From Bacteroidales bacterium (GTDB lineage Bacteria; Bacteroidota; Bacteroidia; Bacteroidales; CAIWKO01): a stretch of 64,000 nt of DNA. Where the stretch lies: positions 1 to 64,000 of the forward strand of contig DAOORA010000017.1 of assembly GCA_035389045.1 (NCBI GenBank), written 5' to 3'. The notes under the pieces were generated by a model, which did no database searches, was not told the DNA's origin, and saw only the letters and a list, made by a program, of their open reading frames with translations. This document shows, in pieces, positions 1 to 64,000 of this stretch. Within the stretch, counting starts at the first letter, position 1, and every line of letters starts with the position of its first letter. The translations under genes and the position numbers were made by a program.

Positions 1-63
1 CTTATTAAAGAAATTCCTAAGGTTTTCCTTGATTTGTCTCAATTTTTAAAATTAATATCCGTT

Positions 64-462
64 ATGAATATCAAAGAAGTACCTCAGGATAATGCCGGTT
101 TTCTTAAAGAGGGCAAAGTGCGTGATGTTTGCTATGCTGTTGACGATGAGGGCAACTATACCAGGGTGCTGAGCGTTGGTTGGGATCCTAAAAACGAAGC
201 CATAAGGCAAGCATGGGAGCAAGTTGGCCAAAAAGCTGAAAAAATTCGGCAGAAAGTTTTATCGGGAAAACTCAGCCCCTTGGCATTCCATATGGTAAAA
301 GGTTTGATGAGTAAATCCTTATTGGCTCAGTATACCGGATATTCAAGGTGGAAAATAAGAAAACACATGAAGCCATCTGTTTTTAATACCTTGAGTGATG
401 AGCAACTTGGTAAATATGCAGAAGCATTGAATATCCCGGTTGAAATCCTTAAAAAAATCTGA
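64..462 (+). CDS. Hypothetical protein with C-terminal HTH (XRE-like) segment
   Basis: ORF 34..462, first ATG at 64. C-terminal 'LLAQYTGYSRWKIRKH...YAEALNIPVEIL' is HTH-like. The stop overlaps the next start (TGATG). Confidence 0.6.
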   Translation: MNIKEVPQDNAGFLKEGKVRDVCYAVDDEGNYTRVLSVGWDPKNEAIRQAWEQVGQKAEKIRQKVLSGKLSPLAFHMVKGLMSKSLLAQYTGYSRWKIRKHMKPSVFNTLSDEQLGKYAEALNIPVEILKKI

Positions 463-1463
463 TGAATATTGATTTTACACATAAAATGGCTGCTCATTGC
501 GAAAATGGCACCACGGCAAACCTGTTAAATTTTCATGGAATCAAACTTAGCGAACCTCTTGTTTTTGGGATAGGGGCGGGTTGTTTTTTTTCATATACGC
601 CCTTCATCAGGGTTAACAACCTTCCGGTTATTTCTTTCCGTCATTGGCCGGGAGTTATCTTTCGACGGACTACATCAGGACTGGGCGTGCAGGTTGAAAC
701 CATGAAGTTTTCAAGCCCGGCTAAATCGATGGATGAGCTTGATAAACTTATCGAAAAAGGAATTCCCGTGGGGCTGCTGGTGGGCGTGTTTAATCTGCCT
801 TATTTTCCGCCGGAGTACCGCTTTCATTTCAATGCACACAACCTCGTGGTCATCGGAAAACAAAATGATTTGTATTACATCAGCGACCCGGTGATGGAAA
901 ATATTGAAACACTGAACGGTAAAGAATTGCAGCGGGTACGTTTTGCAAAAGGAACCTACCCGCCCAAAGGACGTATGTACTGGATCCGGGAGACTCCTCA
1001 AACCGTAGACATAGAAAAGGCGATATCTGTGGGAATTAAAAAAAATTGCAGCTATATGCTACGCATTCCTGTCCCTCTTTTTGGTGTTAAAGGTATCCGC
1101 TACATTGCCGGCCGTTTAAAAAACTGGGATTCAAGATTTGGTGATTACAATGCCGCGTTACGGCTGGGACAGTTCATACGCATGCTCGAAGAAATCGGAA
1201 CCGGAGGTGCAGGGTTTCGTTTCATCTATGCCGCTTTTCTTCAGGAAGCAGCAACAATTCTTAATAAACCTGAACTGAAAGTACTTTCGTCAGAAATGAC
1301 CGGTATAGGTGACCGCTGGCGGAATTTTGCCGCAATGGCTGCAAAAAACTTGCGCAACAGGGGCGTTCCGGCAACACCGTACCCGCATCTTTCTCATCTT
1401 TTGTTACAGATAGCTGACCAGGAAGAAAAACTCTTCAGAAACCTGGATGGTATTTTCAAATGA
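462..1463 (+). CDS. BtrH N-terminal / DUF4872 papain-fold cysteine hydrolase-like protein
   Basis: N-terminal 'AHCENG' (putative catalytic Cys), 'HFNAHNLVVIG' (His), 'YYISDP' and C-terminal 'GTGGAGFRFIYAAFLQEA'. Confidence 0.75.
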   Translation: MNIDFTHKMAAHCENGTTANLLNFHGIKLSEPLVFGIGAGCFFSYTPFIRVNNLPVISFRHWPGVIFRRTTSGLGVQVETMKFSSPAKSMDELDKLIEKGIPVGLLVGVFNLPYFPPEYRFHFNAHNLVVIGKQNDLYYISDPVMENIETLNGKELQRVRFAKGTYPPKGRMYWIRETPQTVDIEKAISVGIKKNCSYMLRIPVPLFGVKGIRYIAGRLKNWDSRFGDYNAALRLGQFIRMLEEIGTGGAGFRFIYAAFLQEAATILNKPELKVLSSEMTGIGDRWRNFAAMAAKNLRNRGVPATPYPHLSHLLLQIADQEEKLFRNLDGIFK

Positions 1464-1493
1464 TTTGTATATAAACACTTATTATTGTGATAT

Positions 1494-1979
1494 ATGAAAA
1501 CATTTTTTGATTTTAAAGCGATCGCCATTGATGGCCCTGAAGTTAGTATGTCGGAGTTTGCGGGAAGAAAGATACTGGTGGTGAATACAGCATCAAAATG
1601 CGGTTTTACCCCTCAGTATGCCGATCTCGAACGTCTGTATCAGGAATTTGGCCCTGAAGAATTTGTGATACTGGGTTTTCCGGCCAACAACTTTTTATGG
1701 CAGGAACCAAAATCTAATGAAGAGATAGCCAGTTTTTGTTCGCTGAAGTATAATGTTACATTTCCGATGTTTGCCAAAATATCAGTGAAGGGTACAAACC
1801 AGCACCCGATCTACGAATGGCTTACTAAAAAAGAACTGAACGGGGTAGCCGATGCAAAAGTAAAATGGAATTTTCAGAAATTCATGATCAGCGAAAAGGG
1901 AGAATGGGTTGGTATGGTGCCTCCGGCCGAAACCCCATATTGCAATAAAATAATCAATTGGTTAAAAAACATTCAATGA
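1494..1979 (+). CDS. gpx: Glutathione peroxidase (Cys-type)
   Basis: Signature motifs 'VNTASKCGFTPQY', 'LGFPANNF..QEP' and 'KWNFQKF'. Confidence 0.95.
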   Translation: MKTFFDFKAIAIDGPEVSMSEFAGRKILVVNTASKCGFTPQYADLERLYQEFGPEEFVILGFPANNFLWQEPKSNEEIASFCSLKYNVTFPMFAKISVKGTNQHPIYEWLTKKELNGVADAKVKWNFQKFMISEKGEWVGMVPPAETPYCNKIINWLKNIQ

Positions 1980-2175
1980 TAGTTTCCTGTTATCCCATAC
2001 GACTGATATGACATTTTTTTTGTTAAATTTCTTAAAAAGAGATTTCCGGACTGCTCAGACACCGTGACTTGGGCTATTTCAATAACACATTATCCGGACT
2101 TTAGTCCAATATGTGAATTAATCAGGTTTAGTACTATTAGCTTTTTCCTTAGCGATGATTTCTCCAACTTGTTTT

Positions 2176-2209
2176 AAAAGAAAAAGCCATCTCATGATTG
2201 AGACAGCTT
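2176..2209 (-). terminator. Rho-independent terminator of the 2239..4626 gene
   Basis: On the minus strand: GCTGTCTCA-ATCA-TGAGATGGC stem followed by TTTTTCTTTT, about 30 nt past the stop. Confidence 0.65.
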
Positions 2210-2238
2210 CTCCAATTTATAAATTATGATGCGTTAGC

Positions 2239-4626
2239 TCAATGCACCAACTTCAATACCATGCATTTTGATTTATCCCTGCCTGTATATTCGAGTATAA
2301 AAGTGTAAAGGCCGGAAGGCAGGTCCTGTAGTGAAAAATTAACTGAATGTTTCCCGTTTTCCTGATGTTCATTAATGAGTTCACTAACCAGTTTGCCCAA
2401 AGTATTGTATGCTTTTAGCCTGACCGTTCCGTTATCAGGGATATTGTATGTAAAAGTTGCTTCACTGTTGACGGGATTGGGGTAGGCAGATAACTCGAAA
2501 TTTGATTCATGGTTGATATCCTGTACAAAGATTTTCGGCATGATCAGGTACGCATCCTCATTTTCGTTGCCATACTGGTCGCCAATCACCCCCGTGCCGG
2601 TCAATGAAAAATCAAGTATTCCCTGGTTTATATCCCTGATCGGACGGAAGCCCAATGTAATCATTTCATCATTAGCCTCAACATCGAAATGGTTTGTTGT
2701 TGCATAAACAATCCGTATTACGCCGTTTTCATCCGTTACTAATAAATCATTGTCATTGGCAATTATTTCGTCAAGAGTTGGATTTATCTTAGACGGTCTG
2801 TTCTTACTGTCAACCCTGTGCATGGACACGTTCTCCAACCGGTAATCATGGTTCGGATAGTTCAATTCCAGACCTAAGGCCGAAAAATCCTTCATTTTGT
2901 TGCTGATGCGCAAAGGAATTTCAAAATAAGAGGGATCGCCAATAGTGATATAATCGTCCGAAACCGCAACAATATTTTTTGTCAGCATTTTTGCTGCAGC
3001 CCAGTTTGTGACAGAATCCCGGTACTTAATACTTGATCCATTGTAGTCTCCATAGCAGATAGTTTTAAGGCTGATGTTTAAATCTGCACCTGAAATGATC
3101 ACATTGGTATCAATGGCCACCCAGTTGCCCTTAGGAAAGTTCTTGCTGGCAAGGTAAGGCGCTCCGACCTTGGCTTTTAATCTCGCAATGTCAACAGCAT
3201 TGATAGCTAAATTATTATCAACGTTTATAGCTTTTTTGTACTCTGCTGAGAAATTTCTGGAAGGGTCTGCCATGTTATCTGCGCCAATAAAATATTTAAC
3301 TAAAGCAACATCTATCGCATTTACATCATTGCCGGTCTGCATAGTATCTGATGCGTATTTATGGTAAGATAATTTATATTCACCATCCGGGACGCCTGAA
3401 AATTGAAAAACTCCGAGACTGTTACTGGTATCCCTTGCAATTTCCGCTCCTCCGGGAACACTTTTCATTATTACAATCACATTATCGATGGCGTATTGTA
3501 CAGCATTATACGTGGGCGGATTAGGTGCCGGGCTTCCTGTGTTGGCCTTTCCCACATAAACGGTTTTGCCGGAGAGGGTATGTCCTGTACCTGTTAAGGT
3601 AATCGAAATATTACTTCCATTGTCGGCAGCAGTCAGGGCGTAATTGGAAGAAACTACGCGTACGCGATATCCGCTGCCTGTAAGCGTGCCGGCAGGGATG
3701 GTCCCCGCTATATTCCCGGATGTCGTTGTTGCCAGTGTGCCGAGCGTGACCGGTGAAGCAAAAGACCCGTTGGCGTCCGATAGCTGCGCGGTGACAATAT
3801 TTCCGGCATTCATCGTTCCCGTGAGGGTGAAAGGAATATTGATAGGAGCACCGTTTATGGCATCAACCAAATAGGATGACGGACTAATAGTCCCTGTTGT
3901 TAATACGGGATTGTATATCAATTGCAGATCATCAGCATAGACACTATCTCCGGCAGTGCCTGTTCCGGCATCTTTACAGGTGGTGATTGAAATCAGGATA
4001 TAGTTCGGACTTGTTGCCGGCCCGTTGTAAACAAAAGGAATACTTTTTCTGACCCAAATATTCCCTGTAGTTGTATAATTTAATGTGGCTTCGGCAACAA
4101 TATGACTTGCAGAATTTCCATCAATAGGATCCCGGACATCATAATTATCATGGATTATTGCATGTATTCTGGGCTGATGACTTGAGTTACTGATCTTGGT
4201 CCTTACCCAAACGACCAGAGAATCCGGATGGGCGCCTAAGGCCTCACTGAAGGCAGGGTTATTAAAATGAGAAATATTATAATTGTTTGAATTGCTGGGT
4301 ATTATACTTCCCATATTTATTTGCCCGGTAGTTAAATTCCCGTTGGCTTTTACGCCCAGCACAGATCTTGTCCAGATAACACAACTATAGGTGCCGGTTG
4401 ATCCCGGTCTTTTAACAGTCGACCGTTTTATTTGTTGTGCAGCATTCCCGTTAAGGCTTCCTGATGCGCTCATAAAAGAATTCCAATCCGTAGGTTCCTC
4501 TGTATCTGCACCAAGGTTATCCCAGCTTTCAAAGCTGCCATTATTCACCTGAGGTGTTTGTGCATTTGATATTAAGGTTATTCCCGGAAGAATTAATCCC
4601 GCAAAAATTAAAGTTTTTAGTTTCAT
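2239..4626 (-). CDS. T9SS-secreted multidomain protein: putative carbohydrate-binding (PCMD-like) domain, Ig-like domain, dockerin-like and cohesin-like modules, type A CTD
   Basis: Signal peptide, 'NGSFESW...PTDWNS' start of a beta-sandwich, paired 'DVNAIDVAL'/'NVDNNLAINAVDIARL' loops, and C-terminal 'AYPNPVN...YNTLGKLV...LPSGLYT' CTD. Confidence 0.75.
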   Translation of the reverse strand: MKLKTLIFAGLILPGITLISNAQTPQVNNGSFESWDNLGADTEEPTDWNSFMSASGSLNGNAAQQIKRSTVKRPGSTGTYSCVIWTRSVLGVKANGNLTTGQINMGSIIPSNSNNYNISHFNNPAFSEALGAHPDSLVVWVRTKISNSSHQPRIHAIIHDNYDVRDPIDGNSASHIVAEATLNYTTTGNIWVRKSIPFVYNGPATSPNYILISITTCKDAGTGTAGDSVYADDLQLIYNPVLTTGTISPSSYLVDAINGAPINIPFTLTGTMNAGNIVTAQLSDANGSFASPVTLGTLATTTSGNIAGTIPAGTLTGSGYRVRVVSSNYALTAADNGSNISITLTGTGHTLSGKTVYVGKANTGSPAPNPPTYNAVQYAIDNVIVIMKSVPGGAEIARDTSNSLGVFQFSGVPDGEYKLSYHKYASDTMQTGNDVNAIDVALVKYFIGADNMADPSRNFSAEYKKAINVDNNLAINAVDIARLKAKVGAPYLASKNFPKGNWVAIDTNVIISGADLNISLKTICYGDYNGSSIKYRDSVTNWAAAKMLTKNIVAVSDDYITIGDPSYFEIPLRISNKMKDFSALGLELNYPNHDYRLENVSMHRVDSKNRPSKINPTLDEIIANDNDLLVTDENGVIRIVYATTNHFDVEANDEMITLGFRPIRDINQGILDFSLTGTGVIGDQYGNENEDAYLIMPKIFVQDINHESNFELSAYPNPVNSEATFTYNIPDNGTVRLKAYNTLGKLVSELINEHQENGKHSVNFSLQDLPSGLYTFILEYTGRDKSKCMVLKLVH

Positions 4627-4652
4627 AGTTCTTAGTTTAAAAAAATAGGCGG

Positions 4653-4660
4653 CAAAAGTA
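4653..4660 (-). promoter_or_regulatory. Bacteroidota sigma-ABfr -7 promoter element (TACTTTTG)
   Basis: Matches the TAnnTTTG consensus, about 27 nt upstream of the 4626 ATG. Confidence 0.55.
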
Positions 4661-4762
4661 AAAATTTTTCTAACACCATTCCAATTTCATTAATCCGTAT
4701 TGATATCCACGGATTAAGTATTTGAAAATCAAAATATGTTTGTAATATTACTATAAACAGCG

Positions 4763-6178
4763 TTATTCAGTAACGGTGTTTTTTATCCATTGTGCCAGGT
4801 AGTCCAGAACTTCCGGCGAAAAGGTCTCTTCAATATCGGCATATTCCGAAGGGGAGCCGGTGGCTGAATGTTGAAATAAATGATTCAGTCCGGCAAATTC
4901 TTTGACCGTAACGTTTAAATTTCCGGCACGGGAAAGATATTTCTTTATCGCAGCAAGGTTCTCGGCAGGCGGAACCTGAAGGTCGTTGCTTCCGGCTATG
5001 GCCAGAACGTGACAGTGAACCTTTGTCAGGGCAACTTTAGGGTCGCAGGTCAAAAAATAACGGAACCAGGGAGTTATCAGTTGGTAAACGCCCTGTACGA
5101 GGATCTTTTTATCCAAACCCTTGCTCTGTATGGTTTCAGGGCTTATGGTGGCCCAGTAATCGTCAATAAGTTTTCTCATTTTTCCGGCAGCTTTCCTGTC
5201 GTCTTTTTCATTTACAGCTATGTTATACAGCTTTTTATTCAGCCGGGTATTATTTTCAATTTCCTGTTCCGGCGTGCTGTCTGCACGGGCAATCCTTTCC
5301 GACTGAAGCAGTAGGATGTCTTTACCTTTCAGCCCGGGGCCGGCAAGCATAACAATAAATGCAACATCCTTATTCCTTGAGGCTATGATGGGAGCGATCA
5401 GCCCGCCTTCGCTATGGCCAATGATGCCGGTCTTTTTGGGATTGATCCGTTGGTCTGCCACCAGGAATTCAAAAGCGGCTTCGGCATCACCGGCAAAATC
5501 AGCCGTGGTAGCCGATGAAAAACCCCCTTTTGATTTTCCGGTTCCCCGGTCATCATAGCGAAGCACTGCAATGCCATTTCGCGTGAGGTAATCAGAAATA
5601 ACCAGAAAAGGTTTGTGCCCCAGCAGTTCTTCATCGCGGTTTTGCGGGCCCGAACCGGTGACAAGTACCACCGCCGGAAAATTTTCCCCGGAAGATGGCA
5701 GTGTCAGCGTCCCCGAAAGAGAAACCCCGGCTTTGTCATTGGTAAAAGTAACTTCTTCTTCCTTATACGGAAAAGGCCTCCGTGGTTCCTGCGGACGGTT
5801 CAGTTCAGGAAGCTTTTCCACCCTCAGCAGGGTGAGCGGAATTTTAAGGCCCTGCATCCAGTTTCCTGTAAGTGTATCTGACGATTTATTTATTTTGCCT
5901 TTATAAGAAGCGCGGATTTCTGCGGAATTTATTTTTAGGGTATCATTATAAAACTCTGTTTTATCGACTTTTATATCCATTACCCCCTGGTCGGGACTCA
6001 TTAGTTTTGAAATTAATATTCCTGATGAGTCTTTAACCAACAAACCAATTTTTAGCTTGCTGACTCCTGTGTTCAGCGTGCCCAGCCAGTTCCCGGTAAA
6101 CCTGTGCATATCAAGCTGTGCCGGGCTGAGAAAGGAAATCATTAATGCCGCAAGCAGAACTGCAATTCTTTTGGTCAT
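4763..6178 (-). CDS. Secreted alpha/beta-hydrolase (serine peptidase/esterase)
   Basis: 'GSGPQNRDE', 'LRYDDRG', nucleophile elbow 'GHSEGG', 'DLQV', 'GLNHLFQ'. The signal-peptide-like N-terminus starts at ATG 6178 (the ORF call starts at 6205). Confidence 0.88.
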   Translation of the reverse strand: MTKRIAVLLAALMISFLSPAQLDMHRFTGNWLGTLNTGVSKLKIGLLVKDSSGILISKLMSPDQGVMDIKVDKTEFYNDTLKINSAEIRASYKGKINKSSDTLTGNWMQGLKIPLTLLRVEKLPELNRPQEPRRPFPYKEEEVTFTNDKAGVSLSGTLTLPSSGENFPAVVLVTGSGPQNRDEELLGHKPFLVISDYLTRNGIAVLRYDDRGTGKSKGGFSSATTADFAGDAEAAFEFLVADQRINPKKTGIIGHSEGGLIAPIIASRNKDVAFIVMLAGPGLKGKDILLLQSERIARADSTPEQEIENNTRLNKKLYNIAVNEKDDRKAAGKMRKLIDDYWATISPETIQSKGLDKKILVQGVYQLITPWFRYFLTCDPKVALTKVHCHVLAIAGSNDLQVPPAENLAAIKKYLSRAGNLNVTVKEFAGLNHLFQHSATGSPSEYADIEETFSPEVLDYLAQWIKNTVTE

Positions 6179-6290
6179 AGGTTGTGTATAAGGATGAATA
6201 AACAAATGTATTACAAAAAGAACCGCCGGTAATTAAAAGTGAAATATTTTCAGGAAAACTGTATTTTTGTAAATCTGAAATACCGGTCAT

Positions 6291-7391
6291 TTGTCTACAA
6301 AACCAAATAAAAGCGCCCTTAAAGTTCAGCCGGGTATTGAACCCCCGGTCACGGTGAACAAAGATGCTGTTTTGCGGCTCAGGCAAAAAAAATCACCGGC
6401 GATGTCCCTAAAGGACATGCTCGATGGCATTTTATCGGGCAACATTACTGTGCTGAGCAGGGCAATAACGCTGGTCGAAAGTTCGCTTCCGGAACATCAG
6501 CTACTTTCACAACAGCTCATTGAAGCCTGCCTGCCTTATTCGGGACATTCCTTACGAATTGGGTTTACCGGCGTTCCCGGAGTAGGCAAAAGCACGCTTA
6601 TCGAGACATTAGGAAAATATATAACACAGCATAAATATAAGCTGGCCGTATTGGCTATTGATCCAAGCAGTTATCGGACCAAAGGCAGTATTCTGGGAGA
6701 TAAAACGCGTATGGAAACACTGTCGGCCGATCCGGATGCTTTTATAAGGCCGTCACCGTCAGCAGGGACACTGGGCGGGGTAGCCCGTAAAACATGGGAA
6801 ACGATTATCTTGTGTGAAGCTGCAGGATTTAATGTAATATTTGTAGAAACCGTAGGGGTGGGTCAGTCGGAAGTGCTGGTGCACTCCATGGTTGATTTTT
6901 TCCTGCTGCTGATGCTCGCAGGCGCCGGAGATGAGCTGCAGGGCATTAAAAGAGGCATCATGGAAATGGCCGATGCTATCGTGATAAATAAAGCCGATGG
7001 CGATAATATTCATAAGGCTGAAATAGCCCGGACGGAATATCAAAAAGCTTTGAATCTCTTCCCTTTGCCTTCTTCCGGATGGCAGCCTTTAGTTGCCATT
7101 TGTTCGGCACGCGCCAATACGGGAATAAAAGAATTATGGAAAATAATGGACGACTATTTCCTGTATACAAAAAATAACGGATATTTTTATGCCAAAAGAA
7201 CGGAACAGGCGCTCACAAGAATGCATTATGCCCTGAAAGAACAGTTGTTTGTTGATTTTTACGGGAACAGGAAAATTGAAACCCGGATCAGAAGTATCGA
7301 AAGCGATATTGCAAAAAACAAGGTCAGTTCGTACATTGCAGCACGGGACCTATTAGATTTATATTATGATTCTCTGAAACAAAACGATTGA
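6291..7391 (+). CDS. meaB: Methylmalonyl-CoA mutase-associated GTPase MeaB/ArgK
   Basis: 'GFTGVPGVGKST', 'AIDPSS', 'ILGDKTRM', 'ETVGVGQSE', 'QGIKRGIME', 'NKAD'. Confidence 0.95.
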   Translation: MSTKPNKSALKVQPGIEPPVTVNKDAVLRLRQKKSPAMSLKDMLDGILSGNITVLSRAITLVESSLPEHQLLSQQLIEACLPYSGHSLRIGFTGVPGVGKSTLIETLGKYITQHKYKLAVLAIDPSSYRTKGSILGDKTRMETLSADPDAFIRPSPSAGTLGGVARKTWETIILCEAAGFNVIFVETVGVGQSEVLVHSMVDFFLLLMLAGAGDELQGIKRGIMEMADAIVINKADGDNIHKAEIARTEYQKALNLFPLPSSGWQPLVAICSARANTGIKELWKIMDDYFLYTKNNGYFYAKRTEQALTRMHYALKEQLFVDFYGNRKIETRIRSIESDIAKNKVSSYIAARDLLDLYYDSLKQND

Positions 7392-7490
7392 TTTATCAGA
7401 AAAAACCAATGTTCTGAAATATTCTGTTCCCCAACTTCGTTATTTTAAAGAAAATCTTATATTTTTGTTTAACAAAATAAACTTCAAACC

Positions 7491-8336
7491 ATGAAAAAAA
7501 TCAGATTTTTTTGCTTTGGTCTTGCTGCTTTATTGGTAGCAGGAATGGTTATTTTTTCTTCATGCAAAAAAGAAGAAGATGATAATCAATACAGTTATCG
7601 GGCGGCACAGGATAATTCGAGGGCCGAAGGAGCTTTTAACCGCTGCTATTCAGAGATTCAGAAAGCGGCACGGCAGGTCGGGAACAAAAGTACCAACGAC
7701 ACCATAAACGGTTGTCCCACCTTATATATCACCGGTACATGGCCTAAAACCCTTACCCTTGATTACGGAAGCACCGGTTGTGCATGTAATGATGGCGTGA
7801 CACGCAAAGGACAGATCATCACCGTTATTACCGGGCTTTATGTGGACTCCAACTCGGTAGCCACTTCCACCTTCAATAATTTTTCGGAAACCATAAACGG
7901 TGTGGAACATAATATTACAGGCACACAAACCATCACTAACCTGGGACATAACGCACAGGGACACCCTCATTTTTCGGTCGATGTGCAAAATGCCAGTGTT
8001 TCCTATACCGAAGGAACCATTCACTGGACTTCGCAGCGCGAAAATGAATGGATATTAGGATATGACACTTATTTAAATCCATTTGATGACGAATACAGTG
8101 TGACCGGTTCGGCAAACGGAACCGACATCAACGGTGCTTCATTCAGTGTCAATATCACCTCACCGCTGATTTGCAAATACTGTATGTCCATGTGGCGATG
8201 GATAGTTACTTCGGGAGCCCTCGACATTATTAACCCCGGATATCCCAATATTACCGTCGACTATGGCAACGGCGACTGCGATTTGATCGTCTATGTGATC
8301 ATTAACGGAACATCATACACCATTGTCCTGACGTAA
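7491..8336 (+). CDS. Hypothetical lipoprotein (beta-rich)
   Basis: SPII lipobox 'FSSCKKEEDD' with a K/E/D-rich export signal, several Cys and a beta-strand pattern. Confidence 0.75.
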   Translation: MKKIRFFCFGLAALLVAGMVIFSSCKKEEDDNQYSYRAAQDNSRAEGAFNRCYSEIQKAARQVGNKSTNDTINGCPTLYITGTWPKTLTLDYGSTGCACNDGVTRKGQIITVITGLYVDSNSVATSTFNNFSETINGVEHNITGTQTITNLGHNAQGHPHFSVDVQNASVSYTEGTIHWTSQRENEWILGYDTYLNPFDDEYSVTGSANGTDINGASFSVNITSPLICKYCMSMWRWIVTSGALDIINPGYPNITVDYGNGDCDLIVYVIINGTSYTIVLT

Positions 8337-8399
8337 GATTTGTTTGTAACCCGATGGCCTGTTACAGATTTCTGTGACAGGCTTTATTATAACTTTCCG

Positions 8400-9203
8400 A
8401 TGAAAAATATAGCTCTCGTTGTCCTTATACTGTTAATCATCTATCTGCTGGCCTTTGTATTTATTTATGTTTTTCAGAGATGCCTGGTTTTTAATCCGCA
8501 AAAAGGTTCGTCATCCCCTCCTGAAGATCTCAATATCAGAGAACTATGGATAACCACAAAGGACGGACAAAAGCTCCATGCCTGGTGGATGCCTTCGGAA
8601 CTGGCAGAATATACGGTGTTGTTTTTTCACGGTAACGCAGGAAATATATCACGGGGAGAAAAAAGGATGCGCCTTTTTCGTGAGATGGGCTGCAACGCAT
8701 TTGCAGTCGAATATCGCGGTTATGGCATCAGTACCGGAAAAATCAAAAAGGAAGAAGATGTCTTTGCAGATGCAGATGCTTCATGGGAATATCTTATCAC
8801 TAAACTCGGAATACCGGAAGAAAAGATTATTATATGGGGATGGTCGATGGGCGGAGCCGTAGCAGTGAATCTGGCACAGCAGAAAAATTGCCATGCCCTG
8901 GTGATGGAATCTACTTTTTACAGCCTGGCCGACATGGCGCCGGGATATTTTTTGCTCTTTCCCAAAAAACTGCTGATGAGGTATTATTTTAAATCGGGAG
9001 AAAAACTATCAAATATAAAAGTTCCGGTTTTATTCATACACAGCAGAACGGATGAAACGGTACCCTACACTCAGGGTGTAAGGCTGTATGAAACCTTTTC
9101 CGGCACAAAAAAATTTATGGAGATCACAGGTGACCACAATCATGGTGTCTTTGACTCACAGGAAAAGTTTCTTCCCGAAGCAATGCAATTTCTAAGGTTA
9201 TAA
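8400..9203 (+). CDS. Alpha/beta hydrolase (ABHD13/BEM46-like) with N-terminal membrane anchor
   Basis: 'FFHGNAGNI', 'EYRGYG', 'WGWSMGGAVA', 'HSRTDETVP', 'GDHN'. ATG at 8400 preferred over the ORF call at 8340. Confidence 0.88.
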   Translation: MKNIALVVLILLIIYLLAFVFIYVFQRCLVFNPQKGSSSPPEDLNIRELWITTKDGQKLHAWWMPSELAEYTVLFFHGNAGNISRGEKRMRLFREMGCNAFAVEYRGYGISTGKIKKEEDVFADADASWEYLITKLGIPEEKIIIWGWSMGGAVAVNLAQQKNCHALVMESTFYSLADMAPGYFLLFPKKLLMRYYFKSGEKLSNIKVPVLFIHSRTDETVPYTQGVRLYETFSGTKKFMEITGDHNHGVFDSQEKFLPEAMQFLRL

Positions 9204-9390
9204 GAATATTTGTTATTTTTGCCGGTCATCATCAGAAGAACACCCTGCCGGAAAGCAGAACTTTAACACAGGAGCTATTTATAGATTGATGCATAAAAGG
9301 GAAGAAACAAGGTATGGAAACGGCGGAAAATACAGTGATGTGGCAGCGGGACGCTGATGTAATAAAAAATTATGATCATATAATTATACA

Positions 9391-9612
9391 ATGAGGTTTA
9401 ATATGAAAGGTTTGAGAGTATTTGTTGCCATTTTTTCAATATTTATGGTATTATCCTGTGGCCAGGGACAGAAAGAAACGACCCTGCAGGAAAAAGAAAA
9501 AGATTCGATCATGAACCTGGAGCGGGATCAGGCGCTGGATAATGCAGACAAATTACTGCAAAGGCAGGATTCTATCGATGCCGTCAACGACACGGCTACC
9601 GGGGCAAAATAA
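9391..9612 (+). CDS. Small lipoprotein
   Basis: Signal peptide with lipobox 'VLSCGQG' and a charged mature part. Confidence 0.65.
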   Translation: MRFNMKGLRVFVAIFSIFMVLSCGQGQKETTLQEKEKDSIMNLERDQALDNADKLLQRQDSIDAVNDTATGAK

Positions 9613-9786
9613 ATAAAATACCTTTGCTTTTTTGTCAAAACAGCTTGACTTATAATGTTTTAGCCTTTATGGTTTTTTTATGCCTTTATCACCTTTATTT
9701 CCAAAATAAATCACTAAATTCGCAGCCTGAAATGCAAATAAGAATTAATAATCATAATATCAGCAATTTAAACAAGAAAAATTGAC

Positions 9787-12700
9787 ATGGAAAAAAAATC
9801 AAAATTTATCACATGCGACGGTAATTATGCGGCGTCGTATATTGCTTACATGTTTACCGAAGTAGCGTGCATTTATCCCATTACGCCATCGTCGAACATG
9901 GCCGAAAACATCGATGAATTTGCGGCTGCAGGAAAGAAAAATATTTTCGGCGAAACCGTTACCGTTTCTGAGATGCAGTCCGAAGCCGGCGCTGCAGGTG
10001 CATTGCACGGCGCTCTTCAGGCCGGAGCTTTGGGCGCAACATACACAGCATCACAAGGGCTGCTGTTGATGATTCCGAATATGTATAAAATCGCCGGTGA
10101 ATTATTACCGGGCGTACTACATGTGTCGGCCCGCAGCCTTGCTGCTCAGGCATTATCAATTTTTGGCGATCACAGCGATGTGATGGCTACCCGCAACACC
10201 GGTTTTGCCATGTTGGCTACCGGAAGCGTACAGGAAATAATGGATATCGCCGGTGTTGCACATTTTGCAGCCCTGAAATCACGTGTTCCCTTCCTGCATT
10301 TCTTTGATGGGTTCCGTACGTCTCATGAGGTACAGAAAGTCGAAGCTCCTGCGATGGAAGACATGGAAAAACTCCTTGACAAACAGGCATTGAAAGAATT
10401 CCGCGAAAGATCACTCAATCCTGAACATCCTGTAACGCGTGGTACAGCCCAGAACCCGGATATTTATTTCCAGACACGTGAAGTCGCCAACAAATTTTAT
10501 GATGCCGTTCCCGATATCGTAGAACATTATATGCAGGAAATGCAGAAAATAACGGGCAGGGAGTATCATCCTTTTACTTATTATGGTGCCCCTGACGCAG
10601 AAAATATCATTGTTGCCATGGGTTCCATTACCGAAACAATAAAAGAAGTGATTGATTATCTGGTGGCTAAAGGAGAAAAAGTGGGACTTATTACAGTTCA
10701 TTTGTATCGTCCTTTTTCGGAAAAATATTTTTTGAATGTTTATCCGAAAACCGCTAAAAGAATCACCGTGCTCGACCGCACCAAAGAACCCGGCGCCAAC
10801 GGCGATCCTTTGTATCTTGATGTGCGCGACCTGTTCTATAACAAACCCGGCGCACCCATGATCGTTGGCGGACGCTACGGTTTAAGTTCCAAAGATACCA
10901 CCCCGGCTATGATGCTTTCGGTGTTCGATAACATGAAAATGAACGAACCCAAAAATCAGTTTACCGTAGGTATCGTTGATGATGTTACCTTTAAATCGCT
11001 GCCCTTACTACCCGAAATCAGTGTTGCCCCTAAAGGAACCTACGAAGCCAAATTTTATGGGCTGGGTTCCGACGGTACAGTGGGCGCCAACAAAAATTCG
11101 ATAAAAATTATCAGCGAAACCACAGATAAGTATTGCCAGGCCTATTTTGCCTACGACTCCAAAAAATCAGGCGGTATCACCGTATCCCACCTGCGTTTTG
11201 GCGACAAGGCCATCAGATCGCCATATCTTGTTAATACCCCCAACTTTGTTGCCTGCCATGTTCCGGCCTATCTCGAAAAATACGATATGCTCAAAGGGCT
11301 CAAAAACGGCGGAACCTTCCTGTTGAACAGCATTTGGGATGTTGAAGAAACCAAATCACACTTGCCGAACCATATCAAGAAATACCTGGCCGCCAACAAT
11401 ATTAGTTTCTATATCATTAACGCCACTAAAATCGCGGAAGAAATTGGACTGGGAACCAGGACCAACACCATTATGCAAACAGCTTTTTTCAAAGTGTCGG
11501 AAGTAATTCCTTTCGATCTGGCTGTTGCTCAGATGAAAAAAGCCATCGAAAAAACCTATGGCCGTAAAGGTGAAGATGTAGTAAAAATGAACATCGCCTC
11601 TATCGACGACGCCATCAAGGGAGTGATCGAAGTGCCGGTACCTTCCGAATGGAAAAACCTCGACCGTGATGTGGCCAAAGAAAACAATGATGTTCCTGAT
11701 TTCATTAAAAATGTCTTCAACCCCATCAATGCACAAAAAGGCGATGACCTCCCGGTGAGCGCTTTTCTGGGCAGGGAAGACGGAACCTTCCCTTCAGGCA
11801 CTACCCGTTACGAAAAAAGAGGTATTGCCGTAAACGTCCCCGAATGGATACCCGAAAACTGTATACAGTGTAACCAGTGTGCCTTTGTTTGTCCCCACGC
11901 AGCTATCCGTCCGTTCCTGCTCAACGATGAGGATGTGAAAAATGCTCCCGCAGGCACCAAAACATTGAAGGCTGCCGGAAAAGAATTAGAAGGCCTGCAT
12001 TTCCGTATTCAGGTCAGTGTGCTGGATTGTACCGGATGCGAAAACTGCGCCGATGTTTGTCCTGCCAAGACCAAAGCCCTCGTAATGAAACCACTGGGTA
12101 CCCAGGAAGCAGAAATCGACCGCTTCACCTATATGGATAGCAAAGTAGGCTACAAAACCTCCAGCGTTGATATTTTTAAGATATTTAAAAACAGTCAGTT
12201 TGCTCAGCCACTGTTTGAGTTTTCGGGCGCCTGCGCCGGTTGCGGAGAAACCCCCTACATTAAATTGATTACCCAACTTTTTGGCGAAAGAATGATTGTG
12301 GCCAATGCTACAGGATGTTCTTCCATCTATGGCGGATCGGCTCCTTCAACGCCTTATTCCATTGCAAAATCAGGTAAGGGTGTTGCCTGGGCCAACTCGC
12401 TGTTCGAAGATAATGCTGAATATGGCTATGGCATCGAAACCGGCGTCAGGAAAATGCGTCAGCGTATCGAAAGACTGATGAAAACCGGTATGGATTCCGA
12501 TCTGCCGGCTGATATAAAAGAAGCTTTCAAGGCATGGCTCGAAGGTATGAATAATGCTGAAGCCTCTAAAGCAGCTTCTGAAAAAGTGCTGGCATTACTT
12601 GAAAAGTCAGAACATCCGTTGGCTAAACAAATTCTTGATCTTAAAGATTACCTGGTGAAAAAATCGGTCTGGATTTTTGGCGGCGACGGATGGGCTTATG

Positions 12701-13323
12701 ATATCGGTTATGGCGGGCTCGACCATGTGCTTGCCTCCGGCAACGATGTCAATATGTTGGTTCTTGATACCGAAGTGTACTCCAATACTGGCGGACAGGC
12801 TTCCAAATCAACACCTATTGCTGCGGTGGCAAAATTTGCCGCTTCCGGAAAACGTATCCGCAAAAAAGACTTAGGCATGATGGCCATGTCTTATGGGTAT
12901 GTATATGTTGCACAGGTGGCTATCGGAGCAAGCTATGCACAGTATTTCAAAGCTATAAAAGAAGCCGAAGCGTACCCCGGACCCTCCTTGATCATTGCCT
13001 ATGCTCCCTGTATCAACCACGGGCTGCGCGCCGGAATGGGTAAATCACAGCAGGAAGCGGAACGCGCTGTGGAGGCCGGATACTGGCACCTGTACCGCTA
13101 TAACCCCCTGTTGGAAAACGAAGGCAAAAATCCCTTTACCCTCGACTCGAAAGAGCCTAAATGGGAAGAATTCCAGAACTTCCTCGCCGGAGAAGTCCGC
13201 TACACCTCATTGAAAAGCACCTTCCCCGAAGAAGCGGAAGCCTTGTTCAAAGCAGCTGAAGAAAATGCCAAATGGAGGTATAAGAGCTATGTGATGAAAG
13301 CTCAAATGAAATACGATAATTAG
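9787..13323 (+). CDS. nifJ: Pyruvate:ferredoxin (flavodoxin) oxidoreductase
   Basis: 'YPITPSS', 'GLGSDGTVGANKN', two CxxCxxCxxxCP ferredoxin motifs, 'GACAGCGE', TPP-binding 'GGDGWAYDIG'; 1178 aa. Confidence 0.98.
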   Translation: MEKKSKFITCDGNYAASYIAYMFTEVACIYPITPSSNMAENIDEFAAAGKKNIFGETVTVSEMQSEAGAAGALHGALQAGALGATYTASQGLLLMIPNMYKIAGELLPGVLHVSARSLAAQALSIFGDHSDVMATRNTGFAMLATGSVQEIMDIAGVAHFAALKSRVPFLHFFDGFRTSHEVQKVEAPAMEDMEKLLDKQALKEFRERSLNPEHPVTRGTAQNPDIYFQTREVANKFYDAVPDIVEHYMQEMQKITGREYHPFTYYGAPDAENIIVAMGSITETIKEVIDYLVAKGEKVGLITVHLYRPFSEKYFLNVYPKTAKRITVLDRTKEPGANGDPLYLDVRDLFYNKPGAPMIVGGRYGLSSKDTTPAMMLSVFDNMKMNEPKNQFTVGIVDDVTFKSLPLLPEISVAPKGTYEAKFYGLGSDGTVGANKNSIKIISETTDKYCQAYFAYDSKKSGGITVSHLRFGDKAIRSPYLVNTPNFVACHVPAYLEKYDMLKGLKNGGTFLLNSIWDVEETKSHLPNHIKKYLAANNISFYIINATKIAEEIGLGTRTNTIMQTAFFKVSEVIPFDLAVAQMKKAIEKTYGRKGEDVVKMNIASIDDAIKGVIEVPVPSEWKNLDRDVAKENNDVPDFIKNVFNPINAQKGDDLPVSAFLGREDGTFPSGTTRYEKRGIAVNVPEWIPENCIQCNQCAFVCPHAAIRPFLLNDEDVKNAPAGTKTLKAAGKELEGLHFRIQVSVLDCTGCENCADVCPAKTKALVMKPLGTQEAEIDRFTYMDSKVGYKTSSVDIFKIFKNSQFAQPLFEFSGACAGCGETPYIKLITQLFGERMIVANATGCSSIYGGSAPSTPYSIAKSGKGVAWANSLFEDNAEYGYGIETGVRKMRQRIERLMKTGMDSDLPADIKEAFKAWLEGMNNAEASKAASEKVLALLEKSEHPLAKQILDLKDYLVKKSVWIFGGDGWAYDIGYGGLDHVLASGNDVNMLVLDTEVYSNTGGQASKSTPIAAVAKFAASGKRIRKKDLGMMAMSYGYVYVAQVAIGASYAQYFKAIKEAEAYPGPSLIIAYAPCINHGLRAGMGKSQQEAERAVEAGYWHLYRYNPLLENEGKNPFTLDSKEPKWEEFQNFLAGEVRYTSLKSTFPEEAEALFKAAEENAKWRYKSYVMKAQMKYDN

Positions 13324-13336
13324 AATTTTCATTCTT

Positions 13337-13374
13337 CAAAAAAATCCAGACAAATATTGCCTGGATTTTTTTTG
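13337..13374 (+). terminator. Rho-independent terminator after nifJ
   Basis: CAAAAAAATCCAGACAA-ATA-TTGCCTGGATTTTTTTTG hairpin with a T run, about 13 nt after the stop. Confidence 0.8.
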
Positions 13375-13499
13375 ATGTTTTATCCTGCCGGCGGGTGTGT
13401 TTTGTACAGAGCGTGTTTTTGTTTTTATCAGGAAAAAAACAGGCAAGTATTTATAAAACATACTTATAAAATTATTATCTTGCAAACAAATTGAGCTAA

Positions 13500-13700
13500 T
13501 TGAAAATCCGTATCAACAGAACCGAACTTGTACTGTTCAGAGGAGCTACCATTGCCGATGCCGTTCACATTTATTATGCGCTGCACGGAAAAAAAATTCC
13601 GAAGATTTTTCCGGCAGTAAAAGACCGTTTTGGAAATTTTGTGGCCCCCGACGGCAGACTCACCGACGGTAATCAACTGTATATAAAAACAATAAAATAA
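13500..13700 (+). CDS. Small hypothetical protein, possibly beta-grasp (ThiS-like) fold
   Basis: 66 aa with TTG start, 4 nt upstream of the nucleotidase gene. Pattern 'MKIRIN...GATIADAV...LTDGNQLYI'. Confidence 0.55.
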   Translation: MKIRINRTELVLFRGATIADAVHIYYALHGKKIPKIFPAVKDRFGNFVAPDGRLTDGNQLYIKTIK

Positions 13701-13704
13701 AGAT

Positions 13705-15195
13705 ATGAAACAATCTGTTATTTGTTTGAAAATCATTCGCGTGGTCCCCGTAGTGTTTATGGCTGTTATGGTGGCCTGTCAACCGGTACGTCAAACCTCT
13801 CAAAAAATTCCCGTAACCAGGCATGTGGAATTTCTGGCTGTAAATGACATGCATGCCGCTATCGACAACTTTCCGCATTTTGCATTCATTGTGGATAGCC
13901 TGCGGACCCTTTATCCGGATATGTTGCTTGTTTCGGCCGGCGACAACCAGACGGGCAATCCGGCAAACGATCAGTATAAGGAAAAGGGCATGCCCATGAT
14001 AGAACTGATGAATGCCGTTAATTTCGACATTTCGGCGGTTGGCAACCACGAATTTGATTCTAAACCGGATGGTTTTGCGAAAAATACGCAAAAGGCCGGT
14101 TTTGATTTTATCGGATCCAATATCTTGTTGCCCGAAGGCAATGGCTACCGCATCAGGCCCTTTAAAATAATTACTACAAAGAATGGCGTACGGATAGCCT
14201 TTGTTTCGCTTTTAAATATCAACGAGGGCGGCATCCCCGACTCTCACCCCGATAATGTAAAAGAGTTTCGTTTCAAGGAACCTTATGCCACGGCTAAGGA
14301 ATACCTTTTTCTGTCCGACAGTTGCCAGGTTTTTGTTTTTCTTAACCACATGGGCTTTGAAGAGGATGTGGCATTGGCCGGACAGCTGCCTGCAGGAAAA
14401 GTAGATCTGATCATTGGCGGACATTCGCATACACGCGTGGATAAAGAACAGATACATAATGGCATCCTTATCACACAGGCAGAACGCAAACTCAAATATG
14501 CCACCCTTATAAAACTCACCCTGAACGATAAACGGGTGGAAACTAAAACCATGCAACTGCTGACTATTGGGAATAAAGGTAATGTACGAAGCGATATCCG
14601 CGATATGGTGAGCAAATACAACAATAACCCTTCACTCAGCGAAACCATTGCCGAGGCCACTGCGGATTTTACTTCCTACGAGCAGGTGGGCTACCTGATG
14701 GTTGATGGCATACGTGCGGCAGCTGGGGCAGATATCGCACTGGCAAACCCGGGTGGTGTGCGTATCGACCATTTGAACAAAGGCTACGTAAGCGTAAAAG
14801 ATATTTATACCATGGATCCCTTTGGCAACGAGATGGTATTGTTTAAACTCAGCGGACACGAACTCAGGGCGCTGCATCTGGCGGCCTTCACCATTGACGA
14901 CAGCAGCGCCATTTATCCTTCGGGAATGAAATCAAAATATCAGCTCACCGATAAGGGCGCACTGGCCGATGTGCAGTTTTTTACCAACGACGGCAAACCC
15001 CTCGAAATGGATAAAACATACACCGTGGTCATGAACAATTATATGTCTTCGGTATATAATTACGAACACCAAGATAGCGGGCACGGTTTATTCAGAACTA
15101 CCGCAGAAGGCATCATAGATTATTTGAAAAAGTTGAAAAAAATTCCTGATTATCAGGGAGAAAAAAGGGTGGAAGTTATAAAAACCGGTAAATAA
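13705..15195 (+). CDS. 5'-nucleotidase / UDP-sugar hydrolase family lipoprotein
   Basis: Metallophosphoesterase motifs 'NDMH', 'AGD', 'GNHEFD', 'HMG', 'GGHSH'; C-terminal 'NPGGVR' and 'PFGN'; lipobox 'MVAC'. Confidence 0.92.
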   Translation: MKQSVICLKIIRVVPVVFMAVMVACQPVRQTSQKIPVTRHVEFLAVNDMHAAIDNFPHFAFIVDSLRTLYPDMLLVSAGDNQTGNPANDQYKEKGMPMIELMNAVNFDISAVGNHEFDSKPDGFAKNTQKAGFDFIGSNILLPEGNGYRIRPFKIITTKNGVRIAFVSLLNINEGGIPDSHPDNVKEFRFKEPYATAKEYLFLSDSCQVFVFLNHMGFEEDVALAGQLPAGKVDLIIGGHSHTRVDKEQIHNGILITQAERKLKYATLIKLTLNDKRVETKTMQLLTIGNKGNVRSDIRDMVSKYNNNPSLSETIAEATADFTSYEQVGYLMVDGIRAAAGADIALANPGGVRIDHLNKGYVSVKDIYTMDPFGNEMVLFKLSGHELRALHLAAFTIDDSSAIYPSGMKSKYQLTDKGALADVQFFTNDGKPLEMDKTYTVVMNNYMSSVYNYEHQDSGHGLFRTTAEGIIDYLKKLKKIPDYQGEKRVEVIKTGK

Positions 15196-15329
15196 ACGGA
15201 CGTGATTTGTAGCTTGTTTTAAAAATTTCTGATGGAAAAATATCGGATTTTATGTTATTATAGCCGAAGATTTAAAAAACAAAAGAATTAATGCCCTAAT
15301 TTTACACAAAAAGATCAAAGCAACAGAAA

Positions 15330-16145
15330 ATGAAAAAATCTCACCTTCTGCTTATTACCGGTATGTTGTTTTTTGCCGCATCCGGATGTAAAAATGTGGA
15401 ACAAGCCACTGCTCCGGTTTATCCCGGCGAAGTACAGAATAACGATTACATGGAGCTGGCCATATTGTATCATCAGCGGTCTGCCGAGATAAAAGCCCTG
15501 TATTACCAGTCGTTTAACCTGGCAAAACTGATGTTTGAAGAGGATCTCGCCAATAAAAATGTGGCCAAAAAACGTGCAATAGTTGTGGATATTGACGAAA
15601 CCATGCTCGACAACAGTCCCTATGAAGCAGAATGTGTTATGGGCGGAATTACCTATCCTGTGAAATGGGATGAATGGGTTAATAAAGGCACTGCTGATGC
15701 CTTGCCCGGTGCTGTCGACCTATTGAATTTCTTTGCCGGTAAAGGCGCGGAAGTGTTTTATGTTTCCAACCGCACGGAAGACCAGCGCGAAGGAACGTTG
15801 AAAAATCTGAAAGAAAAAGGCTTTCCTTATGCCGACAATCAGCACCTGAAGCTGAAAACAAAAACCTCGACCAAAGAAATATACAGGCAGCAGATAGCAG
15901 AAAACTTTCATATCAGCCTGCTGATAGGTGATAACCTGTCGGATTTTGTCAGCGGTTTCGAAAAACAGCCTTCCGGTATCAGAGATTACAAAGTTGACAG
16001 TTTAAGAAACGAATTCGGAAAGCGCTTTGTGATATTGCCCAATGCCATGTATGGCGACTGGGAATCGGCTCTTTATAATTACAACTATAAGCAAACAGAA
16101 AAACAAAAGGACAGTTGCCGGAAAGCGAATCTGAAAGGATTTTAA
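15330..16145 (+). CDS. 5'-nucleotidase / acid phosphatase lipoprotein, e(P4) family (class C HAD)
   Basis: Lipobox 'ASGC', 'VDIDETMLDNSPY', 'YVSNR', 'IGDNLSDF', 'LPNAMYGDWE'. Confidence 0.93.
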   Translation: MKKSHLLLITGMLFFAASGCKNVEQATAPVYPGEVQNNDYMELAILYHQRSAEIKALYYQSFNLAKLMFEEDLANKNVAKKRAIVVDIDETMLDNSPYEAECVMGGITYPVKWDEWVNKGTADALPGAVDLLNFFAGKGAEVFYVSNRTEDQREGTLKNLKEKGFPYADNQHLKLKTKTSTKEIYRQQIAENFHISLLIGDNLSDFVSGFEKQPSGIRDYKVDSLRNEFGKRFVILPNAMYGDWESALYNYNYKQTEKQKDSCRKANLKGF

Positions 16146-16182
16146 TATGTCTGTTATGCAGGCCTGAAATCCTTAACAATTG

Positions 16183-16250
16183 TCTGTTTTAGCAGCCCTG
16201 ACCTGATAGTCCTGCTATGCCGGACCGCTGACCGGGGCTGCAGAAACAGA
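16183..16250. other. GC-rich hairpin between convergent genes (possible bidirectional terminator or mRNA stabiliser)
   Basis: TCTGTTTTAGCAGCCCTG ... CGGGGCTGCAGAAACAGA outer stem with an inner GTCC/GGAC pair. Confidence 0.45.
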
Positions 16251-16258
16251 TCGCTGCT

Positions 16259-17038
16259 TTATTCTTCTCTCAGATCGTAATCCACATCGTCAAAATATAA
16301 TAACTCCGGGGATTTTTTTGCTTTTGCCGGAGTCATCAGATCCATTGGACGCAACATTCTTGTTTTAAATACCGGATCGGTAAAGATGCTGCTTCTGATC
16401 TTTTTCATTTTAAACAGGGGGGTAATTCCCTGTTCAGCAACTATTTTTGTGTACAGGTCTTTTGAAAAAGCACATTCAAGATTAAGACTGGCATCTGCAA
16501 TATCCAATTTTGCTGTCGAAATATCGGCTTTGGCTTTTAATTCAATTTTAGCATCCTGCGAACTTGAAATAATTATTGTCGCAGAGTCTGCTGTGACCAA
16601 TTCAGTAATTACAGCCCAGTCTTTATCCCATTCGCCCTGCTGGTAACGCTGGATTATTTCTTTTCCGAGCTTGATCTGGTCGCTGATGCAGGGGCTTAAA
16701 GTTCCGTTGGCTTTGAATAAAATGGCATTTTCCTGAGAAAAACTGATGGAAAATCCCGCATCCCCATTGGCAAGTACGCTTCCCAAAGCCGGTACCGTGC
16801 CGGCAATTTTTGTCATTACGGATACCTCGCCCTTTGTCATATGTTCCAGGTCGGTTTTTGTAGTATCTTCTTTGATCTGGAAAACGATGCCTTCATTTTT
16901 GAGATTCGAAATTTTAGTGAACTCGTTGTTTTTAAATAACCCGATATCTCCCAATTCTAAGGGAGTGCCCGGAAGCCATGTGGCAAAATAATCGAATTGT
17001 CTGTACAACTCGTTTGTGTACTTTTTTACTGTTTTCAT
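16259..17038 (-). CDS. Gasdermin-like pore-forming protein (putative bacterial gasdermin)
   Basis: 259 aa, no signal peptide. N-terminal 'WLPGTPLELGDIG' (P..GD motif), amphipathic beta-hairpin segments, 'WAVITELVTADSATIIISSSQDAKIELKAKA' resembling the gasdermin 'V(V/I)T' strand, and a short acidic/aromatic C-terminal tail. Recognition by eye only. Confidence 0.65.
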   Translation of the reverse strand: MKTVKKYTNELYRQFDYFATWLPGTPLELGDIGLFKNNEFTKISNLKNEGIVFQIKEDTTKTDLEHMTKGEVSVMTKIAGTVPALGSVLANGDAGFSISFSQENAILFKANGTLSPCISDQIKLGKEIIQRYQQGEWDKDWAVITELVTADSATIIISSSQDAKIELKAKADISTAKLDIADASLNLECAFSKDLYTKIVAEQGITPLFKMKKIRSSIFTDPVFKTRMLRPMDLMTPAKAKKSPELLYFDDVDYDLREE

Positions 17039-17179
17039 AATTAATTAAATTTAAATGTTTGTTAGTGTGTCTGTTATTTGTTGTTTTTGATTGTTATTTG
17101 TTCTGTGTCCTTGTTAATGGCTTATAGCTAATTTTTTTATTACTTTCATGATATAAATACGAATTTAAATCATCAGAAA

Positions 17180-18532
17180 TTATAATTTTTCAGCAACCCA
17201 GCAATGAACATTCGACTGAAACATCTTTTCCTGCGCAAAATTAGCGGCAATACAGCTTCCGCGGCAGTCGGCAAGCCAGTCGCAGCGCCGGCAGGGGCCA
17301 TCAATATCTTCCGTAACAAGGCTTCTGAAATAATTAAGTATACGAGATTCATACCAGATGTCCACAAAATTCTTTTCCATAACATTGAAGGTAGCTGCTC
17401 CTTCAAAAAAGTTACAGGGTAATACGTTACCTTGTGCTGTAATGGTGCAGTATGCTATTGCCCCGTCGCAGCCGATATGCTGGACCGAGGGATGCTGTTT
17501 CTGAGCTGCAGGGGGGCGGAGCGTACATTCAAATTCCATGGGTATCAGCTCCAGCCCGACTTCCTTTTTCAGCTTATAAAGAGTCTGTGTGAGTTTTCGC
17601 ATCCTTTGGGGTTTGATCTCGAGGTCGCGGAATTCAGATCCCCGGCCAAAGGTAACAAAGGGCATGATTCTGAATGAACTGACCCCCAGATTTTTAACAA
17701 ATTTGAAAAGATGGGGAATCTCATTAACATTAAGACGGGTCACCACGGCAGCCACCGAAACCCAGGCACCTTCGCGGATAAGATTTTTTATGCCCGAAAC
17801 GGTTTTATTCCACGATCCTTTTTTATTTCTGAATTTTTCATGCGTTTCAGGGTTTATGGCATCAAGACTGATCTGGGAGTACAGGCCAAGTCCTGCAATT
17901 TTTTTCGCCACTTCCCGTGTAATAAGAGTTGCGTTGGATGCCAGCTGAATGGAAAGCCCTTTTTTAACCGCATATGCTGCAATAGTAAAAAAATCAGGGC
18001 GTACCAGCGGCTCGCCTCCGCTCAGGATTAACTGTTGAACACCGAAACCTGCCATTTCATCAATGAGGCTCAGGCATTTTTTCAGTGGGAGTTGTTCTTT
18101 GCGGTCAGGCCCGGAATCAACCACGCAATGACGGCATTTAAGGTTGCAGCGGGAAGTGATATCCCACAGGACTGCTATGGGCGGAGGAGGCTGGTAATAC
18201 TGCATCCGCTTTTTGCGCCACCAGATGAAACCCTTTTTCGTCAGCTTGTCCATGAACAATTCTGTTTTCTGACGTGTTTCGGAATATGGCGTTTTAAAAG
18301 CCTTTGCTGTTTGAAGGACGATCTCGTAAAAAGTGTGATATCCGTCGCAAAGGTTTACGATCCAGCTTCCTGACTCATTCAGAAAAAGCTCCGTCCCGTT
18401 CACAGGGTGGCAGATCCTTCGGGATCCATCGCCGGTGATTCTGAAAGGGAAAAAAGGAACGCCGTCCGAAGGGTATACATCTCGTAATTTCTCTGATTTC
18501 TCAGAGAAGTTCTTCCCGCTGCACCTATCCAT
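17180..18532 (-). CDS. PqqD/RRE-fused radical SAM/SPASM peptide maturase
   Basis: N-terminal PqqD-like 'LNESGSWIVNLCDGYHTFYEI...FMDKLTKKGFI', 'CNLKCRHC' (CX3CX2C), 'SGGEPL', and SPASM 'CDG...GNVLPC...CRRCDWLADCRGSC...C'. Confidence 0.93.
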   Translation of the reverse strand: MDRCSGKNFSEKSEKLRDVYPSDGVPFFPFRITGDGSRRICHPVNGTELFLNESGSWIVNLCDGYHTFYEIVLQTAKAFKTPYSETRQKTELFMDKLTKKGFIWWRKKRMQYYQPPPPIAVLWDITSRCNLKCRHCVVDSGPDRKEQLPLKKCLSLIDEMAGFGVQQLILSGGEPLVRPDFFTIAAYAVKKGLSIQLASNATLITREVAKKIAGLGLYSQISLDAINPETHEKFRNKKGSWNKTVSGIKNLIREGAWVSVAAVVTRLNVNEIPHLFKFVKNLGVSSFRIMPFVTFGRGSEFRDLEIKPQRMRKLTQTLYKLKKEVGLELIPMEFECTLRPPAAQKQHPSVQHIGCDGAIAYCTITAQGNVLPCNFFEGAATFNVMEKNFVDIWYESRILNYFRSLVTEDIDGPCRRCDWLADCRGSCIAANFAQEKMFQSNVHCWVAEKL

Positions 18533-18561
18533 TATAAAAATAATAAATACTTGAAAAACAA

Positions 18562-20658
18562 TTATTTGTGCATAATTCTCTGAGCGCTGGCGTTGAGTTT
18601 TTTAAGTTCTGCTGCTGAAATTCCTGACACACGTGATAATTTAGCTGTTTTATTCGGCGTGCTGGTCGCCGAAATAAAATCAGCGACCGTTTTAATGTTC
18701 ATTCGGGTCAGTATTTCAATGTATTCTTTTTTGATGTGAGGAATTTTGTCCAGTACCAGAACAGGATTAGAAACGATGTCGGGATTAAACACGGGGTCTG
18801 GTCCGGGCAGGCAGTGCACTATGGGCGCCACCGAACATATTTTGGGCGCCGGAGGACAAATGTATGCGGGTGACGGCGGGCAGATGACCGTTGGAGCGGG
18901 AGGACACACCAGATGAGGAGCCAATGTGCATGCGACAGGCGCCACGGCGCAGATTACCGGTGAGGGCGGACATGCTGCCATAGGGCCTACCCAGCAGGTG
19001 ATGGGGCAGGTTACGGCCGATCCTATTCCTACGGAGGCGAAAGCATTTATGATACTGGCGCGCCATCTGTTATAATGCGATGTGCCAAGATAAAGATCTT
19101 CCAGCGAATCAAGCACAGCATCTTTCATATCGGCAAAGTCAGAGGTAGACGTCAGATAATTGGTGAGTGCATGATAATACAATTCTCCCAGGACATCACG
19201 GCCAAGGCCTTCACAGATAGTTATCCCCCTGTGTGACCCGCCGGTGGCGATCAGATAGGCCGCCTTATTCATAATGCCGCTGTTAATATGTACTCCGCCA
19301 TAATCATCTGTACCAGTGTACATATCATTCGTGTGGTCGGGCTGGTGTCCGTCGATAACACTACCAATGGGATCTGTAGTGTCGTATTGTCCTCCGTTGG
19401 TCGGATCCTGGAGGTTTCTGCTGGCAGGCGCGGTGGTTTTCAGCCAGTAATCTTCCCCTTGCAGCCAGTCTCCGTCGACTAAAGCGGCAAAAACATCAGA
19501 CATGGATTCATTGAGGGCTCCGGGCTGATTGGAATATACCAGGGCGGCAGTATGTTCTGTAACGGCATGGGTCCACTCGTGCGCAATAACATCAATGGCG
19601 CAATAGCTGTCCTTGTCAACCTTATCCCCGTCGCCTATCAGCACATAACTCCCGTTCCAGTAAGCATTATTGGTATTACTGCCATAATGGGCATAGATAT
19701 GCATCTCGGCGCCTGCATTGTCATAACTGTTACGGCCATGCTTGCTGAGATAATAATCAAACACCATCCGTGTATAGAAATGACAATCGACTTCTTCCCG
19801 CTGATCGGTGGCACTCCAGTTATTGTTGGCATCTTCAGAAATGGGTGAGGGCGGATAACCACTGTTGCAGTCATGGGTAACAATTTTTGTTGATGTCCCT
19901 GTGGCGCCGTCTTCAAGGGTATATATGCCTGAAGCATGGTTGTGCATGGTATTCAAAGGGCTGGATGTGCTGGTATGGGCCCCGGAATATTTTCCTGTCC
20001 CGCTGCCTAAGGCATTGGTATGCGCGTATACATTATTATACCTTACAATAAAGTTACCCGTCTGGCTGTCGATGAAATAACTCCATATTGACGGATAGGG
20101 ACTCCCGTCCAGCGCCTTGTCTTCACCTTCTGCAAAAACCTGCCATGCAAGATAGGGTTTGTTCTTCACGTCAATTATTACTTTGAGGACAGGTTCTCTT
20201 TTTAACCGGTCGGGTTTATTGTTCTTGTCGTGCTTTAAAACAATGGCCAGCGCCTGCCTTCCCTGAATCTTTGGTTTGTCCGGCACCACAATATTCGAAA
20301 AAAACCGGCCGGCTATACCCCGTATTTCATTCTGACGGTTGATGTGTACAACTAATTCATGCCCGAAAACAGGATAGTTTTTGAACATTTGCTGGTATTT
20401 GAAATGTCTGTTGCCCATCTTATCCTGCAGGGCATCAATAAGTTTTAATTCCTCAGCAGGAGATTTAAAACCATATAGATCTTTGATTTCCTTAAAGAAA
20501 TTCATTACAGCTAACCGGGGTTCAGCAGCCTCAGGTTTCGACAGCGCCCCCCTCATTCTTAAGGGAACTCCGGTTTTTTCATTCCAGATATATTCAAGAT
20601 TGGAATCAGCCTTTTTGAGATTTTTAAGAATCTTGTTTTGTTTTTCTGTGGGTTTCAT
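18562..20658 (-). CDS. Thermolysin-family (M4) metallopeptidase with FTP/PepSY propeptide, C-terminal Cys/Pro repeat and HhH(DUF4332)-like domain; no signal peptide
   Basis: 'NNAYWNG', 'DVIAHEWTHAVT' (HExxH), 'GALNESMSD', 'DYGGVHINSGIMNKAAYL'. Propeptide 'HFKYQQMFKNYPVFG'. N-terminus is hydrophilic ('MKPTEKQNKILKNLKKAD'). Confidence 0.93.
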   Translation of the reverse strand: MKPTEKQNKILKNLKKADSNLEYIWNEKTGVPLRMRGALSKPEAAEPRLAVMNFFKEIKDLYGFKSPAEELKLIDALQDKMGNRHFKYQQMFKNYPVFGHELVVHINRQNEIRGIAGRFFSNIVVPDKPKIQGRQALAIVLKHDKNNKPDRLKREPVLKVIIDVKNKPYLAWQVFAEGEDKALDGSPYPSIWSYFIDSQTGNFIVRYNNVYAHTNALGSGTGKYSGAHTSTSSPLNTMHNHASGIYTLEDGATGTSTKIVTHDCNSGYPPSPISEDANNNWSATDQREEVDCHFYTRMVFDYYLSKHGRNSYDNAGAEMHIYAHYGSNTNNAYWNGSYVLIGDGDKVDKDSYCAIDVIAHEWTHAVTEHTAALVYSNQPGALNESMSDVFAALVDGDWLQGEDYWLKTTAPASRNLQDPTNGGQYDTTDPIGSVIDGHQPDHTNDMYTGTDDYGGVHINSGIMNKAAYLIATGGSHRGITICEGLGRDVLGELYYHALTNYLTSTSDFADMKDAVLDSLEDLYLGTSHYNRWRASIINAFASVGIGSAVTCPITCWVGPMAACPPSPVICAVAPVACTLAPHLVCPPAPTVICPPSPAYICPPAPKICSVAPIVHCLPGPDPVFNPDIVSNPVLVLDKIPHIKKEYIEILTRMNIKTVADFISATSTPNKTAKLSRVSGISAAELKKLNASAQRIMHK
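18790..19010 (-). repeat. Coding tandem repeat of C-x-x-[G/S/A]-P (9 copies, period 7-8 aa)
   Basis: CWVGP, CPPSP, CAVAP, CTLAP, CPPAP, CPPSP, CPPAP, CSVAP, CLPGP, plus one preceding Cys (10 Cys in total). Confidence 0.95.
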
Positions 20659-20830
20659 AATTAATTGATTTTTAGGTTAATATTTATGCAGACATTTTTT
20701 GTTCAATTGGATTTTTACAAGGTCCCGGCTCACACTTATCAATCAACCTGATTTGTTCATTCGTTTAAAACTATCTGAAAAACAAATTTTCAAAAAAAAG
20801 GATGTTGTAAAAATATTTCAAAGAAACCAA

Positions 20831-20838
20831 CAAAGTTA
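20831..20838 (-). promoter_or_regulatory. Candidate -7 promoter element (TAACTTTG) for the M4 / radical SAM / gasdermin-like cluster
   Basis: Matches TAnnTTTG, about 170 nt upstream of the 20658 ATG, in an AT-rich intergenic region. Confidence 0.45.
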
Positions 20839-21002
20839 ACATTTTATTTTTTTAAATAACGAGTAATTAACAAAAATATTTTTAATTCAAATTATATAGA
20901 TACGTATAGTGGTGTCCTGAATAAATATTCCGATGCTAATTTGTTGTGGTGTTTTCTACCGGATTGAGATTGTCTCCACAAAAATTATTAACATGAGCAC
21001 AT

Positions 21003-21035
21003 AAAAAAGCCGGATTTTTTGACGATCCGGCTTCT
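21003..21035 (-). terminator. Rho-independent terminator of the 22694/21552 unit
   Basis: Minus strand: AAGCCGGAT-CGTCAAAAA-ATCCGGCTTTTTT. Confidence 0.75.
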
Positions 21036-21081
21036 ATTGCTAAAGTAAACTAAAAAATTTCCGTACTGGAACTTAAAGGGT

Positions 21082-21552
21082 TTAACCGAGGATTTTAATC
21101 AGGTTGCCGCCCCATTGCGGTTTCATATAAACGGATTCGATGATCATTCCATAATCATTGTCATCTTTTCCGCCATCCTCGATGTTGAAAATATAATTTC
21201 CGAACCGCGTGTTTACTTCAACTTCAGCGGTATTATCTCCGATAGTATTGATTTGAATGTCGTCTTTTTCGATAAAATTATAAGGAGGAGGAAAACTGAA
21301 TCCGGCTGGAGAATCTGCATCAATTTTTGATTTTATGAATTTATTGTGGTGATGTATATTCCATTCATCCAGAGACTTCTTATCTTTCACACTTGATTTT
21401 TCTTCAGTCAAAAAATCTATTTTGCATCCATAATCATCATAATCGTCCGGTTTGCAAAAATTGTTTTCAATGGAATTTGAGACACAATTGATCAAATCTA
21501 TGCCTGTTGTATAATCAATTATGAAGTCTTCAATTTTTTCTTTATTTATCAT
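21082..21552 (-). CDS. Hypothetical acidic protein, possibly NTF2-fold (immunity-like)
   Basis: 156 aa, D/E-rich, with 'GFSFPPPYN...AEVEVNTRFGNYIFNI...MIIESVY' beta-meander. Confidence 0.5.
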   Translation of the reverse strand: MINKEKIEDFIIDYTTGIDLINCVSNSIENNFCKPDDYDDYGCKIDFLTEEKSSVKDKKSLDEWNIHHHNKFIKSKIDADSPAGFSFPPPYNFIEKDDIQINTIGDNTAEVEVNTRFGNYIFNIEDGGKDDNDYGMIIESVYMKPQWGGNLIKILG

Positions 21553-21593
21553 GGGTTAAAATTTTTATGAATGCTTTGGTAATTTTTACAAAA

Positions 21594-22694
21594 CTATTTG
21601 TTTACGTTACCACAATTCATTTCTCCTTCGGTGTAATAAATGTTCAGGTATTTGGGGCCATATTGTCCGCCGCCTTCATGTTTTTGAGCCACAGAGCCTT
21701 TCACATAGTAACATTTTCCGTCGGCTTTTTTTGTCGCAATGTCAACTTTTACAAATTTTAATTTCGCAATGCCATATTCATTGTTTTCAACTTCCCAGGT
21801 GTTGCTGGTAATCACCACACGTATAGGTTCGCCGTATTTTGCCTTGTCAATTTTAGAGGTGACCGTCGAATTTACGCTTGCGTCGGTCATGCCGGCAGCA
21901 TGCAGCCTTCTTTCTTCAACAAGTTTTTTCTCAATTTCGGCATCCCGTTTTTCTAATCCGCCGCCGTCCACATAGGCTTTTATTTTGTCTTTCTGATCTT
22001 TGAGCGATTTTTCATATTCTTCTAATGCAGGATCTGGCTTGGTCAGAAATTTTTTTGCACTGGTAACCATTTTCTCAGCCACTTCAATATCTTTTATTCT
22101 GTCGGTAGGATACACGGTCCAATCCTTATCATCGAAACTTCTTTTTGCCTTTTCCTTGATACTCGCCATTTTTTCAGGAGAAACCGTTTCGGTATAAAAG
22201 GCATCGATTTGTCCTATCAGCTTAGTTGTATAAGTGTCACTATGGTCTTTTCCATTTTCTTTTTTGTAACCAGCACTAAAGTCGGCATAAAATTTTTCGT
22301 ATTCCGTTTTTTTTGCAGCATATTCGTCGTAAGCCAATATGTCAATTTGTTTTTGCAGCCTTTCAAAAGTGGATGTCCATTCCATTTTTTGTGTCTCCAG
22401 TTCTCTGAAGTCAACCTTAACGGCAGGGGTTGAGGTCTTTGGTGTTTCCGTTGCGGGTTTGGTTTCTTCGCCGGTCTTGCTGTTTGTTTTATCGGAACCT
22501 TCAGTTGCAGCAGGTTTGGTTTCTTCGCCGGTTTTATTCTTTGTCTTATCGGAACCTTCAGATTTGCCCGGTTTTAGCTGTGGTTTTTCCTGTATCTTTA
22601 CATTGCCCGGTTTAAGTTTGTCGAATTGTCCAAATGAATTACATACTCCAAAAGAAAGAATTAAGGAGATTAAAACAATGAATGGTTTTTTCAT
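21594..22694 (-). CDS. Secreted hypothetical protein with a repeated K/T/E linker and a helical domain
   Basis: Signal peptide, duplicated 19-aa linker, helical middle region and beta-rich C-terminus. Confidence 0.7.
   Translation of the reverse strand: MKKPFIVLISLILSFGVCNSFGQFDKLKPGNVKIQEKPQLKPGKSEGSDKTKNKTGEETKPAATEGSDKTNSKTGEETKPATETPKTSTPAVKVDFRELETQKMEWTSTFERLQKQIDILAYDEYAAKKTEYEKFYADFSAGYKKENGKDHSDTYTTKLIGQIDAFYTETVSPEKMASIKEKAKRSFDDKDWTVYPTDRIKDIEVAEKMVTSAKKFLTKPDPALEEYEKSLKDQKDKIKAYVDGGGLEKRDAEIEKKLVEERRLHAAGMTDASVNSTVTSKIDKAKYGEPIRVVITSNTWEVENNEYGIAKLKFVKVDIATKKADGKCYYVKGSVAQKHEGGGQYGPKYLNIYYTEGEMNCGNVNK
22456..22561. repeat. 57-bp in-frame tandem duplication (EGSDKTxxKTGEETKPA x2)
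   Basis: GGTTTGGTTTCTTCGCCGGT...TTATCGGAACCTTCAG at 22456 and 22513. Confidence 0.9.
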
Positions 22695-22863
22695 AATGAA
22701 TAAATTTTGAGGTTTTTAAATAAAAAAGCGGATAAAAGTAACTATAATATTTTTTAATTATATGTTTTTTTATCGAAAAAACGTTCAAAATCAATAATTA
22801 ACAAATATTGTTCAAGCGATTTTTTTTTATAAATGCGTCAGTCGCTTGGTTTAGATGTGATTT

Positions 22864-25815
22864 CTATTCTTTGACAATTCTTTTAACGCAGGTTCCTGAA
22901 TCTGTCCGGATAATCAGGCAATACATGCCAGGGGACAAAAATCCCAGGTTCAAAACCGGGTTTAGGGTTTCGTCGTCTTGCTGATAGATCATTTGTCCGT
23001 TAACACCATAGATTTGAATGTTATGAATAAAGCCGGATGACTGTATTTGCAGCATATCTCCGAATGGATTGGGGTACAGATGAATCTGCTGTTCGTTGTC
23101 AGGGTTTTCGTTAACCAATGCTGAAATATTCTGTATCTGAATGTCATCAAGGAATAAAAGGTACATATTCACATCGCTGTAACATTTCCAGCCGATAAAA
23201 TATATATCTGTTGCCGGCACGGTGAACACCACTTCTTCTTTGATATAATCCTGATTTACAATGTTGGTATGATCTATTAAGAGGTTGGTTAAAGAGGTTT
23301 CATCAGGGGTATTGCCGAAACAGACTTTCATTTTTTCAGGATAAACAGAAGAGCCTGCTTTGTACCAATAAGATAATTTGTAATAGGTGCCGGTTTGGAG
23401 GTACATGCAGTTTGAGATCAGCCAGTCGTTGGCGGCAAATATTGTATTCCATGAATGTTTATAGCAGTAAGGCGCAAAATGCCCCCCCGACGTGCTTAAC
23501 GCCCATGCAGCATAATTATTTGACGGGTTAAAGACCGACCAGCCGCCCAGGTTCTCACCGGATTCAAAACCCATAGAAAAAGGCTGCAGATAAATGTTGT
23601 TGGTAAATGCAAAATCAACCGAGTCGTTAGCCCCGTTATCATCGGCTAACATCGTTTTAATTTTAATGTGGTACAACCCATTGGCCAGCAGGGGGGCGGG
23701 CGTTGAAAACGTATACACCGACTGCTCTCCCGGATTGATCAACCCCGTAAATGTTTCGGTGACCGGAATGGAATTATTTACCGTGTAGGAAACCGGGAAG
23801 TTGGTGGCTGTGGTTGCGCCATAGTTTCTTAAGACGGCTGTGATCTGGCTGTCGTCGGAGCTGCACCCGTCAGCAGGAGAAACAACCGATGTTATGCCGA
23901 TATCGGCATAATCACTTTCGATGATCGCAATATTGTCAATCTTCATGGAATACATATGAGCATTGCTGTAACACTGCCATCCTATATAATAGGACCCGCC
24001 GGCAGGAACTGTAAAATTTATGTCTGCCTTTTGAAAGTTTTCATTAGTAATGTTCTGTAAGTCAAGCAGTAATGTATTTAAGCTGTCCGGCAACTGGCGG
24101 TTCCCAATTTTTACACGTAATTTCTGCGGGCATGAGGCTACAAATGTCTGGTACCAGAATGTGAGTTTATAAGTTTTTGAAGATTCCAGAGAAAGACATT
24201 TTGATATGAGCCAGTCATTGGCGTCTGATGTTGTACTGCCTCCGAACCGGACAAATCCCGGGTCAAGATTTGCCTGCGGATGCGTCGGTTCCACTGTCCA
24301 TGTTATGGAATCGGCGTTAAGGTCAGATATTTTCCAGCGGTAATAGTCGTCATTTTCGGTGAAATTCATAAAATAAGGGGTGTTTGCGCAAATAACGTTT
24401 TCCACTGGGGTAACGAGTGTGTCGTTTTCGCTATATGAGTCAGGAGTATAGGAGGTGATTACTTTTACGTTAAAAACATGTCCGGGAAGTGTCGAAAAAT
24501 CATACTGTTGTGAAAACTCATAGATTATTTCTGAAGAAGGCAGAATGGTGCTTGTGATAACATCACTTACTACCTGTATGTTATCAACAAATAAGGTTAC
24601 AGGAATACCTGTATGGGCTATGGTGTCGTAATTGGCAATGCGGACTCTGACAGGTTCCGGACCGGTAAAGGTCGCTGTGACATCGGGCGCTGCCAGGCTC
24701 TTAACGGCAATGTCGCCGGGCATCAACGGCATGATGCCGATGAGGGCAATCAAATGAGTGGTGTACGACCCTGCAGGTCCCGGGATCAGGTTGCTTACTG
24801 TATAATACCCGTCAGACGACCCGCCCCAGCCGTAGTTAAAATGGAAAAGATCGTTTTCATCATAGCCATCACAAACAAAAGCATGGTAGGTGTAATTCTG
24901 CGATCCTGCAACCCACATGGGCCTGCCGCCGTCTAATTCTCTTTTCATTACTGAAATGCGGGTGCTGTCGTCTGCGGCGTAAATGCTAAAATCATGTACA
25001 TTTGGGGAATATCTGAAGTATTGTATTAATGGTTCTTTTTTAATGGATGATGCAGAGCCGCTGGCTCCGTAATTCATTTCGAGCGAAACGCCGCAGTGGT
25101 ACATCAGCGTGGCAACAGGGGTGTTGGCCGATGTCAGATGGCCGGGCATGGCGCCCCATGGATAAACGGTGTTGCCGAAATCAGCGCTTAAGGTTCCATA
25201 CGTCGGATGCACATAAGTGTGAGAGCCTGTGCCGCGAGGGGGGTAGTTCCATTTTTTCATTATCTGTGCCATCGAGGTGGCTACACAACCGGTTACCGCA
25301 TGGCCGCACGAGCCGTTGGCATCGGCAGGGCAGAGCGCATTATAATAGCAGCCCTGTCCCCACGTAGTAAGGCATAACGGAGTAACAGACTTCACACCCT
25401 TGACAGAAAACCCGGAAAGCAGATCATCCCATTTTTGCTTGTTGGCATGGCACACTACTCTTGTATCTATTATTGTTTTTATCTGACGGCAGTATTCATG
25501 ATATAAAAATTGTGCAGCAGGAGGGATGTTGTTTTTGTCATATCTTCCTTGTGTGGAATAGCCCAGTACCGGTGTAACAGCATCGTCGGCAGCCATCATT
25601 ACAAAACCTCCGCCGGAAAAATTAAAAACATAATAGCAGGTAGTTCCTTCATATTGTTCCTCGGTAATATCCGAAAAGGATATACCGGATCCTCTCTGTG
25701 TCTGTTTCATCAAAAAAAGTACTGCCGCCTTTTTTGCATCGCTAAACGCAACGTGCGAAGCATGAAGATTAATGAATATTAAAAATAAGAATAAAACAAA
25801 ACTTGCTTTTTTCAT
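22864..25815 (-). CDS. C10 (streptopain/SpeB-like) cysteine protease with cleaved-adhesin/CARDB-like domains and T9SS type A CTD
   Basis: Spi-like propeptide 'YYVFN..GGFVMMAADD', 'TGCVATSMAQIM', 'HAFVCDGY', 'FHFNYGWGG', duplicated 'ANDWLIS.C' adhesin domains, 'LYPNP' CTD. Confidence 0.92.
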   Translation of the reverse strand: MKKASFVLFLFLIFINLHASHVAFSDAKKAAVLFLMKQTQRGSGISFSDITEEQYEGTTCYYVFNFSGGGFVMMAADDAVTPVLGYSTQGRYDKNNIPPAAQFLYHEYCRQIKTIIDTRVVCHANKQKWDDLLSGFSVKGVKSVTPLCLTTWGQGCYYNALCPADANGSCGHAVTGCVATSMAQIMKKWNYPPRGTGSHTYVHPTYGTLSADFGNTVYPWGAMPGHLTSANTPVATLMYHCGVSLEMNYGASGSASSIKKEPLIQYFRYSPNVHDFSIYAADDSTRISVMKRELDGGRPMWVAGSQNYTYHAFVCDGYDENDLFHFNYGWGGSSDGYYTVSNLIPGPAGSYTTHLIALIGIMPLMPGDIAVKSLAAPDVTATFTGPEPVRVRIANYDTIAHTGIPVTLFVDNIQVVSDVITSTILPSSEIIYEFSQQYDFSTLPGHVFNVKVITSYTPDSYSENDTLVTPVENVICANTPYFMNFTENDDYYRWKISDLNADSITWTVEPTHPQANLDPGFVRFGGSTTSDANDWLISKCLSLESSKTYKLTFWYQTFVASCPQKLRVKIGNRQLPDSLNTLLLDLQNITNENFQKADINFTVPAGGSYYIGWQCYSNAHMYSMKIDNIAIIESDYADIGITSVVSPADGCSSDDSQITAVLRNYGATTATNFPVSYTVNNSIPVTETFTGLINPGEQSVYTFSTPAPLLANGLYHIKIKTMLADDNGANDSVDFAFTNNIYLQPFSMGFESGENLGGWSVFNPSNNYAAWALSTSGGHFAPYCYKHSWNTIFAANDWLISNCMYLQTGTYYKLSYWYKAGSSVYPEKMKVCFGNTPDETSLTNLLIDHTNIVNQDYIKEEVVFTVPATDIYFIGWKCYSDVNMYLLFLDDIQIQNISALVNENPDNEQQIHLYPNPFGDMLQIQSSGFIHNIQIYGVNGQMIYQQDDETLNPVLNLGFLSPGMYCLIIRTDSGTCVKRIVKE

Positions 25816-26200
25816 AGTTACAGGGTTTTTTTTGATGATTGATTTAGCAGATCCGGGATCATGATTGTTGATTAAATGACGAACGAAGCTTTTTATATTT
25901 CACTGTACAATAATTTACTGATGACTATCCTTTGGCCGTCCATAAAAAATTCCTGCCGTTAGCCATCAGGAACTCTATTTTTCAAAAGTACAAAAAATAC
26001 GGTCACTAATCGTAATAAACGATGCCATTCAATGAAGTAATGGGGAGTGTCTTATGTAATTAATATAAATGTGAAATTTGTAGCCCTTTTTTACTCTGGA
26101 TTTTTTTCCGAATAAACCTGCAAAAACCAATGTGTGTTACTTTTGCAATTCCCAAACCAGTTTTCTGTGAAAAAATTAGTACTTTTATAAAAAAATAGTT

Positions 26201-26938
26201 ATGAAGAAAATTTCAGTGCTAACCATTTTATTATTTGTGTCATATGTGTTGTCATGCACAACCGAGGCACAGGTGCTTAAGCCCGTGATCACCTTCGAGG
26301 AAAATCCCCTGACACATAATGTTCATATCGCTTCCGACGGGCAGTACTATTATGCCGTGAACGGAGGGAAAGCCGATAAAGGACAGATCAACAAATTTGA
26401 CTTTGCCGGAAAGCAAATCGGCAGTTACGAGATAAAACTCGATATGCGCTCCATTATGTACAACAAAAAGGATAAAAAATTATATGTATGCACTTATGAA
26501 AGAGAAATATATTGCATTAACAACCTGCAGCAGAGCAGTTACGAAAAAATCAACGGTGATATTTATGAGAATGAACAGGCCAACCTTGCCATGAGTGAAG
26601 ATGGCAAATACATCTATTATATGTCGGATGGGACATTAAAAATCTACAAATTTCCTTCCGGCAAGTTATCGAAAGAAATAAAAGGCCTGGACTGCGGAAA
26701 AAGCTTTACCACCGGAAGTGCATGCGTGGCTGTTGATGATGAGCATATTTATACCTGGAATTCCGACTATAAAATGATCTTTGTCTACGATATGAAAGGC
26801 AATAAAGTTAAATCGGTAGAAATAGAAAAAGGCAGCTATGGCTTTTCGCTTTCGTATGCCAACGGTCTTATTTTTGTTTCTGATGATGGCGATTATGACA
26901 TCGGTACGTGGTATGGATATGAGCTTTGGGGAAAATAA
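26201..26938 (+). CDS. Exported beta-propeller-like hypothetical protein
   Basis: Signal peptide and repeated blades ('IASDGQYYY', 'MSEDGKYIY', 'AVDDEHIY'). Confidence 0.65.
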   Translation: MKKISVLTILLFVSYVLSCTTEAQVLKPVITFEENPLTHNVHIASDGQYYYAVNGGKADKGQINKFDFAGKQIGSYEIKLDMRSIMYNKKDKKLYVCTYEREIYCINNLQQSSYEKINGDIYENEQANLAMSEDGKYIYYMSDGTLKIYKFPSGKLSKEIKGLDCGKSFTTGSACVAVDDEHIYTWNSDYKMIFVYDMKGNKVKSVEIEKGSYGFSLSYANGLIFVSDDGDYDIGTWYGYELWGK

Positions 26939-26952
26939 TAAAGATCAAAAAT

Positions 26953-28494
26953 TCATTCTTTTTGTATCTTTTTATAGATGGTTATCCCTTCGTCATAAGA
27001 AGTTATTACCCAAACGTAACGTTCTTTAATCATAGATAGAAACTGCACATCGTTCGGGAGCGAAGGATGCTGGTTTTCCTGAAGTATGGCCACATAATCT
27101 ACATTACTGTAAAAAAAATCCGAAACATTTCCCGAGTAATATTCTCCCCATACGCTTCTTATGGTGTCGGGGTGTTTCCATTTCAATGGGAAAAAATTTT
27201 GATCACACTCGTAATTATTATACATGACAAGGGTGTTTTCGGCTCCCATGTAATTTAACAGGTGGTTTTCAAGCCAGTGCGAGGAATAATTGACGCAGAA
27301 AACCCGCGCGTTTTTTTCGATTCTCAGACCGGCATCATATGCGTAATAGCTTCGCATGGAAAGATATGGAAGAATTTTCATATAATAATTCAGAAAGACG
27401 ACAGATACCGCCAAACTAAATACGATAAGCAGTATTTGTATCAGTTTTGGAATCCTTTGAATGGCGGTCCATGACCACCACAGCAGGAAAAACAAAAGAA
27501 GCAAACGGCTTTGAATGTAAAGTCCCCTGTCGAGAAAAAACAAGGTGACCACGTATAGCAGCAATAATATCAAGGCGTTAAACATCAGAAAGTAACCGGT
27601 CTTGTATTTTCGGGCAGTTAGCGCGCGTAATACAATAAATATCAGCACGGACGAAAAAAGAGCAAACAATATGGTGGTTAGCACGTGATAATCGTTGCTG
27701 AGTCCCTGCAGGGGGTATATTTCATAAATGTCGGCCAATATTTTTCCCCGGGAGATGTCGTTGGGCGGTTTGTCAAACTGATGGCGGTCGCTTCCCAGAA
27801 AATAGGCTGCGAGCAGCAACAAGCCGCCAATGGTGAGTGAAAAAAAAGTTTTCAGCGGGACAAGTATATCACGCAACAAATTCTTTACATGAAACTTGTT
27901 TTTTTGGAGCACAGGCCAGCCGAGGAACCATGCGAACATCCCCAGTGCAATCATAAACACAAAAACGTGCGAAAATTCCATCAGCAAAAACAAAACAATG
28001 ATAAAAATTTTTTCTTTCCGGTTATAAGTCCGGCTTTCTTTGTAAACAAAAGCCATCCATAAAAAGAAAAAAATCAAGGCTAAAAGAAAATTGTAAAACC
28101 CCAAAAAGAAAAATACGGAATAGGAAAAAGGAAAAATGATAAAGCTCAGGTATCGCGATGCATAATTTATCCGGCACACCATAAAGGCAAAAGTGGCAGG
28201 CAGTGCTACTACCAGCAGGATCAATAATATTTTTTGAGCAATCCAGGCCGGCACTGCCAGATGAAATAAAATAAGCAAAAAATGTCCTAACCAGTTGGTA
28301 AAGTAATTGTTGACCGCTACAAAATCGTTCACAGAGCTGTTGCCGTTTATCATTGCAGCAATCAGATTGGCATTGTATAGGTGAGAAGGTCCGTCGAGGG
28401 TAAGTATAAATGTGTTGAGTATTATGGGCAAGGTATTTAGCACACATGCTATCATAAATAAAATTAAGAATATTTTGTCTTTATAAATTTTCAT
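26953..28494 (-). CDS. Polytopic membrane protein, GT-C glycosyltransferase-like
   Basis: Many TM segments, 'TLDGPSHLYNA' acidic loop after TM1, 'FLGFYNFLLAL'; lies downstream of algI/algJ-like genes. Confidence 0.6.
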   Translation of the reverse strand: MKIYKDKIFLILFMIACVLNTLPIILNTFILTLDGPSHLYNANLIAAMINGNSSVNDFVAVNNYFTNWLGHFLLILFHLAVPAWIAQKILLILLVVALPATFAFMVCRINYASRYLSFIIFPFSYSVFFFLGFYNFLLALIFFFLWMAFVYKESRTYNRKEKIFIIVLFLLMEFSHVFVFMIALGMFAWFLGWPVLQKNKFHVKNLLRDILVPLKTFFSLTIGGLLLLAAYFLGSDRHQFDKPPNDISRGKILADIYEIYPLQGLSNDYHVLTTILFALFSSVLIFIVLRALTARKYKTGYFLMFNALILLLLYVVTLFFLDRGLYIQSRLLLLFFLLWWSWTAIQRIPKLIQILLIVFSLAVSVVFLNYYMKILPYLSMRSYYAYDAGLRIEKNARVFCVNYSSHWLENHLLNYMGAENTLVMYNNYECDQNFFPLKWKHPDTIRSVWGEYYSGNVSDFFYSNVDYVAILQENQHPSLPNDVQFLSMIKERYVWVITSYDEGITIYKKIQKE

Positions 28495-28531
28495 TGCAAC
28501 TGTTTTATATCCAAATTCCGTCCTAAATTAA

Positions 28532-29827
28532 TCAATTCAATCCCGATGGGTAGTTATCTTTGTTTTTAATTTCAAACTCGATGATTTCCTGTACGGAACG
28601 CCGATATTTTTTTGACAGTACCCGGTGCCGGAAAAAATGAAGGTCGTTTTTTTTCAACTCTTTGAGAGCCTCATAATCCTTGTTATAGTCGTCGGGAAAA
28701 TAAATTTTAAAGGCCTCGTCAATAAATCCCCAAAACCCGTAAAAAGCGTTCATCTCGGTAAAACCAACCAGGATAACATCTTGTTTTTCAAGTTCTTGCT
28801 GAAAATTAAGTTCCAGGGGAATTATTTTATAATCCCATATATCAGGCCAGATTCCCGAGAAATAGTACCAATATTGGTGACCGGAAAACAGGGAGTCAAC
28901 AATATGATTATTGATAAATCCCCAGTAATAACTGTCGCCTATGGTCAGCAGTTTGGGTTTCATTGCGCCGGGACCCGACTTATATCCAATTTGCGGATAA
29001 CACATTTCTGTATGCGGCAAATCAAATAATAGGTTCATGGTGGCCTCAATATCAAAATCCACATCTTTGATCTGGTCGGTAACGCTATAGCCCTGCCAAA
29101 CTATTTCAGGCATCTCAGTGCCGCGCAGCCGTGCAATAAAACGCGACAGGGTATCGGCGGCCTTATACATGCCGTAAGTACTCCAGTGCACTCCGTAGGT
29201 GGCGTACAAAGGATATGTGGAGGTGTCCTTCATAGCGCAAAACAGGGTGTTCAGATCCAGATGGTTGATTTGCATCTGCCGGGACTGTTGAGCAATGTAA
29301 TCCATATTGGAAATGGTTTTTTGGCCGGCATGATACCTGTCGGGGATATATTCGGGATAAAAACTGGCCTTACCGGCTTCCAGAACAAGGATAAGGTCGG
29401 TGTTACTGATCTTTTTCAGGGTGTCCTGCACCAGTCTGGTGCGGCGCAACAGTTCATCCCAGTATTTTTTCCCCAGGAAATTGCTGCCGGTATAGTCCAG
29501 GATATAGCCTTCTTCATACAAGCAATTGTTTTTACCTACCACTACGTTTCTGGCATCAGTTTTTTTGAAAAGGCTATAGTTTATCTGGTTATTGATCCTG
29601 ATCATGATCTGCCGGAAACCCAATGTATCTTCCAGATAGTTCGAAAATTTTTTCTGAAAAGATTCGTTAGTCCATGTCCTGAAATTGAGGGTGTCGGGTT
29701 TGGGTGAAGGCGAATAAAAGCCCTGCAGCTTTTTTATCTTAAAAATATGAAAATGTTGCTGTACCATAGGTAAAAACAGCATCGCAAGGATCAGTGGAAT
29801 TAATATTTTTTTTATAACTTTCAGCAT
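28532..29827 (-). CDS. AlgJ/AlgX-like SGNH O-acetyltransferase
   Basis: N-terminal anchor, 'VVVGKNNCLY', 'GVHWSTYG', 'IGDSYYW'; 1 nt from the MBOAT gene. Confidence 0.82.
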   Translation of the reverse strand: MLKVIKKILIPLILAMLFLPMVQQHFHIFKIKKLQGFYSPSPKPDTLNFRTWTNESFQKKFSNYLEDTLGFRQIMIRINNQINYSLFKKTDARNVVVGKNNCLYEEGYILDYTGSNFLGKKYWDELLRRTRLVQDTLKKISNTDLILVLEAGKASFYPEYIPDRYHAGQKTISNMDYIAQQSRQMQINHLDLNTLFCAMKDTSTYPLYATYGVHWSTYGMYKAADTLSRFIARLRGTEMPEIVWQGYSVTDQIKDVDFDIEATMNLLFDLPHTEMCYPQIGYKSGPGAMKPKLLTIGDSYYWGFINNHIVDSLFSGHQYWYYFSGIWPDIWDYKIIPLELNFQQELEKQDVILVGFTEMNAFYGFWGFIDEAFKIYFPDDYNKDYEALKELKKNDLHFFRHRVLSKKYRRSVQEIIEFEIKNKDNYPSGLN

Positions 29828-29828
29828 A

Positions 29829-31250
29829 TCAGAACCTGAAATAAATAAAAGGATTAAAACCCGAAGAAACCACAGCAGACGAACAAATCACAAATAAAAA
29901 AATACTTAAAATGCTTAAAAACAACACATTGCGATTTTTTTGTCCGGAGGCGTATGTCTGTTCCTGCCACTTTTCCACACCGCCAAAGGCTCCAAAAAAC
30001 GAAAAGAAAATTCCCACGGCCAGCATCACCACAAAACGTTTGTCAAAGTATAAGTCAGTTGACCTGAAACTAAAATCAAACAGCCGGGCGAAATAGTATT
30101 TTATTTGCTCGAGGCTTTCGCAACGAAATAGTACCCAACCCATTAGGGTGATGAAAAAAGTAAACAGTATACTTGGTAATTTTCCGATACGTTTTAAGAG
30201 TTTTAGCAGAAACAGGCGGTCAAGTATAAGAAACAGCCCGTGGAAAGCGCCCCATAAAATAAAATTCCATTCCGCGCCATGCCAGAATCCTGAGATAAGA
30301 AAGACAAATGCCAGGTTGAAATACATCCTCGGCACGGATACCCTGTTGCCGCCCAGCGAAATGTAAAGGTAATCTCGCATCCAGCGGCTCAGCGACATAT
30401 GCCAGCGCCGCCAGAACTCGGTGATGCTTTGGGAGATATAAGGATTATTGAAGTTTTCCGGGAAAATAAAACCCATCATCCGGGCCAGGCCTATAGCCAT
30501 ATCCGAATACCCCGAGAAATCAAAATATATCTGAAATGCATAGGCCAGCACCCCCAGCCAGGCCAGAGGGGTCGTCAGATCGTCAACACCAAGGGCAAAG
30601 ATTTTATCCGCCTCCTCACCCATCACATTCGCAATCAGAACTTTTTTTGCCAAACCTATGACAAACCTGAAAAACCCCAGCAGATGATTGTCCACCGTGA
30701 ACTGATAGCTTCTGTCTTCTATCTGGTCGGAAATTTCGTTAAAACGGATGATAGGACCGGCAATCAGTTGCGGAAAAAATAAAATATATAAAGCATAGTT
30801 CATGATGTTTTTCATCGGAGGTTTTACGCCACGATAAACATCTATAATATAACTCATCTCGTGAAAAGTAAAAAAGGAAATCCCAATGGGCAGCGCAATT
30901 TTTATCCATCGTATTTCTTCAAATCCCAAGGAATAAAGCAGCACATTAACATTGTCCACAAAAAAATTGGCGTATTTAAAATATACTAAAACGCCAACAT
31001 TCAGTGTGATGGCGAGAACTAGCAGTATCCTTTTTTTTCTGCCCTGCGACTTGTGAATAAATTTTGCGAAAAGAAAATCACAGATGATCGATCCGAAGAT
31101 CACAAAAACAAACAAAGGCGCACCCCAGGCATAAAAAACCACGCTGGCCAGCAAAGCAACCAGATTCTTATACCGGTTACTTGTTATGTAATATAAGAAC
31201 AGGGTGACCGGAAGAAAGAAAAACAGGAAGAGGACGCTGCTAAAAACCAT
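29829..31250 (-). CDS. algI: MBOAT family O-acyltransferase (AlgI/DltB-like)
   Basis: 'LPIGISFFTF', 'FFPQLIAGPI', 'QIYFDFSGYSDMAIG', 'FWRRWHMSLS', 'SGFWHGA', 'FNPFIYFRF'. Confidence 0.93.
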   Translation of the reverse strand: MVFSSVLFLFFFLPVTLFLYYITSNRYKNLVALLASVVFYAWGAPLFVFVIFGSIICDFLFAKFIHKSQGRKKRILLVLAITLNVGVLVYFKYANFFVDNVNVLLYSLGFEEIRWIKIALPIGISFFTFHEMSYIIDVYRGVKPPMKNIMNYALYILFFPQLIAGPIIRFNEISDQIEDRSYQFTVDNHLLGFFRFVIGLAKKVLIANVMGEEADKIFALGVDDLTTPLAWLGVLAYAFQIYFDFSGYSDMAIGLARMMGFIFPENFNNPYISQSITEFWRRWHMSLSRWMRDYLYISLGGNRVSVPRMYFNLAFVFLISGFWHGAEWNFILWGAFHGLFLILDRLFLLKLLKRIGKLPSILFTFFITLMGWVLFRCESLEQIKYYFARLFDFSFRSTDLYFDKRFVVMLAVGIFFSFFGAFGGVEKWQEQTYASGQKNRNVLFLSILSIFLFVICSSAVVSSGFNPFIYFRF

Positions 31251-31254
31251 GGGG

Positions 31255-34200
31255 TTATTTCATCAGGATGATACGTTGTGAAATAGCGGCATCCTCACCG
31301 ATAAAGCGATAATAATATATGCCGGAAGGGGTATTCTGGTGGTTTTCCCCGGTGCCGTCCCATATTATTTTATGGATACCTGCACTAAAATCACCCGACG
31401 CCAGCGTTTTTATTTTTTTACCATTCAGATCAAAGATGCTGAGGCTGATGGCCGAAGGCTGGTCAAGGATAAAGGAAATCGTTGTCTGATGAGTAAACGG
31501 GTTGGGAGAGGCCTGCAGATTGAAACGCAGGGTGGTGTTTTCATCAACCCGGCTGGTGTTTACCACCTGAAACGTTACCGGAACAGATACGCTGTCGGCA
31601 AAATTATAGGTCAGATGAACCAAGCAGTTATAGGTGTCGGGCAACAGGCTGTGAGAGTCGAAAATCAGTTTCAGCGAGCCGGTACTGTTAGCATCAATAC
31701 AACCGTAATGTACTTCGGGGGTGAGCCAGGTATGGGTGCTGTTGGCCGAAAAATTCGTGATTTGACATTGATACAGCGCCGGATTGGTAAGGCTGAAATT
31801 GGTAAAAGTTATAGAGTCTGTCGCAGAAGATTCTATTTCCTGTTCTTTGAAAATGGATACGGGATGCTGCACAACATCGGAACCGGTTTCTATGGAAGGC
31901 GGGAAGACGATATAGTCGAGCCATGCACAATCTTCGCCTTCACTGACTGAATAATCTTTTTTATAGGTCCATATAAATGTATGAATACCTGCGCTAACAG
32001 GATATTCGGAACGAATCCATGCTGTTTGCCCATCCCAGCGGCCTTTTTCAATGCCATCGATAAAAAAAGCCAGAAAATCATAGTCGGTAACACCGGGGTG
32101 ATCTTCACAGGAAACTTTTCTGTAAAAACTTACTGTACCACTGTTCAGTATATTCAGCGTTACGGCAAGGGAAGTCTGTTGGTTTTCCGAAATGTTTCCT
32201 GATTTCGTGCAATAGGATCCTTCAAAAGGCAACTGCGTGCTTACAAACCATGCCGAATCACCTGTAGTGGTAGCCACCCAGGGGAAACTGCTGAAATCAC
32301 TGGTTTCAAAATCTTCGGCGTTGCCGCCAATCTGTATCGTGAAAAACTTATGTGTGACGTATCCGCCGTCGGCGCTCAGCTTCAGGTTGAACACCGCCAG
32401 GTGTCCGTCGGGAACTGTATTGGCAATATGAATCACATAAAATCCCACAGAAGTATCGCCTCCGGCCAGGCTCGAAAAATACATGGAGTCGCTGATGACT
32501 GACACATAGGGATCGTTAGAGCTCAAAATTGCGGCGATATGATATGCTGTAGTGCCTCCGATATTTATGATGTCTGTCAGCACAGAGGCATTTTCACCCG
32601 GCTCCAGTATGTTATTGTTGCCATCAGCCACACCTATGGCGCCGATGTCTAATATCAGCGAACGCACCCGCAATGGTAAATTATAGTAAAACGTATCTGC
32701 TGCATTATATAACACCAGGTTTATATTGATAAGGTAATTGTCTGAAACAGCCGTATCCACCAAAAAGGAAAATGCATCCTGAAAAGCCACCGAATCGTCA
32801 GGAGCCAGGTTCCCGGCGGTTTCGATACTGTCTGTAAGGATTATGTGAACATCGTTGGAAGAAATTTTCATTTGGGCGTTGGGGAAAACATTGTTGCCGA
32901 TATTTTTCAGCGCCACGCTTAATAAAACGGTTTCGCCGGCATTGATTATCGTGTCGGGTCCGGCGCTGACACTGTGTGCTACCAGCACGCCTTCGGAGGA
33001 AAACAAAAGGGTTTTGGTGCTTTCTATATTATTGTTGTCGGTAACTTTAAAAGTAAGAGGGATGTTGTTGATTTCCGAAACCGGTGTACCATAAAACAAA
33101 CCACCGTCTGAGATTTTCATTTCAACGGGTATGGCAGGCGGGGTGAGGATTGCCACCCGAGTAACGGTGTTGACGTTTAACTTGCCGGAAAAGCTGGTGA
33201 ACTGATAATTGTTGTTGTTGCCTCTCGATACCGCACTGATCCAGCCGGTGGTGGATGCCACGCTGATGTTGTTGTAATACATTTCAAATTTTCCGTCGGG
33301 GAAAAGTTTAACCACCACATTGACACTGCTGCCCGATTGTCCTGAAACATAAGCCTTCCATCGAAAAGCCGCATACTGGCTGTTGCCTTCGTACCAAAAA
33401 CCCTGACCCGAACCAAAAACCAGGTCGGCCAGAAAAGGCGCAATCATTTTGGTGCTTTTGAATAATAAGACTTTATCAATAAGAAACGGCCAGGTAAACA
33501 CCTGATCGTCAAATTTTATATATCCGTCCGGGCTGATGTAAAGTTTATTGTATTTTTCACCATAAAACGGAAAGTCAAAACTGAGATTCTGAACGGCATA
33601 TCCTGTTGAATTAGCCACAAGTTGTATGGAAGTTACAGCCGGCGAAATGCCGCCTGAATAACTTTCTGAAAAATCGTATGCAAAATCCCAATGATAATCA
33701 GGGGTTCCGTTTGAAGCATTCAATTGAACAGCATAGGGCTCGTTTATAGTGCCATTGGGAAGGGAATTCGTCGTAATTCCTACCCTGCTGTAATTCACCG
33801 TCCTGTTCACCGACAAACGGGTTGTATCGTTGTTAATAAGATTCACATTCGTAGATGGGCAATCAATTTGGACAACTCCTGAGGTATAATCCATCATAGA
33901 GTAACTGATTATTTTACCCGTGTAGGTTCCGGATGGGTCTTTTTCGGCTACCTGTAAAAAATATTTTGCGTTTTGACCGGGTTGCACATACGTCAGCAAC
34001 GGGCTGATATCTAATCCGAATTCTATGCTTTTTGCCGCCTCCGTTGAATCGCCCTGCATATAATATTCACCGCCCTGAAAATTAAAAATCGGGAAATCCA
34101 GCACATACTGTGGTTTGATATCAGAAAGGTTTGTTGAAACGCCGGCAGTGACTTTTATTTTGTTTCTGCAGTCGTGCTGCAACCCGACTTTCATGGTAAG

Positions 34201-35247
34201 AAGGGGGTTATATTCCTGTTTCACATACTGGATTGAAACCCTGTGGTTCCATATTCCCCCGCTGCTGATATCGTCTGCAAGCGCCTTATACATCATATAA
34301 CAATATCCACCGTTTCCCCAGGCCGGACCAGCATATCCGTTAACAAATTTCAGCCCGCCGGTTTCCCAGTCATGCATGTCTACCACACCATCATAATTGA
34401 TATCGAGCGTATTGGTATAAAATCCATCCCCGTTGAAATCAAACCGGATAGAGTCGTTGTACCCGACTATGGTCCATGTATGGCTTGGACTAGTGCCCCA
34501 TGTCGACATTAAGGCTTTTCCTCCTTCTTCGGTGCCGGCAGGAAGTGTGGCATCGGGAGATCCGTATTTTGCATAAAAATTGGCCAGGCCTCCGACAGCG
34601 GAACCATCAAGATGATTATGCAGCCAGTTTTTCAGGATCATCAACCCCTCCGGAGTTCCAACCTGGATATTATATCCGGCATATAAACGATTGAGCATCG
34701 CATCATAATAAAGATCATAACCGGTCATCCAGCGTTTTTCGCCACCGGAATATAGTTCGCCTCCATAATCTTCCACATTGGGAGTGCCGCACATACGCAC
34801 GATCTCCCAGGAATCGTAATAACTGGCCCCGGTATAATTATGTCCGTTATTCAGAAAATTCCAGGCAAAATGTGTTACATAGCGGTTTTCGGGAATGTTA
34901 GACGGAAGGTTACGCAGCCGGTTAATCTCATACGTAAAATCGTTAGCAATACTTGCTGATTGCCCGCATTCGTAACCGGATTGCCAGGTTGTCGCAATCA
35001 TATATGACTGAATGGAATTATCAATTTTATACGGTAAGGTGACCTTATTTACCAGATCTGGTGGAACGATTAAATCAGGCAATGTTGCAATTTTCATCAG
35101 CTCCTTATCGGTAAGCATCGGCAGGGATTTCGACACAAAGCGATCCGGGTATTGCATAGAGTCCGACAGAATGAAATACTGCGGAAAAACAGTGCATGCA
35201 AACAGGCAGATGAATAGCACGACAGCTGAAAATGTTTTTGGAAACAT
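31255..35247 (-). CDS. Large T9SS-secreted protein with N-terminal papain-like (C1) peptidase domain, Ig-like domains and CTD
   Basis: 'WQSGYECGQSA' (Q..C), 'HTWTIVGYND', 'FVNGYAGPAWGNGGY', 'DINYDGVVD' Ca loop, C-terminal 'ASPNPF...WDG...SGIYYY'. Confidence 0.8.
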   Translation of the reverse strand: MFPKTFSAVVLFICLFACTVFPQYFILSDSMQYPDRFVSKSLPMLTDKELMKIATLPDLIVPPDLVNKVTLPYKIDNSIQSYMIATTWQSGYECGQSASIANDFTYEINRLRNLPSNIPENRYVTHFAWNFLNNGHNYTGASYYDSWEIVRMCGTPNVEDYGGELYSGGEKRWMTGYDLYYDAMLNRLYAGYNIQVGTPEGLMILKNWLHNHLDGSAVGGLANFYAKYGSPDATLPAGTEEGGKALMSTWGTSPSHTWTIVGYNDSIRFDFNGDGFYTNTLDINYDGVVDMHDWETGGLKFVNGYAGPAWGNGGYCYMMYKALADDISSGGIWNHRVSIQYVKQEYNPLLTMKVGLQHDCRNKIKVTAGVSTNLSDIKPQYVLDFPIFNFQGGEYYMQGDSTEAAKSIEFGLDISPLLTYVQPGQNAKYFLQVAEKDPSGTYTGKIISYSMMDYTSGVVQIDCPSTNVNLINNDTTRLSVNRTVNYSRVGITTNSLPNGTINEPYAVQLNASNGTPDYHWDFAYDFSESYSGGISPAVTSIQLVANSTGYAVQNLSFDFPFYGEKYNKLYISPDGYIKFDDQVFTWPFLIDKVLLFKSTKMIAPFLADLVFGSGQGFWYEGNSQYAAFRWKAYVSGQSGSSVNVVVKLFPDGKFEMYYNNISVASTTGWISAVSRGNNNNYQFTSFSGKLNVNTVTRVAILTPPAIPVEMKISDGGLFYGTPVSEINNIPLTFKVTDNNNIESTKTLLFSSEGVLVAHSVSAGPDTIINAGETVLLSVALKNIGNNVFPNAQMKISSNDVHIILTDSIETAGNLAPDDSVAFQDAFSFLVDTAVSDNYLININLVLYNAADTFYYNLPLRVRSLILDIGAIGVADGNNNILEPGENASVLTDIINIGGTTAYHIAAILSSNDPYVSVISDSMYFSSLAGGDTSVGFYVIHIANTVPDGHLAVFNLKLSADGGYVTHKFFTIQIGGNAEDFETSDFSSFPWVATTTGDSAWFVSTQLPFEGSYCTKSGNISENQQTSLAVTLNILNSGTVSFYRKVSCEDHPGVTDYDFLAFFIDGIEKGRWDGQTAWIRSEYPVSAGIHTFIWTYKKDYSVSEGEDCAWLDYIVFPPSIETGSDVVQHPVSIFKEQEIESSATDSITFTNFSLTNPALYQCQITNFSANSTHTWLTPEVHYGCIDANSTGSLKLIFDSHSLLPDTYNCLVHLTYNFADSVSVPVTFQVVNTSRVDENTTLRFNLQASPNPFTHQTTISFILDQPSAISLSIFDLNGKKIKTLASGDFSAGIHKIIWDGTGENHQNTPSGIYYYRFIGEDAAISQRIILMK

Positions 35248-35343
35248 ATAGGTAGGTTAAGCTTAGTGCAAATGTAAATAAATTAGGTTTAAAAAGGGAT
35301 TTATGCCGATAAATCGGAAAAGCCTATTTTTGCAAAAAAAAGA

Positions 35344-35916
35344 ATGAAACTGGTATTTGCGACAAATAATAAACACAAACTCGACGAAATACGCAATATT
35401 TTAGGGCGTTCCGGCCTGGAGATCGTCCCGTTAAAAGAGATAGGCTTCAGCGGGGATATACCCGAAACCGCAGATACACTCGAAGGCAATGCTCTGCAAA
35501 AGGCGCGTTACATCTATGACAGGTACCATGCAGATTGTTTTGCCGACGATACCGGCCTTGAAGTTGAATGTCTGAATGGCGCTCCCGGCGTGTACTCTGC
35601 CCGTTATGCCGGCGAAGGCTGCAATTTTGATGATAATATTGTTAAGCTGCTGAAAGAAATGAAGGACTGCAGCAGCCGGAGGGCTTGTTTCAAAACCGTG
35701 GTCGCCCTTATTATAGATGGTAAGGAACATATATTTACCGGAAAAGTTTGTGGTGCCATTTTACACGAACGCAGAGGCGTAGAAGGTTTTGGCTATGACC
35801 CGTTGTTTCTGCCCGATGGCTTTGAAAAAACTTTTGCCGAGATGCCGCCCGGAGAAAAGAACCGTATTAGCCACAGGTACCGTGCTATCGCGGCTCTTAG
35901 AGATTTTTTACTGTAA
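35344..35916 (+). CDS. rdgB: Non-canonical purine NTP pyrophosphatase (RdgB/HAM1)
   Basis: 'FATNNKHK', 'ADDTGL', 'PGVYSARY', 'GFGYDPLF', 'SHR'. Confidence 0.96.
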
Positions 35917-35921
35917 TTAAT

Positions 35922-35949
35922 GCAGGATAAATTCATGAATTTATCCTGC
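35922..35949. repeat. Perfect 28-bp palindrome, REP-like
   Basis: GCAGGATAAATTCA|TGAATTTATCCTGC, intergenic between rdgB and purD. Confidence 0.8.
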
Positions 35950-36010
35950 GGTCTACGATAATGCCTCAAAAATTTGTTTATTTTTGGGTCAGAATACAGA
36001 TAATCAATTT

Positions 36011-37288
36011 ATGAATATTTTACTATTGGGTTCCGGTGGACGGGAACATGCTTTTGCATGGAAACTCATGCAAAGCCCTTTGCTGGAGAAACTATATATT
36101 GCTCCCGGAAATGCTGGTACGGCCTTGTGCGGGGAAAACATCAACTGCAGCCCGCTGGAGTTTGAAAAAATCGCGCAGATCGTCAGAGAAAAAAAGATCG
36201 GCCTTGTGCTGGCAGGCTCCGAAGATACGCTGGTGCATGGAATTTATGACTATTTTCAGTCGCACGATGATTTAATGCACATTCCCGTGATAGGCCCATC
36301 GCAAAAAGGCGCAAAGCTCGAAGGAAGCAAGGATTTTGCTAAAGCGTTCATGCAGAAATACAATATTCCCACGGCTGCTTACCGGACTTTTACTAAGGAA
36401 ACGCTGGAAGACGGCCTGTCTTTTATTGATGCATCAGAACCTTCCTATGTATTAAAGGCCGACGGCCTGGCAGCCGGAAAAGGTGTAGTGATATTAAACA
36501 ATGCCGATGATGCAAAAACAGAATTGGAACAGATGTTAGCCTGTTCGAAATTCGGGAAAGCAAGCGAGAAAGTGGTCATCGAGGAGTTTCTGAAAGGCAT
36601 AGAGCTTTCAGTTTTTGTGATTACCGATGGTGAACATTATCAAATACTGCCTGCCGCCAAAGACTATAAAAAAATAGGCGAGGGAGATACCGGCCCGAAC
36701 ACGGGGGGCATGGGCGCTGTTTCCGGAGTGCCGTTTGCCGGTGATGTTTTCATGAAAAAGGTGGAAGACAGGATCATAAAGCCAACGATTTTGGGAATTC
36801 AACAGGAAAAAATTATCTACAAGGGCTTTATTTTCTTTGGCCTGATGAATGTCGGCGGCGATCCTTATGTGATTGAATATAATGTACGTATGGGCGATCC
36901 CGAAACAGAAAGCGTGCTGCCGCGGATAAAAAACGACCTGCTTGAACTTTTGCTGGCAGCCTCAAACGGAACACTGAATGAGATTACCATGGAAATTGAC
37001 CCCCGTTTTGTCGCAACAGTTATGATGGTATCACAGGGGTATCCTTTTAACTATGAAAAAGGAAAGAAAATTGCTGGTCTGAACGCCGTCAGCGACAGTA
37101 TCGTTTTTCATGCAGGAACAACATACGACGACAATAATTCCATAGTAACCAATGGCGGCCGCGTGCTGGGTATCACTTCTTTCGGAACTACGCTGCAGCA
37201 GGCACTGGACAACTCCTATAAAAATGCAGCGGTTGTCAATTTTGAAGGGAAATATTACAGGCGTGACATTGGTAAGGATTTGAAATAA
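36011..37288 (+). CDS. purD: Phosphoribosylamine--glycine ligase
   Basis: 'LLLGSGGREHA', 'LEGSKDFAK', 'KADGLAAGKGV', 'GPNTGGMG', 'TNGGRVL'. ATG at 36011. Confidence 0.97.
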   Translation: MNILLLGSGGREHAFAWKLMQSPLLEKLYIAPGNAGTALCGENINCSPLEFEKIAQIVREKKIGLVLAGSEDTLVHGIYDYFQSHDDLMHIPVIGPSQKGAKLEGSKDFAKAFMQKYNIPTAAYRTFTKETLEDGLSFIDASEPSYVLKADGLAAGKGVVILNNADDAKTELEQMLACSKFGKASEKVVIEEFLKGIELSVFVITDGEHYQILPAAKDYKKIGEGDTGPNTGGMGAVSGVPFAGDVFMKKVEDRIIKPTILGIQQEKIIYKGFIFFGLMNVGGDPYVIEYNVRMGDPETESVLPRIKNDLLELLLAASNGTLNEITMEIDPRFVATVMMVSQGYPFNYEKGKKIAGLNAVSDSIVFHAGTTYDDNNSIVTNGGRVLGITSFGTTLQQALDNSYKNAAVVNFEGKYYRRDIGKDLK

Positions 37289-37299
37289 CTAAATATATT

Positions 37300-38292
37300 T
37301 TGTTTACACGAATTTTTAAATATCACACGAATTTTCAGATCGCATTTATTTTTATTGCGGCAATTGCACTGTGGATGCCGGCATTCATAAAGGGTTACCC
37401 GCTGTATGAACCCTTCCGCCTGTCGTTCGGATATAATTTTATATACTACAGTTTATATGATGCTAATTTTTTGATTTACACTGCTATAGCTTTTGTTCTG
37501 TTGCTGGGCGAAGCCGTATTTCTTCATGAAATACTCGCCGAATTCAAAATAATTCCCAAAAACTCATACATAACGGCCTTTTTTTATGTCCTGCTTATGA
37601 GTTCTACCCCGCCTTTGCTGACCCTGCACCCGATTCTGATCGTAAACGGGTTGGTGATGATGCTCCTGCTGATGTTTTTCAGGATCAAGACAAAAGAAGA
37701 AGGGTATAAAGAAATCTTCTTATGCGGTCTGCTGACCGGTATCTGTTCGTTGTTCTATTTTAAATCGGCCGGATTAATATGTATTGTCTGGATTTTCCTG
37801 CTGATCTTTCATTTTTTCTCCTGGCGTGAGTGGTTGATCAGCATTACAGGCCTGATGACGGTATACTTGTATTTATTTACTTATTTTCTGCTGACCGATC
37901 AGTTAATGGCAGCGATTAATGAGTACCGCCAGGCATTTACGGTTATTGATTTAGGCGGGTTGGCCGGGCCGGTGTCGGTATATCAGTATTTAACCGTTGC
38001 CATTATGTTGGCGCTTTTTCTGGTTTCTGCAGTAAATATTTATATAATTTCCAGTGACAAGGTCATTTATGTACGAAAGATTTTTAATATCATTTTCTGG
38101 CTGTTCTTACTTAACACCGTGAGTATGTTGTTTCTGATCAGAGATTTTATTTATGAGTTTTCATATTTACTGTTTCCGGTTTCTATAATGGTTTCCTGCT
38201 ATTATGTCAATCAGAGAAAAATTCTTTTAGGCGAAATTGCTTTAACCCTGCTTATTATTTCGATTATACTTCAGAAAGTTTTTATCGGTTAG
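37300..38292 (+). CDS. Integral membrane protein (DUF6427-like)
   Basis: About 9-10 TM segments, TTG start, directly downstream of purD. Confidence 0.6.
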   Translation: MFTRIFKYHTNFQIAFIFIAAIALWMPAFIKGYPLYEPFRLSFGYNFIYYSLYDANFLIYTAIAFVLLLGEAVFLHEILAEFKIIPKNSYITAFFYVLLMSSTPPLLTLHPILIVNGLVMMLLLMFFRIKTKEEGYKEIFLCGLLTGICSLFYFKSAGLICIVWIFLLIFHFFSWREWLISITGLMTVYLYLFTYFLLTDQLMAAINEYRQAFTVIDLGGLAGPVSVYQYLTVAIMLALFLVSAVNIYIISSDKVIYVRKIFNIIFWLFLLNTVSMLFLIRDFIYEFSYLLFPVSIMVSCYYVNQRKILLGEIALTLLIISIILQKVFIG

Positions 38293-38767
38293 TTTTTGCT
38301 ACCGGTCTGAAAAAAATAATGGTTCCCGATACCTTGTCGCGGAGGTTCAGTTCACTTATTCCGACTTTGCGTCCCGAATAACCATTGTTCTGGTGTGCGA
38401 TTTCAAAAATTCCTTTTCCGGATTTATTGTAAACCACCGCAGTATGCTGCCCGTACGTTTCTTTAATTATCTGATTCCCGATTCGGTGTTTCAGCACAAC
38501 ATTATAAAGTTGTATGATATCGCCGGGATAAATGCTGTCAACAGAGGGGTTGAGTTTATTTCCGAAATAAAACTTTCCGTCCCATTCGCAGTTGTTGAGT
38601 GTCAGCGCTTCGTATGCAAGGTCCCAACATTCGCCCCTGTCAACTTTCTTCCCGAGCTGTGCTTTTACATATTCGGTTATCTTCTGGTTTAATTCAGGGA
38701 TTTCCTGGGCGCCGGCGAAAAAGAGAAAAAACATTAAAATGGATACTGTGAAAAAAACTTTTCTCAT
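38282..38767 (-). CDS. Exported small cysteine-peptidase-fold (CHAP/NlpC-like) protein
   Basis: 'GKKVDRGECWDLA' (Cys), 'PGDIIQ', 'QHTAVV' (His), 'AHQN'; signal peptide. Confidence 0.7.
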   Translation of the reverse strand: MRKVFFTVSILMFFLFFAGAQEIPELNQKITEYVKAQLGKKVDRGECWDLAYEALTLNNCEWDGKFYFGNKLNPSVDSIYPGDIIQLYNVVLKHRIGNQIIKETYGQHTAVVYNKSGKGIFEIAHQNNGYSGRKVGISELNLRDKVSGTIIFFRPVAKTNR

Positions 38768-39080
38768 GTTGGGGTTTTCTGAAATATAATAACGTCAGCA
38801 AGGCATAAAATTATATGGACAACCACAAACAAATTTTTGTTGATAAAATAAAATTATTCATTTCCTGTTTTGTTACATCAGAGCTTTAGAAATTGTTTTG
38901 ATTTTATCTTTTCATATCTTTATGCGTCTTTTTTGCTGCAACTTCGTTAGATTTTTCGACATAGGATAAACTATGTCTGCAAAATCTGCCTCGTTTTGCT
39001 AAAAAATCCATCATAATTCTTATGTAACATAAAATCAAAACAGTTTCTTATATATTTTTAATTTTGCAAAAAAAACCTTC

Positions 39081-40565
39081 TTGTCAAATCCTCTCCGAAA
39101 ATTAGCAGGGCAGACAGCCATTTATGGCACAAGCACCATTGTTGCAAGACTGATAAATTATGTGTTGGTACCGATACATACTTATATTTTCAGTCCGGGG
39201 GAATATGGCGTGGTCGGCGAAATGTATGCATATGTGGCTTTGTTGATCGTGCTGCTTACCTATGGCATGGAAACAGCTTTTTTCAGGTTCTATGAAAAAA
39301 AATCAGATGAAAAGGAAAGTGTTTACGGAACAACCATCATTTCTCTATTAGTAAGCTCTCTGGCCTTCCTTATCATTATGTTCATCATGGCAAAGCCTCT
39401 GGCCTCACTGATAAGGTATCCCGACAACAGCGAATATATTATCTGGTTTTCACTGATCATCGTGTTCGATGCTGTTTCAACTATTCCTTTTGCGAAACTT
39501 AGGGCGCTGAACCGTCCGAAAATGTTTGCGTTTTTCAAGATTTTCAGTATTACCATATGTTTTTTGCTCAATATTATTTTTCTTTATGTCCTTCCGTATT
39601 TATATAAAAATCACATCCTGTATGAAGTGGTTTCTTTTGTTTATGATCCCGCTGTCGGTGTCGGATACATTTTTATTGCCAATCTTATTTCTTCCGGCAC
39701 CACGGTGTTGCTTTTATTTATCATGCTGCCGCATAAGAAACTGCATTTTGACAAGGCCGTATGGAAACGCATGATGCAATATGCGTTGCCCCTGCTGATT
39801 TTTGGCCTGGCCGGAAACATAAACGAAACGTTCGACCGCATCTTGTTAAAGTACTTGTCGCCGGCCGATATCGCCTCATCACAGGTAGGTATATATTCGG
39901 CATGTTATAAACTGTCCATACTGATGACCATTGCCATACAGGGATTTAAATATGCCGCAGAGCCCTTCTTCTTTTCTTATGCCAAAGAAACCGACGCAAA
40001 GGAAATTTATGCCAAAGTGATGAATTATTTTGTGATCGTTTGCCTGTTGATTTTCCTGGGTGTCATGTTCTATATTGATATCGTAAAATACTTTATCGGT
40101 GAAAAATTTCATGAAGGATTGGGTATAGTACCCATTCTGTTGGTGGCCAACATGTTCTTAGGTGTTTTTTACAACCTGTCCATCTGGTACAAACTTACAG
40201 ACAGAACAAGGTTTGGCGCATACCTGTCAGTTTTTGGAGCAATGGTGACTTTGGTAATGAATGTTTTGCTCATTCCTGTGATCGGATATACGGGCTCTGC
40301 CTGGGCAACATTTACCTGTTATTGCGCCATGATGGTCCTTTCATATTTTCTTGGACAAAAGTATTATTATGTCAAATATAATATAAAAAAGATATTGGGA
40401 TATCTGGCTTTTGCACTGATATTGTATTTTATAAGCTGGTTGATAAGAGATATCCCTGTAGCTATAAAGCTGACGATTAATACATTGTTGTTGCTGCTTT
40501 ATGTTATTGTGATCATTTATTTTGAAAAACCGTCACTGCTGAAATACATCAAAATCAGAAAATAA
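39081..40565 (+). CDS. Polysaccharide biosynthesis flippase (MOP/Wzx family)
   Basis: 'LAGQTAIYG', '[12 protein letters not shown]', 'INETFDR', 'AAEPFFF'; about 14 TM segments. Confidence 0.88.
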
Positions 40566-40999
40566 TGAATGTGAAAATTGTAAACAAATCCAGGCACCCT
40601 TTACCAAAATATGAAACCGAAGCCTCAGCGGGAATGGATCTGCGTGCTCACCTTGATGTGCCGGTTACCCTGAAACCATTGCAACGGGCGCTTGTCCCTA
40701 CGGGACTATTTATTGAGGTCCCCGTCGGTTATGAAGCACAGGTCAGGCCGCGCAGCGGGCTTGCCATAAAGAAAGGCGTTACGGTGCTGAATACCCCGGG
40801 AACAATTGATGCCGATTACCGTGGTGAGGTCATGGTTATTCTGGTTAACCTGTCTTCCGAAGACTTTATTATTAACGACGGCGAGAGGGTGGCACAGATG
40901 ATCATTGCAAAACACGAAAATGCAGCATGGGTTGAAGTCAGTGAACTGAAAATGTCTGGCCGTGGTGAAGGCGGCTTTGGTCATACGGGCAACAAATAG
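40565..40999 (+). CDS. dut: dUTP diphosphatase
   Basis: 'SAGMDL', 'RPRSGLA', '[10 protein letters not shown]', '[10 protein letters not shown]'. Confidence 0.97.
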
Positions 41000-41158
41000 T
41001 CACTTCTCTTAAAATTTGTTAAAAATACCATTCCGGGAGGGCTTATAACCAACTGACTGTCAGATAATAATAAATTAGTGTGAATCATAATGGAAAAAAA
41101 CGCTTTGCCATGTCTGAATTAATATTTTTCTTTGCAACCTTATTTTAAAATTTTTATT

Positions 41159-41395
41159 ATGTCAGACATTACAGCAAGAGTAAAAGCTATCATAGTTGAT
41201 AAGCTTGGCGTGGACGAAAATGAAGTTACACCTGAAGCAAGTTTCACCAATGATCTGGGTGCAGATTCTCTTGATACTGTTGAATTGATCATGGAATTTG
41301 AAAAAGAATTCAACATAGCCATCCCCGATGAAGAAGCAGAAAAGATCGGGACTGTTGGCGATGCCGTCAAGTATATTGAAAATAACACCAAGTAA
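41159..41395 (+). CDS. acpP: Acyl carrier protein
   Basis: '[17 protein letters not shown]'; ATG at 41159. Confidence 0.97.
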
Positions 41396-41406
41396 GATAT
41401 TTTTTA

Positions 41407-42660
41407 ATGGAATTACGTCGGGTTGTTGTTACCGGGCTTGGTGCAATAACCCCAATTGGTAATAATCTCGCGGATTATTGGGAATCGTTACTTTCTGGGG
41501 TAAGTGGTTCTGCATTGATCACCCGGTTTGATACGGCTAACTTCAAGACAAAATTTGCCTGTGAAGTTAAAAATTATGATGTTAATACGTATTTCGACCG
41601 GAAAGAGGCTAAGAAGCTGGATCTTTATGCACAATATGCTATGGTGGCAGCCCAGGAAGCATTTGATGATGCCCGGCTTGGCGTTTCAGTTCTAGACTTG
41701 AACAGAGCGGGAGTGATATGGGGCTCCGGAATCGGGGGGCTGGATACTTTTACAGAAGAGATATCTGCATTTGCTAAAAGTGATGGCACACCACGGTTTA
41801 ATCCTTTTTTTATTCCCAAGATGATTTCCGATATAGCTGGCGGAAATATTTCGATTAAATTTGGTTTTAAAGGCCCAAACTATTCAACTACTGCTGCTTG
41901 TGCCTCATCATCACATGCCATCATTGATGCCTTCAATTATTTGCGTCTCGGCAAAGCAGATGTGTTTATTGCCGGAGGTTCTGAGGCCGCAATAGGTATT
42001 GGCGGTATTGGCGGCTTTAATGCCATGCACGCCATCTCGACACGTAACGATGATCCTTCCACTGCTTCACGCCCTTTTGATAAGGATCGTGATGGCTTTG
42101 TACTTGGCGAAGGCAGCGGCGCATTGATACTTGAAACACTGGAACATGCCATAAAAAGAGGGGCGAAGATATATTGTGAAGTCGTCGGAGGAGGGCTATC
42201 TGCTGATGCATACCACATCACACAACCACATCCCGAAGGCGACGGCGCATACCGCGTTATGATAAATGCTCTGGAAGATGCTGAAATGAGTCCCGCTGAT
42301 ATTGATTATATCAATACACACGGCACTTCCACCCCGCTGGGTGATATCTCCGAGACAAAAGCCGTTATCGCTGCATTCGGAGAACACGCCTATAAAATGA
42401 ACCTCAGTTCAACAAAATCGATGACCGGTCATTTGCTGGGAGCTGCCGGAGCTGTTGAATCTATTGCGACGATACTGTCTGTGATGAAAAATATCATACC
42501 TCCTACCATAAATCATTTCACCGACGACACTGAACTGGACAGCAGAATAAACTTTACTTTTCACAAACCCCAACAGCGTGAAGTAAGAGCTGCCCTGTGT
42601 AATACTTTTGGGTTTGGCGGTCACAATGCTACCATAGTTTTTAAGAAATATAACGGATAA
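41407..42660 (+). CDS. fabF: 3-oxoacyl-ACP synthase II
   Basis: 'TAACASS', 'HGTST', 'KSMTGHLLGAAG', 'FGFGGHN'. Confidence 0.97.
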   Translation: MELRRVVVTGLGAITPIGNNLADYWESLLSGVSGSALITRFDTANFKTKFACEVKNYDVNTYFDRKEAKKLDLYAQYAMVAAQEAFDDARLGVSVLDLNRAGVIWGSGIGGLDTFTEEISAFAKSDGTPRFNPFFIPKMISDIAGGNISIKFGFKGPNYSTTAACASSSHAIIDAFNYLRLGKADVFIAGGSEAAIGIGGIGGFNAMHAISTRNDDPSTASRPFDKDRDGFVLGEGSGALILETLEHAIKRGAKIYCEVVGGGLSADAYHITQPHPEGDGAYRVMINALEDAEMSPADIDYINTHGTSTPLGDISETKAVIAAFGEHAYKMNLSSTKSMTGHLLGAAGAVESIATILSVMKNIIPPTINHFTDDTELDSRINFTFHKPQQREVRAALCNTFGFGGHNATIVFKKYNG

Positions 42661-42741
42661 TCTTTCACGGCTACGGTTACCAATAAAGAACTCTCACGGA
42701 CCCTTAAAAATATTCTCGGTTTTACACCGGGAAATATTAAT

Positions 42742-43380
42742 TTGTACCAGCTTGCCTTTCTACACCGTTCCGCGGCAAAAGAAATATTAAGCGGTCATAA
42801 AAATTCCAATGAACGCCTCGAATACCTTGGCGACGCTGTTTTAAGTTCTGTTGTTGCCGATTATCTTTTCAGAAAATATCCTTTGAAAGATGAAGGCTTC
42901 CTGACAGAAATGAGATCGAAGCTGGTAAGCAGGCCACATCTGAACAAACTTTCGGAAAAACTCGGACTGGACAAACTGATTCAGTCCGACCAGGAAAACG
43001 GCGGCATATACAAATCGATGAACGGGGATGCCTTCGAAGCACTGATTGGTGCCATATATCTGGACAAAGGGTATAAGATGGTAGCCAAAGTTGTCATTGA
43101 CCGTATTTTAAAATGCCATGTAGATATTGACGCCATTGAAAAAACAGAGCTGAATTATAAAAGTGTTCTGATTGAAATGGCACAAAAAGAAAAAAAATCC
43201 GTGGATTTTAAGGTCATAAATGAAACAGGCAAGGGCTTTCATAAGCAGTACGCCGTTCAGGTTTTTTATGATAATAAGTCTGTTGCAAGAGGTTATGGAC
43301 GTACCATCAAAGAAGCCGAACAAAACGGAGCCGAGAACGCATTTAACAACCTGAACCCTCAGGGCGTTTCAAAAACATAA
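42742..43380 (+). CDS. rnc: Ribonuclease III (true start probably further upstream; see findings)
   Basis: 'NERLEYLGDAVL', 'GDAFEALIGAIYLDKG', C-terminal dsRBD 'GYGRTIKEAEQNGA'. Confidence 0.93.
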   Translation: MYQLAFLHRSAAKEILSGHKNSNERLEYLGDAVLSSVVADYLFRKYPLKDEGFLTEMRSKLVSRPHLNKLSEKLGLDKLIQSDQENGGIYKSMNGDAFEALIGAIYLDKGYKMVAKVVIDRILKCHVDIDAIEKTELNYKSVLIEMAQKEKKSVDFKVINETGKGFHKQYAVQVFYDNKSVARGYGRTIKEAEQNGAENAFNNLNPQGVSKT

Positions 43381-43520
43381 AAAAATCGTACTTTTATTAA
43401 AAAATGTATTTTTGCCCTGTTAAATTGCTTTCGCAGGAAAATACCTGTATGGGTCAAGAAAACATCAGGATTCCGTTTAAAGTACGGACAATGCTGTAAT
43501 TTTATTTTAGAATAAAATAA

Positions 43521-45299
43521 ATGAAAAAAGGCAAAAAAATAGTTGACCGTTTTATGGTCTGGCGTATCAGACATATCAGCGACAGAAACCTCCTGATGCT
43601 GTTGAGTATGTTCTGCGGATTTGTGTCGGGAGTGTTTGCCGTATTTATAAAAAACTTTGTTTATTTTATTGAAAGTCTGAAATTTATTGAAGAATCAAAT
43701 GGTATCATACATTATGAATTATTTTTTTACCCGGTCATTGGAATTTTTCTTGCTATACTTTTCAAAAAATACATAGTAAAAAAGGATCTGAGATATGGTA
43801 TTCCGGGGGTTCTGAGCGCTATTTCGAGACAATCCGGCTATATTCCGCCCCAAAATATTTATGCTCCGGCAATTGCTACTTCGGTAACCCTCGGATTCGG
43901 TGGTTCCGTGGGAATGGAAGGCCCTGCTGTAAACACAGGAGGGGCTATCGGGTCAAATATCGGGCGGTGGATGGGGCTGCAGTACAAACAGATTGTTTTA
44001 CTCATTGCCTGCGGTTCCGCTGCTTCCATTGCGGGACTTTTCAAAGCCCCGGTTACAGGGGTTGTATTTGCCCTTGAAGTACTCATGATAGACCTTTCCA
44101 TGGCCTCGCTGGTACCTCTTTTGATTGCGTCGGTAACCGGAACCCTGACCTCATATTTCTTTCTCGGGCAAAATGTTATTTATCATATTTCCGCTTTGGA
44201 TCCTATGGATTTTTCAAACTTGCCGTACTATGCCGTTCTTGGAATTTTTTGCGGATTCATCTCGGTATATTTTACCCGTGTGCTGATGTTTTTTAATAAA
44301 TATTTTAACAGAGTCAAAAATATTTATGTGAGAATGTTGGTCTGCGGCGTGTTACTCGGCGGTCTTGTGCTTTTATTACCGGCTTTATACGGGGAAGGTT
44401 ATCACCAGATAAATTTATGCCTTAAAGGACAGACACAGTTTGTGTTTGACAATAGCTTTTTCGGCTCGTTCAGCAACAGCATGGGGGCGGTTATTATCAT
44501 TCTGGCCGCCATTATTGTCTTTAAAGTAATAGCAACTTCGCTCACCTTTAGCGCCGGCGGGGTGGGCGGTATTTTCGGACCCACATTGTTTTTAGGTGCA
44601 GTTACGGGTTTGCTGTTTACGTTAGTGGTAAGCTATCTGAATATCGGTAATATCCCGGCAACAAAATTTGCGCTTGCCGGCATGACGGGTATTCTGACAG
44701 GTGTTATGCACGCCCCGCTGACCGGTATATTCCTGATTGCTGAAATAACCGACGGATACCATATGATCGTCCCGCTGATCATAACGGCCTCCATCTCATA
44801 CCTCACCATCAAATCTTTTATTCCCTATTCGGTGGACGCCATTGAACTGGCAGAAAAAGGAGAACTGATCACCCATGATAAGGACAAGACGGTTTTAAAT
44901 CTTATGAAAATAGATAAACTGATAGAAACCAATTTTATTACCGTTTCTCCTGATGATTACCTGGGTCAGTTGGTGAAGGTTATCGCCCGTTCAGAAAGGA
45001 ACATCTTCCCCGTGGTTGATCATGATAATAATCTGATGGGCATTATTTTTCTTAATGATATTCGTGATATTATCTTTAACCAGTCGCTCTACGGAAAATT
45101 ATTTGTCCATAATCTCATGTTTATGCCATCACCCATTGTTGATCCTGACGAATCGATGGAAGAAGTGGCCATGAAATTTGAAAAAACAGATAATTACAAC
45201 CTGCCGGTGGTGAAAAACGGGAAATATATAGGTTTTGTTTCACGGGCGAATTTCTTTTCGCAATACAGGCAAATGATAAAGCAGTTTTCTGAAGAATAA
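43521..45299 (+). CDS. ClC chloride channel/antiporter with CBS domains
   Basis: 'GIPGV', 'GGSVGMEGP', 'GGIFGP' and tandem C-terminal CBS domains. Confidence 0.92.
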   Translation: MKKGKKIVDRFMVWRIRHISDRNLLMLLSMFCGFVSGVFAVFIKNFVYFIESLKFIEESNGIIHYELFFYPVIGIFLAILFKKYIVKKDLRYGIPGVLSAISRQSGYIPPQNIYAPAIATSVTLGFGGSVGMEGPAVNTGGAIGSNIGRWMGLQYKQIVLLIACGSAASIAGLFKAPVTGVVFALEVLMIDLSMASLVPLLIASVTGTLTSYFFLGQNVIYHISALDPMDFSNLPYYAVLGIFCGFISVYFTRVLMFFNKYFNRVKNIYVRMLVCGVLLGGLVLLLPALYGEGYHQINLCLKGQTQFVFDNSFFGSFSNSMGAVIIILAAIIVFKVIATSLTFSAGGVGGIFGPTLFLGAVTGLLFTLVVSYLNIGNIPATKFALAGMTGILTGVMHAPLTGIFLIAEITDGYHMIVPLIITASISYLTIKSFIPYSVDAIELAEKGELITHDKDKTVLNLMKIDKLIETNFITVSPDDYLGQLVKVIARSERNIFPVVDHDNNLMGIIFLNDIRDIIFNQSLYGKLFVHNLMFMPSPIVDPDESMEEVAMKFEKTDNYNLPVVKNGKYIGFVSRANFFSQYRQMIKQFSEE

Positions 45300-45300
45300 T

Positions 45301-45744
45301 ATGGGAAAAAAAACAAAAGCCGGTCTCGAAATTTTTGCTCCTGAAACAGGCAAAAAGATATCTTTACCATTTTATGTCGCAAAAATATCTGCCGGATTTC
45401 CTTCACCCGCCGAGGATTTCATTGAACGGAAACTCGATCTCAACGAATACCTGATCAAAAATCCCAGCGCTACCTTTTTTGTGAAAGTTTCCGGCCAGTC
45501 CATGATCAATGCCGGAATTCACGACGGCGACATCCTGGTGGTAGACCGTTCGGCAGAACCGGCAAATAACAGAATAGTGATCGGCGTCGTAAACGGAGAG
45601 TTTACTGTTAAAAGGTTGCTGAAGAAAAATACCAAATTATTTCTTGTCCCCGAAAATACTGATTACAAACCCATTGAGATCAATGAAACCATGGATGTTT
45701 CCATCTGGGGCGTGGTCACTTATACGATCAGGAAACTGGTATAA
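45301..45744 (+). CDS. umuD: UmuD/S24 peptidase (Pol V accessory subunit)
   Basis: 'SAGFPSPAED', 'VSGQSMINAGIHDGD', 'EFTVKRL', 'IWGVVT'. Confidence 0.93.
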   Translation: MGKKTKAGLEIFAPETGKKISLPFYVAKISAGFPSPAEDFIERKLDLNEYLIKNPSATFFVKVSGQSMINAGIHDGDILVVDRSAEPANNRIVIGVVNGEFTVKRLLKKNTKLFLVPENTDYKPIEINETMDVSIWGVVTYTIRKLV

Positions 45745-45746
45745 AC

Positions 45747-46256
45747 TCAGTGTTTTTTCAGAACGATCTCCGGTGTCGAGATAATATTGCTTTCATGCAG
45801 GGCGCGGTCGGCAATATAAGCTTCAAACCGGATAGTATCATATACAGAAAAAGGATTATTGATAAACAGTTCAATTTCGATTTCCCCTTTAAGTGCGCCA
45901 TTGCTGCTGGTAGATTCCAACACGGGTATTCTTGAATTAAACGTAACGGAGGGTATCACTTCAACAAATTCACCATGTTGTTTTTCAAAATACGAAATAA
46001 AAAAATTATAATAGTATTTGCTGCCTTTATCGAATGGTGGCAGGGTATCCCAATCGGCAAGGCCCATATCGTTATCCCCGTCGGTGAAATATATTTTCAG
46101 AATACCCTTTTCGTCAATAGTACCTGAATTCTGGATCTTGTTAAAATCCAGAAATTCAATGTGCGGTATTTCAGGAAAATCTTCTTCTTTGGTGCATGAT
46201 ACTGCTATCATCAGCATAATCATCACAGAGATTATTATCGTGAGACGGGCCTTCAT
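45747..46256 (-). CDS. Hypothetical lipoprotein
   Basis: Lipobox 'AVSCTKEED', 'FTDGDNDMGL', 'DRALHESNII.TP'. ATG at 46256. Confidence 0.75.
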   Translation of the reverse strand: MKARLTIIISVMIMLMIAVSCTKEEDFPEIPHIEFLDFNKIQNSGTIDEKGILKIYFTDGDNDMGLADWDTLPPFDKGSKYYYNFFISYFEKQHGEFVEVIPSVTFNSRIPVLESTSSNGALKGEIEIELFINNPFSVYDTIRFEAYIADRALHESNIISTPEIVLKKH

Positions 46257-46307
46257 CTGAAGAATATGATTAAATTTGAATATAAAATTACACAAAAAAA
46301 TAATGCG

Positions 46308-47288
46308 ATGGATTTTGAGAAACTTAAATCTTCGATATTTAATATTGCCACTTTTAATGAGTTCAATACAGTTGCTTTACAAATTTATTATTTTCAATAT
46401 CAGCATAACGCTCTTTACCGTAAATTTGTTGATCTGCTGCCGGTAAAATTTAAAGAAATAACCTCATGCTATGATATACCATGCCTGCCCGTGGGATTTT
46501 ATAAAACCCACGAAATATGCAGCATCAGTTCACCGCCGGAGCTGATTTTTAAAAGCAGCGGAACAAGTTCCGGCACGCAAAGCCGAAGCCTGGTGTTTTC
46601 AAAGACTCTTTACGAGAAAAGTATTTTAAAGAGTTTTTCATCATTCTGGGGAAATCCTGAAGATTATACGATACTGGCGCTGGTACCGGATTATAAAACC
46701 GCTCAGGATTCTTCTCTGGCGTTTATGCTCGATTTTCTGATCCGAAAGTCAGGGCACCGGCAAAGCGGTTTCTATATGAACAACTATGATGAACTGAAAA
46801 AAATTCTGTTTGACGGTTCTGACAGAAAAAAAATCTTATTCGGGATCACGTATGCACTTATGGACTTTGCCACAAAGCATAGTAGCGGCCTTAAAAATAC
46901 CATTATCATTGAAACCGGAGGGATGAAAGGCCGGAGAAAAGAGATTACACGAGAAGAGCTGCATGATTTTTTACGAAACAAGTTGGGTATCAGTAGGATA
47001 TATTCCGAATACAGTATGTGCGAACTGATGTCACAGGCCTATTCGTCAGGCGAATCATATTATACGCCGCCGCCCTGGATGAAAGTCTTTATCCGGGAGT
47101 TAAATGATCCTTTAACAACAGTTAGAAATGAAAAAAGCGGGGGAATAAACATTATTGACCTGGCTAATATGCATACCTGTTCATTTGTTTCAACACAAGA
47201 TATCGGAATAGTGCTTGAAAATGGAACATTTGATGTGCTGGGCCGATTTGACTACAGCGATGTCAGGGGCTGCAGTTTACTCGGATGA
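46308..47288 (+). CDS. LuxE/PaaK-like acyl-protein synthetase family protein
   Basis: 'FKSSGTS', 'IIETGGMKG', 'SEYSMCEL', 'STQDIG', 'LGR...RGCS'. Confidence 0.85.
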   Translation: MDFEKLKSSIFNIATFNEFNTVALQIYYFQYQHNALYRKFVDLLPVKFKEITSCYDIPCLPVGFYKTHEICSISSPPELIFKSSGTSSGTQSRSLVFSKTLYEKSILKSFSSFWGNPEDYTILALVPDYKTAQDSSLAFMLDFLIRKSGHRQSGFYMNNYDELKKILFDGSDRKKILFGITYALMDFATKHSSGLKNTIIIETGGMKGRRKEITREELHDFLRNKLGISRIYSEYSMCELMSQAYSSGESYYTPPPWMKVFIRELNDPLTTVRNEKSGGINIIDLANMHTCSFVSTQDIGIVLENGTFDVLGRFDYSDVRGCSLLG

Positions 47289-47362
47289 TTATTTTATTTT
47301 AAGTCCTGCTTTTTCCAAATTAGTTTATATATTTGTGGCTGAAACCTGAAAATACATTATCA

Positions 47363-47587
47363 ATGAGAAAAATATTATTTGTTTTTGTTGCTGTCGTAGC
47401 GGTTATTGCTCTTGCATCGTGTAAAAAATGTGTTACCTGTAGCTATGAGTATGATTATCTTGGAGAAAAACAAGTGGTCACGTATCCGCAGGAATGTGGC
47501 AGCAGTAAAAAAATTAAAGATTTTAAGGCCACCGTTGAAGCTGATGCCAACCGCCACGGCGTTGAATCATCATGCACTAATGATTAA
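47363..47587 (+). CDS. Small Cys-rich lipoprotein
   Basis: Lipobox 'LASCKKCVTC' plus two further Cys. Confidence 0.65.
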   Translation: MRKILFVFVAVVAVIALASCKKCVTCSYEYDYLGEKQVVTYPQECGSSKKIKDFKATVEADANRHGVESSCTND

Positions 47588-47812
47588 TAATATTTATATT
47601 GGATTGTGATATATGGCCACAGCGCTGTGTCACAAATCTTCTCTTCTGTAATCTTTATTCAGCAATAATTGTTGCAACAATTATTGCTGTTTTTTTTGCA
47701 CGGTCTTTATTTGTTTTACACCCTGCAATTTCATGATGCACCTTCCGGCCATATCCCGGTCAGTAAAAGTAAAAATCCTGTTTCTTAAAGAATGGTAAAT
47801 AGTATTACTAAA

Positions 47813-47977
47813 GGGCATCTCTGTTAATCCTGATCGGGCGCTTCTACAAAAAAGTTTGAGGCAGTCGAAGTTCTGAAAACCGCAGTGTACTAAACGTACA
47901 TGCAGTGTTGAGCCTGCCGAGCGCAAGGATTTGAAGAACGAAGACGAAGAAGAATTTTGAAGTTTTTTGAGGTGCCC
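47813..47977. mobile_element. MITE-like non-autonomous element (165 bp)
   Basis: Terminal inverted repeats GGGCATCTC / GAGGTGCCC (8/9 match), flanked on both sides by TAAA (47809-47812 and 47978-47981); internal GTGTAC-TAAAC-GTACAT hairpin; no transposase ORF. Confidence 0.65.
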
Positions 47978-48642
47978 TAAAACAAGCCCTGTTCTGTTTC
48001 CTGTAAATGGATTTCAGGGAAATCGTTTTTTGGGGAGTTGACTTTTTTTGACACAGGGTAAAACGTCATTTTTTCTGATTCTAACGGTTTCAGTAATGAA
48101 GAAATGCCGGATTCCGCATTTTTAAGCCATGATTTTTCTGCATCGGAAGTGTCAAAAATTACGGGCATGCGGTGGTGTATCTGCTGTGTGATTTCATTGG
48201 CCTCGGTTGTGATGACGGCAAATGATGAAATTATTTCATTGTCGGGGGATTTCCATTCGCTCCATATCCCAGCCATCGAAAAAACGGGCTGGTTTTTCAG
48301 CATGATCCGGTATGGTTTTTTATCTTTCTTATCCGACCATTCGTAGAAAGAATCAGCAGGAACAAGGCAGCGCATGGTCTGCAGAGATTTTTTAAACGCC
48401 GGTTTAGAGTTTATGGTTTCTGCCCTGGCATTGATCATTTTGTTGCCAACAGAGGCATCTTTTGCCCAGAAAGGTATAAAACCCCATTTAAAGAAACTGA
48501 ATTTGCCAGGGCTTATATCCGTTATCACAGCCAATAGCTGTGAAGGCGCACAATTATAGCGGCAAATCATTTCTGATGGAACAAAACCATAATGATCTTC
48601 GATAATACGGTCACTTATTGCAAACGAAAACCGCCCGCACAT
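47977..48642 (-). CDS. SOS response-associated peptidase (SRAP/YedK/HMCES)
   Basis: N-terminal 'MCGRF', 'RYNCAP', 'INARAET', 'FYEW', 'IHHRMPVI'. Confidence 0.95.
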   Translation of the reverse strand: MCGRFSFAISDRIIEDHYGFVPSEMICRYNCAPSQLLAVITDISPGKFSFFKWGFIPFWAKDASVGNKMINARAETINSKPAFKKSLQTMRCLVPADSFYEWSDKKDKKPYRIMLKNQPVFSMAGIWSEWKSPDNEIISSFAVITTEANEITQQIHHRMPVIFDTSDAEKSWLKNAESGISSLLKPLESEKMTFYPVSKKVNSPKNDFPEIHLQETEQGLF

Positions 48643-48660
48643 AACGTAATTAAATAATTA

Positions 48661-51105
48661 TCATTTAATTAGAACAACAATACCTTTGATAGTATGATGA
48701 TGAAGGAGGGCGTCAATATACGAAATATGCCATACGTAAACACCCTGGTCGCACACTGTTCCGTTGAAAGTGCCATCCCAGCCGGTTTCCATATCATACG
48801 AGGTAAAAACGTGCCGCCCCCACCTGTCGAAAATGTTCATTGCAAAGTTTGATAAATCAATACCTTCACCATAAGCCCTGAAAACAGAATTCAGCGGGTC
48901 TTCATTGGGTGTAAAGGCATTAGGGACATAAATGACGGTATTGGGTTCAACGGTGACTTGTCCGGAAATGGTATCGGAACAGCCGTAATTATTGAAGACA
49001 ACAAGCATAGGGTAATAAGTTCCTGTGTCGGAATACACGTGAGTGGGGTTTTGCAGGTTGGAGTTGTTGTTGATCAGGCCGGGTTCACCGAAGTACCAGT
49101 TCCAGATATCTGCGTTTATGGATTGGTCATGAAAAAACACAAGAGAATCATGTTCGTTGAGCACCTGGGGGCTTACTTCGAAAAAAGCGGATGGATTCGG
49201 ATGTATGATAATATAGTCGGGGTAGGTCATCTTCATTTTGCATCCGTCTGTTGTAACCACCGACAGTGAAACATCAAAATACCCTGCATCTTCATAATAG
49301 TGTGTGGGGTTTTGTTGTGTCGAGGTGCTACCGTAAAGCAGTACATCGCCAAAATTCCACAACCAGCTGCCTGCAGCCGGTGTGGTCAGATCTGTAAAAT
49401 TAATGACAAGGCCCTGGCAACCCTCCGTGATATCGGCAGCAAAATCTACCGTGGGCAGGGGTTTGACTTCAATAGTGATTTCTTCGGTGCTGATACATCC
49501 GCTGTTATCGGCGACGACAGTGTACGTTGTTGTTGTCAGGGGAAACGCATATATTGTGGTTCCGGTGGTGTTCGACAACGAAATACCCGGCGACCAGGTA
49601 AATGTCTGAGCCGTCCCGAAAACATTAAGCGTGCTGGAATCGCCCGGACAGATATTCACCGGGTCGGCGATAACGAGTATGGAAGGTCCCTGGGTTGCTA
49701 TTATGGTCGCCGTGGTGGAACTTACACACTGATTGGTATCTGTCCCGATGACGGTATATGTGGTTGATGAAGCGGGAAAAGCTGTGACGTTTGCGCCCGA
49801 TGAAACCGTAAGAGAGTTGTCCGGAGACCAGGTATACGTGTTGGCTCCGGAAACAGCGAGGTCAATGGAGTCTCCAATGCAAATCTGACCCCCCGGCGGG
49901 CTGACCGATAAAACAGGAAGCGGATTTACAGTAACAGTAATGGTGTTGGTTGCTGTACACAAAGGACTTACTCCTGTAACGGTATAGGTTGTGGTGACTG
50001 TGGGAGAAGCCGTTACAGAACCTCCTGTTGTTTGGTTCAGCCCTGTTGCAGGAGCCCAGGTAAACGTATCCGATCCGGTAGCAGAAAGGTTGATGGACCC
50101 CCCGGTACATATGGTAGGATCGGTGGGCGACAGAACAACGTTGCCACTTGAAAGGGAAAGTGTAATCTCATCGTCCACCGTTACCACCTGTCCGAAACAG
50201 GTGTTGTAATTAGCCTGGGCACGATAGGTTGTTGTTCCTGTAGGACATACCTGTATCGAATTGCCGGAACCTATCTGTGATGTTCCGTCAAACCATGTAA
50301 TACCCACCTGGGACGAGCCGGTTGGTGTAAAACGCCATGCTTCGTTTTGTGCCGACCATGCCGAGGTGTTACGACCCGGGGCTGCCAGTCCCACCGTTCC
50401 CGATGCGTTTTGAATGCCCACTAAACCGTTTCCCGAGTTCCAGCTGCTGCACAGCGGCTTGTTCTGTATATAAACCTCAATGATGTTGGAAGTTTCATAT
50501 AAAACAATCTGGTGTGTTGCTTTCAGATAGTTGCAACTGCTTGAATACATGGCGATCTGATACCAGTTAACTACGAATGTCCTGCAGGGATAGGTTCCCA
50601 GAATAGCATAATACATGGTTCCGGAAACCGCAGGGTCAATATCATGGTAAACACCAAAAATAGCGTTGGTTATCAGGCTGCTTGAGGGACATGTGGCCGA
50701 AAAACTCCACGGGCAATAGCTGCCGGCAGGAGTCAGATTGAAAGATACCACCCCGTTCGATCCTGCAATGATCTGATTATAACTTGTTCCGTAAAAACAA
50801 AAGGTAAACGGCAGGTTTATCACATTGCTCCAGGTGTCATCAATATTTACTAAAATGGGAGTCCCGGTATTAAATGCATAGGGTGGCGTAAACGGAATGG
50901 TAGACACGGAATAAGAGCTGGTTTGACCGCTGGTTTGTATGGCAGTTGCTTCTATGGTAGCACACTGCTGGTTGCAGGGTAAGGCAAAATCATTGCCGCC
51001 GTTTGTGGTAATAGTCACACTGACACATCCCGGTTGTCCTTGAACAAGGTACGTGTTGCCGAATAAAATAGATAAAAATAATATTAATATAACAAATTGT
51101 TTCAT
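48661..51105 (-). CDS. T9SS type B CTD (gliding motility-associated) protein with PKD and Ig-like repeats
   Basis: Repeated 'P..TTTYTV' Ig units, PKD 'WNFGD...QNPTH.Y', C-terminal 'YVPNAFTPN...IFDRWG...GWDG...GVYVW'. ATG at 51105. Confidence 0.9.
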   Translation of the reverse strand: MKQFVILILFLSILFGNTYLVQGQPGCVSVTITTNGGNDFALPCNQQCATIEATAIQTSGQTSSYSVSTIPFTPPYAFNTGTPILVNIDDTWSNVINLPFTFCFYGTSYNQIIAGSNGVVSFNLTPAGSYCPWSFSATCPSSSLITNAIFGVYHDIDPAVSGTMYYAILGTYPCRTFVVNWYQIAMYSSSCNYLKATHQIVLYETSNIIEVYIQNKPLCSSWNSGNGLVGIQNASGTVGLAAPGRNTSAWSAQNEAWRFTPTGSSQVGITWFDGTSQIGSGNSIQVCPTGTTTYRAQANYNTCFGQVVTVDDEITLSLSSGNVVLSPTDPTICTGGSINLSATGSDTFTWAPATGLNQTTGGSVTASPTVTTTYTVTGVSPLCTATNTITVTVNPLPVLSVSPPGGQICIGDSIDLAVSGANTYTWSPDNSLTVSSGANVTAFPASSTTYTVIGTDTNQCVSSTTATIIATQGPSILVIADPVNICPGDSSTLNVFGTAQTFTWSPGISLSNTTGTTIYAFPLTTTTYTVVADNSGCISTEEITIEVKPLPTVDFAADITEGCQGLVINFTDLTTPAAGSWLWNFGDVLLYGSTSTQQNPTHYYEDAGYFDVSLSVVTTDGCKMKMTYPDYIIIHPNPSAFFEVSPQVLNEHDSLVFFHDQSINADIWNWYFGEPGLINNNSNLQNPTHVYSDTGTYYPMLVVFNNYGCSDTISGQVTVEPNTVIYVPNAFTPNEDPLNSVFRAYGEGIDLSNFAMNIFDRWGRHVFTSYDMETGWDGTFNGTVCDQGVYVWHISYIDALLHHHTIKGIVVLIK

Positions 51106-51364
51106 GGCTGACAAAAAATTTCAGGTTTTGAAAATAAAACGTAAATTTCTATTTACCTATTGGTTTTTCGAAACATAAGTTTGACAAAAAAAAGATGAAT
51201 AAGGTTGCAATAAGTTACAAAAATAAACAATATTAAGATGAATTACCTGAAATTTGCTTATTATGGCAATTTCTTTTTTTGAAGTGCTATTAGAAAAAAT
51301 AATTACTAAGAGTATCGAAAAAATGGCGTTACCCTGGAAACACGACCATCGAGATAAACGATAA

Positions 51365-52060
51365 CAGGGGCAGCGCCCCGAAATATTTGTAAAGCAGTAA
51401 TATCCCACAATAATTGTAAGGTGCAGAGCACCGTAATATTATATATGCCACGCACATATTAATGTAAATGGTCGGATGTGGTTCTATTGGTAAACAATTA
51501 ATGCCTGTAATGTATTACCATGCCAGGTATCAGTACCTCTTTTTGGGTTAGTCAGAATTTGTTGTGTGAAGTTGGCAACTCTGCTGGTAAACAATTAATG
51601 CCTAATCTATTGTTTAACATTACGGTGCGCTGTACCCTTGTTGTGCGAAGTTTGCAATTTGTTGTTTACAATCATCAATATGCCGGTGATATTGACTTCC
51701 AAAGCTAACGTGAAGCAGGTTTAAAAGGGAAAATTTGTGAAAAACCGAAAATGCTGTAACGAAATGAAGAATAATAACATATGAAAACGTTAGTCAGAAT
51801 TTGTTGTGCGAATTTGTTGTGCGAGAAAATTTGTGAAAAACCGAAAATGCTGTAACGAAATGAAGAATAATAACATATGAAAACGTTGGTCAGAATTTGT
51901 AGTGCGAATTTGTTGTGTGCGAATTTGTTGTGCGAAGTTTGCAACTTCGCACACTGTTTATAAACAACTGAAAAGATCAAGAGCGCCTTTGGCAGAAAAT
52001 TTTATTTTTCAAATTGGTATAATTATATTATTGTTAGACCTATAGGATTATCTGCACCTA
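51365..52060. repeat. Degenerate intergenic repeat field: REP-like hairpins plus a 96-bp tandem duplication
   Basis: Direct repeat 51729-51824 / 51825-51920; palindrome TGTGCGAAGTT-TGC-AACTTCGCACA at 51929-51953; GGGGCAGCGCCCC and GGTGCAGAGCACC mini-hairpins; TGGTAAACAATTAATGCCT at 51488 and 51585. Confidence 0.8.
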
Positions 52061-52079
52061 AAAAAAGATATTATCCTTA

Positions 52080-53390
52080 TTATATTTTTATGGTCAGCAG
52101 GTCTTTCCATTTGCTGGTATATTGTGGCGATAAACGTTCCTGATGCATTTTCCAGCGCCGCCGGTTACCCTGAATGGCAAATTTTACAGCGCCCTGTCCG
52201 ACCGATGCATTTATTTTGTCAATAACCTGCATAAGGCCGGAGAGTTTTTCACGGTTCATGTCATCCCAGATCCCATACTGAAGTTGATCTTCGGGAATTA
52301 GTTCGGAAAGGATAATGCCTGATTTTTTATATTTATATCCCGGCCTGAAAATTTTTCTCAGCCCTTTGAGGGCATGATGGATGATTTCCGAAGTAACATT
52401 GGTGGCCACCGGTAGTTGTACTATTGATCCGTTGACGTATTTCGGGGTGTCCGAGAATTTGTTTGTCATCAGAAAAACGGTTGCCGTGCGTGCACAGGAT
52501 TTCTGTTTCCGGAGTTTTTCGGCGGCACGGGCAACGAATGTGGTGGTGGCCTGCTCAAGTTCTTCGTATGATTCAACGGTAGTCCCGAAAGAACGCGATA
52601 TACAGATGCTCTTTTTATCAGGCGTCATGGTCTCGAGAGATATACAGGAGATGCCGCGCAATTCAAAAAGGGTTTTTTGTCCCATGACGTTCATGTGTTT
52701 TCTTACCCATGCTTCGTCTGCATTTTTAAAATCATACACGGTGGATATCCCTTTTTCGGATAGAAATTTACTGTATGCCCGGCCAATGCCCCAGACCTCA
52801 GAAACAGGGATGGTTTTGAATAGTTCGTCTTGATTTTTAATGGTGTTCAGGTTCAGGATGTTACCGTATTCAGGTTTTTTCTTTGCTGCATGATTTGCGA
52901 TTTTTGCCAGTGTTTTGGTCGACCCGATACCGACAGAAACAGGAATGCCCACCCATTGCTTCAGGGTTTTCCTGATTTTTTTTGCATACACAGCAAGGTC
53001 TTCAAATTTCATACGGGTCAGGTCCAGAAAAGCTTCATCAACAGAATATATTTCCATCTCGGGCGATAGTTCATACAGCGTATTCATTATTCTGTTGGAG
53101 ATGTCGCCATACAAAGCATAGTTGGACGAAAAAACATGGACGGAGTGTCTTTCAATCAGCTCTTTAAACTCAAAAGCCGGCGCACCCATTTTTATGCCGA
53201 TTGCTTTGGCTTCGTCGGAACGGGCAATTACACAGCCATCATTATTCGATAAGACGATGACCGGTTTTTTTTCCAGTTTAGGGTTAAACAAGCGTTCACA
53301 GGAAGCATAAAAGTTATTACAATCTACAAGCGCAAAAACATTATTCAGAGCAGATTCAGGGAACGTGCTATTCGGATTTTTCAATCTCAT
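52080..53390 (-). CDS. umuC: Y-family DNA polymerase V catalytic subunit (UmuC-like)
   Basis: 'ALVDCNNFYASCE', 'LSNNDGCVIARS', 'YSVDEAF', C-terminal 'WKMHQERLSPQYT'. Start uncertain (ATG 53390 chosen; ORF call 53462). Confidence 0.93.
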   Translation of the reverse strand: MRLKNPNSTFPESALNNVFALVDCNNFYASCERLFNPKLEKKPVIVLSNNDGCVIARSDEAKAIGIKMGAPAFEFKELIERHSVHVFSSNYALYGDISNRIMNTLYELSPEMEIYSVDEAFLDLTRMKFEDLAVYAKKIRKTLKQWVGIPVSVGIGSTKTLAKIANHAAKKKPEYGNILNLNTIKNQDELFKTIPVSEVWGIGRAYSKFLSEKGISTVYDFKNADEAWVRKHMNVMGQKTLFELRGISCISLETMTPDKKSICISRSFGTTVESYEELEQATTTFVARAAEKLRKQKSCARTATVFLMTNKFSDTPKYVNGSIVQLPVATNVTSEIIHHALKGLRKIFRPGYKYKKSGIILSELIPEDQLQYGIWDDMNREKLSGLMQVIDKINASVGQGAVKFAIQGNRRRWKMHQERLSPQYTSKWKDLLTIKI

Positions 53391-54627
53391 TGATTCTTTG
53401 TAATGCGTTGTTTTTAAGGGTTCCGCCCCGGTCAATGATTTCATTAAGTAATCGGCGGGCATCTTCCGTTTGATTATTTTCAGTAAATATCAATGCATTC
53501 TGCCATAAGGCAAGGTCGTAATAGGGATTGGTTTTCTTTTTCAGGAGTTTGTCAAACCAGGTTGTGGCCACATCTTTCTGACCGTCGTTGTAGTAAGCCA
53601 TGGCAAGATAATACATTGCCTGAAAGTCATTTTTATTTTTCGCAACGGATTTTTCTAATTCTGCGATAGCTTCTTTGTAACGGGCTGATTCAAAGTACAT
53701 CAACCCTGCGACGAGCGACTGCGGCATATCCGTACTTGTGGCAGCTCCAGCTGCAGGAGCCAGCTCGGCTTCTTTTTTTTCAACCCTGTTTTTTGGGTTT
53801 TTCTCAAATGAAAGACTCTTTTTGGAAGCGATCTCAGCGACAACACTCTGGTCTTGCGATAAATCCATATCCTTTGCGGCTCCTGTTAAACTTAACGAAT
53901 CTGTTATTGTTTCTGTCAGTTTTTCCTCCAGGGCAATTTCGTCAGAAAAACTGCCGTACAAACCTCTGTTGTTTTGTGCGTTTTCATTGTCCGCCTTATA
54001 AATATATTTGCGATCATCTTCATTTAGAGTTTCACCGGAATACACAACGGATGACGGCTCTCTGGATTTGCTTTGTCCGGTAATCTGAGGAATACCCTCG
54101 CTGATCGTACTGCTCTTGTTATTTCTTATCCCTTCCTCCTTTGTTTCTGTTGTCGCAATATCCTGTACTTCAACGCCTTCCTCTGCCGCTGAATTTTTTT
54201 GTTTGCCGGAGATGGTATTCTCAACTGGTTTAGGAGCATTGTAGCTCAGATCAGAGTTTGTTTTTTTGGTTGTAACGTTAATAAAATAGTAACCCGTGAT
54301 GATCAGTAAAAAACTTGCAGCTATGGAAATAGATGTGATGAGAGTCCTTTGATTATTGCTTTTTTTTAATGTTTTTCTGCCGGAAGAAGTCAGTTTTGTT
54401 TTGAAATCATTTTTTATGGTTTTGAGTTCTGCAAAAGCCATATCGTAGTCCGAATGGTTTTCGAACCCGTCAAGTGCTTCGTTGCAAAGCAGACATCCGG
54501 CGACATGCTTTTCGAAAAGGTGTTTTTCTTTCTCTGTAAGTTCTTTTTTCAGATAAAGCGATAACCCTTCTTCACTGAGGCATCCCGAAGGACCAAATAT
54601 CCTGTTGTTTTTGACTATGGGTTTCAT
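53368..54627 (-). CDS. Zinc-binding anti-sigma factor with TM helix and C-terminal TPR
   Basis: ZAS motif 'HVAGCLLC' (HxxxCxxC), one TM segment, TPR-like 'YFESARYKEAIAEL...AMYYLAMAYY'. Confidence 0.82.
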   Translation of the reverse strand: MKPIVKNNRIFGPSGCLSEEGLSLYLKKELTEKEKHLFEKHVAGCLLCNEALDGFENHSDYDMAFAELKTIKNDFKTKLTSSGRKTLKKSNNQRTLITSISIAASFLLIITGYYFINVTTKKTNSDLSYNAPKPVENTISGKQKNSAAEEGVEVQDIATTETKEEGIRNNKSSTISEGIPQITGQSKSREPSSVVYSGETLNEDDRKYIYKADNENAQNNRGLYGSFSDEIALEEKLTETITDSLSLTGAAKDMDLSQDQSVVAEIASKKSLSFEKNPKNRVEKKEAELAPAAGAATSTDMPQSLVAGLMYFESARYKEAIAELEKSVAKNKNDFQAMYYLAMAYYNDGQKDVATTWFDKLLKKKTNPYYDLALWQNALIFTENNQTEDARRLLNEIIDRGGTLKNNALQRINEIEKSE

Positions 54628-55220
54628 TTTTGTGTTTCGAGCATGATTTTCAAGTTTCTTTTTCCATTCTGTATAAAGCTTTTTACCTGGTTCATGGTGA
54701 AGTTTGTCGAATCGGCAACTTCTTTGTATGATTTCTCATGAAGGTAGAAAAGCTCGATGCAGATTCGTTGTTCATCACTCAGTTTTTTTATGGCTTCAGG
54801 CAGTTTTATATCAATAATATCGTCGTCAGCATGATTAAGAGAAAAATTACCGTCGAAATCCATAAAATCCTGCTGAAAAATTTTTAATTGTACCATTTCG
54901 TTGAGCGGAACGGTATTTTCTTTACGCAGGATCATCAGGCAATGATTTTTGGCCACACTGTAGAGCCAGCATTTGAAATTGATGATATTGTGTTCTTTCA
55001 ACGATTCGTAAAGTTTTTCAAAAACCTGCATAACGGTTTCGCGGCGGTCGTCTTCACGGTCGAAATATTTTAATGCAATACCGTATACAAGGTGTGCATA
55101 GCGGTCGAACAATTCCCCGATAAGCGCAGTGTCATTCGTTTTCCGATACAAATCAATCAGTTCCTGATCTGTCAGAGGATCGGATTTTACAGAGGAGGGC
55201 TTTTTAAAAAAGAGGGCCAA
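54624..55220 (-). CDS. ECF sigma-70 factor
   Basis: Region 2 'LFDRYAHLVY...FKCWLYSVAKNHC' and region 4 'LSDEQRICIELFY..KSYKEVA...VKSFIQNGKRNL'. Confidence 0.93.
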   Translation of the reverse strand: MALFFKKPSSVKSDPLTDQELIDLYRKTNDTALIGELFDRYAHLVYGIALKYFDREDDRRETVMQVFEKLYESLKEHNIINFKCWLYSVAKNHCLMILRKENTVPLNEMVQLKIFQQDFMDFDGNFSLNHADDDIIDIKLPEAIKKLSDEQRICIELFYLHEKSYKEVADSTNFTMNQVKSFIQNGKRNLKIMLETQK

Positions 55221-55571
55221 GGTTCAGGTGATTGATATGCAAATTTAAAATTTTATAATGAAAAAGAGCACTTTGTGTTCCTTTATTCTTGTTTCTTGTG
55301 CCGACCCCGGGCTTCAAGTTTTTAATAATATTCACTATTGTCCGGCAAAATAAATTTATGAAGAGCAATTCATCAAGTAAAATAATGAGGTAAAATTTAT
55401 TAATATTATTTGAAAGTCCATTATGGTAGGGCTTTTCATCAAATAATAAAATTTTTACCGGACATCAATGGTTTTTATTCATTACCATCTCTAAGGCTAA
55501 TAATATTTTAGGGATATACCTGGCTGTCTATATTGATAAAATACTTAGTTTAGCATCAAATTAAATACGTT

Positions 55572-56339
55572 ATGAAAAAAATTGTCACCTATAATGTTAA
55601 CGGAATACGGTCGGCTTTATCGAAAGGCCTGCTTGAATGGATAGCTTCCGCTGAGCCCGATATTGTTTGTTTTCAGGAGACCAAAGCCCAGCCTGAACAA
55701 ATACCGGCGCTGGATTTTCATGCTGCGGGGTACCATAATTACTGGTATTCGGCAAAGAAAAAAGGGTACAGCGGTGTCGGCATATTGACGAAACATGAAC
55801 CGGATCGTGTGGTATATGGAATGGGCATCCCGAAATATGATGATGAAGGCCGTTTAATACGGGCCGATTACGGTGATATTTCTGTGATCAGCGTGTATCA
55901 TCCTTCAGGATCCAGTGGTGAAGAACGTCAGGATTTTAAAATGTTATGGCTTGAAGATTTTCTGGAATGGATCAGTGGACTGAAAAAAACAAGGCCCAAT
56001 CTTGTGGTCTGCGGCGATTATAATATCTGTCATCAGCCTATCGATATTCACGACCCGGTGCGAAATGCCACCAGCTCAGGCTTTCTCCCCGAAGAACGCG
56101 AATGGCTTTCACGGTTTATTGATTCAGGATTTGTAGATGGATTCAGAGCGTTTAACAACGAACCCAAACAATATACATGGTGGAGTTTCAGGGCGAATGC
56201 ACGTGCCAAAAACCTGGGCTGGCGTATAGATTATCACATGGTGAGCGAACCGATAAAACACTTGATGAAACGCGCTGTAATATTGCCTGAGGCCATACAT
56301 TCCGATCATTGTCCGAGCATACTGGAGATGGATTTTTAA
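55572..56339 (+). CDS. xth: Exodeoxyribonuclease III
   Basis: 'TYNVNGIRS', 'QETK', 'GYSGV', 'GDYNICH', 'GWRIDY', 'SDHCP'. Confidence 0.96.
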   Translation: MKKIVTYNVNGIRSALSKGLLEWIASAEPDIVCFQETKAQPEQIPALDFHAAGYHNYWYSAKKKGYSGVGILTKHEPDRVVYGMGIPKYDDEGRLIRADYGDISVISVYHPSGSSGEERQDFKMLWLEDFLEWISGLKKTRPNLVVCGDYNICHQPIDIHDPVRNATSSGFLPEEREWLSRFIDSGFVDGFRAFNNEPKQYTWWSFRANARAKNLGWRIDYHMVSEPIKHLMKRAVILPEAIHSDHCPSILEMDF

Positions 56340-56560
56340 ACGGATATAGGGTTTTTTCTTAAAAAAATTGGTCTGTACAAGCATTTTTTCCGAATAAGTG
56401 TGTGTTTAAACCTCTATCAATTTGTTGAAATCACATATATTAATTTAGTTATATGTTTGTCTGAGTTGCATTTTTAACAAAGTGTTGTTAGTATTTTAAA
56501 AAGATTGTGATTAAAGGAATATTTCATTAATTGTATTTTTGATGATTAATACTAATTCCT

Positions 56561-57562
56561 ATGTTGAAAAAAGCTTTCTTGTTTGCCGGCATCGCAATAT
56601 TCCTGACTTCCTGTGTATCTTTAAAGAAATACCAGGAAAAGGAAGGTAGTTACAAAAACTGTCTGGAGGAAAATGCTGTCCTGAAAAGCCAGAATCTTGA
56701 TTATTCCACCCGTTTAAACGAAATGACAGCGACAGCTGATAACCTGAAAAAACAGAACGAGACGCTTATTTCGGACTCCTACAGAAACGGTGAGAAAATA
56801 AAAGATCTGACGGAAAAATATAATGAACTGAACAAGGCATACGACACCCTGGTCAGCAGTAATATTAAGCTGATGAAAGGCAATAAGTATGAAACGCAGA
56901 AATTGATTTCGGAACTCGAGAATACCAAAGCGGCATTGCAGAAAAAGGAAGATGCCCTTAAAAGCCTTGAAGCCGAACTTAATGCGAAACTCGGTCATCT
57001 TAATGATTTAGAGTCGAAACTGGAAGAAAAACAACAGCGTTTAGCCGAACTGCAAAGCATACTCGACAAAAAGGATTCGTCGGTGAAAGCATTGAAAAAT
57101 AAGGTTTCAGAAGCATTGCTGGGCTATGAGAACAAGGGACTTACAGTTAAACAAATGAACGGCAAAGTATATGTTTCAATGGACGAGGCCTTGCTCTTTG
57201 CTTCCGGAAGATATGAGGTGGCTCCCAAGGGCGCAGAGGCCTTGAAAAAACTGGCAAAAGTTCTTGAAAGCAACACCGATATAAATATTTTGGTGGAAGG
57301 GCATACCGATAATGTTCCGTATAAGGGAACAGACCAGATACTGGACAACTGGGACCTGAGTGTAAAACGGGCTACATCGGTAGTCCGTATTTTATTAGCA
57401 AAAACCTCGATTGCCCCTGTCCGTATTACGGCGGCCGGACGCAGCGAGTATTTCCCTGTTGATAAAGCCAGTACTTCTGAGGCCCGCAGCAAGAACCGCC
57501 GTACAGAAATCATTCTCACTCCGAAATTGGATGAATTATTGAAGATCATTGAAAGTAATTGA
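56561..57562 (+). CDS. OmpA/MotB-domain coiled-coil lipoprotein
   Basis: Lipobox 'LTSCVS', long coiled coil, 'VEGHTDN', 'NWDLSVKRA', 'NRRTEI'. Confidence 0.9.
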   Translation: MLKKAFLFAGIAIFLTSCVSLKKYQEKEGSYKNCLEENAVLKSQNLDYSTRLNEMTATADNLKKQNETLISDSYRNGEKIKDLTEKYNELNKAYDTLVSSNIKLMKGNKYETQKLISELENTKAALQKKEDALKSLEAELNAKLGHLNDLESKLEEKQQRLAELQSILDKKDSSVKALKNKVSEALLGYENKGLTVKQMNGKVYVSMDEALLFASGRYEVAPKGAEALKKLAKVLESNTDINILVEGHTDNVPYKGTDQILDNWDLSVKRATSVVRILLAKTSIAPVRITAAGRSEYFPVDKASTSEARSKNRRTEIILTPKLDELLKIIESN

Positions 57563-57642
57563 CAGAAATAGCAACCTTCAATCAAAATCTATATATTTGC
57601 AGGGGTAGATCATTTTGATCTGCCTCTTTTTTATTTTTTTAT

Positions 57643-58170
57643 ATGGACAGCATAGAAAAACTGATACAGTATACACCCGAAGACCTGCAAATGGCTTATA
57701 CTATCCATTTAAAAAAAACGTATCCCTTACGGAGCAGATTGTTACTGGTGGTGAGCGCAGTATCGTTAATCGTCGGAGGAGCTCTGCTCGTTTATGAAGC
57801 GATGAAAGGCAATGCGGATGCCATTAACTGGGCGGCATGGTTTCTTATTGCCTATGGCATTGCTATTGCCCTGCTGTACTTTTATAACCTGCGTACCATA
57901 GGAAAAAAAATGTTTACCAAAATGCCTGAATTTGCGCGGCCTTTTCAATATCTTTTTACCGCCGCCGGCGTTCAGGTGTCTACTCAAAATATGAATAATC
58001 AAAACAAATGGGATTTTTATCAGTCCGCATTGATATGTCCGGAAACCATTATTATTTACCCCAATAAATTCCGTTTCAATTTATTTCCGAAAAAATACTT
58101 TACAGATGAGGAATATGAGCTGTTGAAACAATGGATACGGGAAAAAATTAAAACCAAAGAAACAGAATGA
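57643..58170 (+). CDS. YcxB-like membrane protein
   Basis: Two TM helices followed by a small soluble domain ending 'LFPKKYF'. Confidence 0.65.
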   Translation: MDSIEKLIQYTPEDLQMAYTIHLKKTYPLRSRLLLVVSAVSLIVGGALLVYEAMKGNADAINWAAWFLIAYGIAIALLYFYNLRTIGKKMFTKMPEFARPFQYLFTAAGVQVSTQNMNNQNKWDFYQSALICPETIIIYPNKFRFNLFPKKYFTDEEYELLKQWIREKIKTKETE

Positions 58171-58709
58171 AATTCCTTGAACTGGTGAGGCTGCGTCAGA
58201 GCTCCAGAAAATACAGTACCCGGCAGGTTGAGCGGGAAAAAATACAGCGGTGTATTGAAGCTGCGCGCCTTGCGCCTTCGGCCTGCAATTCGCAGCCATG
58301 GACTTTTGTTGTAGTCGATGAACCTGAGTTATGCCGGAAAGTTGCCGGCGAAACATACAATGCCCTGATCCCGTTCAACCGGTTTGTTGCCCGGGCTAAG
58401 GTCATAGTCGTTATGGTCGCCGAAAGGCCTAATGTAATATCCCAAATTGGGGGAAGGATTAGAAACAAGGACTTTTACCTTATTGACACCGGCATCGCTG
58501 CAGAGCATTTTTGCCTGCAGGCTGCCGAAGAAGAACTGGGCACGTGTATGCTGGGATGGTTCAATGAAAAGAACGTCATGAAACTGCTGAATATTCCCAA
58601 AGGTAAACGCATCGGCCTGATGATAGCCATGGGATATTCCGAATCCCGGTTAAGAGAGAAAATACGAAAACCAATTAATGAAATATTAAAATATAATAGT
58701 TATGAATGA
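58167..58709 (+). CDS. Nitroreductase family protein
   Basis: 'RQSSRKY', 'APSACNSQPW', 'LGTCMLG', 'IAMGY'. Confidence 0.93.
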   Translation: MKFLELVRLRQSSRKYSTRQVEREKIQRCIEAARLAPSACNSQPWTFVVVDEPELCRKVAGETYNALIPFNRFVARAKVIVVMVAERPNVISQIGGRIRNKDFYLIDTGIAAEHFCLQAAEEELGTCMLGWFNEKNVMKLLNIPKGKRIGLMIAMGYSESRLREKIRKPINEILKYNSYE

Positions 58710-60009
58710 AAAGGTCTTAGAAAACATTAATCTGCCACTGCTTCAGGATGCAGACCTGAAAAACAAAGTAGTTCTGGTCAGGGTTGACCACAACGTGGTG
58801 AAAAAAGGTATTATTCATGATCCGTACAGGATAGATGCGACAATTTCGACCCTTTATTACATTAATGCCAAGGGTGGAAAAATAATCCTGATGACTCATG
58901 CCGGCCGGCCGAAAAACAAAAAGACGGGCGAAATAGCCGTTTCTGATGATACATCCGTACAACCTATTGTGGATTATCTGCAGAACAAGCTGCATATTAC
59001 AATCAAAGTCCCTGAATTTCAGCAGCATGGAACACTTGGTTTTCTGGATGTCGAGACATCGATCAATCACCTGATCCGCGATCTTAACGACCACACCATT
59101 GATATGGTATACCTGCCTAATACCCGCTGGTTTGCCGGCGAAGAAGCCAAAGGAGGCGATGCCGACCGTTTTGCATATCAGCTTGCAGGACTTGCCGACA
59201 TTTTTGTGAATGATGCCTTCGGTTCGTGGCAGGCACACGCATCAACCGTCAATGTGGCGAAATACCTTCCTTCTTATGCCGGGTTTTTATTGCAGAAAGA
59301 AATCACGAATCTTGACCGTATTTATAGCCCCGACAGACCTTTTGTTTCGGTGGTTGCCGGTTCCAAGTTCGACACCAAGGTTGATTCGCTGAACGCCCTG
59401 CTGAAAGTGTCAGACCACCTGGTGCTGGGCGGTGTGATCTATAATGCTTTTTTGTGTGCAAAATATGGTTTTATGATCGAAGGCATAGAAAATGAAGACA
59501 TAGAACTGGCCAAAAAATTCGTGGAATATTCCAAACAATTTCCGGGTAAACTGGTTGAACTTCCTTATATTGTGGAATCGGACACCATGGAAGGTTTGCT
59601 GCCCGGACAGTACCGCGTGCATAATATTAACGACCTGAAACAGGGACGTCACCTGAACTATGTGCTGGATGTGGATCCGAAATCGTTTCAGGTGCCTGAG
59701 GTTGAGGAAGTCTTTTTGAAAGCCAGGACCATCTTTGTAAATGCTGTTATGGGCTATACGCCTCATTTTAACGAAGGAACCATTGCTTTGGATGAACTGA
59801 TTGATAAAAACAATGACGCAGTAAAACTTTACGGAGGAGGTGATACCCTGCAGGAACTGAAGCGCCTGCTGCCCGGCTTGTACATAGTTGCTCTTGACAG
59901 CCCGCAATACTATATTTTTACCGGCGGGGGAGCCGTGCTGAAAGCCATACAGGAAGGAAATGTCCTTGGCCTGGAACCGGTGAAAGCACTTATTAAATCC
60001 AAAAAATAA
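58702..60009 (+). CDS. pgk: Phosphoglycerate kinase (divergent)
   Basis: 'VLVRVDHNV', 'THAGRP', 'FVNDAFG', 'GGGDT', 'TGGGA'. Confidence 0.85.
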   Translation: MNEKVLENINLPLLQDADLKNKVVLVRVDHNVVKKGIIHDPYRIDATISTLYYINAKGGKIILMTHAGRPKNKKTGEIAVSDDTSVQPIVDYLQNKLHITIKVPEFQQHGTLGFLDVETSINHLIRDLNDHTIDMVYLPNTRWFAGEEAKGGDADRFAYQLAGLADIFVNDAFGSWQAHASTVNVAKYLPSYAGFLLQKEITNLDRIYSPDRPFVSVVAGSKFDTKVDSLNALLKVSDHLVLGGVIYNAFLCAKYGFMIEGIENEDIELAKKFVEYSKQFPGKLVELPYIVESDTMEGLLPGQYRVHNINDLKQGRHLNYVLDVDPKSFQVPEVEEVFLKARTIFVNAVMGYTPHFNEGTIALDELIDKNNDAVKLYGGGDTLQELKRLLPGLYIVALDSPQYYIFTGGGAVLKAIQEGNVLGLEPVKALIKSKK

Positions 60010-60066
60010 ACATAAACATACATTTTTGAATGTTTGTGCCAGAAATTTCGTTCAACAGTTAAATTT

Positions 60067-61023
60067 ATGATAATGGAAACCCGTGGTGATCTGAGAAAAC
60101 TTGTAACAGGAATTGATATCGGTGGTACTAACACCGTCATCGGTTTTGCTGACGCAGGGGGCAACTGTTTGTATAAAACATCTTTAGGCACCGCGGATTA
60201 TGAAGACCCTGCCGTGTTTGTAAAAGATGTTGCAGGGATAATCGTTGATTTTTTTCAAAAGAACGATGATACGTACCTGATTGGTATCGGTATCGGTGCG
60301 CCGAACGGAAATTTTTATAACGGGAGTATCGAGTTTGCACCCAATCTGAAATGGAAGGGTGTCGTTCCGCTTGTCGACCTTTTTAAAAAGTATTTCAATG
60401 TTCCTGTAACGCTTACCAATGACGCCAATGCTGCCGCTATAGGAGAAATGGTCTACGGTAACGCAAAGGGCATGAAACATTTTATTGAGTTTACGCTTGG
60501 AACCGGTGTGGGAAGCGGTATCGTTGTCGACGGGAAAATGGTTTACGGGCATGATGGTTGTGCCGGAGAATTAGGCCATGCCATTATTTTTCCCGGAGGG
60601 CGCACTTGCGGATGCGGCCGCCAGGGCTGTCTGGAGGCCTACTGTTCGGCTAAGGGTATCGTTACCACCTTTCTGGAATTACTGGAGAACGAAGGCAGAA
60701 AACCCGACGGAAAAATTACGCCTTATGCTATTTCGGAACTGGCTTCAAAAGGGGATCATGCCGCTATCAAAACTTTTGAATTTACCGGCGAGGTGCTTGG
60801 GCTGGCCATTTCAAACAGTGTAACCTATACCAGCCCCGAAGCGATATTTATTTTCGGAGGTATTGCCAATGCCGGCGAACTCCTGCTGAAACCCATCCGC
60901 GATAGTTTTGAAAAGAACCTGTTGGGAGTTTACAAGAATAAAATTAAGATCATGCCATCGGGTATCAAAGAAAATGATGCAGCGATTCTTGGCGCCGCAT
61001 CTCTGATATGGCAAAATTATTGA
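60067..61023 (+). CDS. ROK family sugar kinase
   Basis: 'GIDIGGT', 'NDANAAAIGE', 'TLGTGVGSG', 'GELGH', 'CGCGRQGCLE'. Start uncertain (60034-60073). Confidence 0.93.
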   Translation: MIMETRGDLRKLVTGIDIGGTNTVIGFADAGGNCLYKTSLGTADYEDPAVFVKDVAGIIVDFFQKNDDTYLIGIGIGAPNGNFYNGSIEFAPNLKWKGVVPLVDLFKKYFNVPVTLTNDANAAAIGEMVYGNAKGMKHFIEFTLGTGVGSGIVVDGKMVYGHDGCAGELGHAIIFPGGRTCGCGRQGCLEAYCSAKGIVTTFLELLENEGRKPDGKITPYAISELASKGDHAAIKTFEFTGEVLGLAISNSVTYTSPEAIFIFGGIANAGELLLKPIRDSFEKNLLGVYKNKIKIMPSGIKENDAAILGAASLIWQNY

Positions 61024-61085
61024 TAATGAATTAGTTTTGGCAAAACGAAATGATGAAAATCAACATTAGAATAAAAAGATAAAGA

Positions 61086-62687
61086 ATGAAACCAATGAAA
61101 GAAATTTTGCTGCTTATTTATATGATAGTTATGTCAATGAGTGTGTTCGGACAGAAACAAATCCTGTCTGTTTTTCCGAATCCTGCAGAAACAACGCTGG
61201 TAAAAGGCCGTTTTATTCTCACTTCTGCAACAAAGATCTATGTAGACAACTTAGAAACTTCTGGCAGGGATGCCGAATTGTTTAATGAATACCTTTTAAA
61301 GTATTACTCTTTTTCACTGGACATTTCTGTGAGCCAGCGATACGACAGTAATGCAATCATTATCAGAACCATTACGGAACAGGATATGCCTGATGATGCA
61401 TACCGGCTTGATGTTTCCAACGGTTTTATTATTATTGAAGGTAAAGGCGCCGGGGTTTTTTATGCATTGCAAACATTGATACAGATGTTGCCGCCATATA
61501 AAACAGATGTGTTTAAACTTCAGCGTATTAAGATTTATGATTATCCGCAATACAAATGGCGTGGGATGCATCTTGACGTGTGCAGACATTTTTTTACTGT
61601 CGAAGAGATAAAAAAATACATTGATCATATTTCATTTTATAAGATGAATGTGTTCCACTGGCACCTTACTGATGACCAGGGATGGCGTATTCAAATCGAT
61701 AAATTCCCTAAGCTGACCAGCATTGGCGGATACAGAAACGGAACACTGATAGGTCATGCCAAAGATACTGTGAAGAAATATGACACCATTCGTTATGGCG
61801 GATATTATACAAAAGAACAGATCAGGGATATTGTAGCCTACGCTGAACGGCGGCATGTCATGATCGTTCCGGAGATAGAAATGCCCGGACACAGCCTGGC
61901 CGCACTAAGTGCATACCCCGAATATTCATGCACCGGAGGCCCTTTTGAAGTAGCAAAATCGTGGGGCGTGTTTGAAGATGTGTTTTGCACCAAAGACAAA
62001 ACCATTCATTTTCTCGAGGATGTATTATCCGAAGTAATGGACCTGTTTCCCGGGAAATATATACATTTAGGCGGGGATGAATGTTCGAAAGTCCGTTGGG
62101 AAAAATGCCCGGAATGCCGGAAGGTGATGAAACGCGAAGGATTCAAAAATACTGGACAACTCCAGCATTATGTGATGCGCACCATAGGAAAATTTGTCAG
62201 TTCAAAAGGAAAAACGATCATCGGATGGGATGAGATACTTGAAGAAAAACTGTCGCCCGGTGCAGTGGTGATGGCATGGCACGGAGATTCTGTCGCAACT
62301 GCTGCGGCAAATCTGAAACATGATGTGATCATGTGTCCCACAGACTACTGCTATTTCGATTACTATCAGGGGGATTCGATTACTGAACCATTGGCTATCG
62401 GTGGAAATACAACGCTTGAAAAAGTCTATTCCTTTGATCCCGCGCCAAAAAAAATTACTCCTGAACAACGTAAATATATACTCGGAGGGCAGGGAAATGT
62501 GTGGACAGAATATATATCCGATTTCAAACAACTGGAATACATGGTGTTTCCTCGTATGATAGCCCTTAGCGAGGTTTTATGGTCCAAAACAGAAAACCGT
62601 GCCTACGAAAGTTTTGACAGAAGACTGCAAAAACATGTATCGTTGCTTGATATGTACAGAGTGAATTACCGGCGATTGAATAAATAG
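61086..62687 (+). CDS. Beta-N-acetylhexosaminidase (GH20)
   Basis: 'WRGMHLDVCRHF', 'HWHLTDDQGWR', 'PEIEMPGH', catalytic 'HLGGDE', 'VWTEY'. Confidence 0.95.
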   Translation: MKPMKEILLLIYMIVMSMSVFGQKQILSVFPNPAETTLVKGRFILTSATKIYVDNLETSGRDAELFNEYLLKYYSFSLDISVSQRYDSNAIIIRTITEQDMPDDAYRLDVSNGFIIIEGKGAGVFYALQTLIQMLPPYKTDVFKLQRIKIYDYPQYKWRGMHLDVCRHFFTVEEIKKYIDHISFYKMNVFHWHLTDDQGWRIQIDKFPKLTSIGGYRNGTLIGHAKDTVKKYDTIRYGGYYTKEQIRDIVAYAERRHVMIVPEIEMPGHSLAALSAYPEYSCTGGPFEVAKSWGVFEDVFCTKDKTIHFLEDVLSEVMDLFPGKYIHLGGDECSKVRWEKCPECRKVMKREGFKNTGQLQHYVMRTIGKFVSSKGKTIIGWDEILEEKLSPGAVVMAWHGDSVATAAANLKHDVIMCPTDYCYFDYYQGDSITEPLAIGGNTTLEKVYSFDPAPKKITPEQRKYILGGQGNVWTEYISDFKQLEYMVFPRMIALSEVLWSKTENRAYESFDRRLQKHVSLLDMYRVNYRRLNK

Positions 62688-62760
62688 TGGGGTTCTAAAA
62701 CTCCAATTTCTTCCCTGCCTGACCCAGCCCAGTCGGGGAACCTACACCGAACAAGGGCTT

Positions 62761-62831
62761 TGTAGTCATCTGATGACTGCCAACCTTTGATTATTGTAGT
62801 GTTTTGTAATTTTTCAGTCATCTGATGACTG
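62761..62831. repeat. Two copies of the palindrome AGTCATC-T-GATGACTG (REP-like)
   Basis: Copies at 62764-62779 (the first reads GTAGTCATC... from 62762) and 62816-62831; the second overlaps the stop of the 62814..63449 gene. Confidence 0.75.
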
Positions 62832-63449
62832 GTTAAAATCATAAACGATTCCTAAAGCATACGTTGGCTGGCGTTCCCAGAAATTATAAACATACATTTC
62901 CAGTGATAATTTCTTGTACCCAAGCACGATCATGGGTCCGGCAGAAATGTTTTTTTCACCCGATTGCGGAATAAACAGCTGCACAGCGCCACCCATCCCA
63001 AAATGATCGGAAAAGTTAAAACTGAAATTTGTCCAATCCCAGAAAAAACTGTTCGGAAAATCCTTCAGGTCAAAGGTGTACTGGCACTGTGTAGAAGTAA
63101 CAAATGATTTATATTCCAGGTTGAAATTAAAGCCCGGAGATATGCCGCTGGTGGAGCCTGCAACACCTCCCAGCATGGGCGTTAATTCTATCCAGGTATT
63201 TTTCCCAAAAGAGAACGACCGGCCAAAATACAGGGAAGCCGTTTCGGAGTTTTCATAATTATATCGTGCTTCAAGGTAGTAGTCACCGATATAAACCCAA
63301 AACTGCGGCGTAACCACTGCCGGCCCTCCGGCCGACCATTGAATGGTGGTGTAAATGCCTGCATCATGAAACAGGCTGTCCTGCTCCTGTGCTTTAACCA
63401 TTAAGGGTAAAGCAGACAGAAAACAAGCCCCAAAAAACCAGTGTTTCAT
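62814..63449 (-). CDS. Putative outer-membrane beta-barrel protein
   Basis: Signal peptide, alternating aromatic beta-strands, near-terminal 'YALGIVYDF'. Confidence 0.6.
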   Translation of the reverse strand: MKHWFFGACFLSALPLMVKAQEQDSLFHDAGIYTTIQWSAGGPAVVTPQFWVYIGDYYLEARYNYENSETASLYFGRSFSFGKNTWIELTPMLGGVAGSTSGISPGFNFNLEYKSFVTSTQCQYTFDLKDFPNSFFWDWTNFSFNFSDHFGMGGAVQLFIPQSGEKNISAGPMIVLGYKKLSLEMYVYNFWERQPTYALGIVYDFNQSSDD

Positions 63450-63503
63450 ACTGTAAAAGTATGTTTTTTTATCCGATTATGCCTGGAGGAAAATTTCAAA
63501 ATA

Positions 63504-64000
63504 TTATATCGGCTCCATGATGTATTTCTTTAAAAAAAACGCCGGATGCATTTCTATTTTTGATTTACGTATAGATTCTATTCCCAGGTCGGCCTCCCAG
63601 TTAAGATATTCTATTCCGCGGCTGCTTGACAAGGCAACTATTTCTTTCATCAGGTACTGGTAAACACCCTTGCAGCCAGTGTTGGCTTTACAAAAAAGCC
63701 CGGTAAGAAATTTTGCATTATTTATATCGAAGATAGAAAATGCAATCAAGGTCTGTCGGTCAAAAAGTCCTATGGCGCCAACGGAATCGAAATTACGGAC
63801 TATCGACAATAGCTTTTTTAATGCGTTATGCTCACCGGTGGATTCAAAATTCTTGTTGCCGGCTGCTTTAGTGTTTGCCCAGGTGTCGTAAAGAGTTAGT
63901 ATCTGACTAACATATTGTTGTGCAGTAAGATCAAGGATGCGCGTGATGATGCCCGGATATTTAGTTTTAAAGGTAGCGCATTTGTGGCGGTAAACCCTAT
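63504..64000 (-). CDS. DUF2156 / phosphatidylglycerol-lysyltransferase-like GNAT domain protein (5'-partial)
   Basis: Frame is open to the window end (RVYRHKCATFKTKYP...). 'KAN...GVYQYL', 'YLNWEADLGIESIRKSK..MHP...KKY'. Confidence 0.75.
   Translation of the reverse strand, partial: RVYRHKCATFKTKYPGIITRILDLTAQQYVSQILTLYDTWANTKAAGNKNFESTGEHNALKKLLSIVRNFDSVGAIGLFDRQTLIAFSIFDINNAKFLTGLFCKANTGCKGVYQYLMKEIVALSSSRGIEYLNWEADLGIESIRKSKIEMHPAFFLKKYIMEPI

Follow-up and report, generated by a model that had tools for sequence, protein, structure and literature searches.

Does an open reading frame (ORF) in a Bacteroidales contig encode a bacterial gasdermin (bGSDM) and, if so, what would hold the protein inactive and what would release it? 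Pyroptosis has its prokaryotic root in bacterial gasdermins, and an initial annotation of the 64,000-nucleotide stretch of DNA analyzed here (the window) had read this ORF as a gasdermin with a short, cleavable C-terminal tail. The peptides quoted in support of that reading (ATWLPGTPLELGDIGLFKNNEF; GEVSVMTKIAG...AGFSISFSQ; AKIELKAKADIS...ASLNLECAFS; WAVITELVTADSATIIIS; PVFKTRMLRPMDLMTPAKAKKSP; and ELLYFDDVDYDLREE) are all found in the translation of the ORF (Table 1). We conclude that the ORF very probably encodes a divergent bacterial gasdermin. The reading that explains our data best, to which we assign a probability of roughly 60%, is that the protein is a cysteine-less member of the bGSDM superfamily that is held inactive by its tail and that would form pores upon cleavage of the linker ahead of the tail, acting in an abortive infection-type defence.

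The ORF is a real gene and not a chance reading frame, as is evident from the 122 homologs found at E ≤ 1e-3 in a word-indexed search, from the 2,656 cluster representatives returned at the same threshold by an exhaustive HMMER search (of which 2,005 pass E ≤ 1e-10 and 883 pass E ≤ 1e-30), and from contigs in RNA libraries. The 122 homologs are mostly from Bacteroidota and are either unnamed or named 'hypothetical', while the closest relatives (P0002–P0007) are 64–73% identical to the window protein. Neither Pfam-A nor NCBIfam gave a match to the protein at E ≤ 0.1, and its sole library match was the PADLOC bGSDM model PDLC02986 (E 0.0047, 14.5 bits), aligned between residues 6–171 of the ORF and positions 5–177 of the 257 in the profile. 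The same model was matched weakly by 22 of the 44 aligned family members (best E 1.2e-4) and by 12 of the 38 homologs from genomic loci (best E 6.7e-5). In the PDB, neither the protein nor a family profile found anything by sequence beyond noise (CodY, E 1.1; ankyrin, E 0.035), and in the nearest ESM Atlas clusters the Pfam family PF26164 Bact_GSDM is present on 33% and 12% of the members. What emerges is a large, mostly Bacteroidota lineage that current defence-system profiles barely see. The family is patchily distributed: of 401 genomes sampled from the phylum, 6 carry it, as does 1 of 40 relatives, and 17 genomes of the same genus yielded none; plasmids gave four distant family matches, and phage records gave none. 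A single-protein search of genome contigs gave no match to the gasdermin, and the sole match in a metagenome scan was a 100% identical copy (L048); searching genomes with a 15-row alignment yielded 36 related gasdermin loci.

We next consider the fold. The AF2 model of the protein, built from a 44-row alignment, has a mean pLDDT of 87.6 and a pTM of 0.83, and gasdermins ranked first in all three structure searches made with it, a comparison that the initial annotation had proposed as a check. With Foldseek against the PDB, the best 10 matches were all gasdermins or the gasdermin-like RCD-1, headed by the pore of Vitiosangium bGSDM (9a84, E 1.1e-5). The TM-scores to gasdermin structures are low to modest (0.35–0.39) and the rmsd is high, in part because active and inactive conformations are mixed, and the fold assignment thus rests on the ranking together with whole-chain coverage. 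Indeed, when aligned to each of the three crystal structures of inactive bGSDMs, the model is matched through the tail (model residues 10–259 on 7n52_B, 1–256 on 7n51 and 7–256 on 7n50), at 8–16% identity. The fungal proteins RCD-1 and HET-Q1 and the metazoan gasdermin N-domains (GSDMA3, GSDMD, GSDME and Trichoplax GSDM) score below the bacterial structures; eukaryotic gasdermins have large C-terminal domains or other activation routes. As modelled, the window protein has the gasdermin N-terminal-domain fold, and both fold and family context place it among gasdermins. The MACPF/CDC superfamily was also considered and rejected, as its members score under all gasdermins and align over part of the chain; MACPF/CDC and CDC-like pore formers are much larger, multi-domain secreted toxins, an architecture absent from the window protein.

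A common fold is not proof of a common function, and a protein with a gasdermin-like fold could have a role other than that of a cell-death effector, for example as a non-lytic membrane or lipid-binding protein. At the sequence level, the protein resembles characterised bGSDMs only marginally, one homolog carries the name 'AsmA-like C-terminal doma...', and a structural neighbour in the Atlas is labelled TamB, although with a TM of 0.46 this row lies under the Atlas's own naming bar. We regard such a role as very improbable, because relatives are repeatedly linked or fused to caspase-like proteases, STAND NTPases, TIR and SIR2, which is a signature of death effectors, and because the gene has the patchy distribution of an accessory gene.

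The layout of the protein also resembles that of the bGSDMs of Runella zeae, Vitiosangium sp. and Bradyrhizobium tropiciagri (7n52, 7n51 and 7n50; pore or oligomer structures 9a84 and 8sl0), with which it shares a length of about 260 aa, the gasdermin N-domain fold, and a flexible loop followed by a short C-terminal peptide, with no large helical C-terminal domain. Relatives linked to C14 and CHAT proteases, and an accessory distribution like that of defence genes, are further points in common. For bGSDMs, a length of about 240–300 aa is expected, with a short C-terminal peptide past a flexible loop; the window protein has 259 aa and, in the model, a tail of 29 residues. Residues 221–230 are the sole internal stretch of low confidence in the AF2 model (mean pLDDT 55), while tail residues 231–250 are confidently placed (pLDDT 80–87), and the tail is predicted to run through two short helices and a strand (247–251) to an acidic end. 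The linker is the least conserved segment of the protein (0.49). Among close homologs, D-L-x-T-P, A240 and F249 are conserved in the tail, and the tail motif (D-L-x-T-P ... Y/F-F-G) is carried by 69 of the 120 close homologs and by 7 of the 132 distant representatives. The proposal of a bacterial gasdermin with a short C-terminal tail was therefore well founded, given the ranking in the structure searches, the alignments through the tail and the confidence pattern of linker and tail. The same applies to the two hairpins that had been singled out as candidates for membrane insertion: hydrophobic and polar residues alternate in the sequence, and the AF2 model has a strand-loop-strand arrangement in both (E62–77/E94–114 and E141–169/E187–216), such that the would-be membrane hairpins of the gasdermin domain are predicted to be the regions of about 62–114 and 141–216.

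The arrangement of linker and tail is the one described for Runella bGSDM, which, according to Johnson et al. (2021, bioRxiv), is cleaved after L247, within a loop of about 12 residues ahead of the inhibitory C-terminal peptide. By analogy, we infer tail autoinhibition, proteolytic release and pore formation for the window protein as follows. Residues 1–216 would form the pore-forming gasdermin domain, and the peptide of residues 231–259 would pack back on this domain such that the cytoplasmic protein stays soluble and inactive. Cleavage of the linker (residues ~217–230) would free the C-terminal peptide, whereupon the freed core would oligomerise and insert its two β-hairpins into the inner membrane. 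The large pore formed in this way would kill the cell, most likely as an abortive infection-type defence. Activation by tail release is likely on this analogy; in the literature, we found no toxicity, cleavage or pore assay for any member of the lineage.

Table 1. Features of the gasdermin locus in window coordinates, with the basis on which each was delimited.
Feature	Position	Strand	Basis
Gasdermin-family ORF	16259..17038	minus	259 aa + stop, ATG start (ORF list)
Predicted pore-forming gasdermin domain, residues 1–216	16391..17038	minus	Both strand-loop-strand regions inside
Flexible linker and candidate cleavage loop, residues 217–230	16349..16390	minus	Low pLDDT; analogy with Runella bGSDM
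C-terminal peptide, presumed autoinhibitory tail, residues 231–259 + stop	16259..16348	minus	pLDDT, conservation
Gap between radical-SAM and gasdermin genes, 141 nt	17039..17179	minus	Sequence read
PqqD/radical SAM/SPASM enzyme, 450 aa	17180..18532	minus	Pfam Radical_SAM 1e-25, PqqD 2.4e-6, SPASM 3e-6
Thermolysin-like M4 protease, 698 aa, without signal peptide	18562..20658	minus	Pfam FTP, Peptidase_M4, Peptidase_M4_C
4.86-kb block (gasdermin, radical SAM, M4, 344 nt upstream)	16145..21002		Absent from same-genus genome G408

One difference from the characterised bGSDMs lies at the N-terminus, where many, but not all, bGSDMs have a stabilising palmitoylated cysteine. The initial annotation had noted its absence, correctly so, as the first cysteine of the window protein is residue 117 and the only other one is residue 189. 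A cysteine within the first 8 residues is present in 2 of the 252 homologs of 200–300 aa, which argues that the whole lineage is without the palmitoylation site. This count, together with the fact that the PADLOC bGSDM profile barely touches the family, upholds the further suggestion of a distinct subfamily without the palmitoylated cysteine. We regard the window gasdermin as a new cysteine-less member of the bGSDMs, whose lineage may already be among the homologs (50 genomic and 387 metagenomic) listed by Johnson et al. (2021).

A second difference lies in the neighborhood of the gene. Downstream is a convergent gene for a HAD-type acid phosphatase (15330–16145), and upstream, on the same strand, are the two ORFs of 450 and 698 aa that encode the radical-SAM enzyme and the M4 protease (Table 1). 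Thus, in contrast to bGSDMs with a canonical protease next to them, the window gene has a metalloprotease two genes upstream, together with a radical-SAM enzyme. All matches of the latter in NCBIfam were under their cut-offs. The M4 protein ends in 8-residue repeats of the form C-P-P-[SA]-P-x-x-x, followed by a helix-hairpin-helix-like end. Eight proteins found with this C-terminal part share the architecture of the M4 protein (P0267–P0274), seven of which were aligned with it (alignment A3); the C-P-P-[SA]-P repeats are visible in this alignment as well. The Cys/Pro repeats are likely the substrate of the radical-SAM enzyme, fused to the protease.

The three genes are jointly missing from a genome of the same genus. 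The empty site in this genome, G408 (contig C58, locus L073), matches the window at 15386–16144, up to the end of the phosphatase gene, continues with about 34 nt, and then matches 21003–21818, which makes the gasdermin, radical-SAM and M4 genes plus 344 nt a single indel. A blastn search of 17 genomes of the same genus found no piece of the 4.86-kb block, and no direct repeat was seen flanking it. Its GC content is 0.404 in the gasdermin gene, 0.473 in the M4 gene and 0.469 in the radical-SAM gene, compared with 0.409 for the genome and 0.466 for the neighboring PFOR gene, and the block is thus not distinct by composition. The right junction lies beside a GCCGGAT...ATCCGGC hairpin at about 21010–21040.

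This co-insertion, which provides a concrete candidate activator in the form of a metalloprotease without a signal peptide and its radical-SAM partner, raises the question of whether the three genes are one mobile death cassette. The cytoplasmic M4 protease, its C-terminus matured by the radical-SAM/SPASM enzyme, would then be both sensor and activator, namely a thermolysin-family protease dedicated to cutting the gasdermin linker; it would carry radical-SAM-cross-linked Cys/Pro repeats and the helix-hairpin-helix end, and its target would be the cysteine-less gasdermin. The single indel, unseen in the 17 same-genus genomes, is consistent with such a cassette, although two successive insertions at a hot spot would leave an identical indel. 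All three genes have the same orientation and are separated by 29 and 141 nt. Two TAnnTTTG motifs, which we take to be the −7 consensus of Bacteroidota, lie upstream of the M4 gene, and the 141-nt gap before the gasdermin gene has neither such a motif nor a terminator-like site. Scans for sites were uninformative, since both a sigma-70 scan (12 sites found vs 10.9 expected) and a terminator scan (5 found vs 6.1 expected) were at the level of shuffled sequence. Because the M4 protein lacks a signal peptide, with a start that is conserved in 8 of the 8 rows of alignment A3, it could meet a cytoplasmic substrate. In the founding survey of bGSDMs, moreover, a protease adjoins 43 of 50 genes, according to Johnson et al. 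(2021).

Several observations nevertheless make us consider a dedicated M4 cassette unlikely. Searching 8–10 kb around the 41 other gasdermin loci turned up no homolog of the M4 or radical-SAM gene, M4 is absent from the bGSDM protease types given in the accessible portion of Johnson et al. (2021, bioRxiv), and we found no joint mention of bacterial gasdermin and thermolysin in the literature. The initial annotation had pointed to residues in the linker that suit thermolysin at P1'; hydrophobic P1' residues occur all over the protein, and they therefore have no power to discriminate cleavage of the thermolysin type. Furthermore, the orthologues of the radical-SAM enzyme pair with an astacin and not with a gasdermin. 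The only full-length orthologues that we found, with 41% identity, are in 2 of the 401 phylum genomes (G126 and G166), where they follow an astacin protease that bears the same Cys/Pro repeats. The pairing of a metalloprotease with a radical-SAM enzyme is therefore an independent module. If the cassette were real, it would represent a new protease class for gasdermin activation and the first role of a radical-SAM-matured protease in bacterial cell death.

Regarding the module itself, a metalloprotease without a signal peptide followed by a PqqD/radical-SAM/SPASM enzyme is seen at 17180–20658 of the window (M4) and at L059:6761–9880 and L058 (astacin). In the latter two, the gene after the radical-SAM orthologue is a conserved YscW-like one of 120 aa (L059:9518–9880; L058; 62% identity between the two genomes), which occupies the slot of the gasdermin in the window. 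We found no description in the literature of an M4-family protease with a radical-SAM/SPASM module.

To place the window gene among its relatives, we surveyed two genes per side at 39 gasdermin loci, with Pfam run on 135 of the 148 ORFs (those under 90 aa being omitted). L027 and L042 were omitted from the neighbor analysis, as their gasdermin ORF was not called by our crude ORF caller, and the tree has 38 rows, with the partial matches L024 and L047 omitted. A Peptidase_C14 or CHAT gene lies within two genes of the gasdermin at 7 of the 39 loci (L009, L034, L037, L041, L028, L033 and L045), several of which also have nSTAND1 NTPases. SIR2-EAD11 plus nSTAND1 are found at L010 and TIR genes at L030 and L038–L040, and the plasmid homologs H1 and H2 adjoin annotated CHAT genes. 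At L041, a gasdermin-like domain forms the C-terminus of a 1,235-aa nSTAND1 protein (L041:710–4414; blastp E 8e-21). Among 11 unusually long family members that we scanned, four are gasdermin-C14 fusions, and a gasdermin-subtilase, an Endonuclease_NS-gasdermin and an LRR-gasdermin fusion occur once each (P0157, P0208, P0221, P0234, P0200, P0125 and P0213). Together, the linkage to protease, STAND, TIR and SIR2 genes and the fusions identify the family as one of death effectors linked to proteases.

The window gene is, however, somewhat removed from this evidence. The C14, STAND and TIR contexts all fall in one clade (support 99/97) with the window gene outside, and in the window's part of the tree, where the nearest row is L016 (62% identity), a linked protease is rare, with CHAT genes only at L028, L033 and L045. 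The protease dependence of the window's clade is thus extrapolated from its relatives. A gasdermin without a linked protease might be activated in trans, either by an unlinked host protease or by one that a phage brings in, with linker and tail serving as bait. Besides the co-inserted M4 protease, which is the nearest candidate, other contigs of the genome encode three proteins of the CHAT type and one of the Peptidase_C14 type as candidate activators. Most loci in the same part of the tree as the window gene lack a linked protease, the tail motif is kept nonetheless in the 69 close homologs mentioned above, and some such loci lie near defence genes, namely type I restriction (L024 and L029), AbiC (L031) and TIR (L030). 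We see no link, however, between the CHAT or C14 proteins and the window gasdermin gene, and the phage records, as noted, have no member of the gasdermin family. According to Johnson et al. (2021, bioRxiv), the Runella protease has specificity for the bGSDM from the same genome, which argues for dedicated pairs that are usually linked. Weighing both sides, we take activation in trans to be a possibility of some standing, if on the whole a rather unlikely one. Some orphan loci have other peptidase genes at a distance of two genes or less, namely M49 (L012, L013 and L018), S37 (L026), NlpC/P60 (L025), a weak M19 (L016) and a weak S10 (L019). Since these peptidases belong to unrelated types, and the three M49 loci are related by synteny, we attributed their presence to chance.

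A different kind of control is suggested by four loci of a neighboring subclade (L012, L013, L015 and L018), where a TPR-HisKA_3 histidine kinase and a LuxR-type response regulator are encoded directly upstream of the gasdermin on the same strand. The same pair is found upstream at L038–L040 in a distant clade, with a TIR gene between it and the gasdermin gene. The combination of kinase, regulator and gasdermin may be a death cassette under two-component control; a literature search for response regulators in connection with bacterial gasdermins yielded only unrelated papers. By extension, the window gasdermin could be activated without proteolysis, through its expression level or by another trigger, and its tail would then tune solubility only. 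RCD-1 and the Trichoplax gasdermin are gasdermin-like proteins that act independently of proteases and thus provide a precedent, and the scarcity of linked proteases in the window's clade fits this possibility too. In the window, however, no kinase/regulator pair lies beside the gasdermin gene, the modelled layout of linker plus tail is that of protease-activated bGSDMs, and some family members are fused directly to C14 or subtilase domains. We therefore consider proteolysis-independent activation to be quite improbable, and retain release of the tail by cleavage of the linker as our preferred reading.

Latent pore formers that are unleashed by a linked protease are known from other families. 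Pepco and EACC1, as described in PMC12642450, follow a logic in common with that proposed for the window gasdermin, which is set apart from them by its gasdermin fold and by having zero Pfam matches. With a lineage that is without the lipid anchor, and a branch that is usually without a linked protease, the relatives of the window protein are a good place to study how a minimal gasdermin is controlled.

Lastly, we looked for signs of expression. Contigs with at least 99% identity over parts of the gasdermin ORF are present in 3 of 3 metatranscriptome runs, and expression of the gene is therefore possible, with the proviso that DNA carry-over could also produce such contigs. In run X7, contigs cover 16137–17059 in three pieces and leave the radical-SAM gene uncovered, and no RNA contig of the three runs spans the 141 nt that separate the radical-SAM gene from the gasdermin gene; assembled contigs cannot reveal the ends or the structure of transcripts, so we draw no inference from the uncovered gap or gene. 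Two minor observations concern the DNA upstream. At their starts (17022–17052 and 20642–20672), the gasdermin and M4 genes share 31 nt at 77% identity, centred on AATTAATTATGAAA in the coding strand, a likeness that may be due to chance in AT-rich DNA. Three genes upstream of the gasdermin gene, a 366-aa ORF (21594–22694) that, like its counterpart, has no Pfam match shows weak homology (28% identity over 116 aa, E 4e-6) to L035:9206–9730, which lies two genes from the gasdermin of that locus.

Follow-up and report, generated by a model that had tools for sequence, protein, structure and literature searches.

Regular cysteine repeats paired with a radical SAM (rSAM) enzyme of the SPASM type are known from PapA/PapB (freyrasin, a ranthipeptide) and from the NCBIfam maturases of the CefB 'Cys-every-fifth' and CXXX-repeat types, with one presumed modification per repeat; in PapA these are repeated Cys-X3-Asp thioethers. 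The sacti- and ranthipeptide synthases CteB (5wgg), SkfB (6efn) and the StsB family have the domain order PqqD/RRE, radical SAM, SPASM. In borosins, the core peptide lies at the C-terminus of a full-size pathway enzyme, with the OphMA-type enzyme modifying its own C-terminus by N-methylation. In the QhpC/QhpD pair, a SPASM-type rSAM enzyme targets Cys residues to cross-link a protein subunit, which stays functional; a dedicated peptidase takes part, and the cross-link acceptors of QhpC are Asp/Glu. The PQQ and mycofactocin pathways have the layout of an rSAM enzyme, an RRE and a peptidase, and anaerobic sulfatase-maturating enzymes (anSME) convert Cys to formylglycine. The covered portions of a 2023 review of RiPP proteases name families M1, M16, M50, M61, M79 and M103, and neither M4 nor M12 (PMC10885120). 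No description of an array-bearing protease with an rSAM partner was found in the literature consulted, which included parts of PMC7159879, PMC9062424 and PMC10885120.

We analyzed a 64,000-nucleotide stretch of Bacteroidales DNA (the window), in which two adjacent minus-strand genes encode an M4 protease with a C-terminal Cys-Pro array and an rSAM enzyme. From sequence comparisons, we put at roughly 65% the probability that the two genes form a mobile cassette in which the RRE-rSAM-SPASM enzyme encoded downstream has the array as its in-cis substrate. The combination suggests a modified peptide embedded in an enzyme, of a kind not yet described. The original prediction had proposed the array as a RiPP-like core within a protein and as the substrate of the adjacent rSAM enzyme, and this proposal gained support from comparative genomics, from the exchange of the M4 scaffold for an astacin and from the fusion of an rSAM domain to an array in protein P0022. 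The features of the cassette are as follows.

18562-20658, minus strand: gene for an M4 (thermolysin-type) zinc protease of 698 aa (ORF and Pfam), with the Cys-Pro array and helical tail at its C-terminal end
20302-20454, minus strand: FTP propeptide motif, residues 69-119 (Pfam), within an N-terminal prodomain that spans about residues 1-210 and is modelled with confidence
19024-19974, minus strand: M4 catalytic and alpha-helical domains, residues 229-545 (Pfam)
18982-19008, minus strand: conserved lead-in C-P-x-x-C-W-x-x-P, residues 551-559, whose second Cys opens the first array unit
18799-18996, minus strand: nine C-x-x-[G/S/A]-P units with a period of 7-8, residues 555-620 (motif scan), the proposed modification sites
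18793-18813, minus strand: terminal cap C-L-P-G-P-D-P, residues 616-622, which is the last array unit and is invariant in alignments A1 and A3
18565-18759, minus strand: four-helix C-terminal tail of the helix-hairpin-helix type, residues about 634-698 (AlphaFold2 and profile matches of relatives)
17180-18532, minus strand: gene for a PqqD(RRE)-radical SAM-SPASM enzyme of 450 aa (Pfam), separated from the protease stop codon by 29 nt
18224-18382, minus strand: PqqD / RiPP-recognition element (RRE), rSAM residues 51-103 (Pfam)
17279-17470, minus strand: SPASM auxiliary Fe-S cluster domain, rSAM residues 355-418 (Pfam and ortholog alignment)

The protease belongs to the M4 family, with matches to Peptidase_M4 (2.3e-31) and Peptidase_M4_C (5.1e-37) that far exceeded the gathering scores; together with the FTP match (1.6e-13), these span residues 69-545. 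The HEWTH motif (H360-E361-W-T-H364), E384 and H457 were invariant across 23 aligned relatives and, by analogy with thermolysin, we take them to be the HExxH motif, the downstream Glu zinc ligand and the catalytic His, respectively. AlphaFold2 modelled prodomain residues 1-180 at a pLDDT of about 85-95. No signal peptide was seen in the protease sequence: the N-terminus, MKPTEKQNKILKNLKK, is hydrophilic, lacks a hydrophobic stretch and forms, in the AlphaFold2 model, a helix within the folded prodomain. The M4 relatives likewise lack a secretion signal, a feature that is typical of the M4 family rather than defining. Compared with the classical secreted zymogens of the M4 (thermolysin) and M12A (astacin) families, the proteases considered here also have intact catalytic domains and zinc motifs, and the M4 form keeps FTP, but they differ in having no signal peptide, a C-terminal Cys-Pro array and an obligatory rSAM partner. 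Given the missing signal peptide and what is known of rSAM enzymes, both the protease and the rSAM enzyme would be expected to stay cytoplasmic.

The array was found where it had been predicted, at nt 18799-18996 within 18790-19010 on the minus strand and in nine units; the plus-strand frame of 18790-19010 is full of stops. It follows directly on the M4 catalytic domain, as had been claimed, with the Pfam domains ending at residue 545 and the units beginning at 555. The units start at residues 555, 563, 570, 577, 585, 593, 601, 608 and 616, and the measured spacings of 8, 7, 7, 8, 8, 8, 7 and 8 agree with the 7-8 given earlier. A further Cys, that of CPIT (nt 19006-19008), precedes the first unit. 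C551, P552, C555, W556 and P559 were invariant in both a 9-sequence alignment (A1) and a 10-sequence alignment of the tail (A3). Three or more consecutive units arose in 0 of 20,000 residue shuffles of the protease, which places the array far beyond chance, and when all 4.46 Mb of the genome were scanned in six frames, such an array appeared solely at the protease locus. Tandem Repeats Finder (minimum score 30) detected no DNA-level repeat at 18700-19100, in line with the diverged codons noted in the original prediction.

Across 27 array-bearing M4 proteins, the consensus unit is C-P-P-[S/A/G]-P followed by two or three mostly hydrophobic residues, with 7-13 units per array and a spacing of 7 in 67 cases and of 8 in 145. 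Pro occupies position +4 in every unit and position +2 in 199 of 251; in the units of the window, V or L stands at +2. Amongst the linker residues I, L, V and F predominate, and these are the residues favoured by thermolysin-type enzymes just after the scissile bond. The units lack the Asp, Glu, Thr or Asn that serve as acceptors in known ranthipeptides, a point against the array as substrate. In contrast to PapA, the repeated unit has no acidic acceptor, and a 698-aa protease supplies the putative substrate as its tail, in place of a short leader-core peptide.

AlphaFold2 gave the array a pLDDT of about 29 with no secondary structure, as is expected of any Pro-rich linker. The C-terminal tail was modelled at a pLDDT of about 93, with helices at residues 644-652, 658-664, 668-678 and 682-697, and the aligned tails of M4 relatives matched HHH_5 and DUF4332. 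This tail appears dispensable for the link between array and rSAM enzyme, because L004, L018 and P0008 lack it. Residues 555-632 are thus modelled as unstructured between two folded parts, which is consistent with the array being a mere Pro/Cys spacer, a hinge, a metal/redox sensor or an inhibitor that blocks the zinc site in the manner of a cysteine switch. In that case the rSAM enzyme would act elsewhere, either on another part of the protease or on an unlinked peptide or cofactor. Thiols bind zinc, and both protease families fused to arrays (M4 and astacin) are zinc enzymes. The 7-25 repeats, however, are more than one active site needs, and on the whole of the evidence, including that given below, we consider such a role improbable.

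The 450-aa rSAM protein matched Radical_SAM (1e-25), PqqD (2.4e-06; 28.2 bits against a cut-off of 23.4) and SPASM (3e-06; 27.9 bits against 21.5) in Pfam, and this type of enzyme is present in one copy in the 4.46-Mb genome. Both the radical SAM cluster motif, C129-x3-C133-x2-C136, and the seven-Cys SPASM pattern, C355-x12-G368-x4-C373, C414-x2-C417-x5-C423-x3-C427 and C444, were invariant in 12 orthologs. In NCBIfam, 84 models matched the enzyme and none reached its curated cut-off. The top scores came from models of the heme-pathway enzymes NirJ2 (210.7 against 500) and AhbD rather than from peptide maturases, an observation that favours an enzyme acting elsewhere than on the array. Other scores below cut-off included those of MftC (151.7 bits), PqqE (105 bits), StsB (145.5 bits against 625, covering residues 53-441) and, weakly, PapB (82.7 bits against 340). 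By profile, the best solved relatives were SkfB (1.5e-30), PqqE and CteB, all thioether-forming or peptide-modifying SPASM enzymes; CteB aligned to almost the entire rSAM profile (positions 33-424), RRE region included. Given that the enzyme falls below every curated cut-off and scores best with heme-enzyme models, its chemistry is not fixed by its sequence. Relative to the sacti- and ranthipeptide synthases, whose domain order it shares, its putative substrate has a different architecture.

If the array is the substrate, the likeliest change by analogy is a thioether between the Cys sulfur and a carbon of a nearby residue, to which we give slightly less than even odds; such a reaction would resemble that of the sacti- and ranthipeptide synthases. 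The cross-links from Cys to Pro or to Gly/Ser/Ala envisaged in the original prediction are speculative, as is its idea of self-release. The PqqD/RRE domain would dock at one end of the array, on the conserved lead-in (C-P-x-x-C-W-x-x-P) or on the cap (C-L-P-G-P-D-P), and the enzyme would modify the invariant Cys of each 7-8-residue unit in turn. Complex predictions for the rSAM enzyme (alignment A2) and the tail (alignment A3) reached scores of 0.27 and 0.01, below the mark of 0.32, and speak neither for nor against such docking. A different chemistry on the same substrate, yielding formylglycine or a Cys-Pro-derived small molecule excised by the fused protease, seems to us unlikely, if somewhat less so than the array serving as a spacer. 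It would fit the presence of anSME among the solved relatives (positions 114-416 aligned), the MftC and PqqE scores, and the frequent Pro at +2, which resembles the sulfatase motif C-x-P-x-R. For formylglycine, however, the +4 residue is Pro and not Arg, the V or L at +2 in the window departs from the anSME substrate motif C/S-x-P/A-x-R, and no sulfatase domain was found by Pfam; moreover, the MftC, PqqE and similar models all remain below cut-off.

The search for similar arrays beside rSAM genes that had been suggested earlier bore the proposal out. A PqqD-rSAM-SPASM ortholog lay directly downstream in 15 of 15 fetched array loci, with the window as a sixteenth; as 10 of 14 array loci are from Methanosarcinaceae or Methanolobus, the independent lineages number about 6-7, not 15. 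Amongst close M4 relatives on genome contigs (48-60% identity), 14 of 18 carried the array, and in each of these 14 the next gene downstream, on the same strand, encoded an rSAM ortholog (42-54% identity). Three complete array-less relatives (L012, L015 and L016) had no rSAM match in the 5.8-7 kb downstream, whilst the locus of the eighteenth, L017, is cut by a contig end. In nine loci of the Methanosarcinaceae type, there is a 4-nt overlap between the protease stop and the longest rSAM ORF. A regex scan of 160 fetched loci detected arrays in 15, exactly those holding the close rSAM enzyme, and in 0 of 62 more distant M4 loci and 0 of 79 more distant rSAM loci among the matches listed. A prevalence of arrays without rSAM neighbours, which would have told against the prediction, was not seen. 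A metagenome scan with the rSAM alignment returned L081 as the only close relative (1 of 80 loci among the matches listed); since one of the two patterns used was a generic rSAM motif, it tells little about how frequent array-less members of this clade are. An array acting only as a spacer would leave unexplained why the rSAM gene accompanies all 15 arrays and is missing from the three complete array-less orthologs, as well as the conservation of the RRE/PqqD domain.

Pairwise distances of the protease and rSAM proteins were strongly correlated (Mantel r 0.947, a value reached in 0 of 2000 permutations; r 0.83 with seven lineage representatives). The pair was found in methanogenic archaea and in four or five bacterial phyla, and in 0 of 22 other genomes from the window's own family. 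Across loci only the protease and rSAM genes are conserved, the rest of the window's neighbourhood being shared with none. This lack of a wider conserved neighbourhood would suit an M4 protease that is specific to one lineage, has a low-complexity tail and lies by chance beside an unrelated rSAM gene. A fortuitous adjacency is extremely improbable, given that the two genes have stayed together, with correlated divergence, in archaea and in several phyla of bacteria, and that an array-bearing astacin is likewise followed by an rSAM enzyme of this clade. The GC content of the cassette (0.46-0.50) is above that of some flanks (0.30-0.40), but other native-looking genes are equally GC-rich and it was therefore not used as evidence of transfer.

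Arrays were also found on other scaffolds. The metagenome locus L081 encodes a 600-aa astacin (M12A; Pfam 4.5e-47) with about 25 C-[P/R]-P-A-P units, followed by an rSAM enzyme of the same clade (38% identity, the closest outside the M4 set among the matches listed; PqqD 47.9 bits). Three further proteins combine an astacin with an array. In P0022, which was found on four contigs, an rSAM domain without an N-terminal PqqD match is fused directly to about 28 A-C-P-K-[A/G/S]-P-x-L units, an arrangement that an array serving as a spacer would not explain. The P0022 array also matches Pfam Cornifin (2.9e-19), however, and cornifins are proline-rich structural proteins, a point in favour of a spacer. 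The P0022 rSAM domain is from a different clade (best model TIGR04463, 122.7 bits against a cut-off of 525, with matches also to CefB, PapB and, at 77.5 bits, quino_hemo_SAM), and its fusion to an array is thus an analogy, not an orthology. P0022 has exactly the borosin layout, and an enzyme-embedded core, with the array in the putative role of core, fits the window protease, L081 and P0022 alike. The window differs from borosins in that the fused enzyme is a protease rather than the modifying enzyme, and in that an rSAM enzyme takes the place of N-methylation; it differs from QhpC/QhpD in lacking an amine dehydrogenase context and in its regular repeats. In P0025, an array closed by the same CLPGPDP cap sits on an unrelated N-terminal domain of unknown function; the N-terminal 300 residues of P0025 matched only unnamed clusters in the ESM Atlas. 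A protease is therefore not obligatory. Five other candidates were set aside: P0012 and P0018, from the array search with L081, were false positives that are Pro-rich with no regular Cys, and P0011, P0013 and P0014 have a different heptad, C-P-x-x-x-T-x.

The original prediction had reported no separate short precursor gene near the rSAM gene, and wider searches likewise found none. ORFs of at least 20 aa in the intergenic regions flanking the cassette lack the regular Cys motif, and among 670 small ORFs (15-90 aa) lying no more than 1.5 kb from the cassette at 14 loci, 0 matched across lineages. The search for shorter, stand-alone array proteins returned one protein, a truncated M4_C fragment. 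A phmmer search over 1.84 billion representatives gave seven matches at E up to 0.001, and those below 300 aa look like fragments. P0023 and P0026 were rejected as stand-alone array peptides because they look like fragments of M4-array proteins, and P0024 because it looks like an unrelated HYR-repeat protein.

For the array as a substrate of the rSAM enzyme, two fates can be envisaged. It is an even bet that the fused endopeptidase would cut the modified array at its hydrophobic linkers, releasing modified peptides of 7-8 residues. Alternatively, and with rather lower probability, the modified array may stay on the protease as a cross-linked, protease-resistant stalk. The fullest version of the first fate, which we regard as speculative and less probable still, is a self-sacrificing factory in which each Cys-Pro-Pro-[Ser/Ala]-Pro unit would undergo a novel radical reaction before the zinc endopeptidase cuts its own tail, yielding 7-13 peptide or Cys-Pro-derived copies per protein (up to about 25 in the astacin form). 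If true, this would represent a new class of RiPP or cofactor-like product with new chemistry, common to methanogenic archaea and anaerobic bacteria via gene transfer.

Genome mining for rSAM-modified peptides targets small precursor genes and thus overlooks a substrate carried as the tail of a protease of 700 residues. The two-gene system, with culturable hosts (Methanolobus species), offers a compact test case in which a SPASM enzyme is tied to C-P-P-[S/A]-P. Were the cysteines modified, radical SAM enzymology would gain a further substrate motif, perhaps together with a cross-link of a new type, and full-size proteases of two unrelated zinc families could be precursor scaffolds. Release of the units by the protease would make this a self-processing multi-core precursor, and an array that remains attached would amount to radical-SAM maturation of a protease.

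Scans for promoters and terminators gave counts equal to shuffle expectation. Metatranscriptomic contigs matched parts of both genes at 99% or above in three of four runs, X4 (five contigs), X6 (four) and X9 (one), and were not counted as expression because DNA carry-over was uncontrolled and no silent stretch was compared; parts of the cassette lacking such contigs carry no meaning. The fourth run, X8, had one contig on the cassette at 95-99%. One metatranscriptomic contig, at 18961-19111, covers the start of the array.

The original prediction placed nine C-x-x-[G/S/A]-P units right after an M4 catalytic domain, and ORF translation and Pfam agree on this arrangement, which lies on the minus strand; the plus-strand frame at 18790-19010 contains many stops.

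Features of the protease and radical SAM (rSAM) genes (all minus strand; residues are those of the protease)
18562-20658, minus strand: M4 protease, 698 aa (ORF)
Residues 69-119: FTP propeptide motif (Pfam)
Residues 229-368: Peptidase_M4 (Pfam)
Residues 371-545: Peptidase_M4_C (Pfam)
Immediately C-terminal to the catalytic domain: conserved lead-in C-P-I-T-C-W-V-G-P
18799-18996, minus strand: nine C-x-x-[G/S/A]-P units, starting at residues 555, 563, 570, 577, 585, 593, 601, 608 and 616
End of the array: cap C-L-P-G-P-D-P, which includes the ninth unit
Past the cap: C-terminal tail of ~65 residues; aligned tails of relatives match HHH_5 and DUF4332
17180-18532, minus strand: PqqD-Radical_SAM-SPASM enzyme, 450 aa (Pfam), starting 29 nt past the protease on the same strand

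Three consecutive units arose in 0 of 20,000 residue shuffles of the protease, and by a six-frame scan such an array was unique in the whole 4.46-Mb genome. Tandem Repeats Finder detected no DNA-level repeat at the array, which indicates that its periodicity is maintained at the protein level, i.e., by selection on the protein rather than recent slippage, as had been proposed. Nine homologous proteins, that of the window included, carry 7-13 units between an invariant lead-in and cap. Across 251 units, position +3 is small (S 108, A 96, G 29), position +4 is a conserved Pro, and positions +1 and +2 are mostly Pro; acidic acceptors are absent from the units, and I, L, V and F dominate the linkers. 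The N-terminus of the protease is hydrophilic and lacks a signal peptide. In an AlphaFold2 model computed from a 23-sequence alignment, the prodomain (pLDDT ~90) and a four-helix tail behind the array (pLDDT ~93) were confident, the array had a pLDDT of ~29 with no secondary structure, and the catalytic part was weakly modelled because the alignment was shallow.

The CX3CX2C motif and the complete SPASM cysteine set were conserved in 12 rSAM orthologs. No NCBIfam model reached its cut-off with the rSAM of the window, NirJ2 scoring highest (210.7 bits versus 500). By profile search, the best solved relatives were SkfB (1.5e-30), PqqE and CteB, the CteB alignment spanning nearly the full length, including the RiPP recognition element (RRE).

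As suggested with the original prediction, arrays beside rSAM genes were sought. A protease-based scan covering a single genome for each prokaryotic species gave 80 loci, 18 of them with close relatives (48-60% identity). Of these 18, 14 had the array, and in every one of the 14 the next gene downstream, in the same orientation, encoded an rSAM ortholog (42-54% identity). Three other loci, L012 (Calothrix), L015 and L016 (both Mariniphaga), had a protease without an array and no rSAM match in 5.8-7 kb of downstream DNA, with the L015 and L016 proteases stopping immediately past the catalytic domain; the remaining locus is truncated by a contig edge. Neither array nor rSAM was found at the 62 more distant M4 loci. 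Many of the loci are close kin, so that ~6-7 lineages are independent, and kinship inflates the correlation between protease and rSAM pairwise distances, both overall (Mantel r 0.947, a value that none of 2000 permutations reached) and among seven lineage representatives (r 0.83). A 4-nt overlap between the longest rSAM ORF and the protease stop codon occurs at nine Methanosarcinaceae-type loci, and conservation across loci is limited to these two genes. Chance adjacency of protease and rSAM is excluded for practical purposes.

According to the records, hosts of the cassette are Methanolobus and other Methanosarcinaceae, a 'Euryarchaeota archaeon', Anaerolineae, Turneriellaceae, Halomicronema and Bacteroidales, with Dehalococcoidales added via a database name. 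Within the window's own family, none of 22 other genomes, several of them incomplete, had the rSAM at E up to 1e-60. The high identity of archaeal and bacterial copies, together with the absence of the pair from close kin, points to its lateral spread. In the Calothrix protease (L012:6992-9277, plus strand), ~4.5 tandem units of ~53 residues (GTIGTKIATYKWTEGWTTANFYTIGAKTYIFLLKEEGTGADDKNVHIHEVNAN), with no Pfam match at E 0.01, replace the Cys-Pro array. A masked N run within the Halomicronema array (L011:3908-4282) leaves its reading frame and unit count (7) uncertain, and the cap C-L-P-G-P-D-P is seen again there in a different frame.

The claim that no separate short precursor gene lies near the rSAM was borne out. 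ORFs of at least 20 aa in the flanking intergenic regions of the window contained no regular Cys motif, none of the 670 small ORFs (15-90 aa) lying no more than 1.5 kb from the cassette at 14 loci matched across lineages, and protein searches found no stand-alone short array protein.

Arrays also occur on other scaffolds. When metagenomes were scanned with the rSAM alignment, 80 loci were among the matches listed, one of them, L081, with a close relative (38% identity across residues 25-448, a span that includes PqqD); in the other 79 listed, the rSAM was at most 36% identical, the RRE part was mostly unmatched, and no array was found. Upstream of the L081 rSAM (1356-3158, plus strand) lies a 600-aa protein with an astacin (M12A; Pfam 4.5e-47) rather than an M4 catalytic domain, followed by ~25 C-[P/R]-P-A-P units and then a tail rich in Tyr and Gly. 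Three further astacin-array proteins were found in the protein collection, likewise without signal peptides. The tails of all four are of low complexity (D-P-Y-G-Y-G type), versus helix-hairpin-helix in the M4 type. A phmmer search of 1.84 billion representatives with the tail of the window's protease returned P0022, on 4 contigs, in which a radical SAM domain is joined directly to ~28 A-C-P-K-[A/G/S]-P-x-L units. This enzyme falls in a ranthipeptide-like clade (best model TIGR04463, 122.7 bits, then CefB and PapB) and has no N-terminal PqqD match; a recognition domain may be unneeded where the substrate is in cis. The same search returned P0025, in which an unrelated domain of unknown function carries an array that closes with C-L-P-G-P-D-P; a protease is therefore a frequent but not an obligatory carrier. 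Three long proteins bear dozens of another Cys/Pro heptad, C-P-x-x-x-T-x: P0011, with GEVED and DUF7901 domains by domain scan, P0014, with the same pair (PF20009 and PF25470) in a precomputed table, and P0013, whose N-terminus resembles a signal peptide.

Since the rSAM carries an RRE, and the array with its flanks is the only protease feature that tracks the rSAM, we read the array as a probable in-cis substrate of the enzyme (probability roughly 0.65), a reading supported throughout by genomic association. Protease and rSAM would both stay cytoplasmic, and one modification event per unit would occur at the invariant Cys. That the array is instead a plain spacer, a metal- or redox-sensing segment or a cysteine-switch-like inhibitor, with the rSAM acting elsewhere, is unlikely, as this would leave unexplained the strict co-occurrence and co-absence of array and rSAM, the conserved RRE and the rSAM-array fusion.

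For an array modified in cis, a thioether is the leading guess, given the invariant Cys of every unit, the solved relatives SkfB, PqqE and CteB, and the PapB system, which makes thioethers repeat by repeat. The lack of an acidic acceptor in the units counts against it, and formylglycine-type oxidation or another reaction is possible. If the array is a substrate, the odds are about even that it would be a multi-core precursor, later cut up. Thermolysin-type enzymes prefer I, L, V and F after the scissile bond, and multiple cores are favoured by linkers rich in these residues and by the presence of arrays on two unrelated endopeptidase families and on an rSAM. Alternatively, and more tentatively, a modified array could be a cross-linked, protease-resistant stalk kept on the enzyme.

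The component parts, an M4 protease and an RRE-rSAM-SPASM enzyme, are ordinary, and public records name them 'M4 family metallopeptidase' and 'radical SAM protein' or 'PqqD family peptide modification chaperone'. Repeat-targeting SPASM maturases exist, borosins are enzymes bearing their own core peptide, and in QhpC/QhpD a protein is cross-linked by an rSAM. In the openly accessible full-text articles searched, we found no description of C-P-P-[S/A]-P as an rSAM-linked motif, of arrays carried by full-size zinc proteases from two families, or of a minimal two-gene cassette common to methanogens and anaerobic bacteria. Passages of a review of RiPP proteases name metalloprotease families M1, M16, M50, M61, M79 and M103 (PMC10885120).

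None of three neighbours of the cassette, at 16259-17038, 21082-21552 and 21594-22694 (minus strand; 259, 156 and 366 aa), matches a Pfam family at E 0.01. The first has no tblastn match in the 160 loci compared (L001-L160), and none of the flanking ORF clusters with a member from the window extends across the loci. The gene at 22864-25815 (minus strand) encodes a 983-aa Peptidase_C10 protein that combines a Spi inhibitor prodomain and CARDB and CBM-like parts with a Por_Secre_tail, a sorting domain for type IX secretion; with a pyruvate:ferredoxin oxidoreductase at 9787-13323, it suggests an anaerobic Bacteroidota host. In three of four metatranscriptome runs aligned (X4, X6, X9), contigs matched portions of both genes at ≥99%, and the single contig from X8 matched at 95-99%, with DNA carry-over uncontrolled. 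Near-identical DNA for 17100-20700 was present in activated-sludge and anaerobic-digester metagenome runs; the possible source aside, the DNA runs had shares of 0.06-0.31.
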